The position numbers and the translations under genes were made by a program. A stretch of DNA of 64,000 bases, taken from Perna viridis (lineage: Eukaryota). The stretch spans positions 27,900,001 through 27,964,000 of the forward strand of contig CM074516.1 in assembly GCA_037379345.1 (NCBI GenBank). The letters run 5' to 3'. Shown here piece after piece: positions 1-64,000 of the stretch. Numbering within the stretch: position 1 is the first letter of the stretch; each line of letters begins with the position of its first letter. Below the pieces are notes generated by a model. The model saw nothing but the letters and a program-made list of their open reading frames with translations. It did no database searches and was not told the origin of the DNA.

Positions 1-355
1 AATACTCCAAAAACCTGTCTATACCAAAACCCTGAATAATCCAAAAACCTGTCTATACCACACCCTTGATAATACAAAAATTTGTAAATACCAAAACCCT
101 GAATAATCCAAAACCTGTCTGTACCAAACTCTGAATAATCAAAAAGATGTCTAAAACAAACCATGAATAACCCAAAATCTGCCTATACCAGAACCCTGAA
201 TAATCCAAAAACCTTTTCAAAAAACCAGACACTGTCTTAAACGTTCCTTTATATCAAATAAAAAGTATGTATGTAGCCTTGGTTAACAGAACACCTGTCT
301 TAACTGAACACATAGATAAGTCTAAAAGGATTTAGAGTTAGACAGGTTCCATTGT
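1..355. mobile_element. Right end of a TA-flanked MITE with ~33-bp subterminal tandem repeats (AAAACCTGTCTATACCAAAACCCTGAATAATCC)
   Basis: About 6 degenerate repeats at 1-215; ends TTAGACAGGTTCCATTG|TA. Confidence 0.55.
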
Positions 356-759
356 ATTTAAATAGCTTACTCATACACTACAGTTTAGGTGAGTTACCAT
401 TTCAACTTTCCTAGACTAAAGTGGGCCTTTAATAAAGCATTTTGTGAAGATAATAAAGTCATTTAATCATTAAAATATGTAAGTTTACCTCATGTGTCAA
501 TGAAATCTTATATTTTACAATGTTTTAATTGAGGTTTTACCAATTCACTCTCAAGGAATTTATTCTGTTCTTTCCTGCACTAGTGAAATATAATGCATTA
601 GAGGGCAAACTCAATATGTAATATGGACAGTATTTTCAATTTTTTTATCTTGATATCTTTGTTGATTTCCTTAAAATTGCAATCCTTATTGAGTTCATCA
701 AAAAAGATTAAATAATGTGTTTATCAATATGAAATTTTGTTTTAACATTTTTTTGGTAG

Positions 760-833
760 GCTATAGAGAGCTGTTTCCAAAAAGTGAGACAAATTCAAAT
801 TCCACACAGACAAAAGCCTATGAATTTATACAG
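760..833 (+). CDS. PARP4: PARP4 exon, VWA ([24 protein letters not shown])
   Basis: ttggtAG acceptor, cag|GTattc donor, phase 1-0. Confidence 0.85.
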
Positions 834-3800
834 GTATTCATATTTTAGATACTGCACATACATGTATTTATTGTAGAAACAATTCTAGGCCTATCACATA
901 TTTTCATATGTCATCTCGAATTTGACAACTTTGTATTTGTGCATATGTGTTTGTTTTTTTTCTACAGAAACAAGAAATAGTTATTTATAGTGTATAAGAC
1001 TTCATTATGGGCTGAGACTGAATACATTCACTTTTCTATAAGCAAAAAAAGAAATGGCACAATAAAATAAAGGGTTAAAGGTTGGTAATCTTACCAACAT
1101 TTGTTTGAAAAGCCTGTAAAATATAAATTTGAAGATGAAAAAATCTGTGATGATTATTTCATTCAGATTCTTTATTTTACCCAGTAACAATACATTTTAC
1201 ATCAGGTTGTGATGTATCACTGACCATGATGATGGCATATTAGCTGTTGAATATAGGTCATCTCCATTCTTAAACATATAATTGGTGAGAAAAAGACTAA
1301 AATGCCAGTTTTCTCATGCAAGTTTAGAAATTTTAGGCACTCTTTGGTAAGATATAAAAGTTCTTTAACTTGGCTGAGTTATATATCTGAGATTTCCTAT
1401 CTTATTCTCGCACTTATGTCAGATTTTTTATTTCCCAAAACTCTCTTCCAGAATATACAAGCCAACATGGGTAGTACAGAAGTTTACAGACCATTACACA
1501 GTTTCTTCCTCCTCAAGCTAGAAGCTTCTCTGAGAAATGTATTCCTGGTGTCTGATGGCCACATCAACAATGAAGAGACAACTCTAAAATCTGTCCATGA
1601 AAATTGTCATCACACTAGAATATTTACATTTGGTGTCAGGTATAAGATTTCAGGCATTTTTTGCATCAATTTCATCTCAAACTTCTGGGTTCAACCAATT
1701 TTAAAAACAAGAGATTGTTAATATTACTTTAATCATGTTAAGTTTTGCTGTATTCTAGTTTTTTTGTTTTTTGCTGTGGACAGAAAAATGCAAAAAAATA
1801 GTACACACAAAATTAATTTTAACATTATATTATGCTAAGTATATTTTGAAACCAAGACAATTTATATTCGTGAATATGTGCACTTGGTGGTACAGTCGAC
1901 TCCACTTAAACGCATATCGCTTTATTGCATATTTGGGTTATTAGCATAATTTTCTCCTGCACAAATCCATTTCCTATTAGTCTATTAGGGAAAAAATTGC
2001 TGATTTGCATATGCCTTGCAGGTGTATTTCAGTTTATTGCATAGAGAATTTTGCCTCATCCAGGTAAAGGCAGGTTTTCCCAAATTCTATTTTAAGCCTT
2101 CGGGTCATAAATATGTCAATCATATTTATTGTTGTAAAAACTATATTATCATCAATCAGGAGGTGTAAATAATGGATTAAAAACATAATGGACATAAAAG
2201 ACAATTTAAATGATTTCTAATTACATTAAAATAAACAAGCACTTAGGTGAACAATGACTTTTGACGACATGCCAAACATCACCTTATGATGCGACTTGGG
2301 ATATTTTTTGTCCCTATTTAAATTCTTCCAACTACAAATGATTATCAGTGTAAATTTAATTTTCTTTAATGAGCTGAACAGTTTTTAGTGAGCTTGGGTT
2401 ACTAGGCATAAATATCAACCAAAAATTAAAAGTCATCATTCATTCAGTACAATGTCAAATGAAATTCAACTACCCTAAGGTGCCCCATACTATCCACACT
2501 TCATAGGAATATATCGAGGTCAATGACACGTATAATACACAACTATCAATGTACAATGGTGATGAACAGAGGAATAAAAACACACAGACCATTTCAAAAG
2601 CCTACAAACTGCAAACATTGATGAATATTACACTGAATCCAATATATATTATTATTTATTGATAAAATAACAATACAATGAGAAGGTCTATAACAATTAA
2701 ATACCAGATCAGAAATGTTGAACAGTGATATCCCTGGTTGATCCACAGTATCGTCGTCTTACCTGAACTCACACTTCCGGTAAATCATAATTTCGGTTAT
2801 AAGAATAGCCCAGTTATTTGCATAATTTTTACTGGCAAATAGGCTATGCAATTAAGTGGAATCCACTATATAAGAAAAAATAAGCTACCGTGAAAATTAA
2901 TATGTATACAGTATTTGTCTTTGTTTATCTCTCCACTCTTCCTTACTTCTACACTAAAAAGTTTACTGGAACCGTTTTAATTTTTTGTGGATATTTATTA
3001 TCACGATAAGGCTGGCCTTTCTAATTTTGCATCTAACGCTCTGTCGAAAGAGTATTCTGTTATAAAGAAACTTAGTCACTGTCATTTTTTTTCTTTTGAA
3101 AAAAAATTGAAAAACAAATCACTCACAAAGATAAGTTGCTTTACTGTATTTTTAGTCAGTAATAATTTGTGTCTTCTTGTCTTAGTTGAGGGTAAAGATT
3201 TTTCATGATTTTGTTTTCTCATTTCCAGTTCGACACATAATAAGCATGTGTTAAAGGCTGTATCTAGACTTGGAGCAGGATCTTATGAATATTTTGATTC
3301 TCATGCAAAATCTAAATGGGAAGGCAAGGTAATAAACATTTATTTTAGTTAAAGATGTTTTTTGTAACAAAAGTATCATTTGTTTGTGTTTTAAGGTTAC
3401 AGTTTGATTGAATGTTTCAAATCTCATTTGAAAATACATCCTTTTCTTCTAATTCTGAGGTTTGATGGGTAAGATAATAAGCCGATTAAATCAAGAATTA
3501 TGTACATGTATGACTTTCTTTTAATTTATAAGTTCCATGGTTAGTGAAAACAGTATATCACAATATATCAATTCAAGTTTCTGTAAAATTATTAGTTTTA
3601 TGTGGTGTACTAATTTTTGCTATTTTTGTGGTGGACAGAAAAGCTTGAAAAATAGTACCAGCAGAATTGAGTTTAAACACTGTAAAATGCTTATCATTTT
3701 TTTAAAACGCACAAATTGATACCCACTTGACAGAATCAGCAAAAATTAGTAACTGCAAAAATAATATGTTTACAGTATTAAATTTCAACAACATAACAAT

Positions 3801-6800
3801 GAGCCTGGTTAAGAATGTTATTGTTTTGAAATTAGATAAAGTAAGTTAAAATTCAGCGATATTGGAATTTCATGAGTTTTTCTATTATTCCTTTTTGAAT
3901 ACAAGGCCTAATCTATACATTGCCCTGTCGTTTGAGAGTTTCATCCTTGTTTATTGAAGACTAGTGGGTCGTTTGGGCTGACATTATTATCCCAGTTGAC
4001 ATATACACCATAACTGATTGTCCTACTTTTGACATCACGTTTTTTTTTGTTGAATCTGATTTTATAGAAATGCAACATTATCTAACAACCTATCACTTAC
4101 AAGTTTACTATCTCATTGTCAATGGTGTGATATGGCAAAGTATCTAGCTATCCTAAAATGACCAAATCATAAAGAAAGACTATGTAAAATTTTACAGGTG
4201 AAATCTCAGATCCATAAAGCTTCCCAGCCAGTTCTGACCTCTGTTTCTGTTGCTTGGCAACAGTATAGTGACCCGCCACCAATACAGGCACCTCAACAGA
4301 TAACAGCTTTGTTTAATGGCTCCCGACTAGTGGTATATGGATTTATCAATAATTGTAAAATGGTAGGTACTTTCAATAGGATAAATTAATGTGTAAAATA
4401 TTAATGAATTATCTCTGATTCTGAAGGACATAGTATGACTTTATACAATAAAGGATAGTGACAAAATTACCACACTGATAAACTTTAAGCAATAAGGATT
4501 ATAGAAGAAAGAGAAAGTCCATATAACAAATGGCAAGATCAAGGCAAAATCTGGAAAGTTTTTGTAACTCTATCCCCCTGACAAATATTTGGTTCAGTCG
4601 ATGATTTATCGTTACACAATTGTTTATGATTTTATATAGATATAAGGAAAAACTTTGTGGGATTAGATCATTGGAATGACGTCATAATGGGGCCATAATT
4701 TTATGTCATTTAGCAAAAACTGCTGAGAAATGTAAATTTTGTTGTTTTTTCGGACATATTTACATCTAGAATACTACAGTTGAACCTCAATGTGTCGAAC
4801 GCGGAAGAGTCGAAATCTGGGATAACTCCAATTAATTTTAAATTCCCAGCAAAACTCCCCTTACTTGATAGGACTTTGACGTGAATTAACCCTAATGTCT
4901 CAAAGTCAACTTACAAAGTTTGAAATCTGATTTCTTTATTACAACACATGATCGATGAGGGTTTTTACAACAATTGGCATGTCTTTTGAAATAATTTGTT
5001 ATCACTCTATATGGCTTGATTTGTGTATTTAATTAATCTAGTGAATCTGCAATTTTTTCGCAGTAATGTACAGCACATGGCTTGACATAACTGCTGATTG
5101 TGAGTCATACAAAGTTATGAACTTATGACATTTTTTATGTAGAAAAAATGAAAAGGAAATTTCCTTAAAACACTCAATGCCTATCAGTATTTATAACATG
5201 ATATACAACACACAAAAAATGTTTTTTTTTAATACAAAACATAAGACATCATAAAGTACAGTGTTAAGTGAAGTACATGTACAAACACAACAAATGATGT
5301 AAATGCAGAAACAATCATCAACCAAACTGTTTCCAGGTTATACTCGACCTCAGATGACTCGAATCTCAGATAATTCAAACATTTTTGCCTGGTCCCTTTG
5401 ACTTTGATTTAACACGGTTCCACTGTATGTCCACATGCAAGAAACAACTTTATGTTTTCGCATGTGATAAACTATAAAATATGAAATGTATTCACTAAAT
5501 ATTAATTTGTTTCTTGAATGTGGACACCATTTCCTTGCCAAAAATATGACCGGAAAGTGCAAAATTTGACAGAATATCAGAATCATGGTTAACTTAAAGC
5601 AATTTTTCTGTCCTTTCAATGAAAAATTTATCAGAAGTCTTTATTTTTTCTCACTTGTGATGGATTCAAGTCTCCAAATTCATAATTAAATTGTTTAGCA
5701 CTATATGATTAGTTTTCAGTCGTATTTTAGGCCAATAAGATCCCTTAATTGCCCCTTCTTCTTATTGTTTAATTTTGAATGTGATCTTGCCAAAGTACAG
5801 TAAATGTGTGTCCCTTGTTATGTCTTTTGTCAAAACTGTACTTTTTGCTTTTTATGCAACTACAAAAATATTTGTGATCATATTATTGTATAAAGCTGTG
5901 GTCATCATTGTCTGTAGACATTCCATGTCCTGACAATAACTTGAGAATAGATTTCTAAGCAATTGTACCATAAGGTACAACACCACAAGAAGAAGGCTGG
6001 GATTGGTTTTGGGGGTTGTGATTTGAACTGTTCATGAATTAAAGACACAAAAGGGACAGTAACAAACATTTTGTTGATGTCCAGAAAATGACTTTACTAT
6101 AAATGAACAGATGCCTTATTACTATAAATAAATTGGTATTAGTTGTAGGGTTTGTAAACTTGAATCATTTAGGCATGAAGGTCCAAAAAACGAACCCAAA
6201 CATTCTTTTTCATGATGTTTTGCCAATAAGTTGATTACAAGTGAATGAATCTTTTTTAAGTTAGATCTGGCAGGTGTATTAATATCTTTTGAACATTAGG
6301 TTTTTTCTAGTTAATTTGATTTCATGTGCATTTGCTAGGCCACACTGAAGGCAGAGATTGGAGGACAGGAAATATCTACTGTTGTATCAACATCTGAACT
6401 GAGTCAGACCAGAGGAAAGGTATACAACATAAGTCATTGTTCTGGTGCTAAAAAAGGGGGAGAGAAATCACAGTATAGTGTATGAAAAACAGGTTACGAG
6501 TATTGTCCGGGTTATTGAATAGACATAATATAAGTAACAGTATTATGACTAATAGTGTTATCATTTTGCTATGTCTTACATGTGGGATTTCCATTCTAGT
6601 ATATGCTTTAACAGAGGCAAATTTAACAGGAAGATGGGGAAATGGTGCACAGGAACAGGATTTTTAGCAGATTGTTGATAAAGTGAATTTTAATTTGCTC
6701 ATTTGAATGTTATAAAATTAATTGGATAATGAGAATGTAATCCAGGGACAAAGACCAGACATGGAAAACAGACATACACAATAAAGAACATAAAGTAACT

Positions 6801-9800
6801 AAAATCATACATACAAAGTAACAAAAGTAAATGAGCAACTCGGACTCCACTAAAAAACTGGGAGCATGGACCAGGTGCACTGGTAGGATAAGCGTCCTCT
6901 GCTTTTCTAGAAACACCTGCCGAGTTGCTCATAAAAAGTCAAGTCCAAGGTGGATGAAAGAGGAAAGGAAAACTATGACATGTTGAACAAATCAGATTTC
7001 ATGGTGCAGATGGATACACTGTAAATATCCACGAGTTCATGATGACGACCATAAAACTTCTGTAGTGGTGACTTCAATCTTGTAGCAACATAACCCTGTT
7101 CCAGAAGCCTATTTGTTAGAATACAAATGCGCGATACAAAAAGTCTGTGTAGTTTTGGCAAGCTCTGGCATAACGTATGAGTTGTGATATGAACACTCTA
7201 TATGCAGGTGCTAAAGGAATGTTGCCACGGATGAAAGGAAAGTTGACAATTCTGAATGAAAAGTCATCAAGCTTGCCGTAAAGTTTGGTCAATAGTTTTC
7301 CTTTACCATTGATTTCTGAGTGTAGGTCAAGATATGGGGGTGACTTCACAGTGTCTGTAGTATCCTTTATCTCAAGTTCTTTGGGATAGATGCGATGTAT
7401 CAAATCCCCAAAATTAGGATCGTTTAAAGATAATATGTCGTCTTTAAAGCGGAAAATGAGATTAAAGGATCTAGATAAAAGATAATATCTACATAACAGA
7501 ATGCTGAATATGTATTAGAAAAAATAACAATAGAAAAACACATAAAAACACATTGTTCATGGTATGCACTTTCAGTCATCTCAAGTATTCAGACAGTTAA
7601 TATTTATATGAATTGGATTTTGTTAATAATGAATTTTTGATGAAGATATTTTTAATTCCTGTTGTCACTGCCTAATGGATTTATTATGATTGGCAGTGAA
7701 AGTAATTTCGGTTATTTATTCTTACAGGTATTACACTGTATGACAGCAAAAGCTATAATCAGAGACTGGGAGGATGGAGTTCTCTCCACTGACAGCATAC
7801 ACCATCAGGTATATATATATTGCTAGAAGTTAGGGGAGAGGCTTGAACTATTGACTCTAAAAGACCTTTTCTTTAGAAAAAATGAAGAACCACTTTTTTG
7901 GGAGCAGGGCATAGTTAAAAGTGCCTGATTTAGGATTGTGACTAGTGTATAGTATTTCCAATTTGGGATTGATTTTCATAGAATTGAGGGACCAATTTTT
8001 GGGATATATTAACTTAATTTTTTCTAAACAATGCAAGTGTGGGCACATGATATTTTAGGCATACTCTCAAAGATTCTTTAATTTTACCTTTTGGCTACAT
8101 TAAGATGGGGGTAAAAGTCATGAAAGGTCTTCATCTTCATTCATTATCAGTCTATTAGTATAATGTATGTGAATGATAGAACCCTAAATGGTAGCAAAGG
8201 ATTATGCCAAGTTGTTCAGATTTGGTCATTTGACCCAGGAGAAATTATGTGATATTCATGTTTATTCAAGTCACTAGATTTACCCAAGCCAGGTCTGGTT
8301 ATGAAATTCAGGTCAAATCTGACACAAATCTACCATACCAGCTTTATTATCATTATAATGTGTCATTGGTGTTTATTTTGTTAGATGAAGAAAATGGACA
8401 TGAAAGATTACATTATTGAACTGAGCAAGAAATACTCCATTGTAACTCAACTGACCAGCTTTATTGCTGTAGAGAAAAGAGAAAAGGTACAAGTGGGCAA
8501 TAATTTCTATTTCAGATTGAAGATTTGTTAGAGTCTATATTTGTCTGTCATTCAATTATACCCATGCAAAGTTTCTGGAATCATCAGCCTTTGAATGATT
8601 TTAACCAGAATCTGCATGTTACACGTAGGTACATGTACATCATTAATTCCATGCCAATCAAAAATTCGATAGTTTTCAAGGTAAGAGGTCAGATTATATC
8701 CATGCGATACTTGTTTTTTTTTTATCTTCATAAAATGATAAACACTGGTTAAATTTCTCACTTTCTGTACTAAATATTTTGTTGATAGATTCTAGTAAAC
8801 AGATATAAATATTTCAGGATGAAGTATTTCCTACTGATGGACCTTCTATAAAACACCTGATTCATGATGAAGATGTTGATTCTCTGCCATACGTATCATG
8901 GCAAGAAGGTACAAAGTCACATATAGCCTCACCAAGTTAATTACTAGGTGCTTGATTCTTCGGCACTCCCATGTAGTTTGTAGAGCTTCATTACTGTTTG
9001 TTATTGCCATTTCAACAACAAATGAAATGAAAAAATACAAAGTATGTTCGTCATATTTTTTCTGTCTATGAATAATGCAAAAAAATGCCCTCAATAGTTT
9101 TTGGGGATGTTACTCAAGGCACATCGAGGGTGTCAAAAGGACACTCTAGAATTCTTCGTGTTTTATGTGTAAAGTTGAATGCCCTATAAAACAAATAATT
9201 ATTATTTCAATACACATAATCGTAGTGTATACTGTTCAAAGGGAAACAATCCAATTATTCAGAACAACACAAATATCAAGTATATATAATATAAACTTTC
9301 TTACATGAATACTTTCTAGATGGATATTTCATGTCCAATTATGAATAATAACTATATGCAAAATTATGAACTAGAATACTAAATTAAATAAATAGGAATC
9401 AAGGTAATATTGGAATTTATTATATAGACAGCAGTGATTTACTGAATTTTCCCCGTGTAAAAACTTGGATGATAAATAGGATAATCAATTGGTTATCATG
9501 AATAAATAAAATATGATCACTCGTGCCAAGAATGCATTAAGATTTAACTTTTCGCACACTCTTTAAATCTAGGTTTTCTTTGGAACTCGTGTGTGCAGAA
9601 CAATTTCCGCACACTTAATAAATCTAGGCATTCCTCGGTACTTGTGATCATATTTTTGTTAGTTATTCTTTCCAAAATTATTTAAGAAACTTTGATGCAT
9701 TGTTCATATCAATTGACGTAAGCTCCCTTCTGATTTGTATAAATGTCAAATTTTATGTTTTCATGTTATGAAGTTTTACTTTTTAAAAAACAGCAGAAAT

Positions 9801-12800
9801 GGCCAAGGAAATTTATTTGTTGAAATAGTGTTGAAAACGAATCATTTGTCATGATAGTGCCAAATTTTTTGTGCATTTTTTATTTACTTTTTTTTGGGGG
9901 GAGGGTATTTGACAGGGCTCATAGGTATTTCTAGCTGAGCATATAACTTCATTAAAAGCATTAGGACTAGTTAAAAGGGCAACGGGTGTATCATGCACTC
10001 AAAGTGCAGCTGTTTATTATAGAGACAACTGATGAAGGAGCACAGTATACTTCATCAGAAGATGAGGATGAAGATCAGATGTCATCTACTGATTACTCTG
10101 ATTATAACTCATCAGAATGGGAATGTGAAGAGGAAGAGGGCCAGAAAGGTTCTAAAAGAGTCAAAACAAAAACTTCAGATTTATCAAGTGATGATGAACA
10201 AAGGGAAGGTAAGATTGCCTTGACAACATAGGATATGTTATTAAATCCCTCCATTCCCTACCTGCTGCCTTTCCCACCATTTAGAGAAGGGTTTCACTTT
10301 AATTATTGCTTGCTCATTTGTTAGCCTCACTTCCACAAACAATGTATTCCCTTTTTTCTTTTTTAACAGTGCTCTATTTGTTTCCCAAGCTTTTCATCGA
10401 TGCTTAAGGAAGCATAGTTATTGATGTAAATGTTTGAAAGGTCCTTGTCAGGCCATTAATATCAGACATTTTGCCAAAATTTGCTTTGACCAACTTGCTT
10501 TGATTAATTTATTAAATTAAAAAATTTACATTTATCAATATTTAAAATTTTTCACAAAACATTTCAGCATAACAGTTATGTAGAATTGTACTATACACTC
10601 AATATTTTAATTTAGACTTTTTTCCATTTTGAAAAAAAATTGAATATAGACTTTTCTTAGAATTTAAGGAAGCATTCAATCTGTTTGCCAAAGATAGTGG
10701 TGGCATCCAATACAAAGATCTACATTCAGCCATGAGGTCAATGGGTCTCAATTCTACAGAATCAGAAATGGCAGATATTATGAAAGAAATGAATGTTTCA
10801 GGTAGTCATTAAACATATTTAAAAAAAAAAGTGTAATACACTGAAGGATTGTTTTCAATTGCTGGTTAGAACGTGGGATATAAACGACTTTGAGTCAGTT
10901 TACACTGAATAAATTGCAAAGCGTTTTATGTTACAGTGTAAATCGACCCAGAGTTATTTATATCTCATAACAAACAATTGAAAACAATTCTTAAATACCA
11001 GAAAACAAAAATAAAATCACAATATATATATGAAATCAACATTTTTTTTAACACACATCAATACTGTCAACTGTCAAGTGATTGCACCATTTGTTACTTA
11101 CATGCAAGCTTTTAGTGTATTGGGATACCCCATTGAAGTAGTTCCATAGTTAGGGGGCATGGCTAAAATACCAAGATAGGTTATACAAAATGGACAATGC
11201 TGCTTAATATCGTTAAACTATTCAGAATTTCACAAAAATAAAAATATATTGTAATAATTAAAATTTTGAAAGGATTTGGTAACTGAAGTGATGATTATCA
11301 GTGCTCATAATAGGGTTTGTAAGTCTTGTCATGTGACTTGTCCTAGTCTACCATTGACATGCATAGAGATTTGTCATTTTCAGAGTGTTGGGTTCAGTAT
11401 ATAAAAGCAAAACATATGTTTGCGTAAAAATACCAATGCAAATGACAAATATCTACTTCAACATGATAAAAGTGTAAAGAAAAGGGTAAAATAGAAGATA
11501 TTGCATTGTAAGACAGCGTTTCGAGAGCCTGGAATTAAACAATAAAATGCAGACCGGTCTTTGGATTTCAATACGTTCTACATCAGAAATTTTTTTAAAA
11601 AATGGAACTAGGACGAGACTTACAGACCCTTTACCCCTCATGAGTTACTACTGTAAGTTAGTGATTACTTGTGTCACCAACATTGATAACATATCTAGTA
11701 GCCATTCAACTCCTTCCCTCCTTATGGCCCGTCAAAATGTTCCCCTTCTTCTGTATAACATGGAATGCAAAGAACAGCATTAACAAATATCTAATAAATC
11801 TTACTGTACTCGGCAGGTAATGATGTTGTCAACTTCAACCAGTTTTTATCATTGGGGAAGAATAGAATGAAAGACACAGATGCTGAGGAAGACATTATTG
11901 AAGCTTTTGCTGTGTTTGATAAGGATGGGACAGGTCACATTAAACAAGAAGAATTACTTCATATCATGTCCAACCTAGGGGAGACAATCACTAAGGAAGA
12001 GACTGCTGAGATGATGCAAGATTTAGGAGGAGAAAGTGGGATGGTTAATTATAGGGCATTTTGTAGGTCAATGATGGAGAAGACAGATGTACCTAGAGAA
12101 GCTATTGGTCATGGTTCACATGGTTCGTCTATCATTACTTCTTTGTTTAAATATATGTTGTCTGGCAGGACTCTTCTAAAACTTATTAGAAGGTTGTATT
12201 TGAGTTATCTAAAATATCTATTGGCCAAGAAAAAGAAACATTACATTTTGAGTGACAGCTAGTGGTCATTTTTCAGGTCTAATCATACATGTACTTTTCA
12301 AACATTTGCTGTTACACTATTGATTCAATGTAAGAACAGGAATGCAATGGTGGACACATTTTTCATATTATAGCAAATGTGTAAATGCAGAAATAAATTT
12401 TATCTGAGAAATGATTTTGTTTTTAAAAACTGTTTATTAATACTGGTTTTGTAGAAATGCCAGTTTTTTCTGTTGGTATGTCCTGATTCCTTTCTCTTTA
12501 GGCAGTTTATTATACTCCTCTCATTATAGTCGGAGCTGGACTATATTGCAATAGCCCTGTCTGTCCATCTGTCTTTTAATTTTTCTGTCACATTTTTCTG
12601 TATGACTATGGTTGTTATGACTGGAACCAATTATTTATATGGGGCCAAAGAGGACCCATTTGATTCTGGTCAAATTCTTGTCCTTTGTCAAAAATATTGC
12701 AATCTTATTCAGAGCAGTATCAAGCTTGAATAGTGTGTCCATATTTGTCTAGCCGAAACTGTTCAGCTTTAACTTCAGTGATCATATCAGGCTGCAACCT

Positions 12801-15800
12801 GCAAAATATTTTATTCCCTTATTTGTGGGAGGTATATAGTGGTCATTGTATTTGTTTTCTCCATTCATCTTTCCGTTCAACTCTTTCATTTTCTTTTTCT
12901 CTGCAACTACTTTTCACGGACACTTTATATATTGACAGAAATCTTTACATAGGTATGACATATGATTGGAATTGATTTCAGACTGAAGCAACATCAACTT
13001 TCAGTTTCTATTTTGATCATATGGTTACTGGAGTAGGGGCATTCTTTATTTTTTATCTGCAAGATTTTTTTCCACATTTTACACCCAAAGCTTCCTAACT
13101 AATGTATAGATTATGTCTCCCCAACTTTGGTTGGGGGACATATTGTTTTTGTCCTGTATGTATATCTGTCTGTCTGTTTTTTTAACTTTTGTTAGCACAA
13201 CTCCTCAGAAACTACTACACAAAAATTTCATGAAATATAATTTTGTAAGTAAATGAAGTAAGGACATGGTATGTTGTTGAACACATTACCAATTATTTAT
13301 GATCCATTAATTATTTACCCTTTTGAACTTTGGAATGGGTGCAGACTTTTTTGTAGGAAAAATCAATCTTTGGTTTGACATTGTAGGAGAATTAATATCA
13401 ATAGAAAGTGAAACAATGTATGAGGCAGCATCTACAGAAAGTGAGAGTGAACCTGAAATGGACTTTGATTTATTTGACAGTAAGTGTAAGAGCATGAATG
13501 TTAATATAATGTAGCAATAGTACAGCACAAATTAAATCTCTGGCATTATTGGTACATGTGATCATGCTTTCTCATTATTATCCTATTTATGACAAATGTT
13601 AACGATCAAGAATTTCTTTGCTTTTTATTTTTTTTCCTACTTGTATAAGACACTATACTGAAATTGTACTTAAAAAAGGAAGGCTTTAGTTGATTTTTTT
13701 CCTTTATATTTTTATCAATTTCAGTGAAAAATGCTGTCAATTTGAAAGAAATTGACCTAAATGGGGAAATAGTAAAAATAAGATTTTTCAGGGAAGGTGA
13801 AAAAATTGGGTCGGAGGGAATGAGAATCTAGGATATTTTTTTTATTTAAGCCCAAACTGATAAATACTAATCAATTTAATTTACATTGTTGACAAGCCAA
13901 AGTTATTAAATGTTGAAATAAAAAATGCTGAAGCATCTACTGAAAGTGAAAGTGAAGTTGAAATGACAGGTTTATTTGACAGTAAGTATAAGGGGCATAA
14001 AAGTTAAAATAATACTGCAATGTTAGGTAAAACAAGTACAGCACAAGTTAAATCTCAGGCACTATTTGCATATTGTGATCTCATTTCTACCCTATTATAT
14101 CATACTAAAGCAGTTGCTATGTTAGGGTTTTGTTTAATCTTTTGCAATAATCCTCAGCAACCGTTCATTTGAGTGATTTATACAATGTTTTTATTCCTTT
14201 ACAGGTTTTCCCTATTGTAATTTTTTTGACTTTGTAGGACAACAACTTGTTTCCTGGGGTATTTTATTATTGTTCACCATAAAAATCTTATTAACCTCTC
14301 ACTGGAATGATTCAAAATTAGATGTGTGTCTCCTTGATTTGTTGTACCCTATTTAAACTATAGGCTCCGTCATTTGGTAAAAATTGATGATGTTGCTTTA
14401 AAGCATTTCCTAATTTTTTGTACAATATAGTGTCCAAAGCATTTGTTGTGTCCATAGTAAATTGTAAGTCCTTATGCTTAAGTGTGTCAAAAACTTGTAT
14501 TGTGTCTGAACTTGCCAAACTGTTCAGGGTATAACTACTGGGGTTTTACCATATTGTGCTAAACGAAACTTTTTATTGTATTTCTCAACCATCAAAACCT
14601 CAATGATTTGTGTTCGGTGCACTGTAGTTTTTGTGCAGTATTACATACAATTTAAACACTCCTGCACCATATGCCGATAATTGAAAGATTGATTTAACTT
14701 ACAGTGGATATGGGGACTTTTGACGAAACAGAATGTGCAAAGGCAACTAAAGAAAGTGAAAGTGAAAGTGATGAGGAAGTTGGTTTTGGTTTATTTGAAG
14801 GTAATTGTTAAATAATTGATTTGAGAGCATGAATGTTAAAATGGTGACTGACAATTTCTGTAGACCCAACACAGCACAAGTTCTATCTCACTTTTGTCAT
14901 TGGCGATCATTGTATGATTATCATTTTATCTTATTACATTTACTATAATACATTTTATAGAAGTTGACATTTTTATGACTGCAAAAAATTACTTTGTATT
15001 ATGTTATGATGTCCTTGTTGTTATCCTACAATAAACACTATTTCTAATTATGAAAAGAATCTGCCAAATACTTTTCATGTTATTGTGCTATGTTTGACTG
15101 CTGCCTATCAGACCACCCCTCTATTGTACAACCCAAAACTAGGAACAGATTTTTTTTTATGGAGATGTATAAGATAATAAATCTTGTTGAATGTTTAAAA
15201 TCAATGAACGGTAGACCCATCAAAACATCTAAATATAGTTATTCCATTATTTATATGCAGAAATTGTGAAATACCAACCACAATAATTTTTTTTCCTCAC
15301 TAAAAAGACAAGAAAATTCCTATCTTTAGCTATGCAAGATTTCCTTATCTCATCCGCGGGTTGATACAGAACCTGCTTTCCTGTAAAAATTGGCACTATC
15401 AAATAATGAGTTAGTGAATGATAAGATCTAAAGGAATGTTGGTAAGCACTCATAATATTAGAAAATCTTAATTATCTTGTTTGCCAGGCAGTGACTAGAA
15501 TATTGAAACAAAAACTCCAATTTGGAAATGAAGTTTGAACAGAGTTAAAAGTATTCACAAGGGTAATCAGTATGAAATTAACCTTTGACCTTAGAAGCAC
15601 TGAGAGCCTAATTTCAGTCGTACAGGAAATTAAGCAGTAATACTGAGTAAGGATTCCTTTATTCTCCCTTCCTAAACAGAATGTTTGCTTATCTTACGGT
15701 TTTTGTTATTAAATTAATCTGAGATAGCAATCAATTAACCACAAATATACATGTAATTAGAAAAAAGTTTTGATTTTGCAAAAAGTTGTAAAACAACTAA

Positions 15801-18800
15801 AGATAGGTAGCATATTTAAAATGTTAGTTTCTGAACCTGATCACTATTGTTGTCCATAAATGTTTGTAGTTAAAATAAATCCCTAAAACTGTCAGGTTTT
15901 CACACAGCTTACTTTCATCCGCACCATCTAGCACACTGATGTTTGTTTATTTTGGCTGTAAAAGTTTTTGCCTATGGTATAATTTTGGTGTGTTAATTTT
16001 GGCACTTTTCAGAGAGAAGCTAGATAAAACAATATAAAAGTACCACCAAAATATCCAAATTTACTGTATTTATTTCATCAATACTCAAACTTATTTGGTA
16101 GTAAAGCAAAACTAAGAAGTGTTAATAAAAAGGTGTTTGTCAAAGTGAGGAAGTCCTTGGACAAAAACATGTTCAGGAACAAATAATCTCACATGGTCAA
16201 ATAATTAAGAAAGACGAAAATTAAAAAACACACAGATAGGAGAAGTAGATCAGTAACATGTATATATTCTTGTAAATGCACTGCAAATGAATAACTCCAG
16301 TAGGAGATAGCTGTCAAGTAGTTTTAATTGTTTGTTTTTGGATTTTTGGAATAACCTAAAGCGTAGCTCAGTGATAGAAAGTGACTTAAGAGTACTTTGA
16401 AATAACAAATAAATATCAAATCTGCTTCATATAAATGTATACATATTTTGATTACTTCCTACAATTTATTCAGGAATTATTGTTTTTTGGAAAAATTTAC
16501 TTTGTGTCAAAAACTTCCACTTTGTAATTAACTGATTACTCTGTGTCAAAAACTTACACTGTGTAATTAACTGATCACTCTGTGTCAAAAACTTACACTG
16601 TGTAATTAACTGATTATTCTGTGTCAAAACTTACACTGCATAATTAACTGATTACTCTGTGTCAAAAACTTTCACTGTGTAATTAACTGAATCAACCACA
16701 TAGAGATATTGGGTCAAGCAGGATATGACTTCAATGAGTGTCTGTTTGATGGTATATGTATAAGGCTGGGTACTTTGGAGCATTTATTTTTTTTGGTGTA
16801 GGATCCATGTCTATTGTATATTTATTAAACTTGAAAGTATATTTATATTTTCAAACAATATCAGTATTTACAAATTCAGCTATTTTGATATCCTTTAACA
16901 GAAAACTAATTGACAGTGATATTTTACTAAATTGTTTTTTTTATGTTAGATTTTTTTTGTAGATGACAGCTATGATACATATGAGCCCCCAGTTGCAAAA
17001 GCTCTAAAGGCTACAGCTAACAGTGACAGTGAGAGCTTGAGTGAAGATGACTTAGCACTGCTTCATGGTAAGACTTTTTGACATTTTTTTATTATATGAT
17101 GGCAAAAATTATTTTTGGTTTTATAATTGAATCCCCTTGTCATTGTCGTTGGCTCCCATTTTTTAATCAGATTCCTCATTGAAGTTCTTGCCTGTGTGTT
17201 TGAATCAGATTACAGAATCTTTTACAGTTTGCAAATTATGTGGGGTCAAAAGGGGTCACACCTTTAAAAAATTGTCTTTATTTTATTTTTTGTGCAATGT
17301 TGAAAATTTTATTTCATTAGTTTCCTCATGGAAACCCTTGCCTGCATTTTTCTATCTGATATCTCTAACATTTTTTGAGTTATAAGGGGCCAAAGGGGAT
17401 CGTGTCCAAAAAGATTGACATTTTTAGGTTTGGTGCAAATTGAAAAACTTTTTTTATTGGATTCCATATGAAAATCCTAGTCTAAATACAAGAGCTTCAA
17501 GAAGTATGCTTACCAAATTTACCCTTTCATTCACTATTTTTGATATGATGAGGTACAAAGTGAACTACAGTGAATAAAGTGAATACACCTTAAGCAGACC
17601 TTTATACTTAAATTGAATTTCAAAATGCTACACAATATATTTTATCCATAATAAACTGTAAGTCCCTATGTTTTGTGTGTCAAAAACTAAGAGTTCAACT
17701 ATCTAGAGTCATATCATGCAGCACTCGGTGAAGTTTTTATTGAACCTTTAACACATTGTTCTTAGGAACATTGCCGAAGGACACACCCCAAAAAATAAAC
17801 TTTAAAAAAAAATTTTGTCTGCTTTCAATTTTTTTATTGGATTTCTTATGAAAATGCTTGAAATGCAATTAAGTCAGATTACAGATAGCTCTTACCATTT
17901 TCAAGTTTTAAAGGGTCAATTGGACCACACCCCAGAAAATGGATTTTTTAAATTTTTGGTCCTATTTTGAGAATGTTGAATTAAATTTTAAATTATGTGT
18001 CCTAACCTGTTATGTCCATGATGAATTGTAAGACACTATGCTTAAGTGTGTCAGAAACAAAAAAACTGAACTTGCCCCAACTGGACAGGGTTCGACCACT
18101 TTGGTCGTATCATGCTGTGCTCCACAAAGATCTTAATATATAATTAATATAACTTTTATGACCAAGCACATAATCTTAAGTTACTTCAATGTGAATCATT
18201 CCTGTTTTTAGACTAGATTGTGCATTGTTGTTGACAGTTGGATCCCCTGTTTTTGTTAATGTTAATATTTTGCATAATTGGCCAACAATTACCCATATAT
18301 AGCCAATTATAGTTGTAACCCCTCTGTTTCCTTCAGTCCTTTTTTAAAACCTATCTTCTATAGTACTTCTTTTTATTCTACTACTGGAACCATTGTCCAC
18401 CTAATGAGCAGTTTCCCCATATCTTTGCCTTTAATAACTTCATTCAAAGAGCTTTGTAAGAAAGAGTTACAGATACTTATAAATATAAGTGTCATATTTA
18501 TTTATACTTTGTTCTATTTAACTTCAAATAACAAAGAATATATTTATCTTGTTTTGATATGACTATTGTAGAGTTTGGAACTGCTCTGAAGCAAGTTCTA
18601 CTATAGCTCTTGGGTTGAATTAACTGTACTCTAGCCCTTGGTCTGAAATACCTATACTTTAGCCCTTGGGTTGAAATAACTATACTCTAGCCCTTGGTCT
18701 GAAATACCTAAACTTTAGCCCTTGGGTTGAAATAGCTATACTATAGCCCTTGGTTTGAAATAACCATATTGTAGCTCTGTGGTTGAAATAGCTATACTAT

Positions 18801-21800
18801 ACTATAGCCCTAATGGGTTGAAATAACTATACTTTAGCTCTTGGTTTAAAATAAATATACTAGAACTCTTTGGTTGAAATAGCTATACTGTAGCCCTAAT
18901 GGGTTCAACTAACTATACTATAGCTCTTGGGTTGAAATAACTGTACTATTGCCCTTGGTTTGAAATAAATATACTATAGCCCTTTGGTTGAAATAAGTCT
19001 ACTGTAGCCCTAATGGGTTGAAATAACTATACTATAGCTCTCTGGTTGAAATAGCTATACTATACTATAGCCCTAATGGGTTGAAATAACTATACTTTAG
19101 CTCTTGGGTTGAAATAAGTATACTATAGTCCTTGGGTTGAAATAACTCTTCTGTAGCCCTAATGGGTTGAAATAACTATACTATAGCTCTTGGGTTGAAA
19201 TAAGTATACTATAGCCCTTGGGTTGAAATAACTATACTCTAGCCCTTGGTCTGAAATACCTATACTTTAGCCCTTGGGTTGAAATAGCTATACTATAGCC
19301 CTTGGTTTGAAATAACCATATTGTAGCTCTGTGGTTGAAATAGCTATACTATACTATAGCCCTAATGGGTTGAAATAACTATACTTTAGCTCTTGGTTTA
19401 AAATAAATATACTATAACTCTTTGGTTGAAATAGCTGTACTGTAGCCCTAATGGGTTGAACTAACTATACTATAGCTCTTGGGTTGAAATAACTGTACTA
19501 TTGCCCTTGGTTTGAAATAAATATACTATAGCCCTTCGGTTGAAATAAGTCTACTGTAGCCCTAATGGGTTGAAATAACTATACTATAGCTCTCTGGTTG
19601 AAATAGCTATACTATACTATAGCCCTAATGGGTTGAAATAACTATAGCTCTTGGGTTGAAATAAGTATACTATAGCCCTTGGGTTGAAATAACTCTTCTG
19701 TAGCCCTAATGGGTTGAAATAACTATACTATAGCTCTTGGGTTGAAATAAGTATACTATAGCCCTTGGGTTGAAATAACTATACTATAGCCCTTGGGTTG
19801 AAATAACTATACTGTAGCTCTTGGGTGGGAAGAACTATACTATAGCCCTTGGGTCGAAGTATCAGTACTATCAGCCTTTGGTTGAAATAGCTCTTCTATA
19901 TACCAGTTTAAATAATGACAAAATAATTTGTAAAAACTATGTAACTCTTTTTTTAATTTCTTAATTTTGTAAGATAGACAGGAAGTATATGTAACACATG
20001 AACCTCATGAATCTTGTTAATCATTTACCCATTCAAAGTAGACTGTTGGTCTTATCAATACTTGGAGCCTCTTGCTTTTATTTTTCATTACAAGGTAGAC
20101 AACTCAAACTAATTAATGTGTGAATGCTATGAGCCTCTTATTTACTCATGACATTCTAGCTGATATCTTGATCAATAGATTTTACCCTTGAGCTATTAAA
20201 GCCTACATAGGACCATTGGTTCTGAGATGTGTTCACTGTTCATTAGTACTTTGACTTCTTGTCAGTTCCCTTGGTCAGTTCACCTTGAACATTTAACCAG
20301 GATACACTTGTCTCTCTTCACCTTGAATATTTAACTGTCATACACCTGTCTCTCTGAAGGTAAATACATGTATTTAAACTTTAACTTTTGTCTATTAGGA
20401 GATTTATTGTTTCCAAAATATTCAAAAAATTGTTTTAGATTTTGGAATAAAGAATAATTTAATCTAGAACGTAGTGTTAAATTGAATGTTGAGGTGTGAT
20501 TCTGAGTTCTGTCTTGCATGTGGTCAGGACATTTTGGTTTTTGAAATCTGCCATTAGGAGCTGTTTTACTGATAATAATGATAATAGTTTGGGACTCACA
20601 ACTGTAAACTCTTATGGCTGATTCTTAGTATAGTTAAACAGAGCAGTGTAAGAATCCATAAAAATAAAATTCAGTTATTCTTGTTTATTAATAACTCCAA
20701 TTCTTTTTTTTTCTGAAATACAAACTATGAAGGTGAAAGTCAGTACTGTAAAACATGCCCAAAAGTGGCAGTGCCTTTAATATTTGTAGTAGTGGAATTA
20801 CTTAGTGAGGTAAATAGATGGCCTTGACCAAATGTACTAGAGGGTTTTTCCTTAAATTTGGTTAGTTAATTAGATAGTACTGGTATCTTAGGTTATGGGT
20901 TTTATACGACAACTACCACTTGATGACTTTTTACAATAGTATAAAATTTGTTAGGTATATAGCCAGCCTTAATCAGCTGAGGAAGGAAGTTAACCCTTTA
21001 GTTAGAGTGCTGACTATTGAATGAGAGGTTCCAGGTATGATTTATACAACTACCACTGGATGACTTTTTACGATAGTTTAAAGTTTGTTAGATATATCAT
21101 GTATATAGCCAGCCCAAATCAGCTGTGCTAGGGAGTTTATCAGCTCAGTCAGATTGTTGATTATTGAAGGTTCAATCAAATAAATACTTTCTACAACAAT
21201 ATCCGACTTTGCCATTTATTATATTGCACTGAGCTGAAAAACAGATTGCCAAAGATGCTATAACACTGAAGGAAGGCTAGTTGGATTTTTGCAGTTGAAA
21301 TGAAATGATAAGGAATAGGGGTCAGACTAAAAATGGGCTAGAAATAAGCATTTTTATCATGTTTAAACAATAAATTGATTGCCTTGATATTGCACTACAA
21401 GGTGCTATACAAGGAAGGGTAGGATTAATTTGGGGGTTGTGATTGGAACCACTTTTATACAGATGCAAAAAATGTGCAGTCTAGTGGGTAAGGCGCTGCT
21501 GTTTTTGTCATCATCCTTAGACACTTCTTTATTATGCATTAATTTGAAAATTGATTTGTTGATCATTATAAGATTTATCAACAAGGTTACAAACTACGCA
21601 AGGAAAGTCAGTATTGGTTTTTTGGGTTTTGGCCCCAACTGTTATAAAGTTAGGGGCAAAAGGAGGGGGGGCTTAAAAGTAGCATTTCATAGAGTTTAAC
21701 TTTAGAACTCCAGTAAAACCATAAGAATGTCTATGATATTGTTCCACATTATTCTATACCTCAATGATCAGACTTGGATTTTCAGAAATAATGGACCAAA

Positions 21801-24800
21801 AAAGGGGGTTAGAAACATATGCATTTTCTTGATGTCCAGACAATAACTTGACTACTAGCAAATAAATCTCTTTGAAATTGTATTACAAGGTGTCATACCA
21901 CCAAAGGAAAACTGGGGTTGATTTCTGGGTTAAGACTTGAACCTTGTAGGAATAAAGGGCCTGAAACTAGCATTTTCCATATATCCATACAGTAACTTGA
22001 GTAAAAGTTAATGGATCTCATGTAAGTTTTGCTGCAAGGTGCCATACCACAATAAGAAGATTGAGATGGACTTCTTGGTTTGTGACCTGAGCTAAGTAAA
22101 ATTAAGGGGCTACAAAGAGGCCAAAAATAAGTATTTTTTTCTGATTTCTGGACAAAAACTTGAGTGAATGGAAATGGATCGCTTTGAAAATGTAGCATAA
22201 GCTGTCATATCTTAACAGGAAGTTGGTGATGGATTTGCAAGTTTTGACAAGAACTATATAGGAATATGGGTCAAAATGTGACCACTTCATTTTTGGTCAA
22301 ATTTTTATTCTTGTCAAATATCGAATCATAAATTCTAAATCTATCTAAATTCACAGCTGTATCAAGTTTTAATGGTGTAACCATATCAGGGTTTTATCGC
22401 TGACTGTATCACGCTGCAGCTTGCATAGATTTTTATAAAATAAGGGGCAAAAAAGGGACATTTTATTCTGGTCAAAAGAATATTTTGCCAGAGCTTTATC
22501 AAGCTTGAATGGTGTGTCCATATTTATCCCATCTGTTCAGGTTTGGAACTCTTGGGTCATATCCAGCTGTATCCTTCAATGAATTTCACTTACAGTGATT
22601 TTCCTACAACCATGACACTTTTTCGGTACCAATCTTCAGAATAGTACAAAGGATTGGACAAAACTATTGGGACATATTAACGACCAGTTGCTGTTGTAAG
22701 AGTTGATGAATAGGTAGCCACTCTCTTGTGAAAATTCACCTGAACAGGTGTAAACCAGCCAATAGCTTATGTCTCTCTTCATAAAGAATGTTCTCATCTT
22801 ATGAATACTTAAGTCAGATTGTGGTGGATTTTGTGCATTTTGAATTTGAAATTATTTTTTAGTTATTGCATATGAAACATATGCATGTTAGATATTTTCT
22901 TTGTATGTGTCTAACATATGTAACACACTTACATATATGTGGAAAGCTTATGGTTTTTAAATTTTAAAAATATTTTATGAAGAATAAAGCTTTAAACTTA
23001 AGGGTTCCCAAGTGGATTTCAAATTTGAAATCTATAAACTTGTTTCAGTAACATTTTCATGAAATGATAACTGATTAAGTTTATGCTACAATATATTTAA
23101 ATCGTCCTGTCTAAAATCTGAATCCATTGAGTACTGGCTCATTATTCAAAATAGATGCATCCTAGTACCAGTACATGTATTTGTTTAACTAATTCTAATG
23201 CATGTAAATTCTTGCACTATGGTTTCATTATCTTGTGTTTAGGTATTACAGTTGTGTGGTTATTATAACTTTGAAGAACCTTTTGTGCTTGAATAGATAT
23301 TCATTGCATAATGACATTATTTATATTTTAACCACTTTATTGTTTAGTCATGTCCTCTTTCTGTCTATATGTCATTCTAAGGTAGTCATTGCTATCTTAT
23401 ATCAACTTGCTGTTCAGCAAAACATATTATGTTTCAATACATGTAAAAATATACTGTAAACCAAGAAATTTTTGCGTGATATAAACTTTCACGGTTTTCA
23501 TTAGCCTGTAAAAATCGCAAAAGTTTATATACGCGAACAAATCGGGGAAATTTGATTGATCAGGTTGGGTGTCTTGTGTACAATTATACCATCGAATTTT
23601 CCAGTTGATCAAATACAGTTATCTTTCTTTGATTTTAATTTTTGTCTGAATACCTGAAAAAACATAAGATAGGTATATAAAATATTTATTTTTAATTCAC
23701 AATAAAATAATGTTTTGTAGCATATTTGAACTTTAAAACATCCAGTTTAAAATCACTAAAACACTGGGGTTTCAAACGTTTGTAGTACGTCAGCACAACT
23801 CTCATTTCAGCATCCCTGATCTGCGCCATCCAGTTTGAATAACGTTGGTTTCTTTCCTGATTTTTTCCCACGCATTTATAATCCATCTGGCATTCACGGG
23901 TTTAATGTTTGAAAGTTTAACGTCAACATCACACTCTTTAACAGATTTTCCGGCTTTCAGTTGTGATGAAATCTGTTTTGCATACCAGTAGGCAAACTGT
24001 GATTTTACTACCTCCTTGAATTGAGCATTGCCCTGTAGGTATAATGGTTGAAAGTTTGAATAAATCTTGTAAAAACTGTTCAAAAGATCAACACCTAATG
24101 TACCTAATTAACTTATACAAACAACTTGACCACTTAATCAATAAAAAGACTATATTGTTATCGAAATCTCTGACATTAGTATTAAACATCACCAGGGATT
24201 AAAAGGTAAAACAGAAATTTAAAATCCACTTAATTGTGAACAAAATATTGTTTATACAGCAATCTTTACTTTTATTTATTTTGATATAAGTTTTCATTAT
24301 TTTCATCAAAGGCTTGGGTTGTCTGATCAGGAAGGAATAGCATGAGTAAAATTTATATTTTTTTTCAAAAATTAAAATTTATTTGAAATATAAATTAGAC
24401 TAACCTTCTTGGTGCATAGTCCAGTTTCCACAAGGAATAATGCTGATGTTGGTTTGATCAAAATTGTTTATCATTTCATGTAGAATTTGACGTTCAGTGA
24501 CAACCGTGTGGGTGCTTGAGAGAAAATCAAGTTTCTGCTCTTCAAAGTCAAGGTGTAGTTTACGGGCTGCCTATGTGCCTTTCTGTCTGAAAAATCCAAT
24601 TCGTCTTAGGAACGATTCTGTTCAAGAATGTTAAAGACTAATGTGTCCTCTATTTTCACGTAACAGGTGTTTTGTTTTCTGTTGAATTATTCCGGTAGCA
24701 CATGCTATCACAATTTGTTCGCTGACAATAGCTCCCAAATTGTGAAGTTTATGAACATAGTCAACTACATCCTCGTCATACTTTCTAAGCAATAGCGGTC

Positions 24801-27800
24801 TTCCCGGTTCCGCTTTGGGAAGTTCTGACACTGTACTGTTGGGTGAATGTTCTAATTGTCTTAAATATTGTTTCTTCATAGAACAGATAGTAGTTTCACT
24901 GATTGGTTTGCCTAGTTCCTTAGAAAAATGTCTAACAGCACTAGGATTTCCATTCTCGCAAGCATATCAGGCTATTTTAGCTCTCTGACTACTGTCATAT
25001 GGAGAATATTCTCCTCTTTTCCTTTTATCACTGGAACGTATGGCAGATAAAACTGAAGAATTTGCAGCCTGTGTTGTTTTTGCACTTTCTGGTGCTTTTT
25101 CCAAATTTGTATCAGGCAACAAACTTCTTAAATTACTAGTACTGGTATTTCCATTCTGATTTTTTGTTTTTATCAACCACCTTGACAAAGACATCTTGCA
25201 ATTTGAAAAAATATAACACCCGAAATTGAGTTTGTGTTCACAAAATCATTCACCCATAAATATTGATGGGCAGTTGACAAGGCAGAGTCAATAATGTTAA
25301 CTATACAATAAATGGCGGATTCTCGTAATATAGGAAGTATATCCGTAGGAAGACATGACAAAATAAAGAAGGATAACTCATTTTTATTTGTATTTTATTT
25401 GACAAGATAGTCATAGATCCGCGAATATTAATTTTCAGTGATGTCATTATCGTGAAAATTAGTATCCATGAATCAATCCATTGACTAAAATTCACGCAAG
25501 TTTACTAACACAAATATTAGTTGGTTTACAGTAGTGCATTTTGATTTTTTTTTTTTTTTATGATTTGATATTAATCAAATCTTGGACTTGGTAAATGACA
25601 CTCCAATATAATTGTTTATATACCAAAATTTTTAATTAGCCAATTTCATACTCTTTTGTTTAACAGTTATTAAATGCATTTGTTTTATTCACAGAATTTG
25701 AGAAAGCTGAACTCAAAACAATGGAGCCAGTCCCTCAAATGGCATGTGTAAGCTCAGAGAATGTACCAACACTCCAAAGCAGTGTTCCTCAATCAGACTT
25801 GGAAATTAAAACCAAATATAGTCCCATTAGTAGAAAATGTACCTCTCAACCATTACCTCCACCACCAAAGACAGGTTTTCAACCTTTATCAAAAAAGACT
25901 CATGGTAATACTGGTCCTACTCAACCCTTGTCATCAAGAAAATGTCATGGTGGTCTTGTAGAGCTAGAACAGGTTACCCGTGGTGGACCAACATTTATTT
26001 CAGCTGCCCCACCTGCAAGTCCATTGTCATCACAGATTGCTCCAGAGCTCAAACCCTTTGCTGCTTCTCCTCCCATGTCACCACAGTTGGCTCGAACAAG
26101 CTCCTTTCTGGCTTTACCATCTCCAGCAATTATGGTATCAAAAGCCAGTCCTGAAAGAAATAGAGCTGTCAGGCTGTCTGTTGCAGAAAAGAACAAAAAG
26201 TCGGCTTGTATGGGAACACCAGATCTTGGATACCTATCTGGCATAGAACAGTCACCATATTTACAATTTGATCATTCTCCATCTGATTTACCTGCTTCAA
26301 CAAAACCTTCTACATTTGGAAAAAAGTTAAGTAAAAGTGCTGCTGAACCTCATATAGGGGTTGCAAAAGTTAGTAAGCCAGAGCCAAACATACCTACACA
26401 GCAGTCATTCGGTATGTCATTAACGCCATCATCATCACTCTCTGTGCCACAACAGCAGATGTCAAGGATTACACCAACCCACCCTCTGCCATTACAGACA
26501 GAAGACACTCCTCCTGGGGCACCACGCCCAAGACAAAGATCTAGGAGATTATCAGAGGAGTATGTTTATCTAATTAGGCCCCTCAACAAAAAGTTAAATA
26601 TGTGTTATTTTGCTTTGTTAATTTAATAAGAATGTCTAGAATGTTACGATTTTGATGAAAGGATTTTGATACCTGTTTACAGATATTATTTGCTGCGATA
26701 TAGTGGGAAACTCTTTTCATCTGACTATTTCTAAATCTTGTACAAAATATTTTGAGATTTTTCTGGCATTGTACAGGTATATGTATTTGCATGGCAAGAA
26801 AGGAAGAAAAAAAAATGTCGTTTTTTTTTTTTTTTAATTTTTTTTTTATTTTAAAGAAATATTTGACATTATGGTTTTCAGTATTTTTAATATATTCAAT
26901 TCTGTTACATATTTGACATTGCCGAACAAAGCTCACAAAATTTTCAATTTTCTGGTATCTCATTTTCTATGTCTACATTGGAATACTTTTAGGCAGTCGT
27001 TCTTTGCTGAGAAACTCAGATCCAGTGAAGCCCGAAGGTTATCCATTGATTTATCAGAGCAGTTATTAACTGAGAGGAGGAAGCAGTCGTCTAATTCAGA
27101 GGTATTGGCAGGTTATATTTGTTGTACTTACGTAGTACTCCGGCTATGAATCATGCAAAATGTGATTCATGGGTGAAAAACCTACATATTTTTATTTTTG
27201 ATATTTTGTTTGAAATGCCATAGTTAACATAAATTTACATTCAGTTCTTCATATAACCGGTGTTCTTAGGAAATAAAAATTATATAGAATGCACTGTAGA
27301 TTTCAAAATTGAGGGAGGTAACTCTGTAAATGACACTCAAATACAATAGTATCTATTGAAATTTCAATGTTGATTATCTCCTAAGAGCAAGCAGAATGAA
27401 TGAATAAGTACACACTTCATAGTATAGGCCATAAAACAACTTAATAACAAAAATAAAAATATGTAGCCTTTTTTTGGAGTGTATCACATTTTTTCAGATT
27501 TTGCATGATTCTTACAAAGACTGCTACTTAAAAGTTTCATTGTGACTTTTAACGCAAGTTAATCAAATGAAACATCATAAACTAGCCGTAAAGAAATTGT
27601 AATGATGTTGAAATGAAATAAACTTCTTCCTCTAGGATTACATTCAAATATTTGACCATTTGACAATTTTGATTCATAGACAATGCAACATAATCACACA
27701 ACCAATTGCAATGGTTAATTTTTGACTTCCTTTGTTTATATCACATTTGTGATGTGATATTCTCTTAGTGAATTAGTACTAGTTTAAAATCAGGTGAGAA

Positions 27801-30800
27801 GGGGAGATTATCCACTTTATAAGGGTAATATGGTGCAAGATATTTTTTTTTCTCTTTGTTAGTAGCTTGTTGAAAATATAGTTGTACCTATTCCCAGCCC
27901 CTTACTTCTTCTGTGTAGAGGTATATATAGTGGTCAGTATTTCCTTATGTTTCTTCTGATATTTTTCTGTATAAAATAGCTGCTTTCTATATCCCTACTT
28001 AAAAGGAGAGGTGGTTATACTGTTTTGCCCTTGTTTTGGTCCAAAACAATTTTTTTAGTAGCAGTTTTCTCTGCAATTACTCATTACAATAGCTTGAAAT
28101 TGTTACACTTCCTTCCTGTAGGTATACCATATGGTGGGATCTATTTTCAGAAAAGTTCAACAACAAAGTCCTGTGTGTCATGGGTTTAGTTTATTTTCCT
28201 TATATTGTGATTGAAAGCAGGGCTATCACTAGTAGCACTGATATCTTGTTTGTATTATTTCAAACTTATATCATAGAATGCTCTGGTTTTGATGTTCTAC
28301 TACATTTGCTTCTTAGAATATCTTCTTTTTCCAGTGGATTTAGGCATTTAGTTATAACTTATGACTAGGTCATTGACTTAGGCAGGCATTTAAGGTACCC
28401 ATCTCAATCTGGTAGAATCGGAAAAATGCTACACTAATGTGAATAACTGATTGTTGCTAAAAACTGGCAATTTATTCTCAATTTATTTTGAATTCAAAGT
28501 TGACTTATCCTTTTGTATATTAAATCTTCCAGGAATGGGATGAGTACATGTCAGGTGTGTTTAAAGACCTTAGTTGTGATGTAAATGATAGTTTGGATGA
28601 CATAATGAATGGTATGATGCCATATGAAGAACAGAAGGAATCTACTCAAAAACCTGTGAGTATCAGTGACCTCTGACCTCTATAAAAGCAATGCTTTCAT
28701 TTTTTGCTTAGTTTTGTTACTTTTATTTATGCTAGATTTATTCTGATAGAATATAGTGATATTATTGTAAGAGTCTTGATTTTTAGTTTCCTATTATCAT
28801 AAAAATTTACTTAACGTAACTTTAAAGACCGCACAAGACTTCATACAATAAGGCTTCTGGAACAGGGTTATGTTGCCTCAAGATTGAAGTTATCACCACA
28901 GAAGATTTATGCTTGTCATCATGAACTGGTGGAACATTATAGTGTAGCCATCTGTACCATAAAAACTGTTCAACGCATTAAAGTTTTCTTTTCATCTTTC
29001 ATCTACCCCAGATGAGTTTTCATGTGGGTATTGCTAGAAAAGCAGAGAATGTTTACCCTAACAGTACATCTGGTCTATGTCCCCAGTTTTTTAGAGGAGT
29101 TTAGTTGCTCAAAAGGAAGATTCAATATGATTATAATGGTTATTGCCTTAACTTTTAAGAATATGGGGTCAAATACAAATACAAATACAATGTATTTAGA
29201 GAATATTAACTATATCTGTGTCTCCTGTCATCTAGGTGGGAAGACATATTGTCCCAATGGACAGTTGGATTCCAATTTGGTGTGTGGATTTATATAGATG
29301 ATGCATATATTGAAAGCCATTTGGGTGCTATCCAATATTAGCTACCTGTTTTGTGGGACTCTGTCATTTTTCACCATTTTAATGGTGTCTGATACCAATG
29401 GGTGTATACATAGCACGAAAAAACACATTTATCTTTCTCTTAAAGGTGTTTTAAAAATCCTGTTCAATAAAATATATAGAAATAAAAGAAAATGCAAAGC
29501 AACTCAAATTTATCTTCTTTTTTTTTGTCAGAGGAGAAAAAGAAAAGAAGGAAGGAGACTAAGGCCTGTAAGTATGAGATTTTAAAAGGGGGTTTAAATC
29601 AAAATAATGTTATCATGATTTACACTTACTCTACCGGTGCACTTGGTCCATTCTCCTAGTTTTTAATGGAGTCTTAGTTGTCCATTTACTTTTGTTACTT
29701 TGTATGTATGATTTTAGTTACTTTATGTTCTTTGTTGTGTATGTCTATTTTCCATGTCTTTTCTTCGTCTCTGGATTACATTCTTTTGATTTTCACTAGA
29801 ATCTTGGTCCCCTTGCTTGACTGGTTCCCTTTGTAACCAGAGCTTTAGTGTATATGGGAATATTTCTTTTATTATTTGCATGTTCAGGAATAAGTTCATA
29901 TGATAAGTGGAGATTAGGCTTCAGTTAGCAGTTAAAGAAATTAATTTTATTCGACAGCAAAAGTTTTGGGACATGAAATGGTATGACCCTGTTTTGTCAC
30001 ACAAAAGACTTTCAAAGTGTAGTCGCTGCCTCGCTGCCAAGCACATGGTATTTAAGAGGTTTGATGACAACTGGTTGGCACCAAGTCAGAATTAATATGT
30101 CCGAGTGGGGTTGCATGCGAAATTGAAAGCTGTTGCTTCTATGAGCTAGCCCAAAAATGCTTTGCACATTTTGTCAGATGAATACACACCTGTGATGTTT
30201 TGGTTTGTTCTCTTCCTGAAATGCATGAAATGCCATAAGAAGTTAAACCATAATCAATCAATCAGTCAATCTTACTATTCCCATGTTTCACATACTTTAT
30301 AAGACAAGCTACATTATATTACGATTTTGCTGATTAGAAATATTTTTTTTGTATGTTTTTTGTTCTGTAAACTGCATGTATTCATGAAGAATCTGTGTCT
30401 TGTAGACGATGAACAAAGGAGAGCTGGAACGTGCTGAAATATGTAATGTAAGATTATTAATTAAAAGTAAATTGGGGCAATAAACATGAATACTTGCAGT
30501 CAATTTTACAAAAAATCTTGAATGTAAAATTGATAGCAAGTTGTGTCATCACAATGCTATTTTGTATTCTGACACCATAACTTTCAATAATACTATCCTT
30601 AAACTTCTACTTTTTGTGAAAATGACCCCTGAGCTCCCCCAAAGCATAGTTTCAGCCTTAAGGGTTTGGTTTAGTCTTAACGAAAATGAGATGTATGAAA
30701 TGCTCTTACATAGAGGAAAATCTCATATCCCAGACAGCCTATATTTTTTTACCTGGTAAGCTTTATAGAAAATCTTAGATTTTAAAAAAAAGACCATATT

Positions 30801-33800
30801 GATAATAACTTTTGAATTGTAAAATCTGTAAAAAAAATACATCCTTTCCAGACAATGTTTTGGGCTATATACATACAATTTATCACCAGTTTTGGTGATG
30901 TTTTAATTGCAGGGTATCAGTATACATTTGTTGAATGATCATAAGGGGAACAGTAAATTTATTACTGAGAGGTACCTGAGGCAATACAAATAAATTTACT
31001 GTTTTCCCAATGACAGTAGACAAATGTTTTATTAAACTGATAATATGTGAGCTAGTACATGTAGCATGACCAGGATTGTTGAGTGTCCTCTGACCATGTT
31101 GTAACAGATTTTATGCTTGTTTAGAGAAATTATATGGAGAACATCAGAAATTTTATTAGCTACTGAGATTTGAAAGGAAAAAATCCTGCAAAATACTGTT
31201 ATTCCTCTATTGCCCTGGTCAATATTAATAAATGTTAACCAGGTAACCAGAACCATCAAGGCCTTTTGTTACACTTGATTTACTATAGGTAAAAACACTG
31301 ATGTATAATAAATGCAGACATTCATGCAAAATATTATTGTCCAATGCTTGTGTCATGGGTGGATCCATAGTAAAAAAAGATGGTAACACTTTTCTGAGTG
31401 CTCTAATGTTATTTCCTTTTATTGATATATTATGAAGACAGTTTTTACCACTTGTACAAAATTTTGTATATAAAAAAATGATCTACATTTTAGTGTTTAC
31501 TCTTACTTTTCATTGATCTACAGTGCAGGGGATACTATTTGTAGCTAACACACTTTATGAATTTAGACTTCAGATTCACAATTATGCAAACTGTACAAAG
31601 CATCTTCGACACAATCTTTTCAATCAAGGGTTAGGAATGTATTGCAGTACCCACTCAGCAAATTAATGTATGCAGTTAATTATATCCAGGGTAAGGCTGG
31701 AGGAAAGAAGCCTGAGGGCTATAGTGGTGAAGAAGATATGTTGGTATACCAAAGATCTGACTTCGGTATATATTATGTTATGTAATTTATATTAATTGCT
31801 GATACATTGTACCTGTTTTTATACAACCATCTAAGACGGTATTATGATACACTGTTGTCCGTCTGTCCATCCGTCGCCCACACTTTGGACAATAACTTTA
31901 AAACACTTGCACGAACTTTTAGGAAATTTTGGTGAATTGTTCATATCTATTGAAGTAAGCTCCTTTTCAATTTTTATAAATTTCAGATTTTTCATTTCCA
32001 TGTAATGAATTTTTATACTTAAAAAGGGGATTTTCAAGTTTTTTGGACAATAACTCGAAAACACTTTCACCAACTTTCATGAAACTTTGGTGAATTGTTC
32101 ATATTTATTGGCATAAACTCCCTTTCAATATTTTTAAATTTCAGATTTATCATTTCTGTGTTATGAATTTTTATACTTAAAAAAGGAGGAAATTTTCAAG
32201 TTTTTTCACAATACAGGTGTAGCTCGAAAACATTTTCACTAACTTTTATGAACCTTTAGTGAATTTTTCATACCAATTGACATAAGCTTCCTCCCGATTT
32301 GTATAAATGTCAAATTTTTCATTTCCATGTTATGAAGTTTTACTCTTTAAAAGGCGGAAACATTCAAGGAAATTTATTCACTGATAAATCATTGAAAACA
32401 GACCATTTGTTGTGATAGTGCAAAATTTTTTGTGCATTTTTTTACTTTTTTGGGAGGGTGGAGGGGTATTTGACAGAGCTCACAGTATTTCTTGTTAATC
32501 ATATCAATTCAATAAAAGTATAAGGACAAGTTGAAAGTGCAATGGGCGTATCATACACTTAAAGCGCAGCTCTTTATTGTTATTCATTTGAGAAGAGGCA
32601 AAAATGATGTTCGATTAATAGTTCAGGACTAAAAGTAAATAGTGTGCTTATGCACTTGGGGGTTACAGTGTTGGTGTATCTATCCATCTTTCCTTCCTTC
32701 CCTTACACAGTGGGTGACCTATCTCTTATCCATTACTCCTTCTACATTGCTGAATGGAATTTAATGACACTTTCACAGAATCTTTGTTACATATTTCCAT
32801 TGTGCTTTCTCTTTTTATTTTTGTAGATTTTGTCCAAATTCAGTTGGGGATGGGGGGTGAGGGCTTAGTCATTTATGAATACATGGATATAGAGGGGACC
32901 CATCACTTATCCATTACTCCTTCTAACACCACTAAATAGAATTTAGTTAAACTTTCACTGATTCTTTATTACATATTACCATTATGCTTCCTCTTTTAAC
33001 ATTTTGATCAAAATCAGTTTGGACGTCAAAAAGTGCATGTTATCACAGGGAGGTCTGGGTGGTATAAATAAAGTGAGCAATGCTGACAGTTTTTGTAGTT
33101 AATCTGTGTAAGGAGTTGCAGATGGTACATATAATGTTTTAACCTGTCTTTCTGTTCATCCATCATCACTATGCTTGGATGCTGCTTTAAATTTTTGACT
33201 GATATAAGGATTAAGTGTTGATAACAATTAAAGGCTGCATGAGATTGATTTGGACAGAAATTTGTTGAAGGGCACTTTTTTTCTTGAGCGGGGCTCATTT
33301 AATCATATTGCTGATTTTAGTTAATTATTCAAGTTAATCCAAAATTTTAATTTGTTTATATCATCAAAATGGAACTCTTGATGTTCTTTCATATGTTAAA
33401 TCTTATTGTGTACTGATTTTCAGTTTTGCTTATATAAGGGTCCAAAAAGGGGTTAAAAATAAGTATGTTCATTAACTTATTACATAATTTATATTATACT
33501 GCAACCTTCTATTTGGACAACTAAAATCTGTTGACTTTTTTATTTATTGGTGATATACGATCATTGACAGTATATAACATTTTGGCCCCATCAAATTTCC
33601 TTCCCTTGCATGAACAACCTGTTATCATTGGGTCACTATTGGTGGCCACAAGATGGGAAAAAATATAAAAAAAACACAAAGTAAATAAATTAATTAAAAT
33701 ATTAAAGATTGCAATATAAAGGCAATAACAGTATATTGACTAGAAATAAAAACAATATACCACTTCTGCACAAATCTGAAAAAAAAAATAATAAAAAAAT

Positions 33801-36800
33801 TCTACAAGCTTTGCATTTTATCCAATTCTGAGCCTCATCCATACTTTATTTATTTCAAGTCAACATACTGTTATTGTCTATTTATATATCTACCAGGTTA
33901 TTGGGAATTTTTATATTCTTTGACCCGTTTCATTCTATGTAGAAACTTGTGCTTTGTTATTTATTTTTGGAGTGGTATCAAGCTTAAATGTTGTGTCTAA
34001 TATTGTCACAATTGTTCTGTGCAGTTGCATCAATCAGAACCCTCCATGTAGAGCATTTTATTTTGTTTGGTCATTTGATGAAAGAAGTAAATGTCAAATA
34101 TCAATTAAAACATTTCATCACTTCCAACTTTTACAAAAAGGAATGATGTGGCAAACATTTATGCTATTTTTCTGAGTGGGCTCAGATTATATATCTACAT
34201 ATTCAACCCTTCATTTTTCATCTTGAAAATTTTGTTTGATTTTAATCTTTAAGGATTTTCAGGAAAGTATTGCATTCACTCAACAGAAGTTTTAACTCAT
34301 CCTGCTTAAAACTCAAATATGGATTGAGGGTCTATTCTTAGGATATAATGCCCCATTCAATGAGTGGGCAGTATATAAAAATCAACCTGTCTGTCCATCA
34401 TTCCTTAGTCAGTCCTAATTCCAAATTCCTAATGGATTTATTTCAAATTTAGTTAATGGCTTTATATACATGGGGCATATGTTGTAAGTGTTTTTAGGTG
34501 CAGTCCAATATCAACTTCCTGTTTGAGTGTATTTTGCTTGCAACCTCATGGTATCTTAGACTAAAAAGTGAGGTTATCTATGATTATTTCACTAATTTTA
34601 TTTTATTCTCAATTTCATATTACCAGACCAACCAGCAATGACCTACAACTTGACAGACTATGGGATAGGTACTGTTATAAAACCTATTAAGTCAGCAAAG
34701 AATCTGTTCAATAAGAATCAAATAGGCAAACTGTTTGAACTTCAAAAAGAGGTGAGTTTAATGAACGAATATTTTTCGTCTCTTCGCCCATATGTTGCCA
34801 ACACGAAACAGTTCATTTTCTATAAATTTCTGTCAACTTTTAGATGATGTAACTTTTCTCACCATGAAAATAGGTTTGAACTGAAAAACATGTGTTGATA
34901 TAACATGTAGAAGTAAAGCAAAAATTTTAAAGGATTGATTGATTGATTGATTGATTGTTGGAGTTTAACGCCCGAGCAGCAAAATTTCAGCTATATTCAG
35001 GTGATGAACATGAGATGGCTGATAAAATGAAAATGAAATGATGATGACATGAAAAAGGGATGGGACACAAGAATAATGGGGTTGACAAATTTTGATTTCC
35101 ACTGGTAATAGGGAGAGGTGGGTAGGGTCGGGCAATTTAGCTTCCTGTGGCAGAGCCCAATGGTTCCTACTCCGGGAGATTACCACAGAAGGGTTCTTTA
35201 ACGTGCGAGGAAAGTGGCATCTTTCCCAACATGGTATACACTATGGTTTGCGGTCAGGTTTTCTGTATTATAGCCCAACAACCCCAGCATGTAACATGCC
35301 AGGGTTACCCCATTCCACCACCTGGGGCACACAACCCAGTTGATCTGTGGGCAGAGTGCCCAAGCCCTGACCAGGGTTCTGAGCAATATTTAGTTGCCTT
35401 TCATGACAAGCTTATCACTGCTGTGGGCCAAAAATTTTAAGGGAAACTTTTCTACCAATATAGTTAGAATGTACAAAGAAACACAGGGAATTATTCTAAT
35501 CTCTTAATGGAGTACTACTCATGCTAAAGAACTAACTCTAGTTGTACCCAGCAAACAAATTTTAAGGGACTGTGTGAAAATAACTCTTTCTGTTTGTCTG
35601 TCAGACTGTTTGTTCAACCGCATTTATTGAAAGCACAATAGGGAGGACTTCAAAGGGAGATAATCCAACTTCGGGTTAACATGTTGAAATCTTGTTAGCC
35701 CAGCTATTCCTCACCAACCCAAGGGATTTTGATGAAATTTGATAGGAAGATTTGATAACAGGAATATAATTATTGTCGTAAGGGAGATTATTGAGTGAAC
35801 AGATTTTACATTTAAAACATTTGACTCTATTTTAAGTTGGGGGTATTATTTTTGTAAGCTTTATAACAATATTTCTAGTTGGTGTTGATAAAGGGTAGGT
35901 GTTTTCAAAATTGTATATAGCCAACAAGTGAAAAAGGATGTGCAACCATGGAGCAAAGCCTTGACTCAGGACAGCTGTGTAAAATTAACTGGGTTGAACC
36001 AGTAAAAGTGAAGATCATCTTCTCCTTGAAAGCCCTGCAGGGTAACATGCAAGAGTTCCTTGAATGCACTGTGGGATAAAATTCATATACAAGGAGAAGT
36101 AACTGTAGATAATGATGTTATAATATTATAGGATGGCAGTTGGTCACTAACAGAAGATCTATGTTCCATATTAGGGATTCATTATGATGTCTGTATGGAG
36201 ATACTTGTAGATGCAGGAATAAAATCTTTGGGTAAGTTTTACTGATGTTTAGTGATATTCACCTGTGTAATCTCAAGGAGCCACTTTACTCTGTCCCTAT
36301 CTTTCTGTTCATCATTTTTATGGAATGCCTACTTTGTTTATTCTGTAACTCAGAAACTATGAAACCAATTAATTCAAATTTTTCAGTGTTTTTAAAAATA
36401 CACATTAAAGGTAGAGAAATTGCTACTTTTTTACCTTAATTTTTATGTTGAACTTAGCCAATTTTTGTGACTTTATGTTGTGAATTGTACCTACTTAGTA
36501 CTTTGTTTTTGTATTGTTTTCTACTGACTGATGTTTTCTTTGGCCTCTGTCAAAAGTTGTGCTCTTTGTACAGCATCATACAGAATCATAGGAATACCTT
36601 CATACAATCACTTTATTTGTTTTTGTATGTCTGTCTTAAATGGGACTGGACAAACTATGGTATACTGTTGTCTGTCTGTCTGTCTTCAGTGTTTGATAAA
36701 TTTACAATTATTGTCACGGGACTTTTCATAAAAAAGGTTGATTTCCCTAATGCTCTAATATTTAAAAATAAGAGATATGGTATGATTGCCGATGAGACAG

Positions 36801-37723
36801 TCATCCACCAAAAGCTAAGCAACAAACAATTAAAACTTCTACATATCACCACGCTGTCTTCAATGATGACCATAGAGCAAGCTATAAAAAAAAAACCAAT
36901 ATAAATGTACTGAGACTATTCATAAAAGACGAGAATTGACCTTATCAATAGAAAAAAAAACAATAGTGAATAACAATGAACATAAAAAACAACAGCTGGA
37001 CTACAGGTTCCTGGTATTAGACAGGTACATATTGTATAAGATCAATACTTATGACACAAGTTGATTAAAATATGGTTTTTTTATAACATGAACCTTGCAA
37101 AAAACAACTTTTGAGGTGATAGAACAATCACACTGATTGGTTCAGATTTGCATGCTTGTTCAGTCCAATTTGCCATATAAAAGTGATACTTGGCCAAATA
37201 ATTCTGTCCGTCTCTGCGAGACATTGAAAATCCCCGATAATTCTGTTGTAGGTATTTGGGTCTAAGTATCTTTCGGTTTTTTTAAGTTAAAAAAAGCAGC
37301 TAAAATGGGGTGGTTGTATCATGCTTTGATAGTGCAGCTGTTTTCACTCACATATTTTTATAGTGTATCATATATTAAAATATGTTTACATTTTTTGCAG
37401 CTAAAAGGATTCAGGATGAAATCATGACATTACTGGCAACCTGTATAACAATTCTGCTCATCATAGAGTTAGAATCACCAGACTGGATAACAGATTGTGT
37501 GCAGGAAGATTTTTGGAAAAATTCTTTAACCAAATGGTTGGCAGAGAGCATTGAGGGGGGTTCACAGGAAGTAGACGAAGACCATTTTCCTCCACACGAA
37601 CGTATGATAAAAACTGTCAAATATTACCACAAAAAGGAAATAGATTGTAGATGGGCTTCTACTACCCTAGAACTAGGAAATTCATGGGGAGAAGTGGCTG
37701 CTAAAATGTTAGGTGTGGCTTAA
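760..37723 (+). CDS. PARP4: PARP4 / vault PARP-like gene, 3' portion (VWA domain to C-terminus), about 23 coding exons in window; 5' exons (BRCT, PARP catalytic, VIT) lie upstream of the window
   Basis: The spliced translation matches recalled PARP4 motifs: [11 protein letters not shown]...RIFTFGV (VWA), [52 protein letters not shown]...[21 protein letters not shown]-stop. All junctions used are GT-AG with compatible phases. Confidence 0.9.
1452..1639 (+). CDS. PARP4: PARP4 exon, VWA ([15 protein letters not shown]...[12 protein letters not shown]...RIFTFGV)
   Basis: Within ORF 1302..1721; ttccAG acceptor, GTataag donor; VWA motifs. Confidence 0.92.
1893..2868. mobile_element. Tc1/mariner-pogo-type MITE
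   Basis: TA|CAGTCGACTCCACTTAA ... TTAAGTGGAATCCACTA|TA imperfect TIRs. Confidence 0.7.
3229..3328 (+). CDS. PARP4: PARP4 exon ([33 protein letters not shown])
   Basis: tttccAG / aag|GTaata, phase 2-0 fits neighbours. Confidence 0.9.
4198..4362 (+). CDS. PARP4: PARP4 exon ([22 protein letters not shown]...[20 protein letters not shown])
   Basis: ORF 4198..4389; tttacAG / GTaggt; VWA5A/PARP4-type post-VWA motif. Confidence 0.92.
4777..5425. mobile_element. Tc1/mariner-pogo-type MITE
   Basis: TA|CAGTTGAACC ... GGTTCCACTG|TA termini. Confidence 0.6.
6339..6419 (+). CDS. PARP4: PARP4 exon ([27 protein letters not shown])
   Basis: tttgctAG / aag|GTatac, 81 nt. Confidence 0.88.
6705..7480 (-). 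mobile_element. Penelope-like retroelement, 3' fragment (RT C-terminus + 3' UTR)
   Basis: ORFs 7116..7403 and 6973..7161: [11 protein letters not shown]...YLDL...[12 protein letters not shown]...[11 protein letters not shown]...[11 protein letters not shown]. Confidence 0.85.
7728..7808 (+). CDS. PARP4: PARP4 exon ([27 protein letters not shown])
   Basis: cttacAG / cag|GTatat, 81 nt; [11 protein letters not shown] motif. Confidence 0.9.
8385..8486 (+). CDS. PARP4: PARP4 exon ([34 protein letters not shown])
   Basis: ttgttAG / aag|GTacaa, 102 nt; hallmark TSFIAVEKR. Confidence 0.92.
8818..8908 (+). CDS. PARP4: PARP4 exon ([30 protein letters not shown])
   Basis: tttcAG / g|GTacaa, phase 0-1; EDVDxLPYxSWQ motif typical of PARP4. 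Confidence 0.9.
9510..9655. repeat. Short palindromic MITE-like element; second copy at ~58070-58185
   Basis: AAAATATGATCAC ... GTGATCATATTTT inverted ends in both copies. Confidence 0.6.
10023..10208 (+). CDS. PARP4: PARP4 acidic linker exon ([18 protein letters not shown]...[10 protein letters not shown]), ends in a calmodulin-like N-terminal segment
   Basis: ttatAG / g|GTaaga, 186 nt, phase 1-1; ORF 9986..10231. Confidence 0.82.
10661..10801 (+). CDS. Calmodulin-like exon, EF1 and EF2 entry ([47 protein letters not shown]), in frame within PARP4
   Basis: ttttcttAG / g|GTagtc, 141 nt, phase 1-1; aligns to calmodulin EFKEAFSLFDKDGDGTIT...[24 protein letters not shown]. Confidence 0.88.
11817..12122 (+). 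CDS. Calmodulin-like exon, EF2-EF4 ([56 protein letters not shown]...[13 protein letters not shown]...GHGSH)
   Basis: ggcAG acceptor; ORF 11852..12262; best donor g|GTtcgt at 12123 gives 306 nt, phase 1-1 (donor less certain). Confidence 0.85.
13387..13479 (+). CDS. PARP4 exon, P-stalk-tail-like repeat 1 ([30 protein letters not shown])
   Basis: ttgtAG / a|GTaagt, 93 nt, phase 1-1; within ORF 13323..13514. Confidence 0.8.
13892..13981 (+). pseudogene. Duplicated P-stalk-tail-like exon 2 ([29 protein letters not shown]), apparently lacking an in-phase AG acceptor
   Basis: Paralogous to 13387-13479, including downstream intron; strong donor GTaagt, but the homologous acceptor reads acattgtTG instead of acattgtAG. 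Confidence 0.6.
14705..14800 (+). CDS. PARP4 exon, P-stalk-tail-like repeat 3 ([31 protein letters not shown])
   Basis: cttacAG / g|GTaatt, 96 nt, phase 1-1; near-perfect match to the ribosomal P0/P1/P2 C-terminal motif. Confidence 0.82.
16503..16690. repeat. 39-bp tandem repeat, about 5 copies
   Basis: TGTGTCAAAAACTTACACTGTGTAATTAACTGATTACTC. Confidence 0.9.
16963..17067 (+). CDS. PARP4: PARP4 exon ([35 protein letters not shown]), possibly a diverged fourth acidic repeat
   Basis: tttttgtAG / g|GTaaga, 105 nt, phase 1-1. Confidence 0.75.
18575..19900. repeat. Intronic ~28-bp satellite (CTATACTATAGCCCTTGGGTTGAAATAA) with a ~550-bp higher-order duplication
   Basis: Direct reading; variant units recur 552 bp apart (18761/19313, 18841/19393). 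Confidence 0.95.
23454..25531 (-). mobile_element. pogo/Tigger-like DNA transposon, degenerate and internally deleted, in a PARP4 intron
   Basis: TA|CTGTAAACCAA ... TTGGTTTACAG|TA; minus-strand ORF fragments 24967..25194, 24631..24879, 23802..24083 (RKRGEY...RAKIA, GRPLLL, QPL...[17 protein letters not shown]). Confidence 0.85.
25695..26559 (+). CDS. PARP4: PARP4 large Pro/Ser-rich disordered exon
   Basis: ORF 25721..26626 extended to cacAG acceptor; donor ga|GTatgt; phase 1-2. Confidence 0.85.
26993..27101 (+). CDS. PARP4: PARP4 exon ([36 protein letters not shown])
   Basis: ttttAG / gag|GTattg, phase 2-0. Confidence 0.78.
28533..28655 (+). CDS. PARP4: PARP4 exon ([41 protein letters not shown])
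   Basis: cttccAG / GTgagt, 123 nt. Confidence 0.75.
28845..29110 (+). mobile_element. Penelope-like 3' fragment (another piece at ~29628-29815)
   Basis: Same sequence family as 6705-7480. Confidence 0.7.
29532..29567 (+). CDS. PARP4: PARP4 basic micro-exon ([12 protein letters not shown]), NLS-like
   Basis: long pyrimidine tract + tcAG / GTaagt, 36 nt, phase 0-0. Confidence 0.7.
30406..30447 (+). CDS. PARP4: PARP4 micro-exon ([14 protein letters not shown])
   Basis: cttgtAG / GTaaga, 42 nt, phase 0-0. Confidence 0.55.
31690..31765 (+). CDS. PARP4: PARP4 exon ([25 protein letters not shown])
   Basis: tccAG / g|GTatat, phase 0-1, supplies the phase needed by the next exon. Confidence 0.65.
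34627..34751 (+). CDS. PARP4: PARP4 exon (DQPAMTYNL...[11 protein letters not shown])
   Basis: taccAG / gag|GTgagt, phase 1-0; start of the C-terminal domain. Confidence 0.85.
34934..35440 (-). mobile_element. SINE-like element with (CAAT)n tail
   Basis: Reverse-complement homology to 40086-40450; GATT microsatellite at its 3' end; GCACGTTAAAGAACCC core. Confidence 0.75.
36132..36231 (+). CDS. PARP4: PARP4 exon ([33 protein letters not shown])
   Basis: ttatAG / g|GTaagt; LQxEDGxW motif spans the junction. Confidence 0.88.
37401..37723 (+). CDS. PARP4: PARP4 terminal coding exon (MVP-interacting region, ...[18 protein letters not shown])
   Basis: ttttgcAG acceptor, phase 1; ORF 37382..37723; TAA stop. 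Confidence 0.9.
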
Positions 37724-37850
37724 TTACCTTTCTTATGTTTGTAAATTCAGACCAGCTTTAAAATAACAAAGTGGATTGGAGCAATAGAGAATCTTTGAGA
37801 TTATAGATTGGAGTAATGTGGTAGGACATTCAAGTTTGTGAGGACTTGAA

Positions 37851-37856
37851 AATAAA
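37851..37856 (+). promoter_or_regulatory. Candidate polyadenylation signal AATAAA of PARP4
   Basis: First AATAAA, about 130 nt after the stop codon. Confidence 0.4.
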
Positions 37857-38657
37857 CCTTGATAAAAAAAAAAGAAATATTTGTTCAAATATATTTTTCA
37901 TGGAAGGAAACATGACTGTATTTTCAGCTACTGTTGAAAACACTAATCAAAGTCATTTCTGTATTGGATTGTGATATATGTAAAAGTTGTTTAACTTTCC
38001 TAATGCAAACTATATCAGTCCAATTTTTGATAAAGTTTGTTTTATTTAAATTGTTTATTTATATATTTATTGCACATACTTGATGAATCAGGGATATTTA
38101 GTGACTGTTCTGTCTGATGGTTTGCCTGTCACATTATGCTACTGGGTGATTTTACAAAGAGCCAATTGAGCAAATCTTTTGAAACTTTACATATTAATGT
38201 AAAACATAGGTTAATTCATAATGTAAAGTGTTATATTACAAATATTCTTTCTGAGTTATGGCTCTTTTCATCGAAACTTTGGTTACAGGGTATCTGTGAT
38301 CACTTAATAGATTTAGTTTAGTTTATTTTACTCCAAACTCTTTGTTGTCTGTCTGCACTTCCTGTAAACAGATTGGTATTCATCTCTTATCAGCTATTCT
38401 TCCCACACCAAAGATGGAATTTGATGAAGCTTTCAAGAATTATTTATTCATCATTAAAGATGTGCACCTTTTATTTTAGAACTTTTTTTTTTATATTTAA
38501 TGCCCTTTGTCAAAATGTGAAAATTATCAAAAGTTTTTTTCTAGTTTTGATGTTTATGTTCTGTGATAAATGAAAAATTGTGATATTTTTTCTTCTTTTT
38601 GTATGATTTATATTTTCATTATTGTGAACATTTCCGTTGGTTTACATATGTATCATA

Positions 38658-39122
38658 CACTCCTTGTGGCACTCACCAAAGACAATAAACGCAAACTTCT
38701 ATTGTGCATTTCAATGAAAGCTCCCATCATGTGTTTGAACGCACTATAAATGAACCCTCTAAGTGTGCGTTTAAAATGCACAATAAACAAATGCTCATAA
38801 CATGTTTTAAATGCACAATAGATGAATGAAGAAAAATAATATGAACAAATAATGAGAAAAAAAAAGGAGAAAAGAAATAATGAAAATACAAAAAAATAAT
38901 AATAGGAAAATATAAGAAAATAACAGTTGAATAAAGGAAAGTTTTAACAATGAATGTACAAAAATAAACGAAATATTCTATTGTGTGTTTTAACGAACAC
39001 TCTTTGTGTGTATTTAAACGAAAGCTTGTATCATGTTTTTAAACAAATGCAAAACCATGTGTAAACACACGATAAATGATGCCCACACGCTTAAATGGGA
39101 TATGTGAACGTTTCAAGGAGTG
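38658..39122. mobile_element. TA-flanked MITE with internal AAACGCACAATAAAC-type repeats; related element at ~46905-47200
   Basis: TA|CACTCCTTG ... CAAGGAGTG|TA. Confidence 0.65.
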
Positions 39123-40085
39123 TATAAGTACTGTGCACAATATTGCTTTAGACATTGAGTAATTTTACAAGTTGTTGTTAAGTTGGATTCAGGGTCATGT
39201 GTGCAGTGCTTTTTCAAGGTTATATTACTTAATGTAGAAATTGTGTTTTTTTATTTATAAATATGATTTTGGTATGAATTTATATTTATACAATTTTGAA
39301 TATGTTTTGTAGAACTCCCAATGGCTGTGTATTTAGTGCTATTTATACATGTCATTTTCAACGTGAAGATGTTAAAATAATTTTGGTATATATTCAGTGT
39401 ATTCACTTAATGTTAATACTACCTGAACATTTTTGAAATAAATCATTAATCCACCTAAATAATGATTTGTTTAGTTACCAATCGATTTTGCCTTGAAATG
39501 AAATGCAATTTTTTGTGTCTTACAAAAGAACTATGTCAATTTTATCTGTTTTTAACATCTATGGTTTTCTTTTCAATTATGACTGATTGGTTGATATGGT
39601 TTAACATCCTATGACAGATATTTCATGCATTTTAGGGGGATAAATATTTACTAGCCATGCAGACCCTGCTTTGTTCTGGCCCAACATGCTGATCCAAATT
39701 TTTGTTGTTAGGGGCAACAGCCCACAGGTAGGTGTGCCACCCAACTCAGACACATTATTCTGACTCCTAACCAACTATTTGTCACTCTATCCCCTTAAAT
39801 GCTGCATGCTTGGAAAAGAAGCAATGAAAATCAATTGAAAAGTATAACATGGCGAATGATTGAACCCACGACCAACACTCAAGCTGAGCAGGCTACTTTG
39901 AAACCACCAAGGCAGATATGATGTGGTAATATCGCTACCTAACAGTATAAATGTTACACATATTGTCCATCTATGATATTGCTGGTTGTATTGTCGACAT
40001 TACCGTGTGTTGGATGGTTATGCCTTAATTGTTAACCGTAAAAATACAATTACATGGTAAGTGCTTTATGTTGTCAATTATTATA

Positions 40086-40450
40086 GCCCCGTGCGGGTCC
40101 GGGTGTTAAAAGAATAGGCCTGCAGCAGCACTAAGCTTGTCGTAAAAGGCGACTAAATAGTGCTCAGAACCCTAGCCGGGGGCTAGGACGCTCTGCCCAC
40201 AGAGCAACTGGGATGTGTGCCCCAGGTGGTGGAATGGGGTACCCCTGGCGTGTTGCATGCTGGGGTTGTCAGGCTATAATACGGAAAACCTGACCGCAAA
40301 CCATAGTGGTGCATCGTTTTGGGAAAGATGCCACGTTCCTCGCACGTTAAAGAACCCTACTGTGGTATTCTCCCGGAGTAGAAACCATAGGGCTCCGCCA
40401 CAGGAGGCTAAATTGCCCGACCCTACCCACCTCTCCCTCTCACCTATTAT
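40086..40450 (+). mobile_element. SINE-like element, same family as 34934-35440, with a structured 5' head
   Basis: High identity to the reverse complement of 35098-35440; head contains CTTGTCGTAAAAGGCGACTAA. Confidence 0.75.
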
Positions 40451-41542
40451 CATCTTCTTTTACCCGAGTTAAATGTCACACTTTACGACCTTAGACTTTA
40501 AAAAACTCATTTTCTTGACATATTAAAGAAACGTCAAAACGGTAAAAGAAAAATAACAATTAGTCAATATAGTCAAGTTGACGGATGAAACATTGTTATG
40601 TTTAAAATTTCTAACGTTGAATAATTTGGTTTCAATTTATTTTTATAATTAGTGAAAAACCTTAGGTATCATTTCTTTTTTTTTTTTTTTGGCTAGTTTA
40701 TATTTAGAAATGTGCTAGTTTCAGGTTTGGACATATACACCAGTCCTAATGACACACTACATTATATCGTTTTAGTATTTCACACATGTATTTCAATATT
40801 AACAAACTTGATTGCATGAATGTTTTGTCTCATGAATTGCTTAATTGTGTCTTGACAGGGTATTTTTTATTGATGGAAAGTATAAATATTATTGCTTATA
40901 ACAGTAATGACGATCTTTGTACCAATAAGCTTTTTCTTGTTTTACTCTCATTTCACCAGCATGCATTTAATTTATGTATACTTTAACATGGATCATGTAA
41001 ACAAACTTAATGATTAGAATAAAAATCAAAGTTTGTTAGAAAAAAACTTGTTGTAATATTTATGTATTTGTCTCTAACCACTCTACATTGATCTCGTCTC
41101 GCTCATATTGTAAAACATGGACGTTTAACTGTTCAGTGTCGGACATCAAAAGAATGTAATTCAGGGACAAAGACCAGACATGGAAAACAGACACAGAATA
41201 TATTACAGACAAAGTAACAAAATTAAATAAACAACTCGGTCTCCACTAAAAAACTGGCATCAACATTTTGAAAGTGTTCAGTCTAATTAGAGTTATTGTC
41301 AAATTTTAAAGGTTATTATAGCTGATTGTTTACCTGTAAATAGCACCAATAATAAACTGAACACCCAAACTCCTCTTTGAATTAGTGATATTTTAGCTAG
41401 TCAAATATGTAAATAGACTAGGCACTGTATCAGAAATACCTACTATTAAGAAAGGGATCAATAACAATATAAACTAAGGCATCACGATAACATTTATGTG
41501 AATCGAAAATGGCAAACAATCCTCTTTTTTTCGACAAGGTAG

Positions 41543-42601
41543 TACTTACTTACTTACTGCCCTTTACGCCACTGGCATGTAGGGCAGCAACGAAGTTCCT
41601 CCACTCTTGTATATCATTGGCAAGTTTCTGTAATGTGCCCCAAGTCTTCTTATGCTCTTTGACTTCTGCTTCAATGGTGATCTTTGGGCGTCCTCTCCTG
41701 CGTTTTCCCTCAGGTGTCCAGAATAGGGCTGTTTTTTGTGTTGTCTTTTGGGTCTTTTCGCAGGACATGTCCTAACCACTTCCATCTTCGTTTCATAATG
41801 ATGGTGGCCATGTCTTCTTGTTGGCATCTATTAAGGAGGTCCTGATTACTGATCTTAAGAGGCCAACATATTTTTAGGATCCTCCTCAGACTCCTGGTGT
41901 GAAAGGTTGAGAGTTTGTGTTGGTCTAACTCTGTTATCCTCCAGCACTCTGACCCATAAAGCAGGATAGGAAAGACGCAACTGTTATACAATTTTAGTTT
42001 GGTGCGGATAGTGTATTGTCCTGATCTCCAGACAGGTTACAAGCTATTAAATGCTCCTCTTGCTTTTGAGAGTCTAAGGTGGATGTCGCTCTCCGCACCT
42101 CCATCAGTTGTAACTATACTACCGAGGTATGTGAATTTGTTGGTAAAAGGTAGACATTGTTCATGCAGTTTGATAGGTGTTGGTGTGTTTACATTCAACA
42201 TCATAACCTCGGTTTTCTTTTTGTTGATGTTTAGCCCAATTTGTCCTGCAAAATTCTGAAGTTTCTTGGTCTTTTCTTGTATGTGTTGGTGGGTGTGAGA
42301 AATCAAAGCTATGTCATCGGCAAAGTCTAGATCTTCCAAGATGGAGAAGGCATTCCATCTGATGCCTCTTGGTGTATCTTTCGTTGTTTGTCGCATCACC
42401 CAATCAATGGCTATGATGAAAAGTATAGATGACATAACACAGCCTTGACGGACTCCAGTTTTTACATTGAAATACGTGTCGCTGTTGTTTCCGACTCTGC
42501 ATCTGAAGTTCGTGTAGAAACTTTTGATGACGTCCATAAGTTGTTGTGGTATTCTGTATGATCTAATTATTTTCCATAAACTTTCTCTATGTATGCTATC
42601 A
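41543..42601 (-). mobile_element. 5'-truncated RTE-clade LINE (RT C-terminal part), frameshifted
   Basis: ORF 42037..42615 (FDSIHRESLW, GVRQGCVMS, DLDFADDIAL, FTYLGS), continued in 41710..41991 and 41550..41768; (TAAG)n tail; AAGGTAG direct repeats at 41536-41542 and 42602-42608. Confidence 0.92.
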
Positions 42602-43426
42602 AAGGTAGGATACAAGTATAATATATAAAAGTTTTTTGGTTTTTTTTTCAGTTTGATGTTTGTCTCTAATTTAAGTCATATGGGATTATAACTATTTCTA
42701 TCATTCACTGAAAAAAATCATGTATCATATTTCTTTAAAATAAAACTAAAAAAGATAAAACGAAAATTATCTAAGCCCACGAAAATATAACTGCCCCCCT
42801 AAGAAACCATATTGTCACGATATAAACAAACTCGTCGAACGGGAATTTAGCTTCAATCCTCATTCGAAACCCAAAAATTTATGCCTCTATATCTAGCCTT
42901 TATAAAAATATCAGGTATCCGTAATAATTTTAGAAAAATACACTTACAACGAAAAGTTCTGAAAGGACGAACGGATACTGTTAATACCATACATATCCCG
43001 CAAAGTGGGACATAAATAGATAGTTTCCATTTTCACAGAACATATTTCTATCGAGCAGCATATCATTAGATATTAAATAGGCCTTCAAATAGTCTTTGTA
43101 TTGTAATGTTATATGTTCCCGACAACAAAGTCTGATTTTGACATTATTTTCTATGTTTTATTTTTTTAAATTTTTTATTGTTGCCTTTTTTGATATGAAA
43201 CAAATGAAAGGAAGTACCTAAAATTAAACTCATGTAGAATTGTATAAAAATGTGCAAAACAATTCTCGCGCATAAAGTACATATATCTGTACCTGCAAAT
43301 TCGTCTTCACACTTACGCTTTTATACAAGCAGATCTGAATAAACCATGAATATTCAAGTACAAAATATAATTCCCAGGAAGTGAGTATTTCCATTCACCA
43401 TCTAAAGTGTATTTTATATGAGCAAC

Positions 43427-43670
43427 TTTTTATGAGCAACTCGGCGGGTGTTTCTAGAAAAGCAGAGGACGTTTACCTTACCGGTGCACGTAGTCCATGC
43501 TCCCAGTTTTTAGTAGAGTGCGAGTTGCTCATTTACTTATGTTACTTTGTATGTATGATTTTAGTTACTTTATGTTCTTTGTTGTGTGTGTCTGTTTTCC
43601 ATGTCTGGTCTTTGTCCTTGGAGTACATTCTTTTGATTACCGCTATAACCTTGGTTCCCTTGATTACTCT
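43427..43670 (+). mobile_element. Penelope-like 3' UTR fragment (other pieces at ~41150-41258, ~44100-44385, ~51370-51490)
   Basis: Same family as 6705-6935. Confidence 0.75.
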
Positions 43671-44676
43671 TCCAATTTACAAACAAGCTAATTGATATTT
43701 AACAGGAATTACCATGTGCTTTGACCGCACTGAAAATAATTGCTTTATTTATGACAATAGAGTATAGCACTATCATTAGTCATGCCTTTGATAGCTCTGG
43801 ATGGTGGAAAATGAAGATGTTATTCAATGTCGTCTGCACAGTTTTGAAGTGTATATGTTTTACTGTATGCAGTGTAGCGTCTGCACTTGTTTATAGTGTC
43901 TTGAGACGTTTCACACAGACCATATATTCTGCTTGATAAAAAACTGCAGCGGACAAGATTCGACGTGAACATAAACTATTCTTACAAGACAACGTGACTG
44001 AAAGTACAGACGTTTGCATTTTAGAGAATTAATTGCAGCAACTTGATGAAAACATGAATTTTGAGCGACTTGGACTAAGGACACAGATAGAAAAACAAGT
44101 CATCATGAACTTGTGGATCGTTACGGTGTATCCACCTGCACAATGGGAACCAATTTATTCAACGCGGTATAGTTTTCTATTCCTCTTTCGTTTCCCAAGG
44201 AATTTACTTTTTATGAGCATCTTGGTCGGTGTCTCTATAAGAGCAGTGGCGGACGCTTATCCTACCGGTGATTCTGGTCAATGCTCATAGTTTTTTAGTA
44301 GAGGGTGGTGTCCGAGTTGTTTATTTGCTTTTGTTGCCTTGTACGTGTTATTTTAATTATTTCATGTTCTTTGTTGTGTATGTGTGCAATACTAAATACT
44401 AAATTTCTAAGCTGTTTAATGCGACAACACTTTCCAACACTTTTTTAAATATAACAAATAGTTACTGTAACTGTTTCAATTTAACTCATTACTTGGTCAT
44501 TTGAAATATGATGCTACCAGTAAATGACATAAAGGGTATCATTTAATATGTGTTATTAAAGATTTACACTATTGGTATTGATTTACGCAGAAAATGTTAC
44601 ATCGACATGATGCACTAAAAATAAACATGCACACTATTGACATTATTATATCATCCGTGTGATAAGTATATAATAC

Positions 44677-46257
44677 ATGTTCAAAATGGCGGACAGCAAA
44701 AGTAAACCATTACATTGTCGAATTCACGATCAGGAAAGTTACAAGTATTATTGTAAACAGTGTAAAGAGTGCATTTGTCTTCAGTGTATTGAGGAATTAC
44801 ATGAGGACCATACATTTTGTAGACTGAAAAGTGTCGAATATGACATTCGAAAAGAACTAGAAAACTTAGTTCAAGTTTCTGAAGAAGAAGAAAATGAAAA
44901 TACCAGCTGTGTACAGCATTTGATAGAGGAAAAGTTAATTAACCTTGGCATGTACAAATTGGAGCTTACCAAACAAATAGAGGACGCCGCGGACAAAATA
45001 ACATTGACGGTTAACGAATCAAAACAGAAATCACTATCGGTATTAGATGATATATTTGTTGAAATAACATCTACAATCAATGCTCACAAACTAAAATATG
45101 AGACATTTTGTACAAACATGACTGAAAAAGATATAACAAACATGGATCTTAACGACGTCATCGAAAATCTAATGGAAATGAAATCAATGATGTTCAAACT
45201 AAAGGATTTCCTTGCAAGAAATAAAAAACCGATATTCACCGCCAACAAACCAAATTTTTCAATCGGACAATTTGAGTGCAGGATGTCACCCACTGACCAA
45301 TTGTTGATGAAAAACGAAAATGAAGCTTCTAATCTTAAGGAAATAAGGCAAACTCCTCGGCTTGATGATAATTCATCGGATATATTACAAGAAGCGTACC
45401 CAAGGATAATTTCAAGTGATACTTTAAGAAACGTTGACAAAATTGTTCCGATTTCCCAAAATGATGCTTGGATTTTAACAGGAAAACTTCTGAGAAAAAT
45501 AACTTCGAACAATGTAGAAAATGCTGTTTACTGTTATTCAGTCGATGATTTCGCGCTTTTATCCGACGGAAGTGTATTAGTAACTGAAATCCGGTCAAGT
45601 GTAATTAGAAGACGATTAAATGATGGGAGAATTGTCATATTTGTCGATGTTGGAAGTCATAGTGCAAACTTCCCTTCTTGCATCTCTGTAGCCAATAAAT
45701 CTGTTATTGTAGGTGTATGCATAATTTTCAAGAGGGATCTCTCTGACGAATGCAAAGTTGTAAGATTCGACACTTATAGCATAGAAGGCATACGAATCTC
45801 AAGTACTAATATGACGGAACCTGCGCATTTAATTATTGGACGTCCGTATAGAAATATATTCAGTCATAAAGTGGCGTCAGATACCATGCATTACCTTATA
45901 TGTGATAAATACAGCTATGGTGAAAACCATGCAGTTGTACTGCTCAATGAAACAAATCCAAAAAAAGAAATCTCTAATTATTTCCAGGGTGTTTTCGGAG
46001 CAAATCCTTCTAAGACTTTTAAATGTGCAGGAGCTTGCGTTGATGCTGAGAATAATATTTTGGTGTCGGACTGGTACTATAAATGTGTTTACGCCCTGAA
46101 TAAGGATTTAAAGTTTAAATCAGTCGTTATCAAAAATGTTGACTTCGACTTGAAATGTCCTGGTGCCGTCGCAGTCTCCGATGGTGTGATGTGGGTATCA
46201 GATGAGAAAAAAATGTATAGGTTCAAATATGACAGCAAAAGCAATAAACTAATATGA
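44677..46257 (+). CDS. Single-exon B-box2 / coiled-coil / NHL-like beta-propeller protein (RING-less TRIM-like), 526 aa
   Basis: CRIH-x8-CKQC-x4-CLQC-x4-HEDH B-box; helical region; C-terminal GACVDAENNILVSDW...PGAVAVSDGVMWVSD NHL-like blades. Confidence 0.9.
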   Translation: MFKMADSKSKPLHCRIHDQESYKYYCKQCKECICLQCIEELHEDHTFCRLKSVEYDIRKELENLVQVSEEEENENTSCVQHLIEEKLINLGMYKLELTKQIEDAADKITLTVNESKQKSLSVLDDIFVEITSTINAHKLKYETFCTNMTEKDITNMDLNDVIENLMEMKSMMFKLKDFLARNKKPIFTANKPNFSIGQFECRMSPTDQLLMKNENEASNLKEIRQTPRLDDNSSDILQEAYPRIISSDTLRNVDKIVPISQNDAWILTGKLLRKITSNNVENAVYCYSVDDFALLSDGSVLVTEIRSSVIRRRLNDGRIVIFVDVGSHSANFPSCISVANKSVIVGVCIIFKRDLSDECKVVRFDTYSIEGIRISSTNMTEPAHLIIGRPYRNIFSHKVASDTMHYLICDKYSYGENHAVVLLNETNPKKEISNYFQGVFGANPSKTFKCAGACVDAENNILVSDWYYKCVYALNKDLKFKSVVIKNVDFDLKCPGAVAVSDGVMWVSDEKKMYRFKYDSKSNKLI

Positions 46258-47319
46258 GTGATATAGTTTTGTGTCAGAATGAACCTACTTATCAGCACTT
46301 TTAGCAAACAATACAAATAGAATATCGGCAACTAATTCCAGAGCAGCATTAAAATAGGACCATTCAGACACATCAAATTCAAATACATGGTATAAACGTG
46401 AAACGGGAAACATAATTATGTTCAATTACTAATCAAAACTATAGATAAGGAACACAAGACATCACGTAAAATGAACATCAACAAAAAACGATAGTGACAT
46501 TTGGTGTTCAGAACGGGTAAGCATCTCTTTTCAGTGGCACCCGTCATATCTTAAGTAATTTATACCCAGTTCGAGTAACTCCTATAGTGTGAATCCCTGA
46601 CACACTTTGTAAAGGCTGAGTAAGAAAAAGGTTTCACAAATAACTGTTTTTGACAAAATTAACGATTTTTTTATACTGAAGTGGTAGAAATCATCTCAAT
46701 CAGTCCAATTACATGTAGAAGATAAAAAATAACCTAAACACATAGTTTAGTAAAAGTTATACTTCATTCCAAGGGGCACCTAAACCTTTTAAATTATAAA
46801 TTAAAAAGTTAACTACATGAAAAAAAATGATATTTTTATTTTATTTTACCTGAGAAGTATTTCAGAATTCATATTTCATATCTTCGCTGTAGTTCCTAAA
46901 GTTACACTAATCGAGACGTTTGTGTTTCCCACTCATCCAACCTGACGGGGAGTTTAAGCCCTTGACGACCTTGGGTACAGCATGAATGGCCCAATTTGGT
47001 GAGCTTACGATAAACGATTGCTCCGAGCGTGTATTCAAACGCACGATAACAGAACGCCCCATTGTGCTTTTAATCGCACGATAATCAAACGCTCCAAGCG
47101 TGCGTCTAAACGCACAATCATCGAACGTTCTGATAATGCGCTTAAACGCCCGAAAGACGAACAATGAAAAATAAAATGCTACCAATAAATGAAGAAAGAG
47201 AAATAGAAACTAAATTTATTCAAATAATAATAATTATAATAATAATACTTACAATATAAAAATAATAGTCGAAAGATAGATATTTATACACACACACATA
47301 TATATATATACACACAACG

Positions 47320-47605
47320 TCTTAGAATGTGACGACTCTATTCGCTACACTGCTCCATCGGATCAAATTGATACAGGGAAGATAATGTAAACTTATAGAA
47401 GGGTCTGAAAAATTCCCAACGATGTTAGGACTGTCAAATTTGCGATGTAAATGTTTGGTCGTTCCCTCCGCGGGACTCGAACTCGTACCGCTTTGACATC
47501 TATGGCAACACCGCCTGCAGTAAGTCCAGCGCCCTAGACCACTCGGCCAGCTAGACTATATGAAAATATAGCTTTCGTTGGCCGGGTCATTCCTCCTCGT
47601 AAAAA
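47320..47605 (-). mobile_element. tRNA-derived repeat (tRNA-like core 47461-47557)
   Basis: Minus strand has A box TGGCCGAGTGG and B box GAGTTCGAGTCC; no clean acceptor stem. Confidence 0.65.
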
Positions 47606-47939
47606 CTGTGTAAATTTGTTTATTACTGATTTCTTTGTCTATGTTTATTAGGACAATGGCCACATCGTTTCCAAAGTTATCTGACCCAATCGTTGGTTTA
47701 GACGATATTGGTGTTTTTTCACGCTAATAATCATACTGTTGTCTCAGTCCTGAATGCCTTTATCAAGTTTGCTTCCATATTTCCCATTTCATATTAGTGA
47801 TTATTTTTACCAATAATTTATATTTGACTTATTTATTGAACTGGAATCATCTTGTTTTTTTAAAACTGATTATGTTTTTAAACACTTACAATCAAACTTA
47901 GGATAAAACATTTAAGACAAGAATGAACTGTTCAATTTC

Positions 47940-49028
47940 ATTCAAAGTCTACCATTTGCCGAGTAAAGAGTAGCAGATTGCTGTGGTCCTTCTATGTATG
48001 CTTTAAATGATCAACGTATAAACTTAATACTAATGCAATTAATGAACATCCTACCACGACACTGAACTGTGACCCCCCTAGTGGTATTATTTCAATATGG
48101 ATCCTGAAAATTCGAAAAATCTTCTGGAAACCCACAATTCAAGAATCGTATTCAATATAATAGCTTTAAAACCTATTTTGCAAAGTGATATACTTCTATT
48201 ACGCATACCCATTTACAATCCCGATTCAACTACATTTTACATCGTTGTTTCTTAAAAAACAATCGTACACCTAGGTAGATATTCTTTATACTTTGTAAAA
48301 GATACTATTCCAAATCATCTACCACATATACAAAATAAAATATTTTCAAAATGCTGGAATTTTAGATCGACAACATATCTGTCCATTGTGGACGCATTTT
48401 TCAACAAACGGTCGGTATTCCAATTGGAACAAATTGTGCTCTTCTCCTCGCTGACCTTTTCCTTTACTCTTATGAGGTCAACTTTATAGCTGATCTATTT
48501 AAATGAAGGAACATTGTTTAGCAAGATCCTTCATTCTCAGTTTCCGCTATATAGATGACGTTTTATCGTTTAACAATTCTAGTTCCGGGGATTTTATGCA
48601 TCGCATACACCACAAACATCTTCATAAAAGATACTATATACAGTGTGAAGCCAGCCTCATTTCTTTCCTTACACTTAGAGGTCGATGGTAAGGGAAATTA
48701 TTAAGCAAACTATACGACAAAGGCGAGGACTTTTCATTCCTGACTGTCAACTTTCCTTCCATCTGTGGCAACATCTCTTCAGCACCTGCGTGTACAGTTT
48801 TCATATCAAAACTCATACTTTTCACCAAAGCTTGCCGTAACTACGCATATTTTTCGAATTGCGCTAGAATTCTTACAATTAGGCTTCTGAAACAGAGTTA
48901 TGTTGTTATAAGATTGAAGTCATCATTACAGAACTTTCATGATCGTCAAAATAAAGTCGTGGATCGTTACGGTTTTTTCCATCTGCATCACGAAAACTGA
49001 TTATTTTAACGTGTTATAGGTTTTGTTG

Positions 49029-49077
<49 letters not shown>

Positions 49078-49135
49078 TCTTTATCCCGGGATTACATTCT
49101 TTTGATTTCCGTTAGAAGCTTGATTTACTTGAATA
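47940..49135 (+). mobile_element. Degenerate Penelope-like RT region
   Basis: WILKNSK-like, FQQTVGIPIGTNCALLLADLFLYSYE, FRYIDDVLS motifs with frameshifts. Confidence 0.85.
49033..49076. repeat. (TG)n microsatellite
   Basis: Direct reading. Confidence 0.95.
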
Positions 49136-49324
49136 CTCAAAAATCCTTTGAACTACCTTTTAATATTTTCAGTATTGACCCAATATATAAACGAATTTAT
49201 TGATCTGTCTGCATTTAAACGTAATGTAAATATTAATGCATACAAATACAGGTAATCAATAAATCCAAACTCAATACCAAGATATTTACAAAGTTTACCT
49301 TTAAATATCATGAACGATTTCAAG

Positions 49325-50929
49325 ATGGCGGAGAGAAACGACACAAAGTTGCAATGTCGATTTGGTAGACACAACAGCTAGTACCAATTCTATTGTCAAG
49401 AGTGTAAAGAATGCATATGTAACCAGTGCTTGGATGAATTTCATGAGGATCATATTTTCTGTAAACTTTCAAGTGCCGAAGATGATATGAAATATGAACT
49501 TAGGCTATTGGTTGAGGAAACGGGCGATAAATTTGAAAATTTGAATTCTCTTGAGCGCGCTCTTGAAGCTAAACTGCAATCATGCCTTCATGACAAAGCA
49601 GAAACAATTCTCAAAATTGAAGAGGCAACTAATGATATCATGTGCCAAATTCTCGAATCAAGAAAAAGTACGTTACTGTTTGTAGATAGGTTGTATGAGG
49701 AAATATTGCAAAAAATCAACGCACAACTCGAAAAATGTGCAGCCATACGGAATATAGCATTAAGGATGGAAAATTCTACAGTAGATTTAAATCACATTAT
49801 TGGATATTTCGTTGGCACCAAAGAAGTTGTTGCTTCGTGTGCTGACATATGCAGTAATAAAATTAAATCTGAATTTATTCCAAATGACTCAAAAATTGTC
49901 GTTGGAAAATTTGATGGTGAACTTGATGAACGCGATAATGAATTGGAAAAAAGAAGATGTTCAGGTCAAGGATCAAAGAACATTATGCAAAATAACACAG
50001 ACATATCATTCAACTGCAATAGAGCAGAATGTGACAAAGAGGAGGACAATTCGTCTGATGAAGTACATGATTTGTTTCCGATGGTGATATCGAATAAACA
50101 GCTTACAAGTACGAACAAAATTGTCCCTATATCACATGATGAAGCATGGCTAATTATTGGAAAAAATTTGCGAAAGGTGAAAGAGGACAAAGTAGAAGAT
50201 ACCGTTTACGCTAAGAACGTTAAAGATTTTTCTGTTTCGGTGGATAGAGGTGTTTATCTGGCTAAAGAAAACGACAGTTTTGTGCGAAAACTGGTGTTAG
50301 ATGACTACAGAATGGTGCCTGTTGCTGATGTTGGAGAAGTATATGGTTTATTCCCATACAACGTAAATGTACTAAAAAATGAATTAGTTGTAAATGTATG
50401 TACTAAAACAAAAGGCACGTATGATAAGACTTTCCATTGCATTTTATTTTTTACCATGGATGGAGTCATTAAACATAAGGTAAGCCTGTCGCTCTATAGA
50501 GAATACCTCTATCCTAAGTTTTCAATACATGTTGAAAAAACTGAAAGCGAAAGTCTACATTATTGTGTTTTTGAAAATTCTGATCATTTTCGTCACTCCA
50601 CTATTGATTTGGTCCATTCAAATTTGAATGCAGGTAAAATAACTGAAACATTCCGAGGAGCTATTGGACAATATCCTGTTTCGCAATTTATTTGTGGTGG
50701 GGCGTGTATCGACGAACATTATAATGTTCTGGTATCTGATTTAAAGCACCAGTGTGTTTATGCCTTATGTAAAAACTTGAAATACAAAAAAATGGTGTTG
50801 CGAAACGATGAATTCCAAATCAAGTCGCCAAGGGCGATAGCTGTGCGCAATGAACTGCTATGGGTTTCAGATGTGGGGAGAATTGTAAAGTTCAAATATG
50901 ACAGTAAGCAAATTGCCTTGTGCAAATAG
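49325..50929 (+). pseudogene. TRIM-like paralog 2: full-length frame with a single in-frame TAG at 49379-49381
   Basis: ATG 49325 MAERNDTKLQCRFGRHNS*YQFYCQECKECICNQCLDEFHEDH, in frame with ORF 49430..50929; ends VKFKYDSK like paralog 1. Confidence 0.8.
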
Positions 50930-52716
50930 TGTTGCCGAACGACGTGCAAGTGTTCATTCTCATATTTTTACACATATGTCGTTTGTTTTTTTTAGATATA
51001 GGCTTCATAAGTATGTATTTGTGTATCCGTCATATCTGTGCTGATTGCCAAAAGATAGGTATTTTTAAACGAATATCTATGTTGAATGCACAATATCTTA
51101 AAAACAAGATATTTCTGTCATAAAATATATAATTGTATTGAACAGATAGAGTTTCTCAATGTACATGCATAAGACTTCTTCTTTGCCACTACTTAACTAT
51201 ATTCACTGGAAGAATTATAGCATAGAAATCCAATATTGAAATGGTGCCAAATATTTGGTAACAATTTTATCTGCTTGCTCCGTATGACAATACAATGCTT
51301 TACATGGGCAGCTTGATTCGATTGTAAAGGTCGATCCGACCCTTGAATTGTTGAACTAATTCAAGCTTTAAGAAAGTGTAATCAAGGGAACTAAGGTTAT
51401 AGCGGTAATCAAAAGAATGTAATCCAGGGACAAAGACCAGACGTGGAAAACAGACATACACAACAAAGAACATAAAGTAACTAAAATAAGAACATAAGAA
51501 AACGCCTGTTTGTGATCCAATTCAATATCTCAAATTGTTAAATGGCCCTTGTCCCCCAACTCAAACCATCCTTCCATTTTTTGGTATGGCTAATAGTAGT
51601 GCGCTTTTCTCAATGTTCAAGACAAGAAATTATTATGAATGTCGATGCCAGGTGACAACGATAAAAGCATAATGACATTTTACAGGTGGAAAATATATAT
51701 GCTGTTGTTTGAAATAATAAGCGACGATCTTATCTTAAAAAAGAGACATACAAATTAAAATAAAGAAAGTGGTGATTCTGGTACCATAAACAAAATATTT
51801 AAGATTTCCAGACCACTGATTAGAACAACCTAGGCTTTATATCATGTGTATAAAATTCGAACGCACTGTAATTAAAATTCAAATGGGTTAAAACACTACT
51901 TATTTCACTTTATCAAGCACCTGAATAAATCTGAAAAAGATAACGAGTACTATTGATATGAAAATGAATAACGAGTAGTATTTTCAATTTTTGTGAAGTT
52001 TCGTGTTGACTATCAGAACACATCATTGTGCATGATAAATATGTTGCAGTCGCCTTGAGTCTATGATACAGAATTAATAACATCGAAGATTAGATTTTTT
52101 AGATATTTTTGTTTACTTAATCGGATAAAGATGATGCTTGGGGCATACCTGATTATGTTCAAACTATTTTAGTGTCATTACACAACTTGTGTGTATTTAG
52201 CAAGGAAAGTATATCTGTTGCTAATTTATAAAATGTTGAAAGCGATATTGTCAATGATTGACTATACATTGTTCACAAATTGTTCTGAGAAAATTTAGAT
52301 CATATCAGATGGATCCATTTACAACAAGTATTTATTTTCTGAATGACAAAATTTGGAAGAACAGAAAAAATATCGGTATAAGAAGATATGGAATGTTGGT
52401 TTCGGGCCTTCTGTAGCAAGCTCTGTGGTGTAGGAATTTCTTTGTCGAGTCGTCCATTGAAGAGCAATGGATGACCTTCATCTAACATTTTTCATCCCAT
52501 TCAGGATATTTATGTCTTTGACATATTCACCATATCCATTCGCATCATATTGTAAATGTATCCTTGTAGACATTATCTAAGTACCTCACAATTTTGAAAT
52601 AAAATCACGCCATCTTTTATCATACAGTTAAATTTTGATTGACTGCCCAAAATATTTCAACAATATGTTGAAATGAACTTGTATATAATAATTCAATAGA
52701 GACATAAATATAGAAA

Positions 52717-53830
52717 ATGGCAGAAAGCAGAGATAAAACATTTAATTGTCGATTTCATGATCAGCAAAGTAAAAATTTTTTTTTTTTAAATAATAAAGAG
52801 TGTCAGAATGTTTTTTTCCTCAGAGGAAATTCAGGATGATCACACACTTTGTTGAAGGTGATTTTCGAAGTGAACTAAAGGTGTTAGTTAAAAATTAAAA
52901 ATTATAATGCAACTAGTCTATACATACAAAAAAGTTTGATTGCAATAGATGAAAATGTATGCTTCGAAGAGGCACAGTTAGGAAGAAATGGCGAAGAAGA
53001 AGAAGAAGAAGAAGAAAAAGAAGGAAGAAAAATAGATAAAGCGTCAAACAAATTGACCCTGAATATAAAACGAATTTAGACTAAAAACACTAAACCATTA
53101 CATAAATATTTTAATCAAAGAAAAGCTTTTGTCCTTACATGGAAAAGGTATACAGAACAATAAAATGTAAGAATAACCAAAGTACTGGTAAATATTGAGT
53201 CAATCAATGTCATCAATGCAGTCGAAAAAAATCATGATCACAAGAACAGCTTTTAGCGAAAAAGAATCTAATAAAAATGTTTCTAAAAAAAACACTTACT
53301 TGGTAGCGATCTCGTTATAACAATATGACAATTAAAAGGTAATGAATCAGAAAAAACGAAAAATCCGACTCATAAGAAATAATCGTGTGGATACTCAAGT
53401 TTAAAACTGAGAGAGGAAAATTTGTCAGATGAACTAGGTGAAATTTTATATCATATGGTAATTACGCATTTAATTTGTAAAAAATGTAACGACAATCGTT
53501 CAGCTGAATCATATTGATCCATGGAATTAAGTCGATCAGATCTTAAAAGGATAATGTAAAATTTTCCCAAAAGCATTATATGCTTCAAATATTAAGGACT
53601 TTGAGGTTCTATCAATAGTAAGTCTACTGCTAGTGAAATCTGGTGAAAGTTCCATTCAGGAAAAACCATCGAATGGGAAAATATTCTCCATTTGTTGTCG
53701 TAGGTTACAGTCATAAGTTAGTTAGCAAATTGGTTATTGTAGGCATTGCATTTAAGGGAAATAATATAATAATACTGCAAAATGTACTTGTCTCGAACCA
53801 AAATATCCTTTCTTGAAATAGGATGACATA
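52717..53830 (+). pseudogene. TRIM-like paralog 3, heavily decayed
   Basis: MAESRDKTFNCRFHDQQS start; later fragments resemble paralog 1/2 (LSDELGE, ASNIKDFEVLS); many stops and frameshifts; 3' limit approximate. Confidence 0.65.
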
Positions 53831-55539
53831 TTTAGTTACATAACTAGTTGATATTATGATCCTACAAAATATACATATTAACAACATAAAATATAAAAAT
53901 TACATAAAACAAATTAGAATTAAATGATAATACTACTAAAAATGATACAGGTGATATACATTTTAATTTATGAAAATACTGCTCTATATATTACTTTTTA
54001 ATAGATTTCACAGTTGTACATTTTATTTAATTAACACTCAGCTCGTACCAGATATAATGAAAGAGCGCTTATCATATTCTGATAATATCTTTTCCTGCTC
54101 TACCTGGTCAATTTTACTCTCACTTTTTGAACATAATGTAATAATTAAAATATTCTTGAACCAATAGAGTTTGAAAAATAAAATTCTTGAGACGTATCGT
54201 CTGCATAAAATGTAGCATGTGAACATTTTAAACATTTTGGATAATCATTTACATATGGTATATAAAGTAAAGGGCCTATAGTTATATTGTTTATGCTGTG
54301 ACAAAATATCATTCCAAGCAACACATTGTTTTCTATTCCAAAGATATGATTTGAAATATATATGCGGATATGAGGTTTTTCTCTAATTGACCAATTTTAT
54401 AGTCCATGTTTTCCATCAGGAAACCAAAAATGTCATTAAGATGGAAAAAGGTGGCGGATGCACAATGATATCATACAATTATAAATTTGTGAAAGTTTCA
54501 TTAAATTGAATTCAGCGGTTTTAAAGGAGTGCGGGATAGGAGTTCATCCCTAGTCTATCAATGACATAGTCTATGTTTCTAATTAAGGAATCCCAATAGT
54601 CATTCAAATAGAAAATAAAATGAGAGGTGTACAAAGGCATGAAGGTATACAAAGTGGTCAGCCATTACTTGTTACACAAAAAAATTAACACTACTTTGAG
54701 GTACAACAGCCAATAATTTAAACTGGTCTAACATTTGTAAAAGCTATCAATTAAAAGGTATATAATATTATGTATAACTTCCTAAGCAAAAGAAAACTTG
54801 TAATAAGACATTATCTTAATCTATTGTTAAAAAAGCAAACTTGGTTTAATAAACAATTTGAATTCGAAATTTTATGTTTTCCTAAATCGTTAAAAAGTTA
54901 AATGCATGTTTATGATTTGGAAAATGAAATGATTAAACGCTTATTAATCCAACAAAACATTGTAACCTGGTGATGAAACAAATCGAAAAGAATATAGCAT
55001 CTATCTGTCGTAGCAACTTTAAAGCATTATACGTGTATATTATATGCTTTAGTTTGTCAAGGTACAGCATGGATAATTTGTGATATTAAGAAAGATAACG
55101 AATGCAGTTCTGTGCATTTTCTGTATACACAGTTTATTCCAGTGCAAAGTCAAATAAAAAAAAACAACCAATGAACCTTTTAGGAAAGTTGCTGTTTTAC
55201 GAAAAGAAGAAAACTTATTCACTAAAAAACAATTGTGTTTTTGTTTTGAAGCATGGGTTAATGTTGAATAAAAACAATAATGATATTGACACTAAATGTA
55301 CAATATGCCTAGAGTTCCATTCAACACACACAAATGTATCGTTTCCTAAACGTATATGTGAACATCAATAATAAATCTTTAAATTCAAGACGCGCTTTAT
55401 GCTTCCATTCAGTATTTAATAACGAATAATTGACCTAACACTTGCTTATCACATGTCTTACATATACTAAAAACTAATATAACAAAACTACCTGATGTGC
55501 ATGTGTTTTAATACCGTAATATCAACAACGGTATATCCT

Positions 55540-56880
55540 GAATGATTCAGAAACGGCGTAGAAAATTAGTGCGAATGTTCCATTTCAGTAATTTTTGTAA
55601 ACAATGTAAAGAATAAATGTTTGGAAGAGTCTCGTTAAGATCACACTTTCTGTAAACTAAAGTATGCTGCGGATGATATCACACATGAACTAATGACATT
55701 GATCATGGATAAGGACGACGAATATAAAAACCTTAATTTACTTGAATGTGCTCTTGAAGCTAAATATGAAAATTGTGTTAACAATAAAGCATCAGAATTG
55801 ATTCTTCAAATTAAAGATGGTACTAATAACATAATGGTAATAGTTACGGAATAAAAAAAAGCTTGTGTGACAATTGATAAGTATTACGAGGAGACATTCA
55901 GTGAAATTGGTGCTAAGCAAGGTCAAATGAGTACAAACAAAAAACACAAACAAACAAAAAAACAATTGCGGTGTTAAAGTTAGAAGTCGAGTTAAGTGAA
56001 ATTCTGAAATATTTTATTGGCACGAAGGAATTATTTTATAGACACGAAGGAATTATTTTATAGACAAGAAGGAACTATTTTATAGACACGAAGACACTAT
56101 TTTATAGACACGAAGGAACTATTTTATAGACACGAAGGAACTATTTTATAGACACGAAGGAATTATTTTATAGACACGAAGGAACTATTTTATAGACAAG
56201 AAGGAACTATTTTATAGACACGAAGGAACTATTTTATAGACAAGAAGGAACTATTTTATAGACACGAAGGAACTATTTTATAGACACGAAGGAATTATTT
56301 TAAAGACAAGAAGGAACTATTTTATAGACACGAAGGAATTATTTTATAGACACGAAGGAACTATTTTATAGAGAAGAAGGAACTATTTTATAGACACGAA
56401 GGAATTATTTTAAAGACACGAAGGAACTATTTTATAGACACGAAGGAACTATTTTATAGACAAGAAGGAACTATTTTATAGACAAGAAGGAACTATTTTA
56501 TAGACACGAAGGAATTATTTGCTTTAATTGCTGGTATTTTTTTATGTAACACTAAACTTAACTTTATCCGAAATAAATCATTACTATTTCTGTAGAAATA
56601 TTTGATAAGTTATGTGACCCGAATGATTGCGCGTCTAGTAAAGGGATAGAAATAAAGACACCCATGATGAAGAAACAAAAAGCGTCTATGAAGAAAAATT
56701 ATTTCAAATTATAAAGGAAATCTTGTCAAATGAAGTGATTGATTTGTATCAATTGGTAATTCCGAACGTACAGTTAGCAAATATACGAAAACAATTCTTC
56801 CTGTATCACTATCCAACGCCTGGGAGATCATTGAAGAAGAACTACGCGTATTGAATAAGGGTAACAACACAATTACCGAA
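55540..56880 (+). pseudogene. TRIM-like paralog 4, decayed and interrupted by a minisatellite
   Basis: FCKQCKE, DHTFCKLKYAADDITHEL, LECALEAK, YFIGTKE, ILPVSLSNAWEII fragments colinear with paralog 2. Confidence 0.75.
56010..56520. repeat. 22-bp minisatellite (TATTTTATAGACACGAAGGAAY), about 23 copies
   Basis: Direct reading. Confidence 0.95.
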
Positions 56881-57830
56881 CATTTATCCGATCCATAATC
56901 AAGTCAAGTCCAAAACAATCTTGGAAATTAGATATAACCACTGGAAACAGCTTATACCGCGATGTTCCTAACTTGGTACAGGTATTTCAAACGAAATGTT
57001 ATGTTAAATATTGGTTTCACAGTTCCATCTTCTTTTGCGGCGTGAATTCGCTTGACAGTCGTGTGTATTGTTTACTCGACCGTGAGTAATTAATACTAGA
57101 CCAAGGTCGAAGTCATTAATTGATGCTACACTCCGACATAGCACCAGCAATTTTGAATGCATTAAAGTAATCAAAATCCAAATCAAATAAATGTATTGCA
57201 ATTAAACTTATATCATAAATGAATATAGTTTATGACGACATATTTAGGGAAATAATTTTATTAATTAAACAAAGATTCTTTCGAATTATGTTGTTTTAAA
57301 ACGATTAATAAAAAAACTATCTTCAATTTTTTTAATGAGGGTTTTAGTACGTGAAATTTTAAAAATTGCCATCTAGTTATTCCAACATTTTTAAATAGAA
57401 ATCTTAGCGTGTAGATTACACACTCTCTTGACCTTTGAAATATACAATAAAAGACGTAGATACGGTGTGCCACTCATATAATATCCTCGTTCATTCTAAA
57501 GATGAAAACATTATTTAAAAGGTATTATACATGTGTATGCATGTATGATTAGTCTTGAATAATAACGATTATAAGTTATGTTATTAATTGTATTAAATGT
57601 CACGCATTAATCTTATCTTACAGAACAGTCAGTCATATGCAATCACATAGAATAAAAGAGCAACACCCAGCCTATATAGACTTATGAGACACTATTATAA
57701 ACATTTAAAAAACCAATTATCCATACCAATGATATGAAAATATAAAAAGCGTTAAAGGCGATCGATACTGTTATAAATAAAGTATATTATTATATTGATA
57801 GCAGTGTTTTATCAGATATTCCCAGTGGAA

Positions 57831-57920
57831 TAAATTTTGGTTATTTACACTGTGACATAAATTTTGGTTATTTACACTGTGACATAAATTTTGGTTATTT
57901 ACACTGTGACATAAATTTGA
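57831..57920. repeat. 27-bp tandem repeat, about 3 copies
   Basis: TAAATTTTGGTTATTTACACTGTGACA. Confidence 0.9.
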
Positions 57921-58465
57921 TTATTTCACTCCCGGAATTTCTCCCATCATAAGTTACAACTTTGAAATCAATCCGCCGTTCACAAAATTTGAAATTTATG
58001 TTGGAAAAAGCAACGAATAATCTATGAAATCTATATAATAAATGGGATAATAAATTGGTTATCGTGAATAACCAAAATATGATCACTCATGACAAGAACA
58101 GTCAGAGTTTACTCGTGTGCAGAACAGGTTCAGCACACTCGTTAAATCTAGGCGTTGTTCGGCACACGTGATCATATTTTGGTTATTCGAGCCTTCCAAT
58201 TAATTGTTCTATTAGTATTTAGTATTGAGATAAAATACCTTATTTAAACGCTAAAATATAAAATTGTAAAAAACAGAGAATGGTTGAATCTTTGATACAA
58301 AATAGAAAAAAGTGCAATATATGAATGGAAAAGTAATTAGAAATAGATTAAATTATAAAAGGGACACAATATTAGTTTCTTTCATTATTTAGTTCAGTGG
58401 CAAAATCCGACTGGTTAGTGTTCATTAGTTGTTTACTCTTGGTGTGCATCGCTGTTTTCACACTG

Positions 58466-58825
58466 ACCTGCGTATGAAGTGTTCATATCACCACTCATAC
58501 GTTATGCCAGAGCTTGCCGGAACTACGCAGACTTATGGTATCTAGCTAGAATTCTATCAAATAGGTTTCTGGAACAGGGTTATGTTGATACAAGATTGAA
58601 GTCATCACTACAGAAGTTTTATGGTCGTCATCATGAACTCGTGGATCGATATGGTGTATCTATCTGCGCCATGAAAACTGATTTATTTAACGTTTCACAT
58701 TTATCTTTCCCCGTTTGTCTACCCCGGACTTGACTTTTTATGAGCAACTCGGCGGGTGTTTCTTTTTGTTCTTTGTTGTGTATGTCTGTTTTTACATGTC
58801 TGGTCTTTGTCCCTGGATTACATTG
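58466..58825 (+). mobile_element. Penelope-like 3' fragment
   Basis: ORF 58479..58733 LIRYARAC...[13 protein letters not shown]. Confidence 0.85.
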
Positions 58826-60744
58826 ATAACACTATCTTCGCTCACCCACACGGTTTTGAAATGAAAGTATCTGCTTCTTGTAACAAGTGGTTAGTTCAAT
58901 GTCGTTCATGCCTACATGTCTTCTTGTAAATGTATGTGCTTTTTTTTTCTTCATATTTGTTTTGTATTTCGTTCAATAATTTAAAAAACACAAAGAATAC
59001 AACAGACAAATTTAGTTCATACTTGTTAATAAACAATTTAATTATAAAAATGGTTATCATTCCGTACGGCTTCTTTTACTTGTTTGCATGAATATTCATA
59101 GAATTCTTTATCAATATGTTATGATTTCTTATCGTTGAATAGATTTTTGATCAGACAATATTCCTTATAATTTGTGAAATTATAATGTCTGCATGTTTTA
59201 TTATCATTTGGCACTAACAGTTAACTCGTTACATTTGAAATCTATGATTTTCTTTTTAGGAACAATTTTAGTTTGTTTTCCTTTTTAGTCCAAAAAAAAA
59301 ATATTTGGACTGACAACTTGATTACCAATAACATAGTTAACATATATTTATGTTTTTATCCGTGACATTCGCGTGATTTTTTATATTTTCATTCAAATTT
59401 ACGTTTTTTGATTTAATAAATAATTTTATTTCAAAAACCTGCTAATAAAAAGATAAATATCCATATCATCTAAATCAAGTTAAAATTTAATGTCTGAGTA
59501 AGCAAGTTATGTAATAAAAGTAAAAGTAATAAATATATATATATTACAGTTAATAAATTATTATGATATAGAAGGGTTTGGCATCAGAGTAGAGGATTTG
59601 AAAGACTTTTCCCCATCAATATTATGTATGAACCAGATATGGAACTTTATTCTCCGTCTATTTGATGATAATAGATGTATTTATCGTAAAAATGAAATGC
59701 AAAGAATAACTAAGAGCATTGATTCGCCATGGGGCTTTGTCCAAAGTAACAAAATGTATGGATTCAAATATTCTTATATTTATATTACGAGTCAAAACCT
59801 AACGCAATACCTGTTGTTGGAGCAGTTTTAAGAAAACACAGTAAAATCATCATTATGGTACGTGTTTAAAGTCTAATAAGACGAAAAACGTTCCAAACTC
59901 GGATGGTATAGTTGGGGTCTTCTTTCGTTGAATACGAAAAGAAATTTCTCGTCTTACACATGTATTGAATGATTAGGTGACAAATTTAAGACATCAAATA
60001 GAACCATTTAGAACACAAGGTGTTTTAGACCAGATCAAATGTTTTAACTGCTATAACCTTCATCAATTTGGTTAACTAAATTATAAAATTGGACAAAACA
60101 TCAACTACAACAACAACAAAAGGGTTTGGAAATCGTTAAACATTTCTTCTTCAACCAAACGATAGCTTGTGAGCGAGTTTAATTTCCTGACAATGATTAG
60201 GGCAATTGATATCTATGATTCGTTCGTTGCCAAGTAAAACAATAACATTTTGTCATAGAACAATCATCGAGCATCATTAATGGCATCAATCATTGGCATT
60301 TGTTAAGGTAAAGTCAAGTTCTTCCAAATAACGCCATACTCTGATGATTGTGCCAAAACAAACATAACAATGAAATGTTCAAAGGTAAATTAGTATTCTT
60401 ATATCGATAAAATTGCAAGGCAAATACATTTTTGAGTAATGACATACCTATATCTGTTTTGATACAAAGAATCATACATTTTAAACAGTAGACCTGTGTA
60501 ATAAATTATAATGTCTGCAGCAATTTCAAGAAATTTGAAAACATCGATATTATACTTCCGTACAATCACTTCGATCATAAATTTCAAAGCACTGGGAGTT
60601 ATTTTTTTAAATTAAATTTGTTAAGATGACGTTATGATAGTTTCAAAGTCTGCAAACAGCATACGTCTCAAGAAGCGCAAGATCGTAAATTAAATAAATG
60701 CAAACATAGATATGAAAATGAATGACCTAATGGTTTGTCCAACA

Positions 60745-61196
60745 AATGAATGGATGCCATACAAGCCGACTTTGAGTTTTGAGTAATTCCAATTAAAATA
60801 AAATTCTAAAATATTTTATTTGCACCATGGATATAATTGGGTCATTTAAGGATGTCCGTCCTTGATTTATAAGACTTGAATCTATTCGAAACTTTTCAGT
60901 CGGCCGTATTGGCTGCTTCAGTAATTAATTCTCAAAAACCATTTTAGTAAGAACTTATCGTAAATATATTGAAATTCGATACTTCTTATCCGTCAATCAA
61001 ATTGTAAGGACGACAATTAACCTACTGTTGGGGTGATTACTACTAAAGGGTGAACGTACTCCTGTCTTAAAATATTGACAATATCCTTGCAATGTTAAAA
61101 AGTCTTAATAATTCAAAAGCCATTGTCATCACGTTTGTCGTCAGGTTTCGATTTCAAATGTCCTGTGTCCTATATGTTTAGTTTAAGAACTAGGTA
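60745..61196 (+). repeat. ~450-bp segment duplicated at 62622-63075
   Basis: Near-identical direct copies (AATGAATGGATGCCATACAAGCC...GTTTAAGAACT). Confidence 0.9.
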
Positions 61197-61239
61197 TGAA
61201 CCACACGTACGTGTGTCAGGCTTTTCGTTTGAACACTTA

Positions 61240-61600
61240 TTGAATGAATAATCAAAGAAACCAAAATTTTAGCGGAAATCATAAAAAATGTAATCCAGGA
61301 ACAAAAACCATACATGGAAAACAAACACAACAAAGAACATAAAGTAACTAAAATAATACATTCAAAGTAACAAAGGTCCATGGGTATAGTAAGTATCCTC
61401 TGCTTTTCTAGAAACACCCGCCGAGCTGCTCATTAAAAGTCAAGTCCGGGATAGACGAAAGAGGAAAGGAAAACTATGTTGAACAAATAAGTTTTCATGG
61501 TGCAGATGAATACACCGTAACGTGTTAATGATGACGACAATAAAATCTCTGTGGTAATGCCTTCAATATTGTAGCAACATAACCCTGTTCCAGAAGCCCA
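61240..61600 (-). mobile_element. Penelope-like 3' fragment
   Basis: Same family as 6705-7110. Confidence 0.75.
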
Positions 61601-62412
61601 ATTGAAAGGAGGAATAAAATCCTTCGATCCGATGACAGCTGCTTTAAGGCATAACACCTTATTCAGATGATAATTCAGATGGCTATTTTATACTGTTGTC
61701 AATAATCGTTCTCCTGAAACTCACTAGTTAGATAAATTCTAAGTTATTTTTTTAAGAAATCAATTTCATAATGAAGTTGATACACTCATGAAAAAAATAA
61801 TCATTTTAGTTATTAAAAAAATTGAATATCAACATAATATGACATTTATATTTGCTTTTCTTTTCATTGCAAGTAAACATAAAGAACGCGGAGTATACAA
61901 AGAAGTCTGATGAGGTAGCAATGTCTTTGTAATAATTTGTATATAAAGTATTAACAACTGAAAAAAAAAGCTTCAATTGATTTGTATCCAAACTAAAAAT
62001 TGAACATAATATACTAAAATGGAGCTTCATTAACCAATTAACTATAGCTACTTAACTTAACTACAAAGTACATTTATTTATTCTTTCATTTCATATTAAG
62101 CCAGTCAATTAGTAAAAAAAATAAAAATTGCTTTAATTTCTACCCGAACGACAAGAAATGCAATTAATATAATTAAAATTCCCCTAAGAGATGGCACCAC
62201 AATACAATTTGAAGCAAATATATTCGTTATAAACATTAGTGACAAAGAAATTTATGTGTTCTTATATCAATATTTACACAATGAATCAAACCCCGTTCGA
62301 ACAGTTTTACGAACATGCACATCACCTTACGATAAGAAACTATTGATCGAACCATGTCCTTCTTTATATATGTAAAGTATCAAAATTACATTTGACTTGT
62401 TTAAATTCAAGA

Positions 62413-64000
62413 ATGGCGGAGAGCAGTTGCAGGACAGCTATGTGTCGATTGCACAAGCAGGAAAAATACAAGTAACAGTGTAACGTCTGTATTTGCATTC
62501 AGTGCTTGGAGGAGATTCATGATGATCAAACCTTCTGCAAAATTAAAAGTGCAGAAAAGGATATCAGAGAAGACCTTAAAGCATTCATTGAAAGTTTGGA
62601 TGAAAGTATTAAAAATACACCAATGAATGGATGCCATACAAGCCGACTTTGGTAGTTTTGAGTAATTCCAATTAAATAAAATTCTAAAATATTTTATTTG
62701 CACCATGGATATAATTGGGTCATTTAAGGATGTCCGTCCTTGATTTATAAGACTTGAATCTATTCGAAACTTTTTATTCGACCCTATTGGCTGATTCAGT
62801 AATTAATTCTCAAACACTATTTTAGTAAGAACTATCGTACAAATATTGAAATTAGATACTTCTTATCCGTCAATCAAATTATAAGGACGACCATTAACCT
62901 TCTGTTGGGATGATTACTACTAAATGGTGAACGTACCCCTATCTTAAAAATATTGACAATATCCCTGCAATGTTAAAAATTCTTAATAATTTAAAAGCCA
63001 TTGTCATCACGTTTGTCGTAAGGTTTCGATTTCAAATGTCCTGTGTCATATATGTTTAGTTTAAGAACTGGGTATTTTTGTAAACAGTGTAAAGTCTGTA
63101 TTTGCATTCAGTGCTTGGAGGAGATTCATCATGATTGCACCTTCTGCAAAATTAAAAATGCAGAAAAGGATATCAGAGATGACCATAATGCATTCATTGC
63201 AAGTTTGGATGAAAGTATTAAAAATACACGAAATCCAATTCAATTAATGAAGATCAAGATCACATTTACTCTGAGATGTTTTCAAGTATTTGTATTCAGC
63301 AAGAACGTTTTGAGAAATTACGCTTAAAAGTAGCCGTGAAAAATACGAATCTGAATGAAGTCGTCGAAAATCTAAACTTTCATCCAACACTCTTGAATAA
63401 ACTTTGTATGCACATTCGGTACATGATTGCGATGTTCTCATCGGTAGCATATTGATGGCAACCATGCATGGTATTATCAGCAAATTTGTAAGACAAGGAA
63501 AACTCGTGCCCTTTCCTGACGTAGGTGACAACGACAAGTGCTGTCCTGGTAGTCTTCATGCTCTTAATAATTTGGTCTATGTAAATGTTTGTAAAAACCA
63601 AAACCTTGAGTCTTGGGGTTTATTGCCAAATATAGGCTTTATCAGAATCGATGTTTACTTTGGCGAAGGAGTAAGAATCTCAACTACACCGTATATCAGT
63701 GACATATGAGTCAAATCAATTAAAATTGGTGAGTCAATACAATGGTACTTTTGGAGCGACCCATGTAAAACTTTTGATTGCACTGGAATTTGCGTCGATG
63801 ATGATAAGAACGTTTTAGTGGTAGACCAAAAATACCAATGTGTTTATACCCTAAACAGAGATCTGAAGTTCAAATCATTCGTTATTAAAAATACAGACTT
63901 TGATCTAGTAGAACCATAGCAGTTTCTAATGGCATTCTGTGGTTAGCTGATTTGGGAAAACTATATAAATTCAAATATGACAGCAAAATTAAAACATTGG
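62413..64000 (+). pseudogene. TRIM-like paralog 5, rearranged (duplicated B-box segment, insertion, deletions, frameshifts)
   Basis: MAESSCRTAMCRLH start; YFCKQCKVCICIQCLEEIHHD at 63073; CTGICVDDDKNVLVVDQKYQCVY and YKFKYDSK at the window end. Confidence 0.8.

Follow-up and report, generated by a model that had tools for sequence, protein, structure and literature searches.

Plant NLRs carry integrated domains, in which diverse host-target domains have been captured in-frame at one site, turn over rapidly between paralogs and have lost their native function. In the protease trap ITIH4, the bait region comprises residues 633–713 (PMC7793589). The linker of vertebrate PARP4 is under positive selection (PMC4038475) and has been proposed to meet pathogen factors or proteases (Daugherty 2014, PMC4038475; Suskiewicz 2023, PMC10450202; Lodwick 2025, PMC12280208). 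Human PARP4 sits inside the vault, and the vault interactome is altered in PARP4-depleted cells (PMC12280208). Clade 5 PARPs with appended 14-3-3, actin or ubiquitin were described in amoebae, Capsaspora, lancelet and sea urchin (Perina 2014, PMC4245714, section 3.1.2), without a bait reading in that section.

Here, we analyzed a 64,000-nucleotide stretch of the Perna viridis genome (the window; positions below refer to it, and all features are on the forward strand). One spliced PARP4 gene is encoded across the window, and its disordered linker carries modules copied from calmodulin and from the ribosomal P-stalk tail, each captured as exons.

Results

Gene layout and PARP4 core

When Mytilus PARP4 was compared by tblastn with the joined upstream region and window, the BRCT, PARP catalytic, VIT and VWA domains were found in order, so that the PARP domain on which the sequence-only reading depended is present in the upstream gene. 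The BRCT, PARP and VIT exons all lie upstream of the window, with the PARP catalytic exons 5–7.5 kb away, and these upstream exons retain the catalytic H-Y-E residues in the motifs LFHAS, GIYF and DDEYVVY. Within the window, tblastn against Mytilus PARP4 located core exons encoding the VWA domain and the remaining ITIH-like region (760–833, 1451–1639, 3227–3328, 4198–4362, 6339–6419, 7728–7808 and 8385–8486); most core exons are 74–89% identical to Mytilus PARP4. The MIDAS of the VWA domain is complete, a tree placed the core in a mussel-family clade with a support of 100/100, and the core aligned to ITIH4 residues 266–616 in a PDB match (E = 1.8e-12). The last core exon (8818–8908), supported by homology and by RNA joints on both sides, contains the LPYVSWQ motif and ends in a phase-1 donor, and the linker begins 3′ of it.

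Further along the linker is a large Pro/Ser-rich disordered exon (25695–26559), supported by RNA and by homology to Mytilus. Downstream of 26559 the exon models are based on homologs and splice sites rather than on RNA, with an open frame of 613 codons up to the stop. They comprise predicted 3′ linker exons (26993–27101, 28533–28655 and 31567–31765; splice sites and open frame, the first with weak homology as well) and the exons of a C-terminal, MVP-interaction-type domain (34627–34751, 36132–36231 and 37401–37723, the last containing the stop; homology and splice sites), which match Mytilus proteins carrying PF26156 at 62–66%. MVP genes are present in the genome, and a PDB search with the C-terminal exon gave no direct match to human PARP4 MINT. 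The residue preceding LELG is Arg in 47 of 82 records, which we take, by its position, to be human R1689. Since this conserved Arg is Thr in the P. viridis gene, vault binding by the mussel PARP4 is not assured.

Splicing of the linker

RNA reads join the PARP4 core to an acidic exon, the two calmodulin-derived exons, the P-stalk-tail exons and the Pro/Ser exon. Three raw RNA runs each contained reads across all eight of the GT..AG joints between 8486 and 25695 (1–13 reads per joint per run), and a single contig from a fourth run spans the same eight. Among 15 of the 17 joints, none skips an exon, and none is a splice from 8908 or 10208 directly to 25695, the result that would have refuted the sequence-only reading. 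The six linker exons from 10023 to 17067 are all phase 1-1, and the frame has no stop across 662 codons from 8385 to 26562. The observation from sequence that calmodulin-like and P-tail modules are encoded in-frame within PARP4 is confirmed, and it reaches further than first described. Calmodulin had also been placed directly after LPYVSWQ; the frame does continue, but an acidic Ser/Asp/Glu-rich exon (10023–10208, phase 1-1, RNA joints) intervenes. This exon had no match of note in Pfam or the PDB, hence no donor was found for it.

The calmodulin-derived module

The first calmodulin-derived exon (10661–10801) covers approximately residues 11–59, with a degenerate EF1 and acceptor and donor at the native positions, and the second (11817–12122) covers approximately residues 60–148 plus a short read-through, with a canonical EF3, degenerate EF2 and EF4 and no intron at 140/141. 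Both are supported by RNA and homology, and the second matched Pfam EF-hand_7 (E = 9e-9). The module is 49–52% identical to five free calmodulin copies and shares with native calmodulin the phase-1 splice positions at 11/12 and 59/60; judged by its sequence, it descends from a calmodulin gene. A retrocopy origin was rejected because the intron at 59/60 is retained, as was a calmodulin gene nested in an intron, because RNA joints link the calmodulin exons to PARP4 exons on both sides. In this copy the synonymous sites are saturated, with a pN of 0.29, so a dN/dS ratio is not computable. Only one of the four calcium loops, that of EF-hand 3, is canonical, which weakens the calcium-regulated recruitment that the sequence-only reading had offered as its non-immune alternative. 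A Vibrio effector is described as preferring calcium-free calmodulin (PMC11266601).

PARP4s with calmodulin fall in separate clades of the core tree. In a tree of the calmodulin modules themselves, six of the eight inner branches were open, leaving one and several captures undistinguished. For one Mytilus gene there are two records, and the calmodulin part is where they differ.

P-stalk-tail exons

Two P-stalk-tail exons are expressed, as established by RNA joints. Exon A (13387–13479) ends in DFDLFD, and exon C (14705–14800), the best copy, ends in GFGLFE and is further supported by Pfam (Ribosomal_60s, E = 0.003) and the PDB, where all 24 of its 24 matches were P0, P1 or P2, with weak E-values. 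Copy B (13892–13981), which shares intron DNA with copies A and C, has TG where the acceptor AG is expected and is a pseudo-exon, skipped by the 13479>14705 joint. Exon D (16963–17067), joined in RNA, is an expressed acidic linker exon and at most a decayed tail: the residues shared with the genome's own P-protein tail number 10–11 of 14 in exon C, 9 of 14 in exon A and 4 of 14 in exon D, making the last doubtful as a tail. The acidic run with a GFGLFD-type end is present in exons C and A and absent from exon D. Four working tails are thus ruled out, and of the tandem tail mimics first proposed, A and C stand. The tail motif occurred three times in the window and in none of 60 block shuffles. 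In the mussel gene the motif is internal, with a splice donor in place of the stop, and therefore does not form the free C-terminus of a ribosome-anchored protein. Both the calmodulin and the tail modules originated by exon capture at the DNA level, as shown by their phase-1 exons, the calmodulin introns at native positions and the tandemly duplicated tail exon.

Modules in the paralog and in relatives

A tandem paralog 160 kb upstream has, instead of calmodulin and P tail, an actin D-loop, polyproline, WH2-like (by eye) and VAMP-like motifs. In relatives, Pfam detected 14-3-3, ubiquitin, actin, synaptobrevin, Snf7, HSP70 and EF-hand after the core, as well as pieces of the Rpb1 repeat, PDZ, Ras-family, kinase and eIF5A, and PDB matches added SNAP-25 and Ran pieces in linkers. 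The modules turn over between paralogs and species, and the expectation of different domains at the same site in orthologs was exceeded far beyond two modules. Relatives with core cell protein pieces at the linker site span amoebae to lancelets; the same kinds of module occur in amoebozoans and euglenids, and the short surfaces that persist are the same from sponges to molluscs.

Motifs of actin, ubiquitin, 14-3-3, P-tail, Pol II CTD, SNARE, HSP70, calmodulin and histone tails were counted in 180 PARP4-like records with a linker of at least 250 aa. Such a motif was found in the linker of 102 records and in none of the cores, counts that include isoforms and close relatives and do not represent independent events; 78 records had none of the listed motifs. 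The P-tail motif (at most 1 in 200 block shuffles) was present in 28 of 75 linkers and no cores, and 19 of 75 linkers carried Pol II CTD-like heptads. Tails of histones H3 and H4, RS tracts and acidic serine tracts also occur. Polyproline, WH2 and actin pieces co-occur. The sequence-only reading had stated that vertebrate PARP4 has neither of the two mussel modules, and none of nine named vertebrates carried a module motif. Some of the PARP4-like records are unsupported predictions.

Surfaces kept by the modules

The modules retain exposed surfaces as native function decays. Over 23 unique fragments, actin residues 36–51 were 99% identical, a figure anchored on five of the 16 positions, compared to 40% for residues 8–17 and 53% for residues 24–35; most of the actin fold is absent. 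Among the 27 ubiquitin copies whose GG is intact, 20 have Pro next, and Pro after ubiquitin GG resists host deubiquitinases. In the animal 14-3-3 modules, the match is limited to the C-terminal part, while in two dictyostelid proteins it extends over almost the whole of 14-3-3. Among the best five of seven first-round hits, the helix 8–9 stretch was 69–90% identical, compared to 32–52% for the two preceding helices, and the groove Asn was lost in four. (Iterating the 14-3-3 profile raised its hits from 7 records to 36 of 95; because the profile may drift, this was left out of the counts.)

Several of these surfaces are known sites of attack or binding. The bacterial grimelysin cuts actin at Gly42-Val43 (PMC7311988), and 14-3-3 helices 8–9 form the ExoS/ExoT interface and also bind yeast trehalase (PMC6141617).

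Discussion

We lean towards the linker being an array of swappable baits, by which toxins, effectors and proteases of pathogens are attracted to PARP4. The module copy would be bound or cut by a pathogen enzyme whose cofactor or target is calmodulin, the P stalk, actin, 14-3-3, ubiquitin or SNAREs; the MIDAS-bearing VWA domain might then hold the attacker, by analogy with the homologous ITIH4, the PARP domain would either signal or ADP-ribosylate the attacker, and the C-terminal domain could tie the complex to the vault or release it from the vault. Whether PARP4 is, more broadly, an ancient eukaryotic integrated-decoy receptor and trap, whose linker is a modular library copied from the least changeable proteins of the cell and captures toxins and proteases for ADP-ribosylation and vault enclosure from amoebozoans and euglenids to invertebrate animals, is close to an even call, and we place it slightly below that. 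The fit of the baits is partly post hoc, because almost any conserved hub is a toxin target. The surfaces kept in the modules also serve host partners, which counts against baits: elongation factors dock on the P tail, and actin partners on the actin D-loop. The location of human PARP4 inside the vault, which fits cargo recruitment, may also hide baits.

The modules might instead be docking sites for host partners, such as elongation factors, calmodulin targets, actin regulators and SNARE partners, which would be recruited as cargo of the vault or substrates of PARP4 without any role for pathogens. The altered interactome upon PARP4 depletion (PMC12280208) fits such recruitment, as do the 80S ribosomes enclosed by Dictyostelium vaults (PMC13100048), the polyproline, WH2 and actin pieces found together, and the signalling role given to the appendages by Perina 2014 (PMC4245714). 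However, a list of housekeeping cargo would be expected to stay constant, yet the sets differ and are unrelated between neighbouring paralogs and between related species; the modules have lost calcium ligands, the groove residue of 14-3-3 and the greater part of the actin fold, and vertebrates have vaults without any module. We consider docking unlikely on balance.

Lower still in our estimation, and rather improbable, is a linker that serves as a built-in reporter or sink for endogenous kinases, caspases, deubiquitinases and methyltransferases, with stress-induced modification or cutting of the copies switching PARP4, pathogen or not. The CTD-like heptads, histone tails, RS and acidic serine tracts are indeed modification substrates, and human PARP4 acts in an apoptotic cascade (PMC13127586), but the Pro after ubiquitin GG points to selection against host cutting, and folded donors (for example Ran, Snf7 and the HSP70 substrate-binding domain) make no obvious reporters of modification. 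Neutral accumulation, in which a tolerant phase-1 linker gains exons from highly expressed genes and these decay afterwards (with gene-model fusions among the records), would account for the dead tail copy B, the abundant multi-copy donor genes, the two discordant Mytilus records and the unsupported predictions. It is very improbable, and for the P. viridis gene largely refuted already, by constitutive inclusion of the module exons in RNA and by saturated synonymous against low non-synonymous change; the surfaces shared from sponges to molluscs and the module kinds shared by amoebozoans and euglenids argue against it as well.

Vault function is still called unknown in a 2026 preprint, and the bait array, if true, would be a concrete answer. 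It would also account for the positive selection on the vertebrate linker, and would carry the principle of integrated decoys over from plant NLRs to an enzyme of animals and protists, tied to the ITIH4 trap. The broader receptor-and-trap reading, if true, would give the vault a defence role, and the linker of each species would then document which host surfaces its pathogens attack. Even under the cargo reading, the modules name candidate partners. No bait or decoy reading of PARP4 modules was found in the literature within our scope (subscription journals and preprint supplements lay outside it), nor in the excerpts of PMC2964712, PMC10539598 and preprints 10.64898/2026.05.01.722283 and 10.64898/2026.09.21.753143. 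The sequence-only reading is partly supported, in its anatomy and domain variety; pathogen binding is a function that we infer.

Comparison with known systems

That reading likened the gene to the integrated decoys of plant NLRs, and the likeness holds for the variable, host-derived, in-frame domains at one PARP4 site. Unlike in NLRs, the scaffold is a vault PARP (NB-ARC and LRR were absent from Pfam scans of PARP4 homologs), and effector recognition is presumed. Vertebrate PARP4 shares the BRCT, catalytic domain, ITIH-like region, disordered linker and C-terminal domain (PMC4038475, PMC10450202, PMC12280208), but has no recognisable modules in its linker. The appendages in Perina 2014 (PMC4245714, section 3.1.2) were read as signalling and cytoskeleton links, and that section has neither the calmodulin, P-tail, SNARE, ESCRT, HSP70, CTD, histone and GTPase pieces nor the point that the fragments share one site. 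Alpha-2-macroglobulin also has a long variable bait, whose cleavage triggers trapping, but its fold is unrelated and its trapping covalent and extracellular (PMC7793589). The closest mechanistic model is instead ITIH4, which is homologous and whose bait region begins at the matching point of the fold. By sequence, ITIH4 shares the VIT-VWA core with MIDAS, and its variable bait follows directly after the core, at the position equivalent to that of the PARP4 linker (Pihl 2021, PMC7793589). ITIH4 is extracellular, lacks an enzyme domain and has an unstructured bait (PMC7793589), whereas the mussel PARP4 region is intracellular, carries copies of host proteins and is mounted on an ADP-ribosyltransferase.

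Structure and splicing of the gene

On its forward strand the window contains the 3′ portion of a PARP4 gene. Mytilus PARP4 proteins align to the successive exons of this gene, beginning about 18 kb upstream of the window and ending at a stop at 37723. The BRCT, PARP and VIT exons are located upstream of the window, and motif inspection found the H-Y-E motifs and MIDAS residues (DxSxS, T, D) intact, so the upstream PARP domain expected by the sequence-only reading is in place. Judged by its sequence, the gene is a PARP4 by membership. Directly downstream lies a cluster of TRIM-type B-box/coiled-coil ORFs, some of them broken (forward strand, by eye: 44674–46254, 49382–50926, ≈55600–55850 and 62400–63900).

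The last core exon, with the LPYVSWQ motif (8818–8908), is followed by six expressed linker exons: an acidic exon (10023–10208), two calmodulin-derived exons (10661–10801 and 11817–12122), P-stalk tails A (13387–13479) and C (14705–14800), and exon D (16963–17067). Each has a length that is a multiple of three and phase 1 at both ends, and the reading frame runs without a stop across 662 codons. All eight joints from 8486 to 25695, the span covered by the RNA joints (the 3′ exons lie outside it), were detected in each of three raw RNA runs sampled at 19–24% (reads per run: 2/2/5, 6/1/3, 4/13/6, 5/9/12, 7/1/9, 8/4/12, 3/3/7 and 5/1/6). The identical eight joints were present in one contig run, and the pieces listed for a 1633-nt RNA contig came from the acidic exon, the two calmodulin exons and the Pro/Ser exon. 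No exon-skipping joint occurred among the 15 joints listed of 17 in the RNA runs. The proposed in-frame splicing of the modules into PARP4 is thus borne out, and the skipping that would have spoken against it was not seen among the joints listed.

The last linker intron contains a long tandem array (18560–19880; unit ≈31–33 bases) with almost zero RNA depth. Reverse-strand elements recognized by eye include broken ORFs resembling a DDE transposase remnant (23805–25245) and reverse-transcriptase-like retroelement fragments (41553–42675 and 7119–7514). A short K/R-K-T-H-G motif occurs twice at 25883–25950, within the Pro/Ser exon (25695–26559), and recurs in many bivalve linkers.

Origin of the modules

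The calmodulin-derived part covers approximately residues 11–148 of calmodulin; its identity to each of five free calmodulin-type genes in the Perna viridis genome is 49–52%. The acceptor at 10661 and the intron inside this part have the same position and phase as in the free genes, whereas intron 140/141 of the free genes is missing. The part thus arrived as DNA, by exon capture. In comparison with the free genes, synonymous sites are saturated (pS 0.79–0.84) with pN at 0.29–0.30, indicating that this part is old and under constraint. The calmodulin-like module is present, calmodulin-derived and in RNA, but four-site calcium switching is unlikely, since only EF-hand 3 has canonical ligands, in the window gene and Mytilus alike. 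For a single Mytilus galloprovincialis gene, the records P0003 and P0004 differ mainly in the calmodulin part, possibly through alternative splicing or a gene-model difference.

The P1/P2-type last exon of the genome also has a phase-1 acceptor, followed by the motif and then a stop, where the PARP4 tail copies have a splice donor. The intron DNA that follows each of copies A, B and C is common to all three, which shows tandem exon duplication. Tail C matches the species' own P tail at 10–11/14 residues and A at 9/14. Of the tandem tail mimics originally proposed, A and C hold as expressed duplicates; B (13892–13981) has lost its acceptor and is skipped in RNA, and D matches at only 4/14.

A tandem PARP4 paralog lies 160 kb upstream of the window gene (G000:C6:27720000–27776000, loci L030–L035). 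Its linker has a phase 1-1 exon encoding the actin D-loop, without the intron at 41/42, unlike the actin genes of this genome; a polyproline stretch accompanied by a motif that by eye is WH2-like; and a segment resembling VAMP (tblastn E 0.003–0.03). No calmodulin or tail match was found in this paralog. The two cores group together (84/76), whereas the C-terminus of the window gene shows greater similarity to the other Mytilus paralog type, a disagreement that may reflect gene conversion. The genome has other VIT loci, including C9:508488.

Modules at the same site in other PARP4s

Mytilus orthologs have calmodulin and tails plus Snf7, a SNAP-25 helix and two HSP70 pieces. Related proteins were gathered (96; the best 120 of 936; the best 150 of 18015), and Pfam was applied to 21 and 26 chosen records. 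After the core, these contained 14-3-3, ubiquitin, actin, synaptobrevin, Snf7, HSP70, EF-hand, Rpb1 repeat, WH2, PDZ, clathrin repeat, Ras-family, kinase, PTB and eIF5A pieces; one piece is Ran. The expectation of different domains at this same site is thereby confirmed with many unrelated kinds. Among the matches listed, animal carriers were sponges, cnidarians, molluscs, one annelid, echinoderms, hemichordates and lancelets; non-animal carriers (7 of the 10 records named) were Dictyostelium purpureum, Heterostelium, Pelomyxa, Euglena and Entosiphon. At least one module motif was found in the linker of 102 of 180 records with at least 250 residues after the core, counting records rather than independent events, and in the core of none of the 180. 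None of nine named vertebrate PARP4s had a module.

In the core tree, the PARP4s that bear calmodulin are spread over separate clades, a pattern suggestive of either several captures or several losses. The actin fragment of brittle-star P0034 stops precisely where the 41/42 intron would fall and is nearer to actin than most fragments, hinting at a separate, younger capture. A deeper bivalve paralog line (P0117, P0118, P0125) has ubiquitin, histone H3 or H4 tails, clathrin repeats or EF-hands.

The linker architecture of the window gene is genuine, is expressed and is under selection, and it exemplifies a pattern seen across the family. Perina 2014 (PMC4245714) describes some PARPs of clade 5 that bear 14-3-3, actin or ubiquitin domains and interprets these as signalling links, Daugherty 2014 (PMC4038475) describes a vertebrate linker exon under positive selection and proposes pathogen contact, and Suskiewicz 2023 (PMC10450202) suggests the linker as a cleavage site. 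In searches of the open literature, no paper interpreted the PARP4 modules as baits or decoys, and none reported calmodulin or a P tail in PARP4.

Surfaces kept by the modules

In 23 unique actin fragments, anchored on 5 of positions 36–51 and with one incomplete record dropped, residues 36–51 are 99% identical to Perna viridis actin; stretches 8–17, 18–23, 24–35 and 59–70 are 40%, 93%, 53% and 30% identical, and the remainder of actin is missing. In animals, the 14-3-3 match is confined to the C-terminal part. Among the 5 best of 7 first-round matches, with helix labels assigned here, the helix 8–9 stretch is 69–90% identical, compared to 32–52% for the two preceding helices, and the groove Asn is changed in 4/5. 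Ubiquitin copies keep GG in 27/30 unique cases, with Pro next in 20 of those 27.

For every surface that is kept, contact by pathogen factors is documented. The P tail is contacted by ribosome-inactivating proteins, and SNAREs by neurotoxin proteases. The grimelysin contact is placed at actin Gly42-Val43 (PMC7311988), that of ExoS and ExoT at 14-3-3 helices 8–9 (PMC6141617), and that of a Vibrio MARTX effector on calcium-free calmodulin (PMC11266601).

Proposed trap mechanism, its rivals and comparison with ITIH4

Most likely, the window PARP4 works as a trap of the ITIH4 kind, in which integrated copies of host proteins are the baits. A linker module would serve as bait, the attacker would then be held in a MIDAS-dependent manner, and ADP-ribosylation and vault tethering would come next, a course that we consider somewhat favoured. 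Against the trap, the toxin fit is partly post hoc, the kept surfaces bind host partners as well, and the Arg at what we take to be human R1689 is Thr here. Two papers also weigh against it, placing human PARP4 in the vault lumen with an effect on the vault interactome (PMC12280208) and ribosomes inside vaults (PMC13100048). That the modules instead recruit cargo is unlikely; a linker acting as an internal stress reporter is more doubtful, and neutral accumulation of modules is very improbable. Major vault protein repeats occur at three loci, two in opposite orientation at G000:C9:21.62–21.67 Mb and one at C6:0.17 Mb.

The trap reading draws on the homology of the PARP4 core to ITIH1 and ITIH4. 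ITIH4 is cut within residues 633–713, after which the MIDAS of its VWA domain retains the protease (PMC7793589). The PARP4 alignment stops at ITIH4 616, ≈16 residues before the start of the linker, which puts the module array in place of the bait region: ITIH4 has its bait right after the homologous core, whereas the window PARP4 has an array of modules at the equivalent place.

Follow-up and report, generated by a model that had tools for sequence, protein, structure and literature searches.

In vertebrates, PARP4 consists of a BRCT domain, the PARP catalytic domain, VIT and VWA, followed by a long disordered exon that evolves fast and by a C-terminal region that binds MVP. To our knowledge, no EF-hand or calmodulin-like domain has been described in PARP4, and no relevant paper emerged from full-text searches pairing PARP4 with EF-hand or calmodulin, nor from a literature search on PARP4 in molluscs. 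An enzyme fused in frame to a calmodulin-derived domain of four EF-hands is found in the CDPKs of plants and protists, for which the intron positions held in common with calmodulin have been used as evidence of gene fusion; in these kinases, the EF-hands are Ca2+-binding and work through an autoinhibitory junction. Degenerate EF-hands that serve as Ca2+-insensitive clamps occur in muscle alpha-actinin (EF3-4) and in the myosin essential light chains. Previous work has shown that the vertebrate PARP4 linker equivalent to the region described below is fast-evolving and disordered, is under positive selection, and has been proposed to bind pathogen factors (PMC4038475).

In the window (the whole 64,000-nt stretch of Perna viridis DNA that was analysed, without any N), two exons, termed A and B, were found to encode a calmodulin-like module inside a PARP4 gene (Table 1). 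The assignment of the host gene to PARP4, made in a first sequence-only reading of this DNA, was upheld by BRCT, PARP, VIT and VWA exons lying upstream on the same strand and in that order: Pfam searches with the plus-strand exons 6-28 kb upstream gave BRCT_2 (1e-6), PARP (5e-8), VIT (5e-26) and VWA_3 (2e-7), and the motifs FHAS, GIYFA and DDEYVVY, candidates for carrying the H-Y-E catalytic residues, were noted on visual inspection of the open frames upstream. The N-terminal domain order and the presence of a variable region after VWA are as in human and other vertebrate PARP4. A 320-codon Pro-rich open frame (25664-26623), for which Pfam gave no match, also lies in this variable region. The exon directly 5' of the inserted block is conserved in the PARP4 paralogue on chromosome 9, according to a tblastx match at 8836-8904 (the match was weak in another search).

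Table 1. Exons and introns of the calmodulin-like module and of the adjoining part of PARP4
Feature	Position	Strand	Length and phase	Support or remark
PARP4 exon directly 5' of the inserted block	8818..8908	+	starts in phase 0, ends in phase 1	
Acidic exon	10023..10208	+	186 nt, phase 1-1	RNA contig piece 10021-10206 joined to 10659
Exon A, homologue of the 144-nt exon 3 of calmodulin	10661..10801	+	141 nt	joints in 4 runs
Intron at the calmodulin DAD-G/NG position	10802..11816	+	phase 1	skipped by a GT..AG joint in 4 runs
Exon B, homologue of calmodulin exons 4 and 5 fused	11817..12122	+	306 nt	joint 12122>13387 in 4 runs
Intron 3' of the module	12123..13386	+	phase 1	partly retained in RNA contigs
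Next PARP4 exon	13387..13479	+	93 nt, phase 1-1	RNA joints to exon B and to 14705
Following exon	14705..14800	+	96 nt, phase 1-1	RNA contigs; second P-stalk-tail-like motif
Following exon, acidic	16963..17067	+	105 nt, phase 1-1	loose RNA end after 14800 equals 16963-16992

The splicing of the module was examined in RNA contigs. The three junctions on which the sequence-only reading depended (10208>10661, 10801>11817 and 12122>13387) were all recovered as GT..AG joints from spliced contigs of four runs in four studies, and the joint 13479>14705 was observed likewise. A single contig of 2476 nt, the longest, contained all four joints and extended past them on both sides, reaching 377 nt upstream of 10021 and no farther; the loose end of the contigs before 10021 corresponded to 8877-8906. 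The reading of the module in frame into PARP4 exons was thereby confirmed by the joints of four studies, in whose RNA contigs no joint skipping the module was seen. That the PARP catalytic exons, which lie beyond the cover of the single contig, would be carried on one mRNA with the calmodulin-like exons is suggested by exon order, strand and colinearity with the chromosome-9 paralogue. At the boundaries, exon A follows an AG and begins with AA, which completes the Glu codon begun by G10208, exon B follows an AG and begins with GT, which completes a Gly codon, and both exons end in G|GT. All exons from 10023 to 17067 have lengths that are multiples of three and all are in phase 1-1 throughout, as expected under exon shuffling. 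Within the intron between exons A and B lie a dispersed repeat of high copy number (about 11310-11630) and a palindromic sequence (10844-10992). A truncated form coexists with the spliced form: contigs covering 12094-13415 (X1), 12094-12550 (X2) and 12119-12288 (X6) retained the intron 3' of the module in part, with depth figures below those of the spliced contig from the same runs, and the frame read beyond the 12122 donor meets a stop at 12260-12262.

The origin of the module was examined against the calmodulin and calmodulin-like genes of the same genome, a family of about 30 members on contig C2. The canonical calmodulin of this genome is encoded by exons at G000:C2:51695686-51695820 and 51697245-51697487 plus a terminal mini-exon. 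The two introns of the module had been read as phase-1 introns at the calmodulin positions E/FKEAF and DAD-G, and this agreed with the family: an exon of 144 nt with the same two phase-1 boundaries was found in 20 of 20 genes, and the following exon began at the identical phase-1 point in 29 of 29. The loss of one codon from exon A relative to these 20 exons was located by alignment in the EF1 loop, as had been stated. The wider claim that the positions of calmodulin's own introns were kept held for two of the three internal introns; the third, in phase 1 within NYE-E/F and with a FVTMMTSK-stop type of mini-exon after it, was present in all 29 paralogues and absent from exon B, where its site corresponds to codon 12056-12058. 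The calmodulin genes of abalone and sea squirt have been described with a five-exon layout (PMC6171432), whose intron positions and phases agree with those seen here. Capture at the DNA level, which the sequence-only reading had preferred to a retrocopy, is supported by the two introns at calmodulin-family positions and phases. A processed retrocopy was rejected, given that two parental introns were kept at identical positions and phases.

The acidic exon upstream of exon A was also considered. Its last ∼11 codons resemble the 31-nt exon 2 of calmodulin (ADQLTEEQIA) and share its phase-1 donor; the comparison included 11 calmodulin exon-2 sequences, and one paralogue, L053, reads SDLSEEQIA. 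No further copy of the acidic exon was found in the genome. Because its end resembles calmodulin exon 2, essentially the entire coding region of calmodulin appears to have been captured.

All comparisons of the domain were made exon by exon, the joined spliced domain having no reference. Exon A carries the helix-loop-helix of EF1, with a degenerate loop at 10687-10719, and the beginning of EF2; exon B carries the remainder of EF2 (to 11842), the EF3 loop (11918-11953) and a degenerate EF4 loop (12020-12055). The calmodulin homology ends at 12082 and is followed by a 13-residue extension up to the phase-1 donor, in accordance with the earlier observation that the frame passes the end of calmodulin without a stop and continues to 12122. 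According to the per-exon alignments, the module is colinear with calmodulin throughout, from about residue 2 to residue 148, with four EF-hand motifs. It was identical to the canonical calmodulin of its own genome at 65 of 127 aligned positions (51%), exon A being 50-52% identical to the canonical exon, and the best PDB match was calmodulin (aligned residues 61-149, E about 1e-29). The best-conserved stretch comprised the central linker (MKDTD) and the entering helix of EF3. The module thus resembles canonical calmodulin in its colinearity, its two identical phase-1 introns, its richness in Met and its conserved linker and EF3 region, whereas EF1 is one residue shorter, EF4 differs in length, the last intron is absent, and the domain is embedded in a large enzyme with neither a start nor a stop codon.

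The Ca2+-binding loops were then compared with those of calmodulin. EF1, EF2 and EF4 were found to lack key acidic ligands, as had been read from the sequence, with 3 of 11 ligand positions kept across the three; EF4 also shows a net length change of one residue and lacks the ligands of positions 3 and 12. EF3 had been called canonical. The loop as read was correct, and EF3 keeps Asp1, Asp3, Thr5, Gly6, Ile8 and Glu12, but it is better described as near-canonical, with a Lys at loop position 9, a residue that no EF3 loop among the 29 paralogues has there. PROSITE PS00018 matched none of the four loops of the module, although it matched EF1 of canonical calmodulin; with this result and 51% identity, a bona fide calmodulin was rejected. 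In Pfam, exon B exceeded the cut-offs of EF-hand_7 (PF13499; 36.0 bits against 30) and EF-hand_1 (30.6 against 25.4), and EF3 exceeded those of EF-hand_1 and EF-hand_6. Exon A alone scored 17.5 bits for the EF-hand pair PF13499, under the cut-off, which counts against the reading of the module preferred below. The loops agree with the earlier estimate that the domain probably binds at most one Ca2+, and with three of four sites predicted to be dead, it is probably a mostly Ca2+-blind binding module.

The Met-rich, hydrophobic surface was retained, as the sequence-only reading had proposed: 33 of 36 hydrophobic positions were kept, and 12 Met occur in 134 residues against 9 in calmodulin. All length changes in the module are in frame and comprise whole codons. 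An AlphaFold2 model of exon B, the only part folded, showed an EF-hand pair with helices at residues 20-33, 43-52, 59-68 and 78-89 and short strands, with pLDDT values of 75-84 over residues 20-89; the top Foldseek matches of this model were all calmodulin, led by Ca2+-free calmodulin and by C-lobes with mutated EF4. The C-lobe is modelled as calmodulin, and the whole domain looks like a two-lobe EF-hand module that would still fold and keep the hydrophobic, Met-rich pockets of calmodulin. Fisher tests of identity at hydrophobic versus other positions (p = 0.43, not significant) and of ligand versus hydrophobic positions (p = 0.09) were also performed; the striking feature is the retained hydrophobic character alone.

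Taken together, the exon layout and the RNA joints show that calmodulin was captured, with retention of some introns and loss of another, and is spliced into the PARP4 mRNA, at a position that exon order places between VWA and the C-terminal part. We propose that a calmodulin gene, beginning near residue 2 and extending through the last residue but without its start and stop codons, was captured as DNA into a phase-1 intron of one copy of PARP4 (the vault PARP), its exons keeping two phase-1 introns and losing the 3'-most. With the ligands of EF1, EF2 and EF4 gone, and with an imperfect EF3 whose partner EF4 is dead, the module is most likely a largely Ca2+-independent clamp resembling apo-calmodulin or a light chain. 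Instead of switching sharply with Ca2+, such a clamp may hold a helical partner, which would belong either to another protein brought to the PARP or the vault or to PARP4 itself; we infer this to be the likeliest mechanism for a module in the variable linker of PARP4. Like alpha-actinin EF3-4 and the myosin essential light chains, the module combines the fold of an EF-hand pair and lost Ca2+ ligands with hydrophobic pockets that might grip a helix, although no sequence relationship exists beyond the EF-hand superfamily. The scan of the gene region yielded no in-frame IQ motif, which counts against this proposal; its coverage of the basic amphipathic motif classes was non-exhaustive. For DNA-level capture into PARP4 together with a largely Ca2+-independent binding role, taken as a whole, the chances are judged to be even.

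It is unlikely, but worth weighing, that the module is a lineage-specific insert brought by exon shuffling into a variable, disordered linker and tolerated there without a function of its own, its frame preserved only because the remainder of PARP4 would be lost to a frameshift. The open frame is indeed partly upheld by constraint on the host gene and not by function of the domain, a point that also counts against the clamp. The module was missing from both other PARP4-like loci in this genome, compared via the short loci returned by genome searches, so that one of three loci carries it. No orthologue with the module was found in protein libraries. A HMMER search with exon B among 1.84 billion representatives gave, among the best 150 matches by summed score, a high-identity match only to a fragment of the module itself (P0003), and a list so ranked could hide a moderately similar PARP4 orthologue; the long matches (P0001, P0011, P0017, P0019, P0057, P0071 and P0142) were multi-EF-hand proteins without PARP, VIT or VWA, and a word search with exon B among proteins of 56-177 residues returned P0003 only. 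These searches do not establish that orthologues are absent. The RNA of one individual contained two differences in exon B, K>E at 11993 and M>V at 12071, both non-synonymous. The single locus, the orthologue searches and these polymorphisms are all counted against the clamp; with the three degenerate loops and the fast-evolving, disordered vertebrate linker (PMC4038475), they fit a passenger without function. However, ∼49% divergence with 33 hydrophobic positions kept and a confidently modelled EF-hand pair is not expected of neutral sequence, and neither exon skipping in the four studies nor any length change other than whole codons was seen.

Distinctly unlikely is a Ca2+ switch in which the near-canonical EF3 alone would sense Ca2+ and toggle PARP4 activity or vault docking in the manner of a CDPK. 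The six retained EF3 residues, the Pfam scores of this hand and the conservation of the linker and the EF3 entering helix agree with such a switch. The position-9 Lys, foreign to the paralogues, does not; moreover, the N-lobe appears to have no competent site, and since EF4 lacks its position-3 and position-12 ligands, cooperative high-affinity binding is unlikely, as can be inferred from calmodulin biochemistry. Nor did the scan of the gene region reveal a junction of the autoinhibitory or IQ type. The module also differs from CDPKs in its three dead sites, in its enzyme class and in its internal rather than C-terminal position, and a Ca2+-regulated fusion of the CDPK type is not supported, given the degenerate loops and the lack of an in-frame IQ-type motif in the region scanned.

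Pathogen toxins and effectors grab host cofactors, among them calmodulin and the ribosomal P-stalk tail. It is conceivable, though quite improbable, that PARP4 displays copies of both as an integrated bait, by which toxins or effectors would be caught or ADP-ribosylated at the vault. The exons directly 3' of the module end in P-stalk-tail-like motifs (the first at the end of exon 13387-13479), module and exons being spliced into one mRNA, and the PDB neighbours of the exon B model include calmodulin bound to three bacterial effectors, namely anthrax EF, Shigella OspC3 and a Vibrio MARTX NADase domain. Lost Ca2+ sites and kept binding pockets would suit a bait, as would the positive selection on the vertebrate linker and its proposed binding of pathogen factors (PMC4038475). 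These points are purely circumstantial, and many calmodulin-dependent toxins require Ca2+-loaded or native lobes. A variant of equally low probability is that exon shuffling into one phase-1 intron loaded the linker with a Ca2+-blind calmodulin and P-stalk tails. If true, a bait of this kind would parallel, in an animal, the integrated decoys that plant immune receptors carry.

Barely credible is a nested, independent calmodulin-like gene in a PARP4 intron, with its own start, a stop at 12262 and no joint to PARP4 exons, the scenario that the sequence-only reading had set against its own: lower-depth contigs do pass the 12122 donor unspliced, and a 131-residue ORF ending at 12262 is present in protein libraries (P0003), but P0003 derives from unspliced, colinear genomic contigs rather than transcripts, and its first residue is an internal Met. 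Between the stop at 10630-10632 and EFKEAF, the frame contains no ATG. The main contigs of four studies join the module to PARP4 exons at either end, so that such a gene is ruled out as the main product by the ∼2.5-kb contig that holds exons A and B. A free-standing calmodulin was rejected as well, given the splicing on both sides and the lack of its own start or of a stop at the calmodulin end.

The module is an unusually clean case of exon shuffling, with a donor family of ∼30 genes of identical intron layout in the same genome, phases that are all 1-1, and the 3'-most intron as the sole one missing. Should it turn out to be restricted to this lineage and to have no partner, it would be a curiosity of gene evolution and not a clue to vault function. 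What vaults and PARP4 do has long been an open question, and the part of vertebrate PARP4 that evolves fastest is a disordered exon without recognisable features; its counterpart here contains recognisable, testable modules. A calmodulin-derived domain in this position offers a concrete handle on the question, through the partners it may bind with or without Ca2+ and the substrates it may recruit to the PARP.

In one copy of the vault PARP gene, PARP4, the linker contains a calmodulin (CaM)-derived module, spliced in as two exons, A and B (see table). The last base of the preceding exon (G10208) and the first two of exon A make up a Glu codon, which is followed by FKEAF, and a Gly codon is completed by the 'GT' at the start of exon B; given these split codons and the lone G at each exon end, both introns are in phase 1. 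The frame meets no stop at the CaM end, as a sequence-only reading had stated, and when read beyond the 12122 donor it is stopped at 12260-12262. In Pfam, exon B scored 36.0 bits with EF-hand_7 (cut-off 30), 33.9 with EF-hand_6 and 30.6 with EF-hand_1, and exon A by itself was sub-threshold. Among solved structures, exon B matched residues 61-149 of CaM (E ~1e-29), and the best matches were all CaM.

Features of the window with coordinates, strand and assignment
Feature	Position	Strand	Remarks
Exon A	10661-10801 (141 nt)	+	Open frame, AG/GT bounds; starts with 'AA', last base a single G ahead of GT
Exon B	11817-12122 (306 nt)	+	Frame as exon A, AG/GT bounds; ends on a lone G before GT
Post-VWA exons colinear with the C9 paralogue	3209-3331, 4282-4365, 6330-6422, 7722-7811, 8385-8489, 8836-8904	+	Diverged PARP4 paralogue
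B-box-like Cys/His open frames	44674-46254, 49382-50926, 55639-55851, 62476-62652, 63022-63324	+	Motif …CKQCKECICLQCIEELHEDHTFC…
Reverse-transcriptase-like open frame	42040-42675, within 41553-42675	-	By resemblance
Other mobile-element protein-like open frames	41553-42675 and 24634-25245 regions	-	By resemblance

Logan contigs of four RNA runs from four studies were placed on 9900-14900. The GT..AG joints 10208>10661, 10801>11817, 12122>13387 and 13479>14705 were present in all four runs, the first three having been predicted from the sequence. Two of the runs contained a contig of 2476 nt that comprised 10023-10208, exons A and B, 13387-13479 and 14705-14800, together with 377 nt more upstream, into 8818-8908, and 1275 nt more downstream, into 16963-17067. 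No joints skipping the CaM-like exons were reported among the contigs of the four runs. Because spliced contigs join the module to PARP4 exons on both sides and the frame has no ATG from the stop at 10630-10632 as far as EFKEAF, a nested, independent CaM-like gene whose transcript stops at 12262 was rejected as the main product. Contigs crossing the 12122 donor into the intron were also observed (reported depth 14 vs 51 in run X1, 6 vs 36 in X2 and 3 vs 19 in X6, per-contig figures that, by the tool's own warning, give no valid ranking of gene parts), so that a fraction of transcripts keeps the intron and would end at 12262. RNA contigs lay in intron 12123-13386 in three of the four runs, covering it fully in X1, and its read-through would add a 46-residue basic tail rich in Leu, Lys and Tyr. 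The protein-library entry P0003 (131 residues), called on unspliced genomic contigs, is exactly this read-through frame.

The introns flanking exon A were free of RNA contigs except at a dispersed repeat of ~320 nt (~11310-11630; at least 40 genome copies, 80-87% identical, on many contigs), where the contigs had loose ends on both sides and thus came from other loci. The intron at the CaM position between exons A and B, in which this repeat lies, also has a palindromic or hairpin-forming stretch (10844-10992) that matches its own reverse complement at 72% over 149 nt. The exons 13387-13479 and 14705-14800, both present in the spliced mRNA, end in …EMDFDLFD and …EEVGFGLFE, resembling the C-terminal tails of ribosomal P0/P1/P2. 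A third such copy (~13918-13982; …EVEMTGLFD, then GTAAGT) was skipped in the contigs shown, and the acidic exon 16963-17067 shows a weaker likeness.

Upstream on the + strand, BRCT_2 (1e-6), PARP catalytic (2e-5 and 5e-8), VIT (5e-26) and VWA (2e-7) domains were found in this order, which is the architecture of PARP4; the motifs FHAS, GIYFA and DDEYVVY were seen by eye in the upstream open frames. The post-VWA exons follow within the window, which is G000:C6:27900001-27964000. A diverged PARP4 paralogue (G000:C9:495436-511430) is colinear with them, as is, up to 7731-7811, the end of the compared stretch, a very similar tandem copy ~160 kb upstream. From exon order, strand and this colinearity we infer that the catalytic and CaM-like exons lie on one mRNA, the longest contig not spanning both. 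In its VIT and post-VWA exons, the tandem copy (G000:C6:27731181-27742766; loci of the two extra copies, L067, L074, L068, L069, L075 and L078) is 81-98% identical at the amino-acid level; since stops interrupt its VIT match, it could be a partial copy or a pseudogene. A tandem array of 53-nt period (L063:7708-8261, G000:C6:27897708-27898261), in a PARP4 intron that lies between the VIT and VWA exons, yields overlapping 45-codon open frames arranged as a ladder. Downstream of PARP4, the + strand B-box-like frames look like a tandem TRIM/B-box-type gene family, and the - strand frames before them are probable transposon remnants.

A whole-genome search with each exon returned ~30 CaM and CaM-like genes, mostly in clusters on C2. 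All 20 exon-A homologues were exactly 144 nt long, running from an AG acceptor and the two last bases of the EFKEAF Glu codon to DAD and G|GT; all 29 exon-B homologues had the identical phase-1 start and ended after NYE at another phase-1 donor, beyond which the CaM-family genes have a mini-exon of FVTMMTSK-stop type. Upstream, these genes have a 31-nt exon encoding ADQLTEEQIA plus G. The C2 expansion (~41.05-41.66, 47.23-47.28, 54.63-54.69 and 22.37-22.83 Mb; L010-L059) holds at least 29 tandem genes of uniform intron layout, several identical or near-identical to canonical CaM in the examined exons. Abalone CaM genes share this five-exon, four-intron layout, as reportedly does sea squirt CaM, one extra intron being found only in human genes (PMC6171432). 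Together with the CaM C-terminus FVTMMTSK, the large CaM-like expansion and the tandem B-box genes downstream, this abalone-type layout points to a mollusc, probably a bivalve. The PARP4 unit thus bears the second and third CaM introns at exactly matching, conserved phase-1 places, and exon A is one codon shorter through a loss within the EF1 loop, both as first proposed. The fourth intron is absent, with contiguous flanking protein sequence (lost site 12056-12058). Intron loss mediated by reverse transcriptase typically removes the 3'-most intron alone. Since the second and third introns are retained exactly, a retrocopy was excluded, and the proposed DNA-level capture holds apart from the missing fourth intron. 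The last 11 residues of the acidic exon preceding exon A resemble CaM exon 2 (SDLSEEQIA in a paralogue) and share its phase-1 donor; the stretch is short and therefore no more than suggestive, and nearly the entire CaM coding region, without start and stop, appears to be present in PARP4.

The exons from 10023 to 17067 (186, 141, 306, 93, 96 and 105 nt) are all divisible by three with phase-1 introns on each side, the hallmark of modules that entered a phase-1 intron by exon shuffling; exon 8818-8908 ahead of them has phase 0 at its start and phase 1 at its end. At the thresholds applied, the acidic exon had no second copy in the genome, and the CaM-like exons matched only CaM-family genes. 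Neither was seen at the other two PARP4-like loci: the C9 paralogue carries a counterpart of exon 8818-8908 and no similarity after it in the 1.5 kb compared, and the tandem copy lacks a match even for that exon. Of the three PARP4-like loci, only this copy thus carries the block. The nearest relatives of the domain are the canonical CaM group (50-54% per exon), the divergent CaM-like paralogues being farther. At the nucleotide level, exon A shares 93 of 144 positions with the canonical exon, so the capture is not recent, or later evolution was fast.

Exon-by-exon alignment with canonical CaM gave 65 of 127 identical positions. The predicted loss of ligands in EF1, EF2 and EF4 was borne out, with 3 of 11 sites kept at ligand positions 1, 3, 5 and 12 (EF1, Asp1 to Ala; EF2, Glu12 to Gln and Gly6 to Asp; EF4, Asp3 to Gly and Arg/Ala in place of Glu12). 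EF3, claimed to be canonical, is only near-canonical: it retains Asp1, Asp3, Thr5, Gly6, Ile8 and Glu12, but carries Lys at position 9, as none of the 29 paralogues does, and fails the PROSITE PS00018 pattern. Hydrophobicity was kept at 33 of 36 positions (exceptions Met72 to Gly, Phe99 to His, Val121 to Thr) and methionine is enriched (12 per 134 residues), which agrees with the suggested retention of Met/Phe-rich surfaces. AlphaFold2, run on exon B only with 15 paralogue exon-B sequences as its alignment, predicted a helix-loop-helix pair (residues 20-89, pLDDT 75-84); confidence was low for the 18 N-terminal residues and for the C-terminal extension of 13 residues. Foldseek matched this model to CaM only, the top match being Ca2+-free CaM and the lowest rmsd (2.6 Å over 71 columns) being to Kv7.1-bound C-lobes with EF4 mutations. 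The spliced-in module is probably folded.

By analogy with apo-CaM, myosin light chains and the alpha-actinin EF-hand domain, the module may grip a helical partner largely without Ca2+, a reading to which we give an even chance. It is unlikely to be a tolerated passenger whose frame is kept open by the host gene, a view supported by its absence from the PARP4 paralogues, by the lack of an orthologue among the protein-library matches returned within ranking and length limits, and by two RNA differences in one individual, both non-synonymous (11993 K>E, 12071 M>V). A true Ca2+ switch acting through EF3 is somewhat less probable still: with three of its sites dead, and with EF3 imperfect and short of a cooperative partner, the module is unlikely to be a sensitive switch. 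Least probable is an integrated bait for CaM-dependent pathogen factors, suggested by the adjoining P-stalk-tail-like exons and by the fast-evolving disordered exon of vertebrate PARP4, a proposed contact with pathogen proteins (PMC4038475).

Full-text literature searches returned no report of an EF-hand or CaM-like domain in PARP4. Fusions of enzymes with CaM-like domains are already known from CDPKs and calpains. The PARP4 fusion differs from these in its enzyme, its internal position and its mostly dead sites, and would be new among them.

Follow-up and report, generated by a model that had tools for sequence, protein, structure and literature searches.

Organization of the PARP4 locus

The window, i.e., the whole stretch of 64,000 nucleotides from Perna viridis contig CM074516.1 analysed here, contains part of a + strand gene that is assigned, by its predicted domain order (BRCT-PARP-VIT-vWA-linker-C-terminal domain), to PARP4/vault PARP (Table 1). 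The gene starts approximately 18 kb before window position 1, and its BRCT, PARP, VIT, and vWA MIDAS exons lie upstream of the window. Residues 4-121 of Mytilus PARP4 (BRCT) match exons 18.0-17.3 kb upstream of the window in tblastn. The H, Y, and E motifs of the PARP domain, located at what we take to be the H-Y-E triad positions, are all present in the upstream exons. The VIT domain was matched by PF08487 (E=3e-23) at C6:27895770, and the vWA exons are 72-86% identical to those of Mytilus, with an intact MIDAS D-x-S-x-S motif. About a dozen VIT-domain loci were observed in the genome, and MVP genes are present at three loci (C9:21.62-21.67 Mb and C6:0.17 Mb).

RNA joints reach position 17067, and the exons downstream of it were assigned by homology. 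The large Pro/Ser-rich exon, which was found in 20 of the 24 sequencing runs listed, none of those recorded as RNA, is likely the positional equivalent of human exon 30. The last exon is 62-66% identical to the C-termini of Mytilus PARP4 proteins that have PF26156, and its link to the linker is by homology only. PF26156 is presumably the MVP-binding family, and the C-terminal exons probably encode an MVP-binding domain.

Other features were observed in the window. A cluster of B-box plus NHL-like (TRIM-like) open frames lies on the + strand (44674-46254, 49382-50926, ~55639, and 62476-63916); two are long and intronless, and the others are broken. Intronic or intergenic minisatellites are located at 18599-19900 (period 28), 16497-16690 (39), 56006-56520 (22), and 1-214 (32). 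Fragments on the - strand (41553-42675, 7119-7514, and 24400-25245) resemble LINE reverse transcriptases and a DNA transposase.

Table 1 Features of the PARP4 gene in the window (window coordinates).
Feature	Position	Strand	Description and evidence
vWA-domain exon	1449-1637	+	tblastn with Mytilus PARP4, 86%; borders approximate, homology only
Last three conserved core exons	7728-7808, 8385-8486, 8818-8908	+	RNA joints, open frame; variable linker starts after these
Acidic, serine-rich linker exon	10023-10208	+	186 nt, phase 1-1; RNA joints
Calmodulin-derived exon (N-lobe)	10661-10801	+	Phase 1-1; RNA joints, Pfam EF-hand
Calmodulin-like exon, rest of EF-hand module	11817-12122	+	306 nt, phase 1-1; RNA joints; EF-hand_7 E=1.5e-8
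Stalk-tail-like exon, copy 1	13387-13479	+	93 nt, phase 1-1, spliced; degenerate, ends ...EMDFDLFD
Copy 2, dead duplicate (pseudo-exon)	13892-13981	+	Acceptor replaced by TG, three codons missing, skipped in RNA
Stalk-tail-like exon, copy 3	14705-14800	+	96 nt, phase 1-1, spliced; near-consensus end, followed by DDS after splicing
Homologous intron starts after each copy	13480-13620, 13982-14122, 14801-14950	+	Exon-plus-intron tandem duplication
Linker exon after tails	16963-17067	+	105 nt, phase 1-1, in frame; RNA joint, contig pieces
Large Pro/Ser-rich linker exon	25696-26560	+	320-aa open frame; tblastn 35% with Mytilus PARP4; borders approximate, homology only
C-terminal domain exons	~34647-34751, 36132-36233, 37400-37723 (stop)	+	tblastn with PARP4 C-terminus; homology only

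Splicing of the stalk-tail-like exons

Splicing was analysed over positions 7600-17200 with two stranded raw RNA runs (approximately 19% and 24% of each read) and two contig runs, and a joint was listed when it had three reads or one contig. All four runs gave the same + strand chain with GT..AG ends: 7808>8385, 8486>8818, 8908>10023, 10208>10661, 10801>11817, 12122>13387, 13479>14705, and 14800>16963. The reading frame is open through the whole RNA-joined chain, and each of the six linker exons with RNA support is a symmetrical phase 1-1 cassette. Joint 12122>13387 has 7 and 9 raw reads, 13479>14705, which connects copy 1 to copy 3, has 8 and 12 (20 in total), and 14800>16963 has 3 and 7; each of them is also covered by a contig in both contig runs.

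An earlier note on this DNA had described three tandem exons encoding mimics of the C-terminal tail of ribosomal P0/P1/P2 proteins, and had set beforehand that the absence of splice support for 13387-13479 and 14705-14800 would refute it. Joints were found for both exons. The number of exons had to be corrected, because RNA joins 13387-13479 directly to 14705-14800 and skips copy 2. None of the four runs, at low depth and with the raw runs partly sampled, listed a joint that enters or leaves copy 2, and rare inclusion of copy 2 in RNA may occur. In copy 2, TG at 13890-13891 takes the place of the acceptor AG found in copy 1, and three motif codons are missing. Alternative AGs within 300 nt of copy 2 lead to stops, frameshifts, or purine-rich exons of at most 48 nt, and no good acceptor was found among them. 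A three-exon multivalent array was rejected on the basis of the RNA joints, the TG acceptor, and the poor alternatives. The mRNA encodes two tails 32 residues apart with more linker downstream; the RNA-joined exon 16963-17067 adds 35 further in-frame codons, and the tail has indeed been made internal. The proposed multivalent internal array thus stands in being internal and spliced, with two tails rather than three.

Tail scores and tandem duplication

Tail similarity was scored against the two complete P-protein tails of the same genome, which have a self score of 70. Copy 3 scored 57, copy 1 scored 41, and copy 2 scored 17, while the rest of the 54,820 stop-free six-frame 13-mers in the window scored 23 or less. 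The acidic-MGFGLFD tail of P0/P1/P2 (PF00428) is therefore present in copy 3 and copy 1 by score. The three translations quoted in the earlier note and the phase-1 GT donor at the end of each copy were confirmed in the sequence. A Pfam search with Ribosomal_60s, which had been proposed as a check, gave no match for single exons at E<=1, and the locus is absent from the nine PF00428 matches in the genome. The CK2-type serines that had been compared with those of real P proteins are present, and such serines are expected in any acidic linker.

The sharing of intron sequence among the copies, also proposed earlier, was borne out: pairwise local alignments of the downstream introns (~130 nt) scored 90, 70, and 83, compared with random maxima of 44, 54, and 49 obtained with about 480 random window stretches each. 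The upstream introns of the three copies are unrelated (alignment scores 23-25). The homologous downstream introns indicate local tandem duplication of exon plus intron, which by itself is ordinary. A dispersed repeat was rejected as the origin of the shared intron, because a genome search with copy 1 plus its intron recovered only copy 2, within the reach of that search. No other tail-like exon was found in the genome with copy 3 as the query, and a tail motif scan over 264 kb around the locus detected no further one.

Calmodulin exons and the tandem paralogue

Two linker exons encode degenerate calmodulin. The acceptor and donor positions of exon 10661-10801 are the same as in all seven calmodulin loci examined (of 33 matches), and the exon is one codon shorter. 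These borders, shared with the donor genes, point to genomic exon capture. As a separate observation, a large cluster of calmodulin or calmodulin-like genes is located at C2:41.0-56.4 Mb, and 30 of 34 matches to the captured exon are on C2.

A tandem PARP4 paralogue is located at C6:27714199-27775555, 106 kb upstream of the PARP4 gene of the window. At the same position in its linker, it has an actin N-terminal piece (27746967-27747191) and a polyproline/WH2-like exon (~27754104) in place of calmodulin and tails; no tail was found in the paralogue linker. In the P1-like gene of this genome, the tail is encoded by a last exon of its own, in phase 1, which is compatible with an ancient capture. 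A recent copy from the genome's own P genes is unsupported, since serine codons are AGT in the tail exons versus TCT in the two P genes examined.

Tails and other protein fragments in animal PARP4 relatives

A search with the VIT-vWA region returned 924 proteins, the best 120 of which were used; this set is mollusc-biased. Tails were scored in 90 of 123 proteins, those with a core anchor followed by 300 residues or more. Left out were four fragments or duplicates, shorter models, and models without an anchor; in one row (P0090) the anchor was misplaced. In this set from the best 120 of 924, a tail score of at least 40 was reached by 29 of 90 linkers versus 0 of 90 cores and 1 of 450 local composition-preserving shuffles, the latter scoring 56. 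The carriers among the 90 are sponges, molluscs, an annelid, echinoderms, and amphioxus; the other 61 linkers have no clear tail, and none was detected in the three vertebrate PARP4 proteins scored. PF00428 is matched by PARP4 homologues.

Five Mytilus orthologue models have two tails each (F-x-L-F-[DE] or L-x-L-F-D), and tandem tails are present in Mytilus, Aplysia, Elysia, and Ephydatia. Loss of the F-x-L-F residues in orthologues, which would have spoken against the earlier note, was looked for; the motif is kept in the five Mytilus models, and copies 1 and 3 pass. The penultimate F is kept in 28 of the 29 high-scoring linkers, which come from five phyla and were selected by score, and the flanks are unrelated. 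D or E occurs in the next two positions after 24 of 29 internal tails, in related rows and in an acidic region (linkers are 13.8% acidic). On a tree of 88 cores (27 carriers), the tail requires 18 changes, compared with a mean of 23.3 and a minimum of 18 in shuffles. Some tail absences on the tree may be small exons missed in the models. As regards motif identity, the mimicry described earlier is real, spliced, internal, and conserved; the PARP4 host gene and the linker context had been missed.

The tail has company. A Pfam scan of 21 homologues, picked for domain variety, placed all extra matches after the vWA region. The linker pieces include actin, ubiquitin, 14-3-3, HSP70, synaptobrevin, Snf7, EF-hand, PDZ, WH2, Pol II repeat, and FG-repeat, and the Mytilus orthologues add Snf7 or HSP70. 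Partial domains are found among them: actin 2-74 of 410, 14-3-3 125-223 of 223, HSP70 380-526 of 599, and synaptobrevin 3-62 of 89. In a short-motif census of 89 linkers, at least one housekeeping-protein piece was found in 67 linkers and two or more in 40, while cores were matched by the HSP70 motif only (2/89). Mollusc linkers have histone H3-like (two) and H4-like (one) tails (P0042 residues 1483 and 1560, P0031, and P0108). A helix without a Pfam match was also observed in a Mytilus linker (P0004, approximately residues 1120-1180); we take it to resemble a SNAP-25-type SNARE motif. As judged from these matches, the stalk tail belongs to a set of about ten housekeeping-protein fragments that replace one another in the linker, in animals and amoebae.

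Internal tails beyond animals and outside the family

A profile built from 15 internal tails was compared with 1.84 billion representative sequences, giving 124 matches. The sequence ends at the motif in 91 of these and runs on in 33, several of which are P genes read past their end. The top match is PARP4 of Dictyostelium purpureum, with four tails plus 14-3-3 and Pol II-tail pieces. Seven matches have at least 300 residues: four fit the PARP4 core profile (D. purpureum PARP4, one VIT-vWA protein with three tails, and two VIT-vWA-like pieces), and three lack a PARP4-like core. Internal tails outside the VIT-vWA family were found in DUF4139 proteins, a RING protein, and a TPR protein (P0136, P0137, P0138, P0233, P0132, P0243, and P0142). 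The three core-less long matches and the DUF4139 cases indicate that internal tails are enriched in, and not confined to, the PARP4 family. A search of the ESM Atlas returned ITIH, VWA5A, and bacterial VIT-vWA clusters only, and nothing on tails.

Discussion

This study has established which gene carries the tails, how the tail exons are spliced, that they lie in the linker, that the linker has a modular structure of phase-1 cassettes, and that its housekeeping-protein fragments are replaced from one paralogue or species to another. The two tail exons and the calmodulin fragment may constitute an integrated bait array for pathogen effectors, an interpretation of the sequences to which we give an even chance. 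A pathogen toxin, protease, or viral protein seeking its real host target would bind or cut the copy in the linker, and the targets copied would include the stalk, calmodulin, actin, ubiquitin, 14-3-3, SNARE, and the Pol II tail. Once caught, the effector could be retained by the vWA/MIDAS module, ADP-ribosylated by the PARP domain, or both, possibly within a vault. Tandem tails would raise avidity, and the acidic residues after the motif might replace the missing carboxyl end.

With about ten swappable housekeeping fragments in the linker, a bait array fits better than a dedicated translation-factor recruiter. The linker pieces derive from hub proteins that are unrelated to one another; many are partial, and they are exchanged rapidly, yet the tail is kept from amoebae to amphioxus, which supports the bait reading. 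It is also supported by the positive selection on the linker in primates and bats, by kinship with the bait-and-trap protein ITIH4, and by the role of the tail as a docking site of ribosome-inactivating proteins. Among the other copied proteins, pathogen effectors use as cofactors, or attack, calmodulin, 14-3-3, ubiquitin, actin, SNAREs, FG repeats, and the Pol II tail. The PARP4 linker is described as being under recurrent positive selection in primates and bats, from which the authors inferred pathogen recognition, and the positively selected human exon 30 includes codons 1504-1521 (PMC4038475). The C-terminal MVP-binding domain of PARP4 is given as 162 residues (PMC7916137), which would place the selected exon at the same linker position as the mussel linker, just before that domain. 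Ribosome-inactivating proteins dock on the stalk tail via its acidic run and F-G-L-F-D end, according to the reports concerned (PMC3280276, PMC5322317, PMC9823235). All of these assays were done with free C-terminal peptides. In an alanine scan described in one of the reports, a glycine change abolished binding and the last position also mattered (PMC3280276). The F-G-L-F core is kept in copy 3, which has E at the last position, and copy 1 has D at the glycine that was essential in the scan.

Several points weigh against the bait reading. Among them are the departures of copy 1 and copy 3 at residues that mattered in the alanine scan, and the free peptide ends used in the assays. Fragments of conserved hub proteins are the ones most readily recognised, and pathogens often target these same proteins, which is a source of ascertainment bias; strongly expressed genes would also be likely to supply exons for neutral capture. 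The literature gathered for other questions contained no stalk-binding toxin of a mussel pathogen. Internal tails occur also outside the PARP4 family, and the three vertebrate PARP4 proteins scored have no tail. The vault step is doubtful, because the MVP residues that contact PARP4 are reported as conserved only in vertebrates (PMC12280208).

The same modules could instead serve host pathways: the tails would bind eEF1A, eEF2, or GCN2 and deliver them, or cargo associated with ribosomes, to the PARP domain or the vault, and the other fragments would be host-pathway handles. This is in keeping with a near-consensus tail in an acidic serine context and with the description of Dictyostelium vaults, approximately one in ten of which encloses an 80S ribosome, and of ribosomal proteins and PARPs as vault-proximal (PMC13100048). 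Perina et al. interpreted the 14-3-3, actin, and ubiquitin domains appended to PARP4 as links to pathways (PMC4245714). Nevertheless, even tandem paralogues swap their modules freely, a pattern uncommon for a fixed host pathway. A 14-3-3 cut in half, or 50 residues of actin, would probably not retain host function, and the 61 of 90 linkers without a clear tail do not favor a recruiter. We consider host-partner recruitment unlikely.

Neutral exon capture, in which a tolerant, disordered phase-1 linker absorbs exons of abundant genes that then duplicate and decay without function, is less probable still. The uniform 1-1 phase of the six linker exons, the donor borders retained by the calmodulin exon, the separate phase-1 tail exon of the P1-like gene, the dead copy 2, and the patchy distribution of the tail are all as such a process would leave them. 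Against it stand the penultimate F kept between unrelated flanks in nearly all high-scoring linkers and in an amoeba as well, the serine codons that argue against a recent copy, and the tandem tails in a sponge, gastropods, mussels, and Dictyostelium. The remaining alternative, that acidic low-complexity exons end in a hydrophobic patch by accident, might be read from the failure of single exons at the Ribosomal_60s cut-off, the degenerate copy 1, and the one shuffle with a score of 56. It is largely refuted by the comparison of linkers with cores and shuffles, together with the low window background and the PF00428 matches of homologues, and we regard chance resemblance as very improbable.

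The bait reading may be extended to the family, with less confidence than for the mussel gene. PARP4 and its VIT-vWA relatives might form a cytosolic bait-and-trap system of ancient origin, shared by animals, amoebae, and fungi, in which one enzyme catches, tags, and perhaps cages unrelated effectors; we offer this tentatively, rating it somewhat below an even chance. The linker would then string together the stalk tail, calmodulin, actin, a ubiquitin end, 14-3-3, SNAREs, and Pol II and histone tails, a part of the proposal that is equally tentative. What vaults and PARP4 do has puzzled researchers for decades, and a bait array, if true, would supply a testable job. It would explain the positive selection on the mammalian linker and the appended domains noted in 2014, make the linker of each species a readable list of the host sites that its pathogens attack, and provide an animal counterpart of plant integrated decoys. 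If the tails recruit translation factors instead, PARP4 would be linked to the ribosome-containing vaults seen in situ.

Comparison with known systems

The mussel gene shares the BRCT-PARP-VIT-vWA order followed by a long linker, and by homology probably also the C-terminal domain, that are described for PARP4/vault PARP (Clade 5) (PMC2964712, PMC4245714). The earlier of these PARP surveys, as far as its text was available, gives the core architecture only (PMC2964712). Perina et al. (2014) described appended 14-3-3, actin, actin-binding, and ubiquitin-related domains in PARP4 of amoebae, lancelet, sea urchin, and Capsaspora; their main text, as distinct from Fig. 1B, which may show more, does not mention stalk tail, calmodulin, SNARE, HSP70, Snf7, or Pol II-tail pieces, the fragment nature, or a bait role (PMC4245714). 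A preprint from 2026 connects a different vault protein with immunity, and the words decoy, mimic, and ribosome are absent from its available text (10.64898/2026.05.01.722283). No paper on an internal stalk tail in PARP4 or on a decoy role was found in a search that covered mainly open-access literature. As far as this literature extends, PARP4 and its appended 14-3-3, actin, and ubiquitin domains are known, and the internal stalk tail and the bait reading appear to be new.

The mussel tails are alike with the last 11-13 residues of the P0/P1/P2 stalk proteins (PF00428). Unlike these proteins, the mussel units have no dimerisation domain, the tail is not C-terminal, and there are two copies per chain. 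The feature belongs to PARP4, not to P proteins.

Exon 30 of primate and bat PARP4, which by inference occupies the same linker position, is highly variable and was proposed by Daugherty et al. (2014) to recognise pathogen factors (PMC4038475). According to that description it varies by point substitution in one large exon, whereas mussel-type linkers gain and lose host-protein fragments (PMC4038475). ITIH4, a protease inhibitor, combines a variable bait region with a MIDAS-dependent trap (PMC7793589). It shares with mussel PARP4 the VIT-vWA core with MIDAS and a long species-variable region; in contrast, it is secreted into plasma and lacks a PARP domain, and the text available does not portray its bait as copied host domains (PMC7793589). 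The mussel gene has the ITIH4-type layout of VIT-vWA with an intact MIDAS followed by a variable region.

In plant NLR integrated decoys (NLR-ID), an immune-type protein is fused to lineage-variable copies of host targets. Mussel PARP4 likewise has fused, lineage-variable copies of host proteins. Unlike NLR-ID, it has no NB-ARC/LRR or paired executor, and its fragments are arranged in series beside an enzyme; Pfam scans of 24 animal homologue sequences detected no NB-ARC, NACHT, or LRR. If the bait reading holds, mussel PARP4 would, by analogy and at most, work like an integrated decoy.
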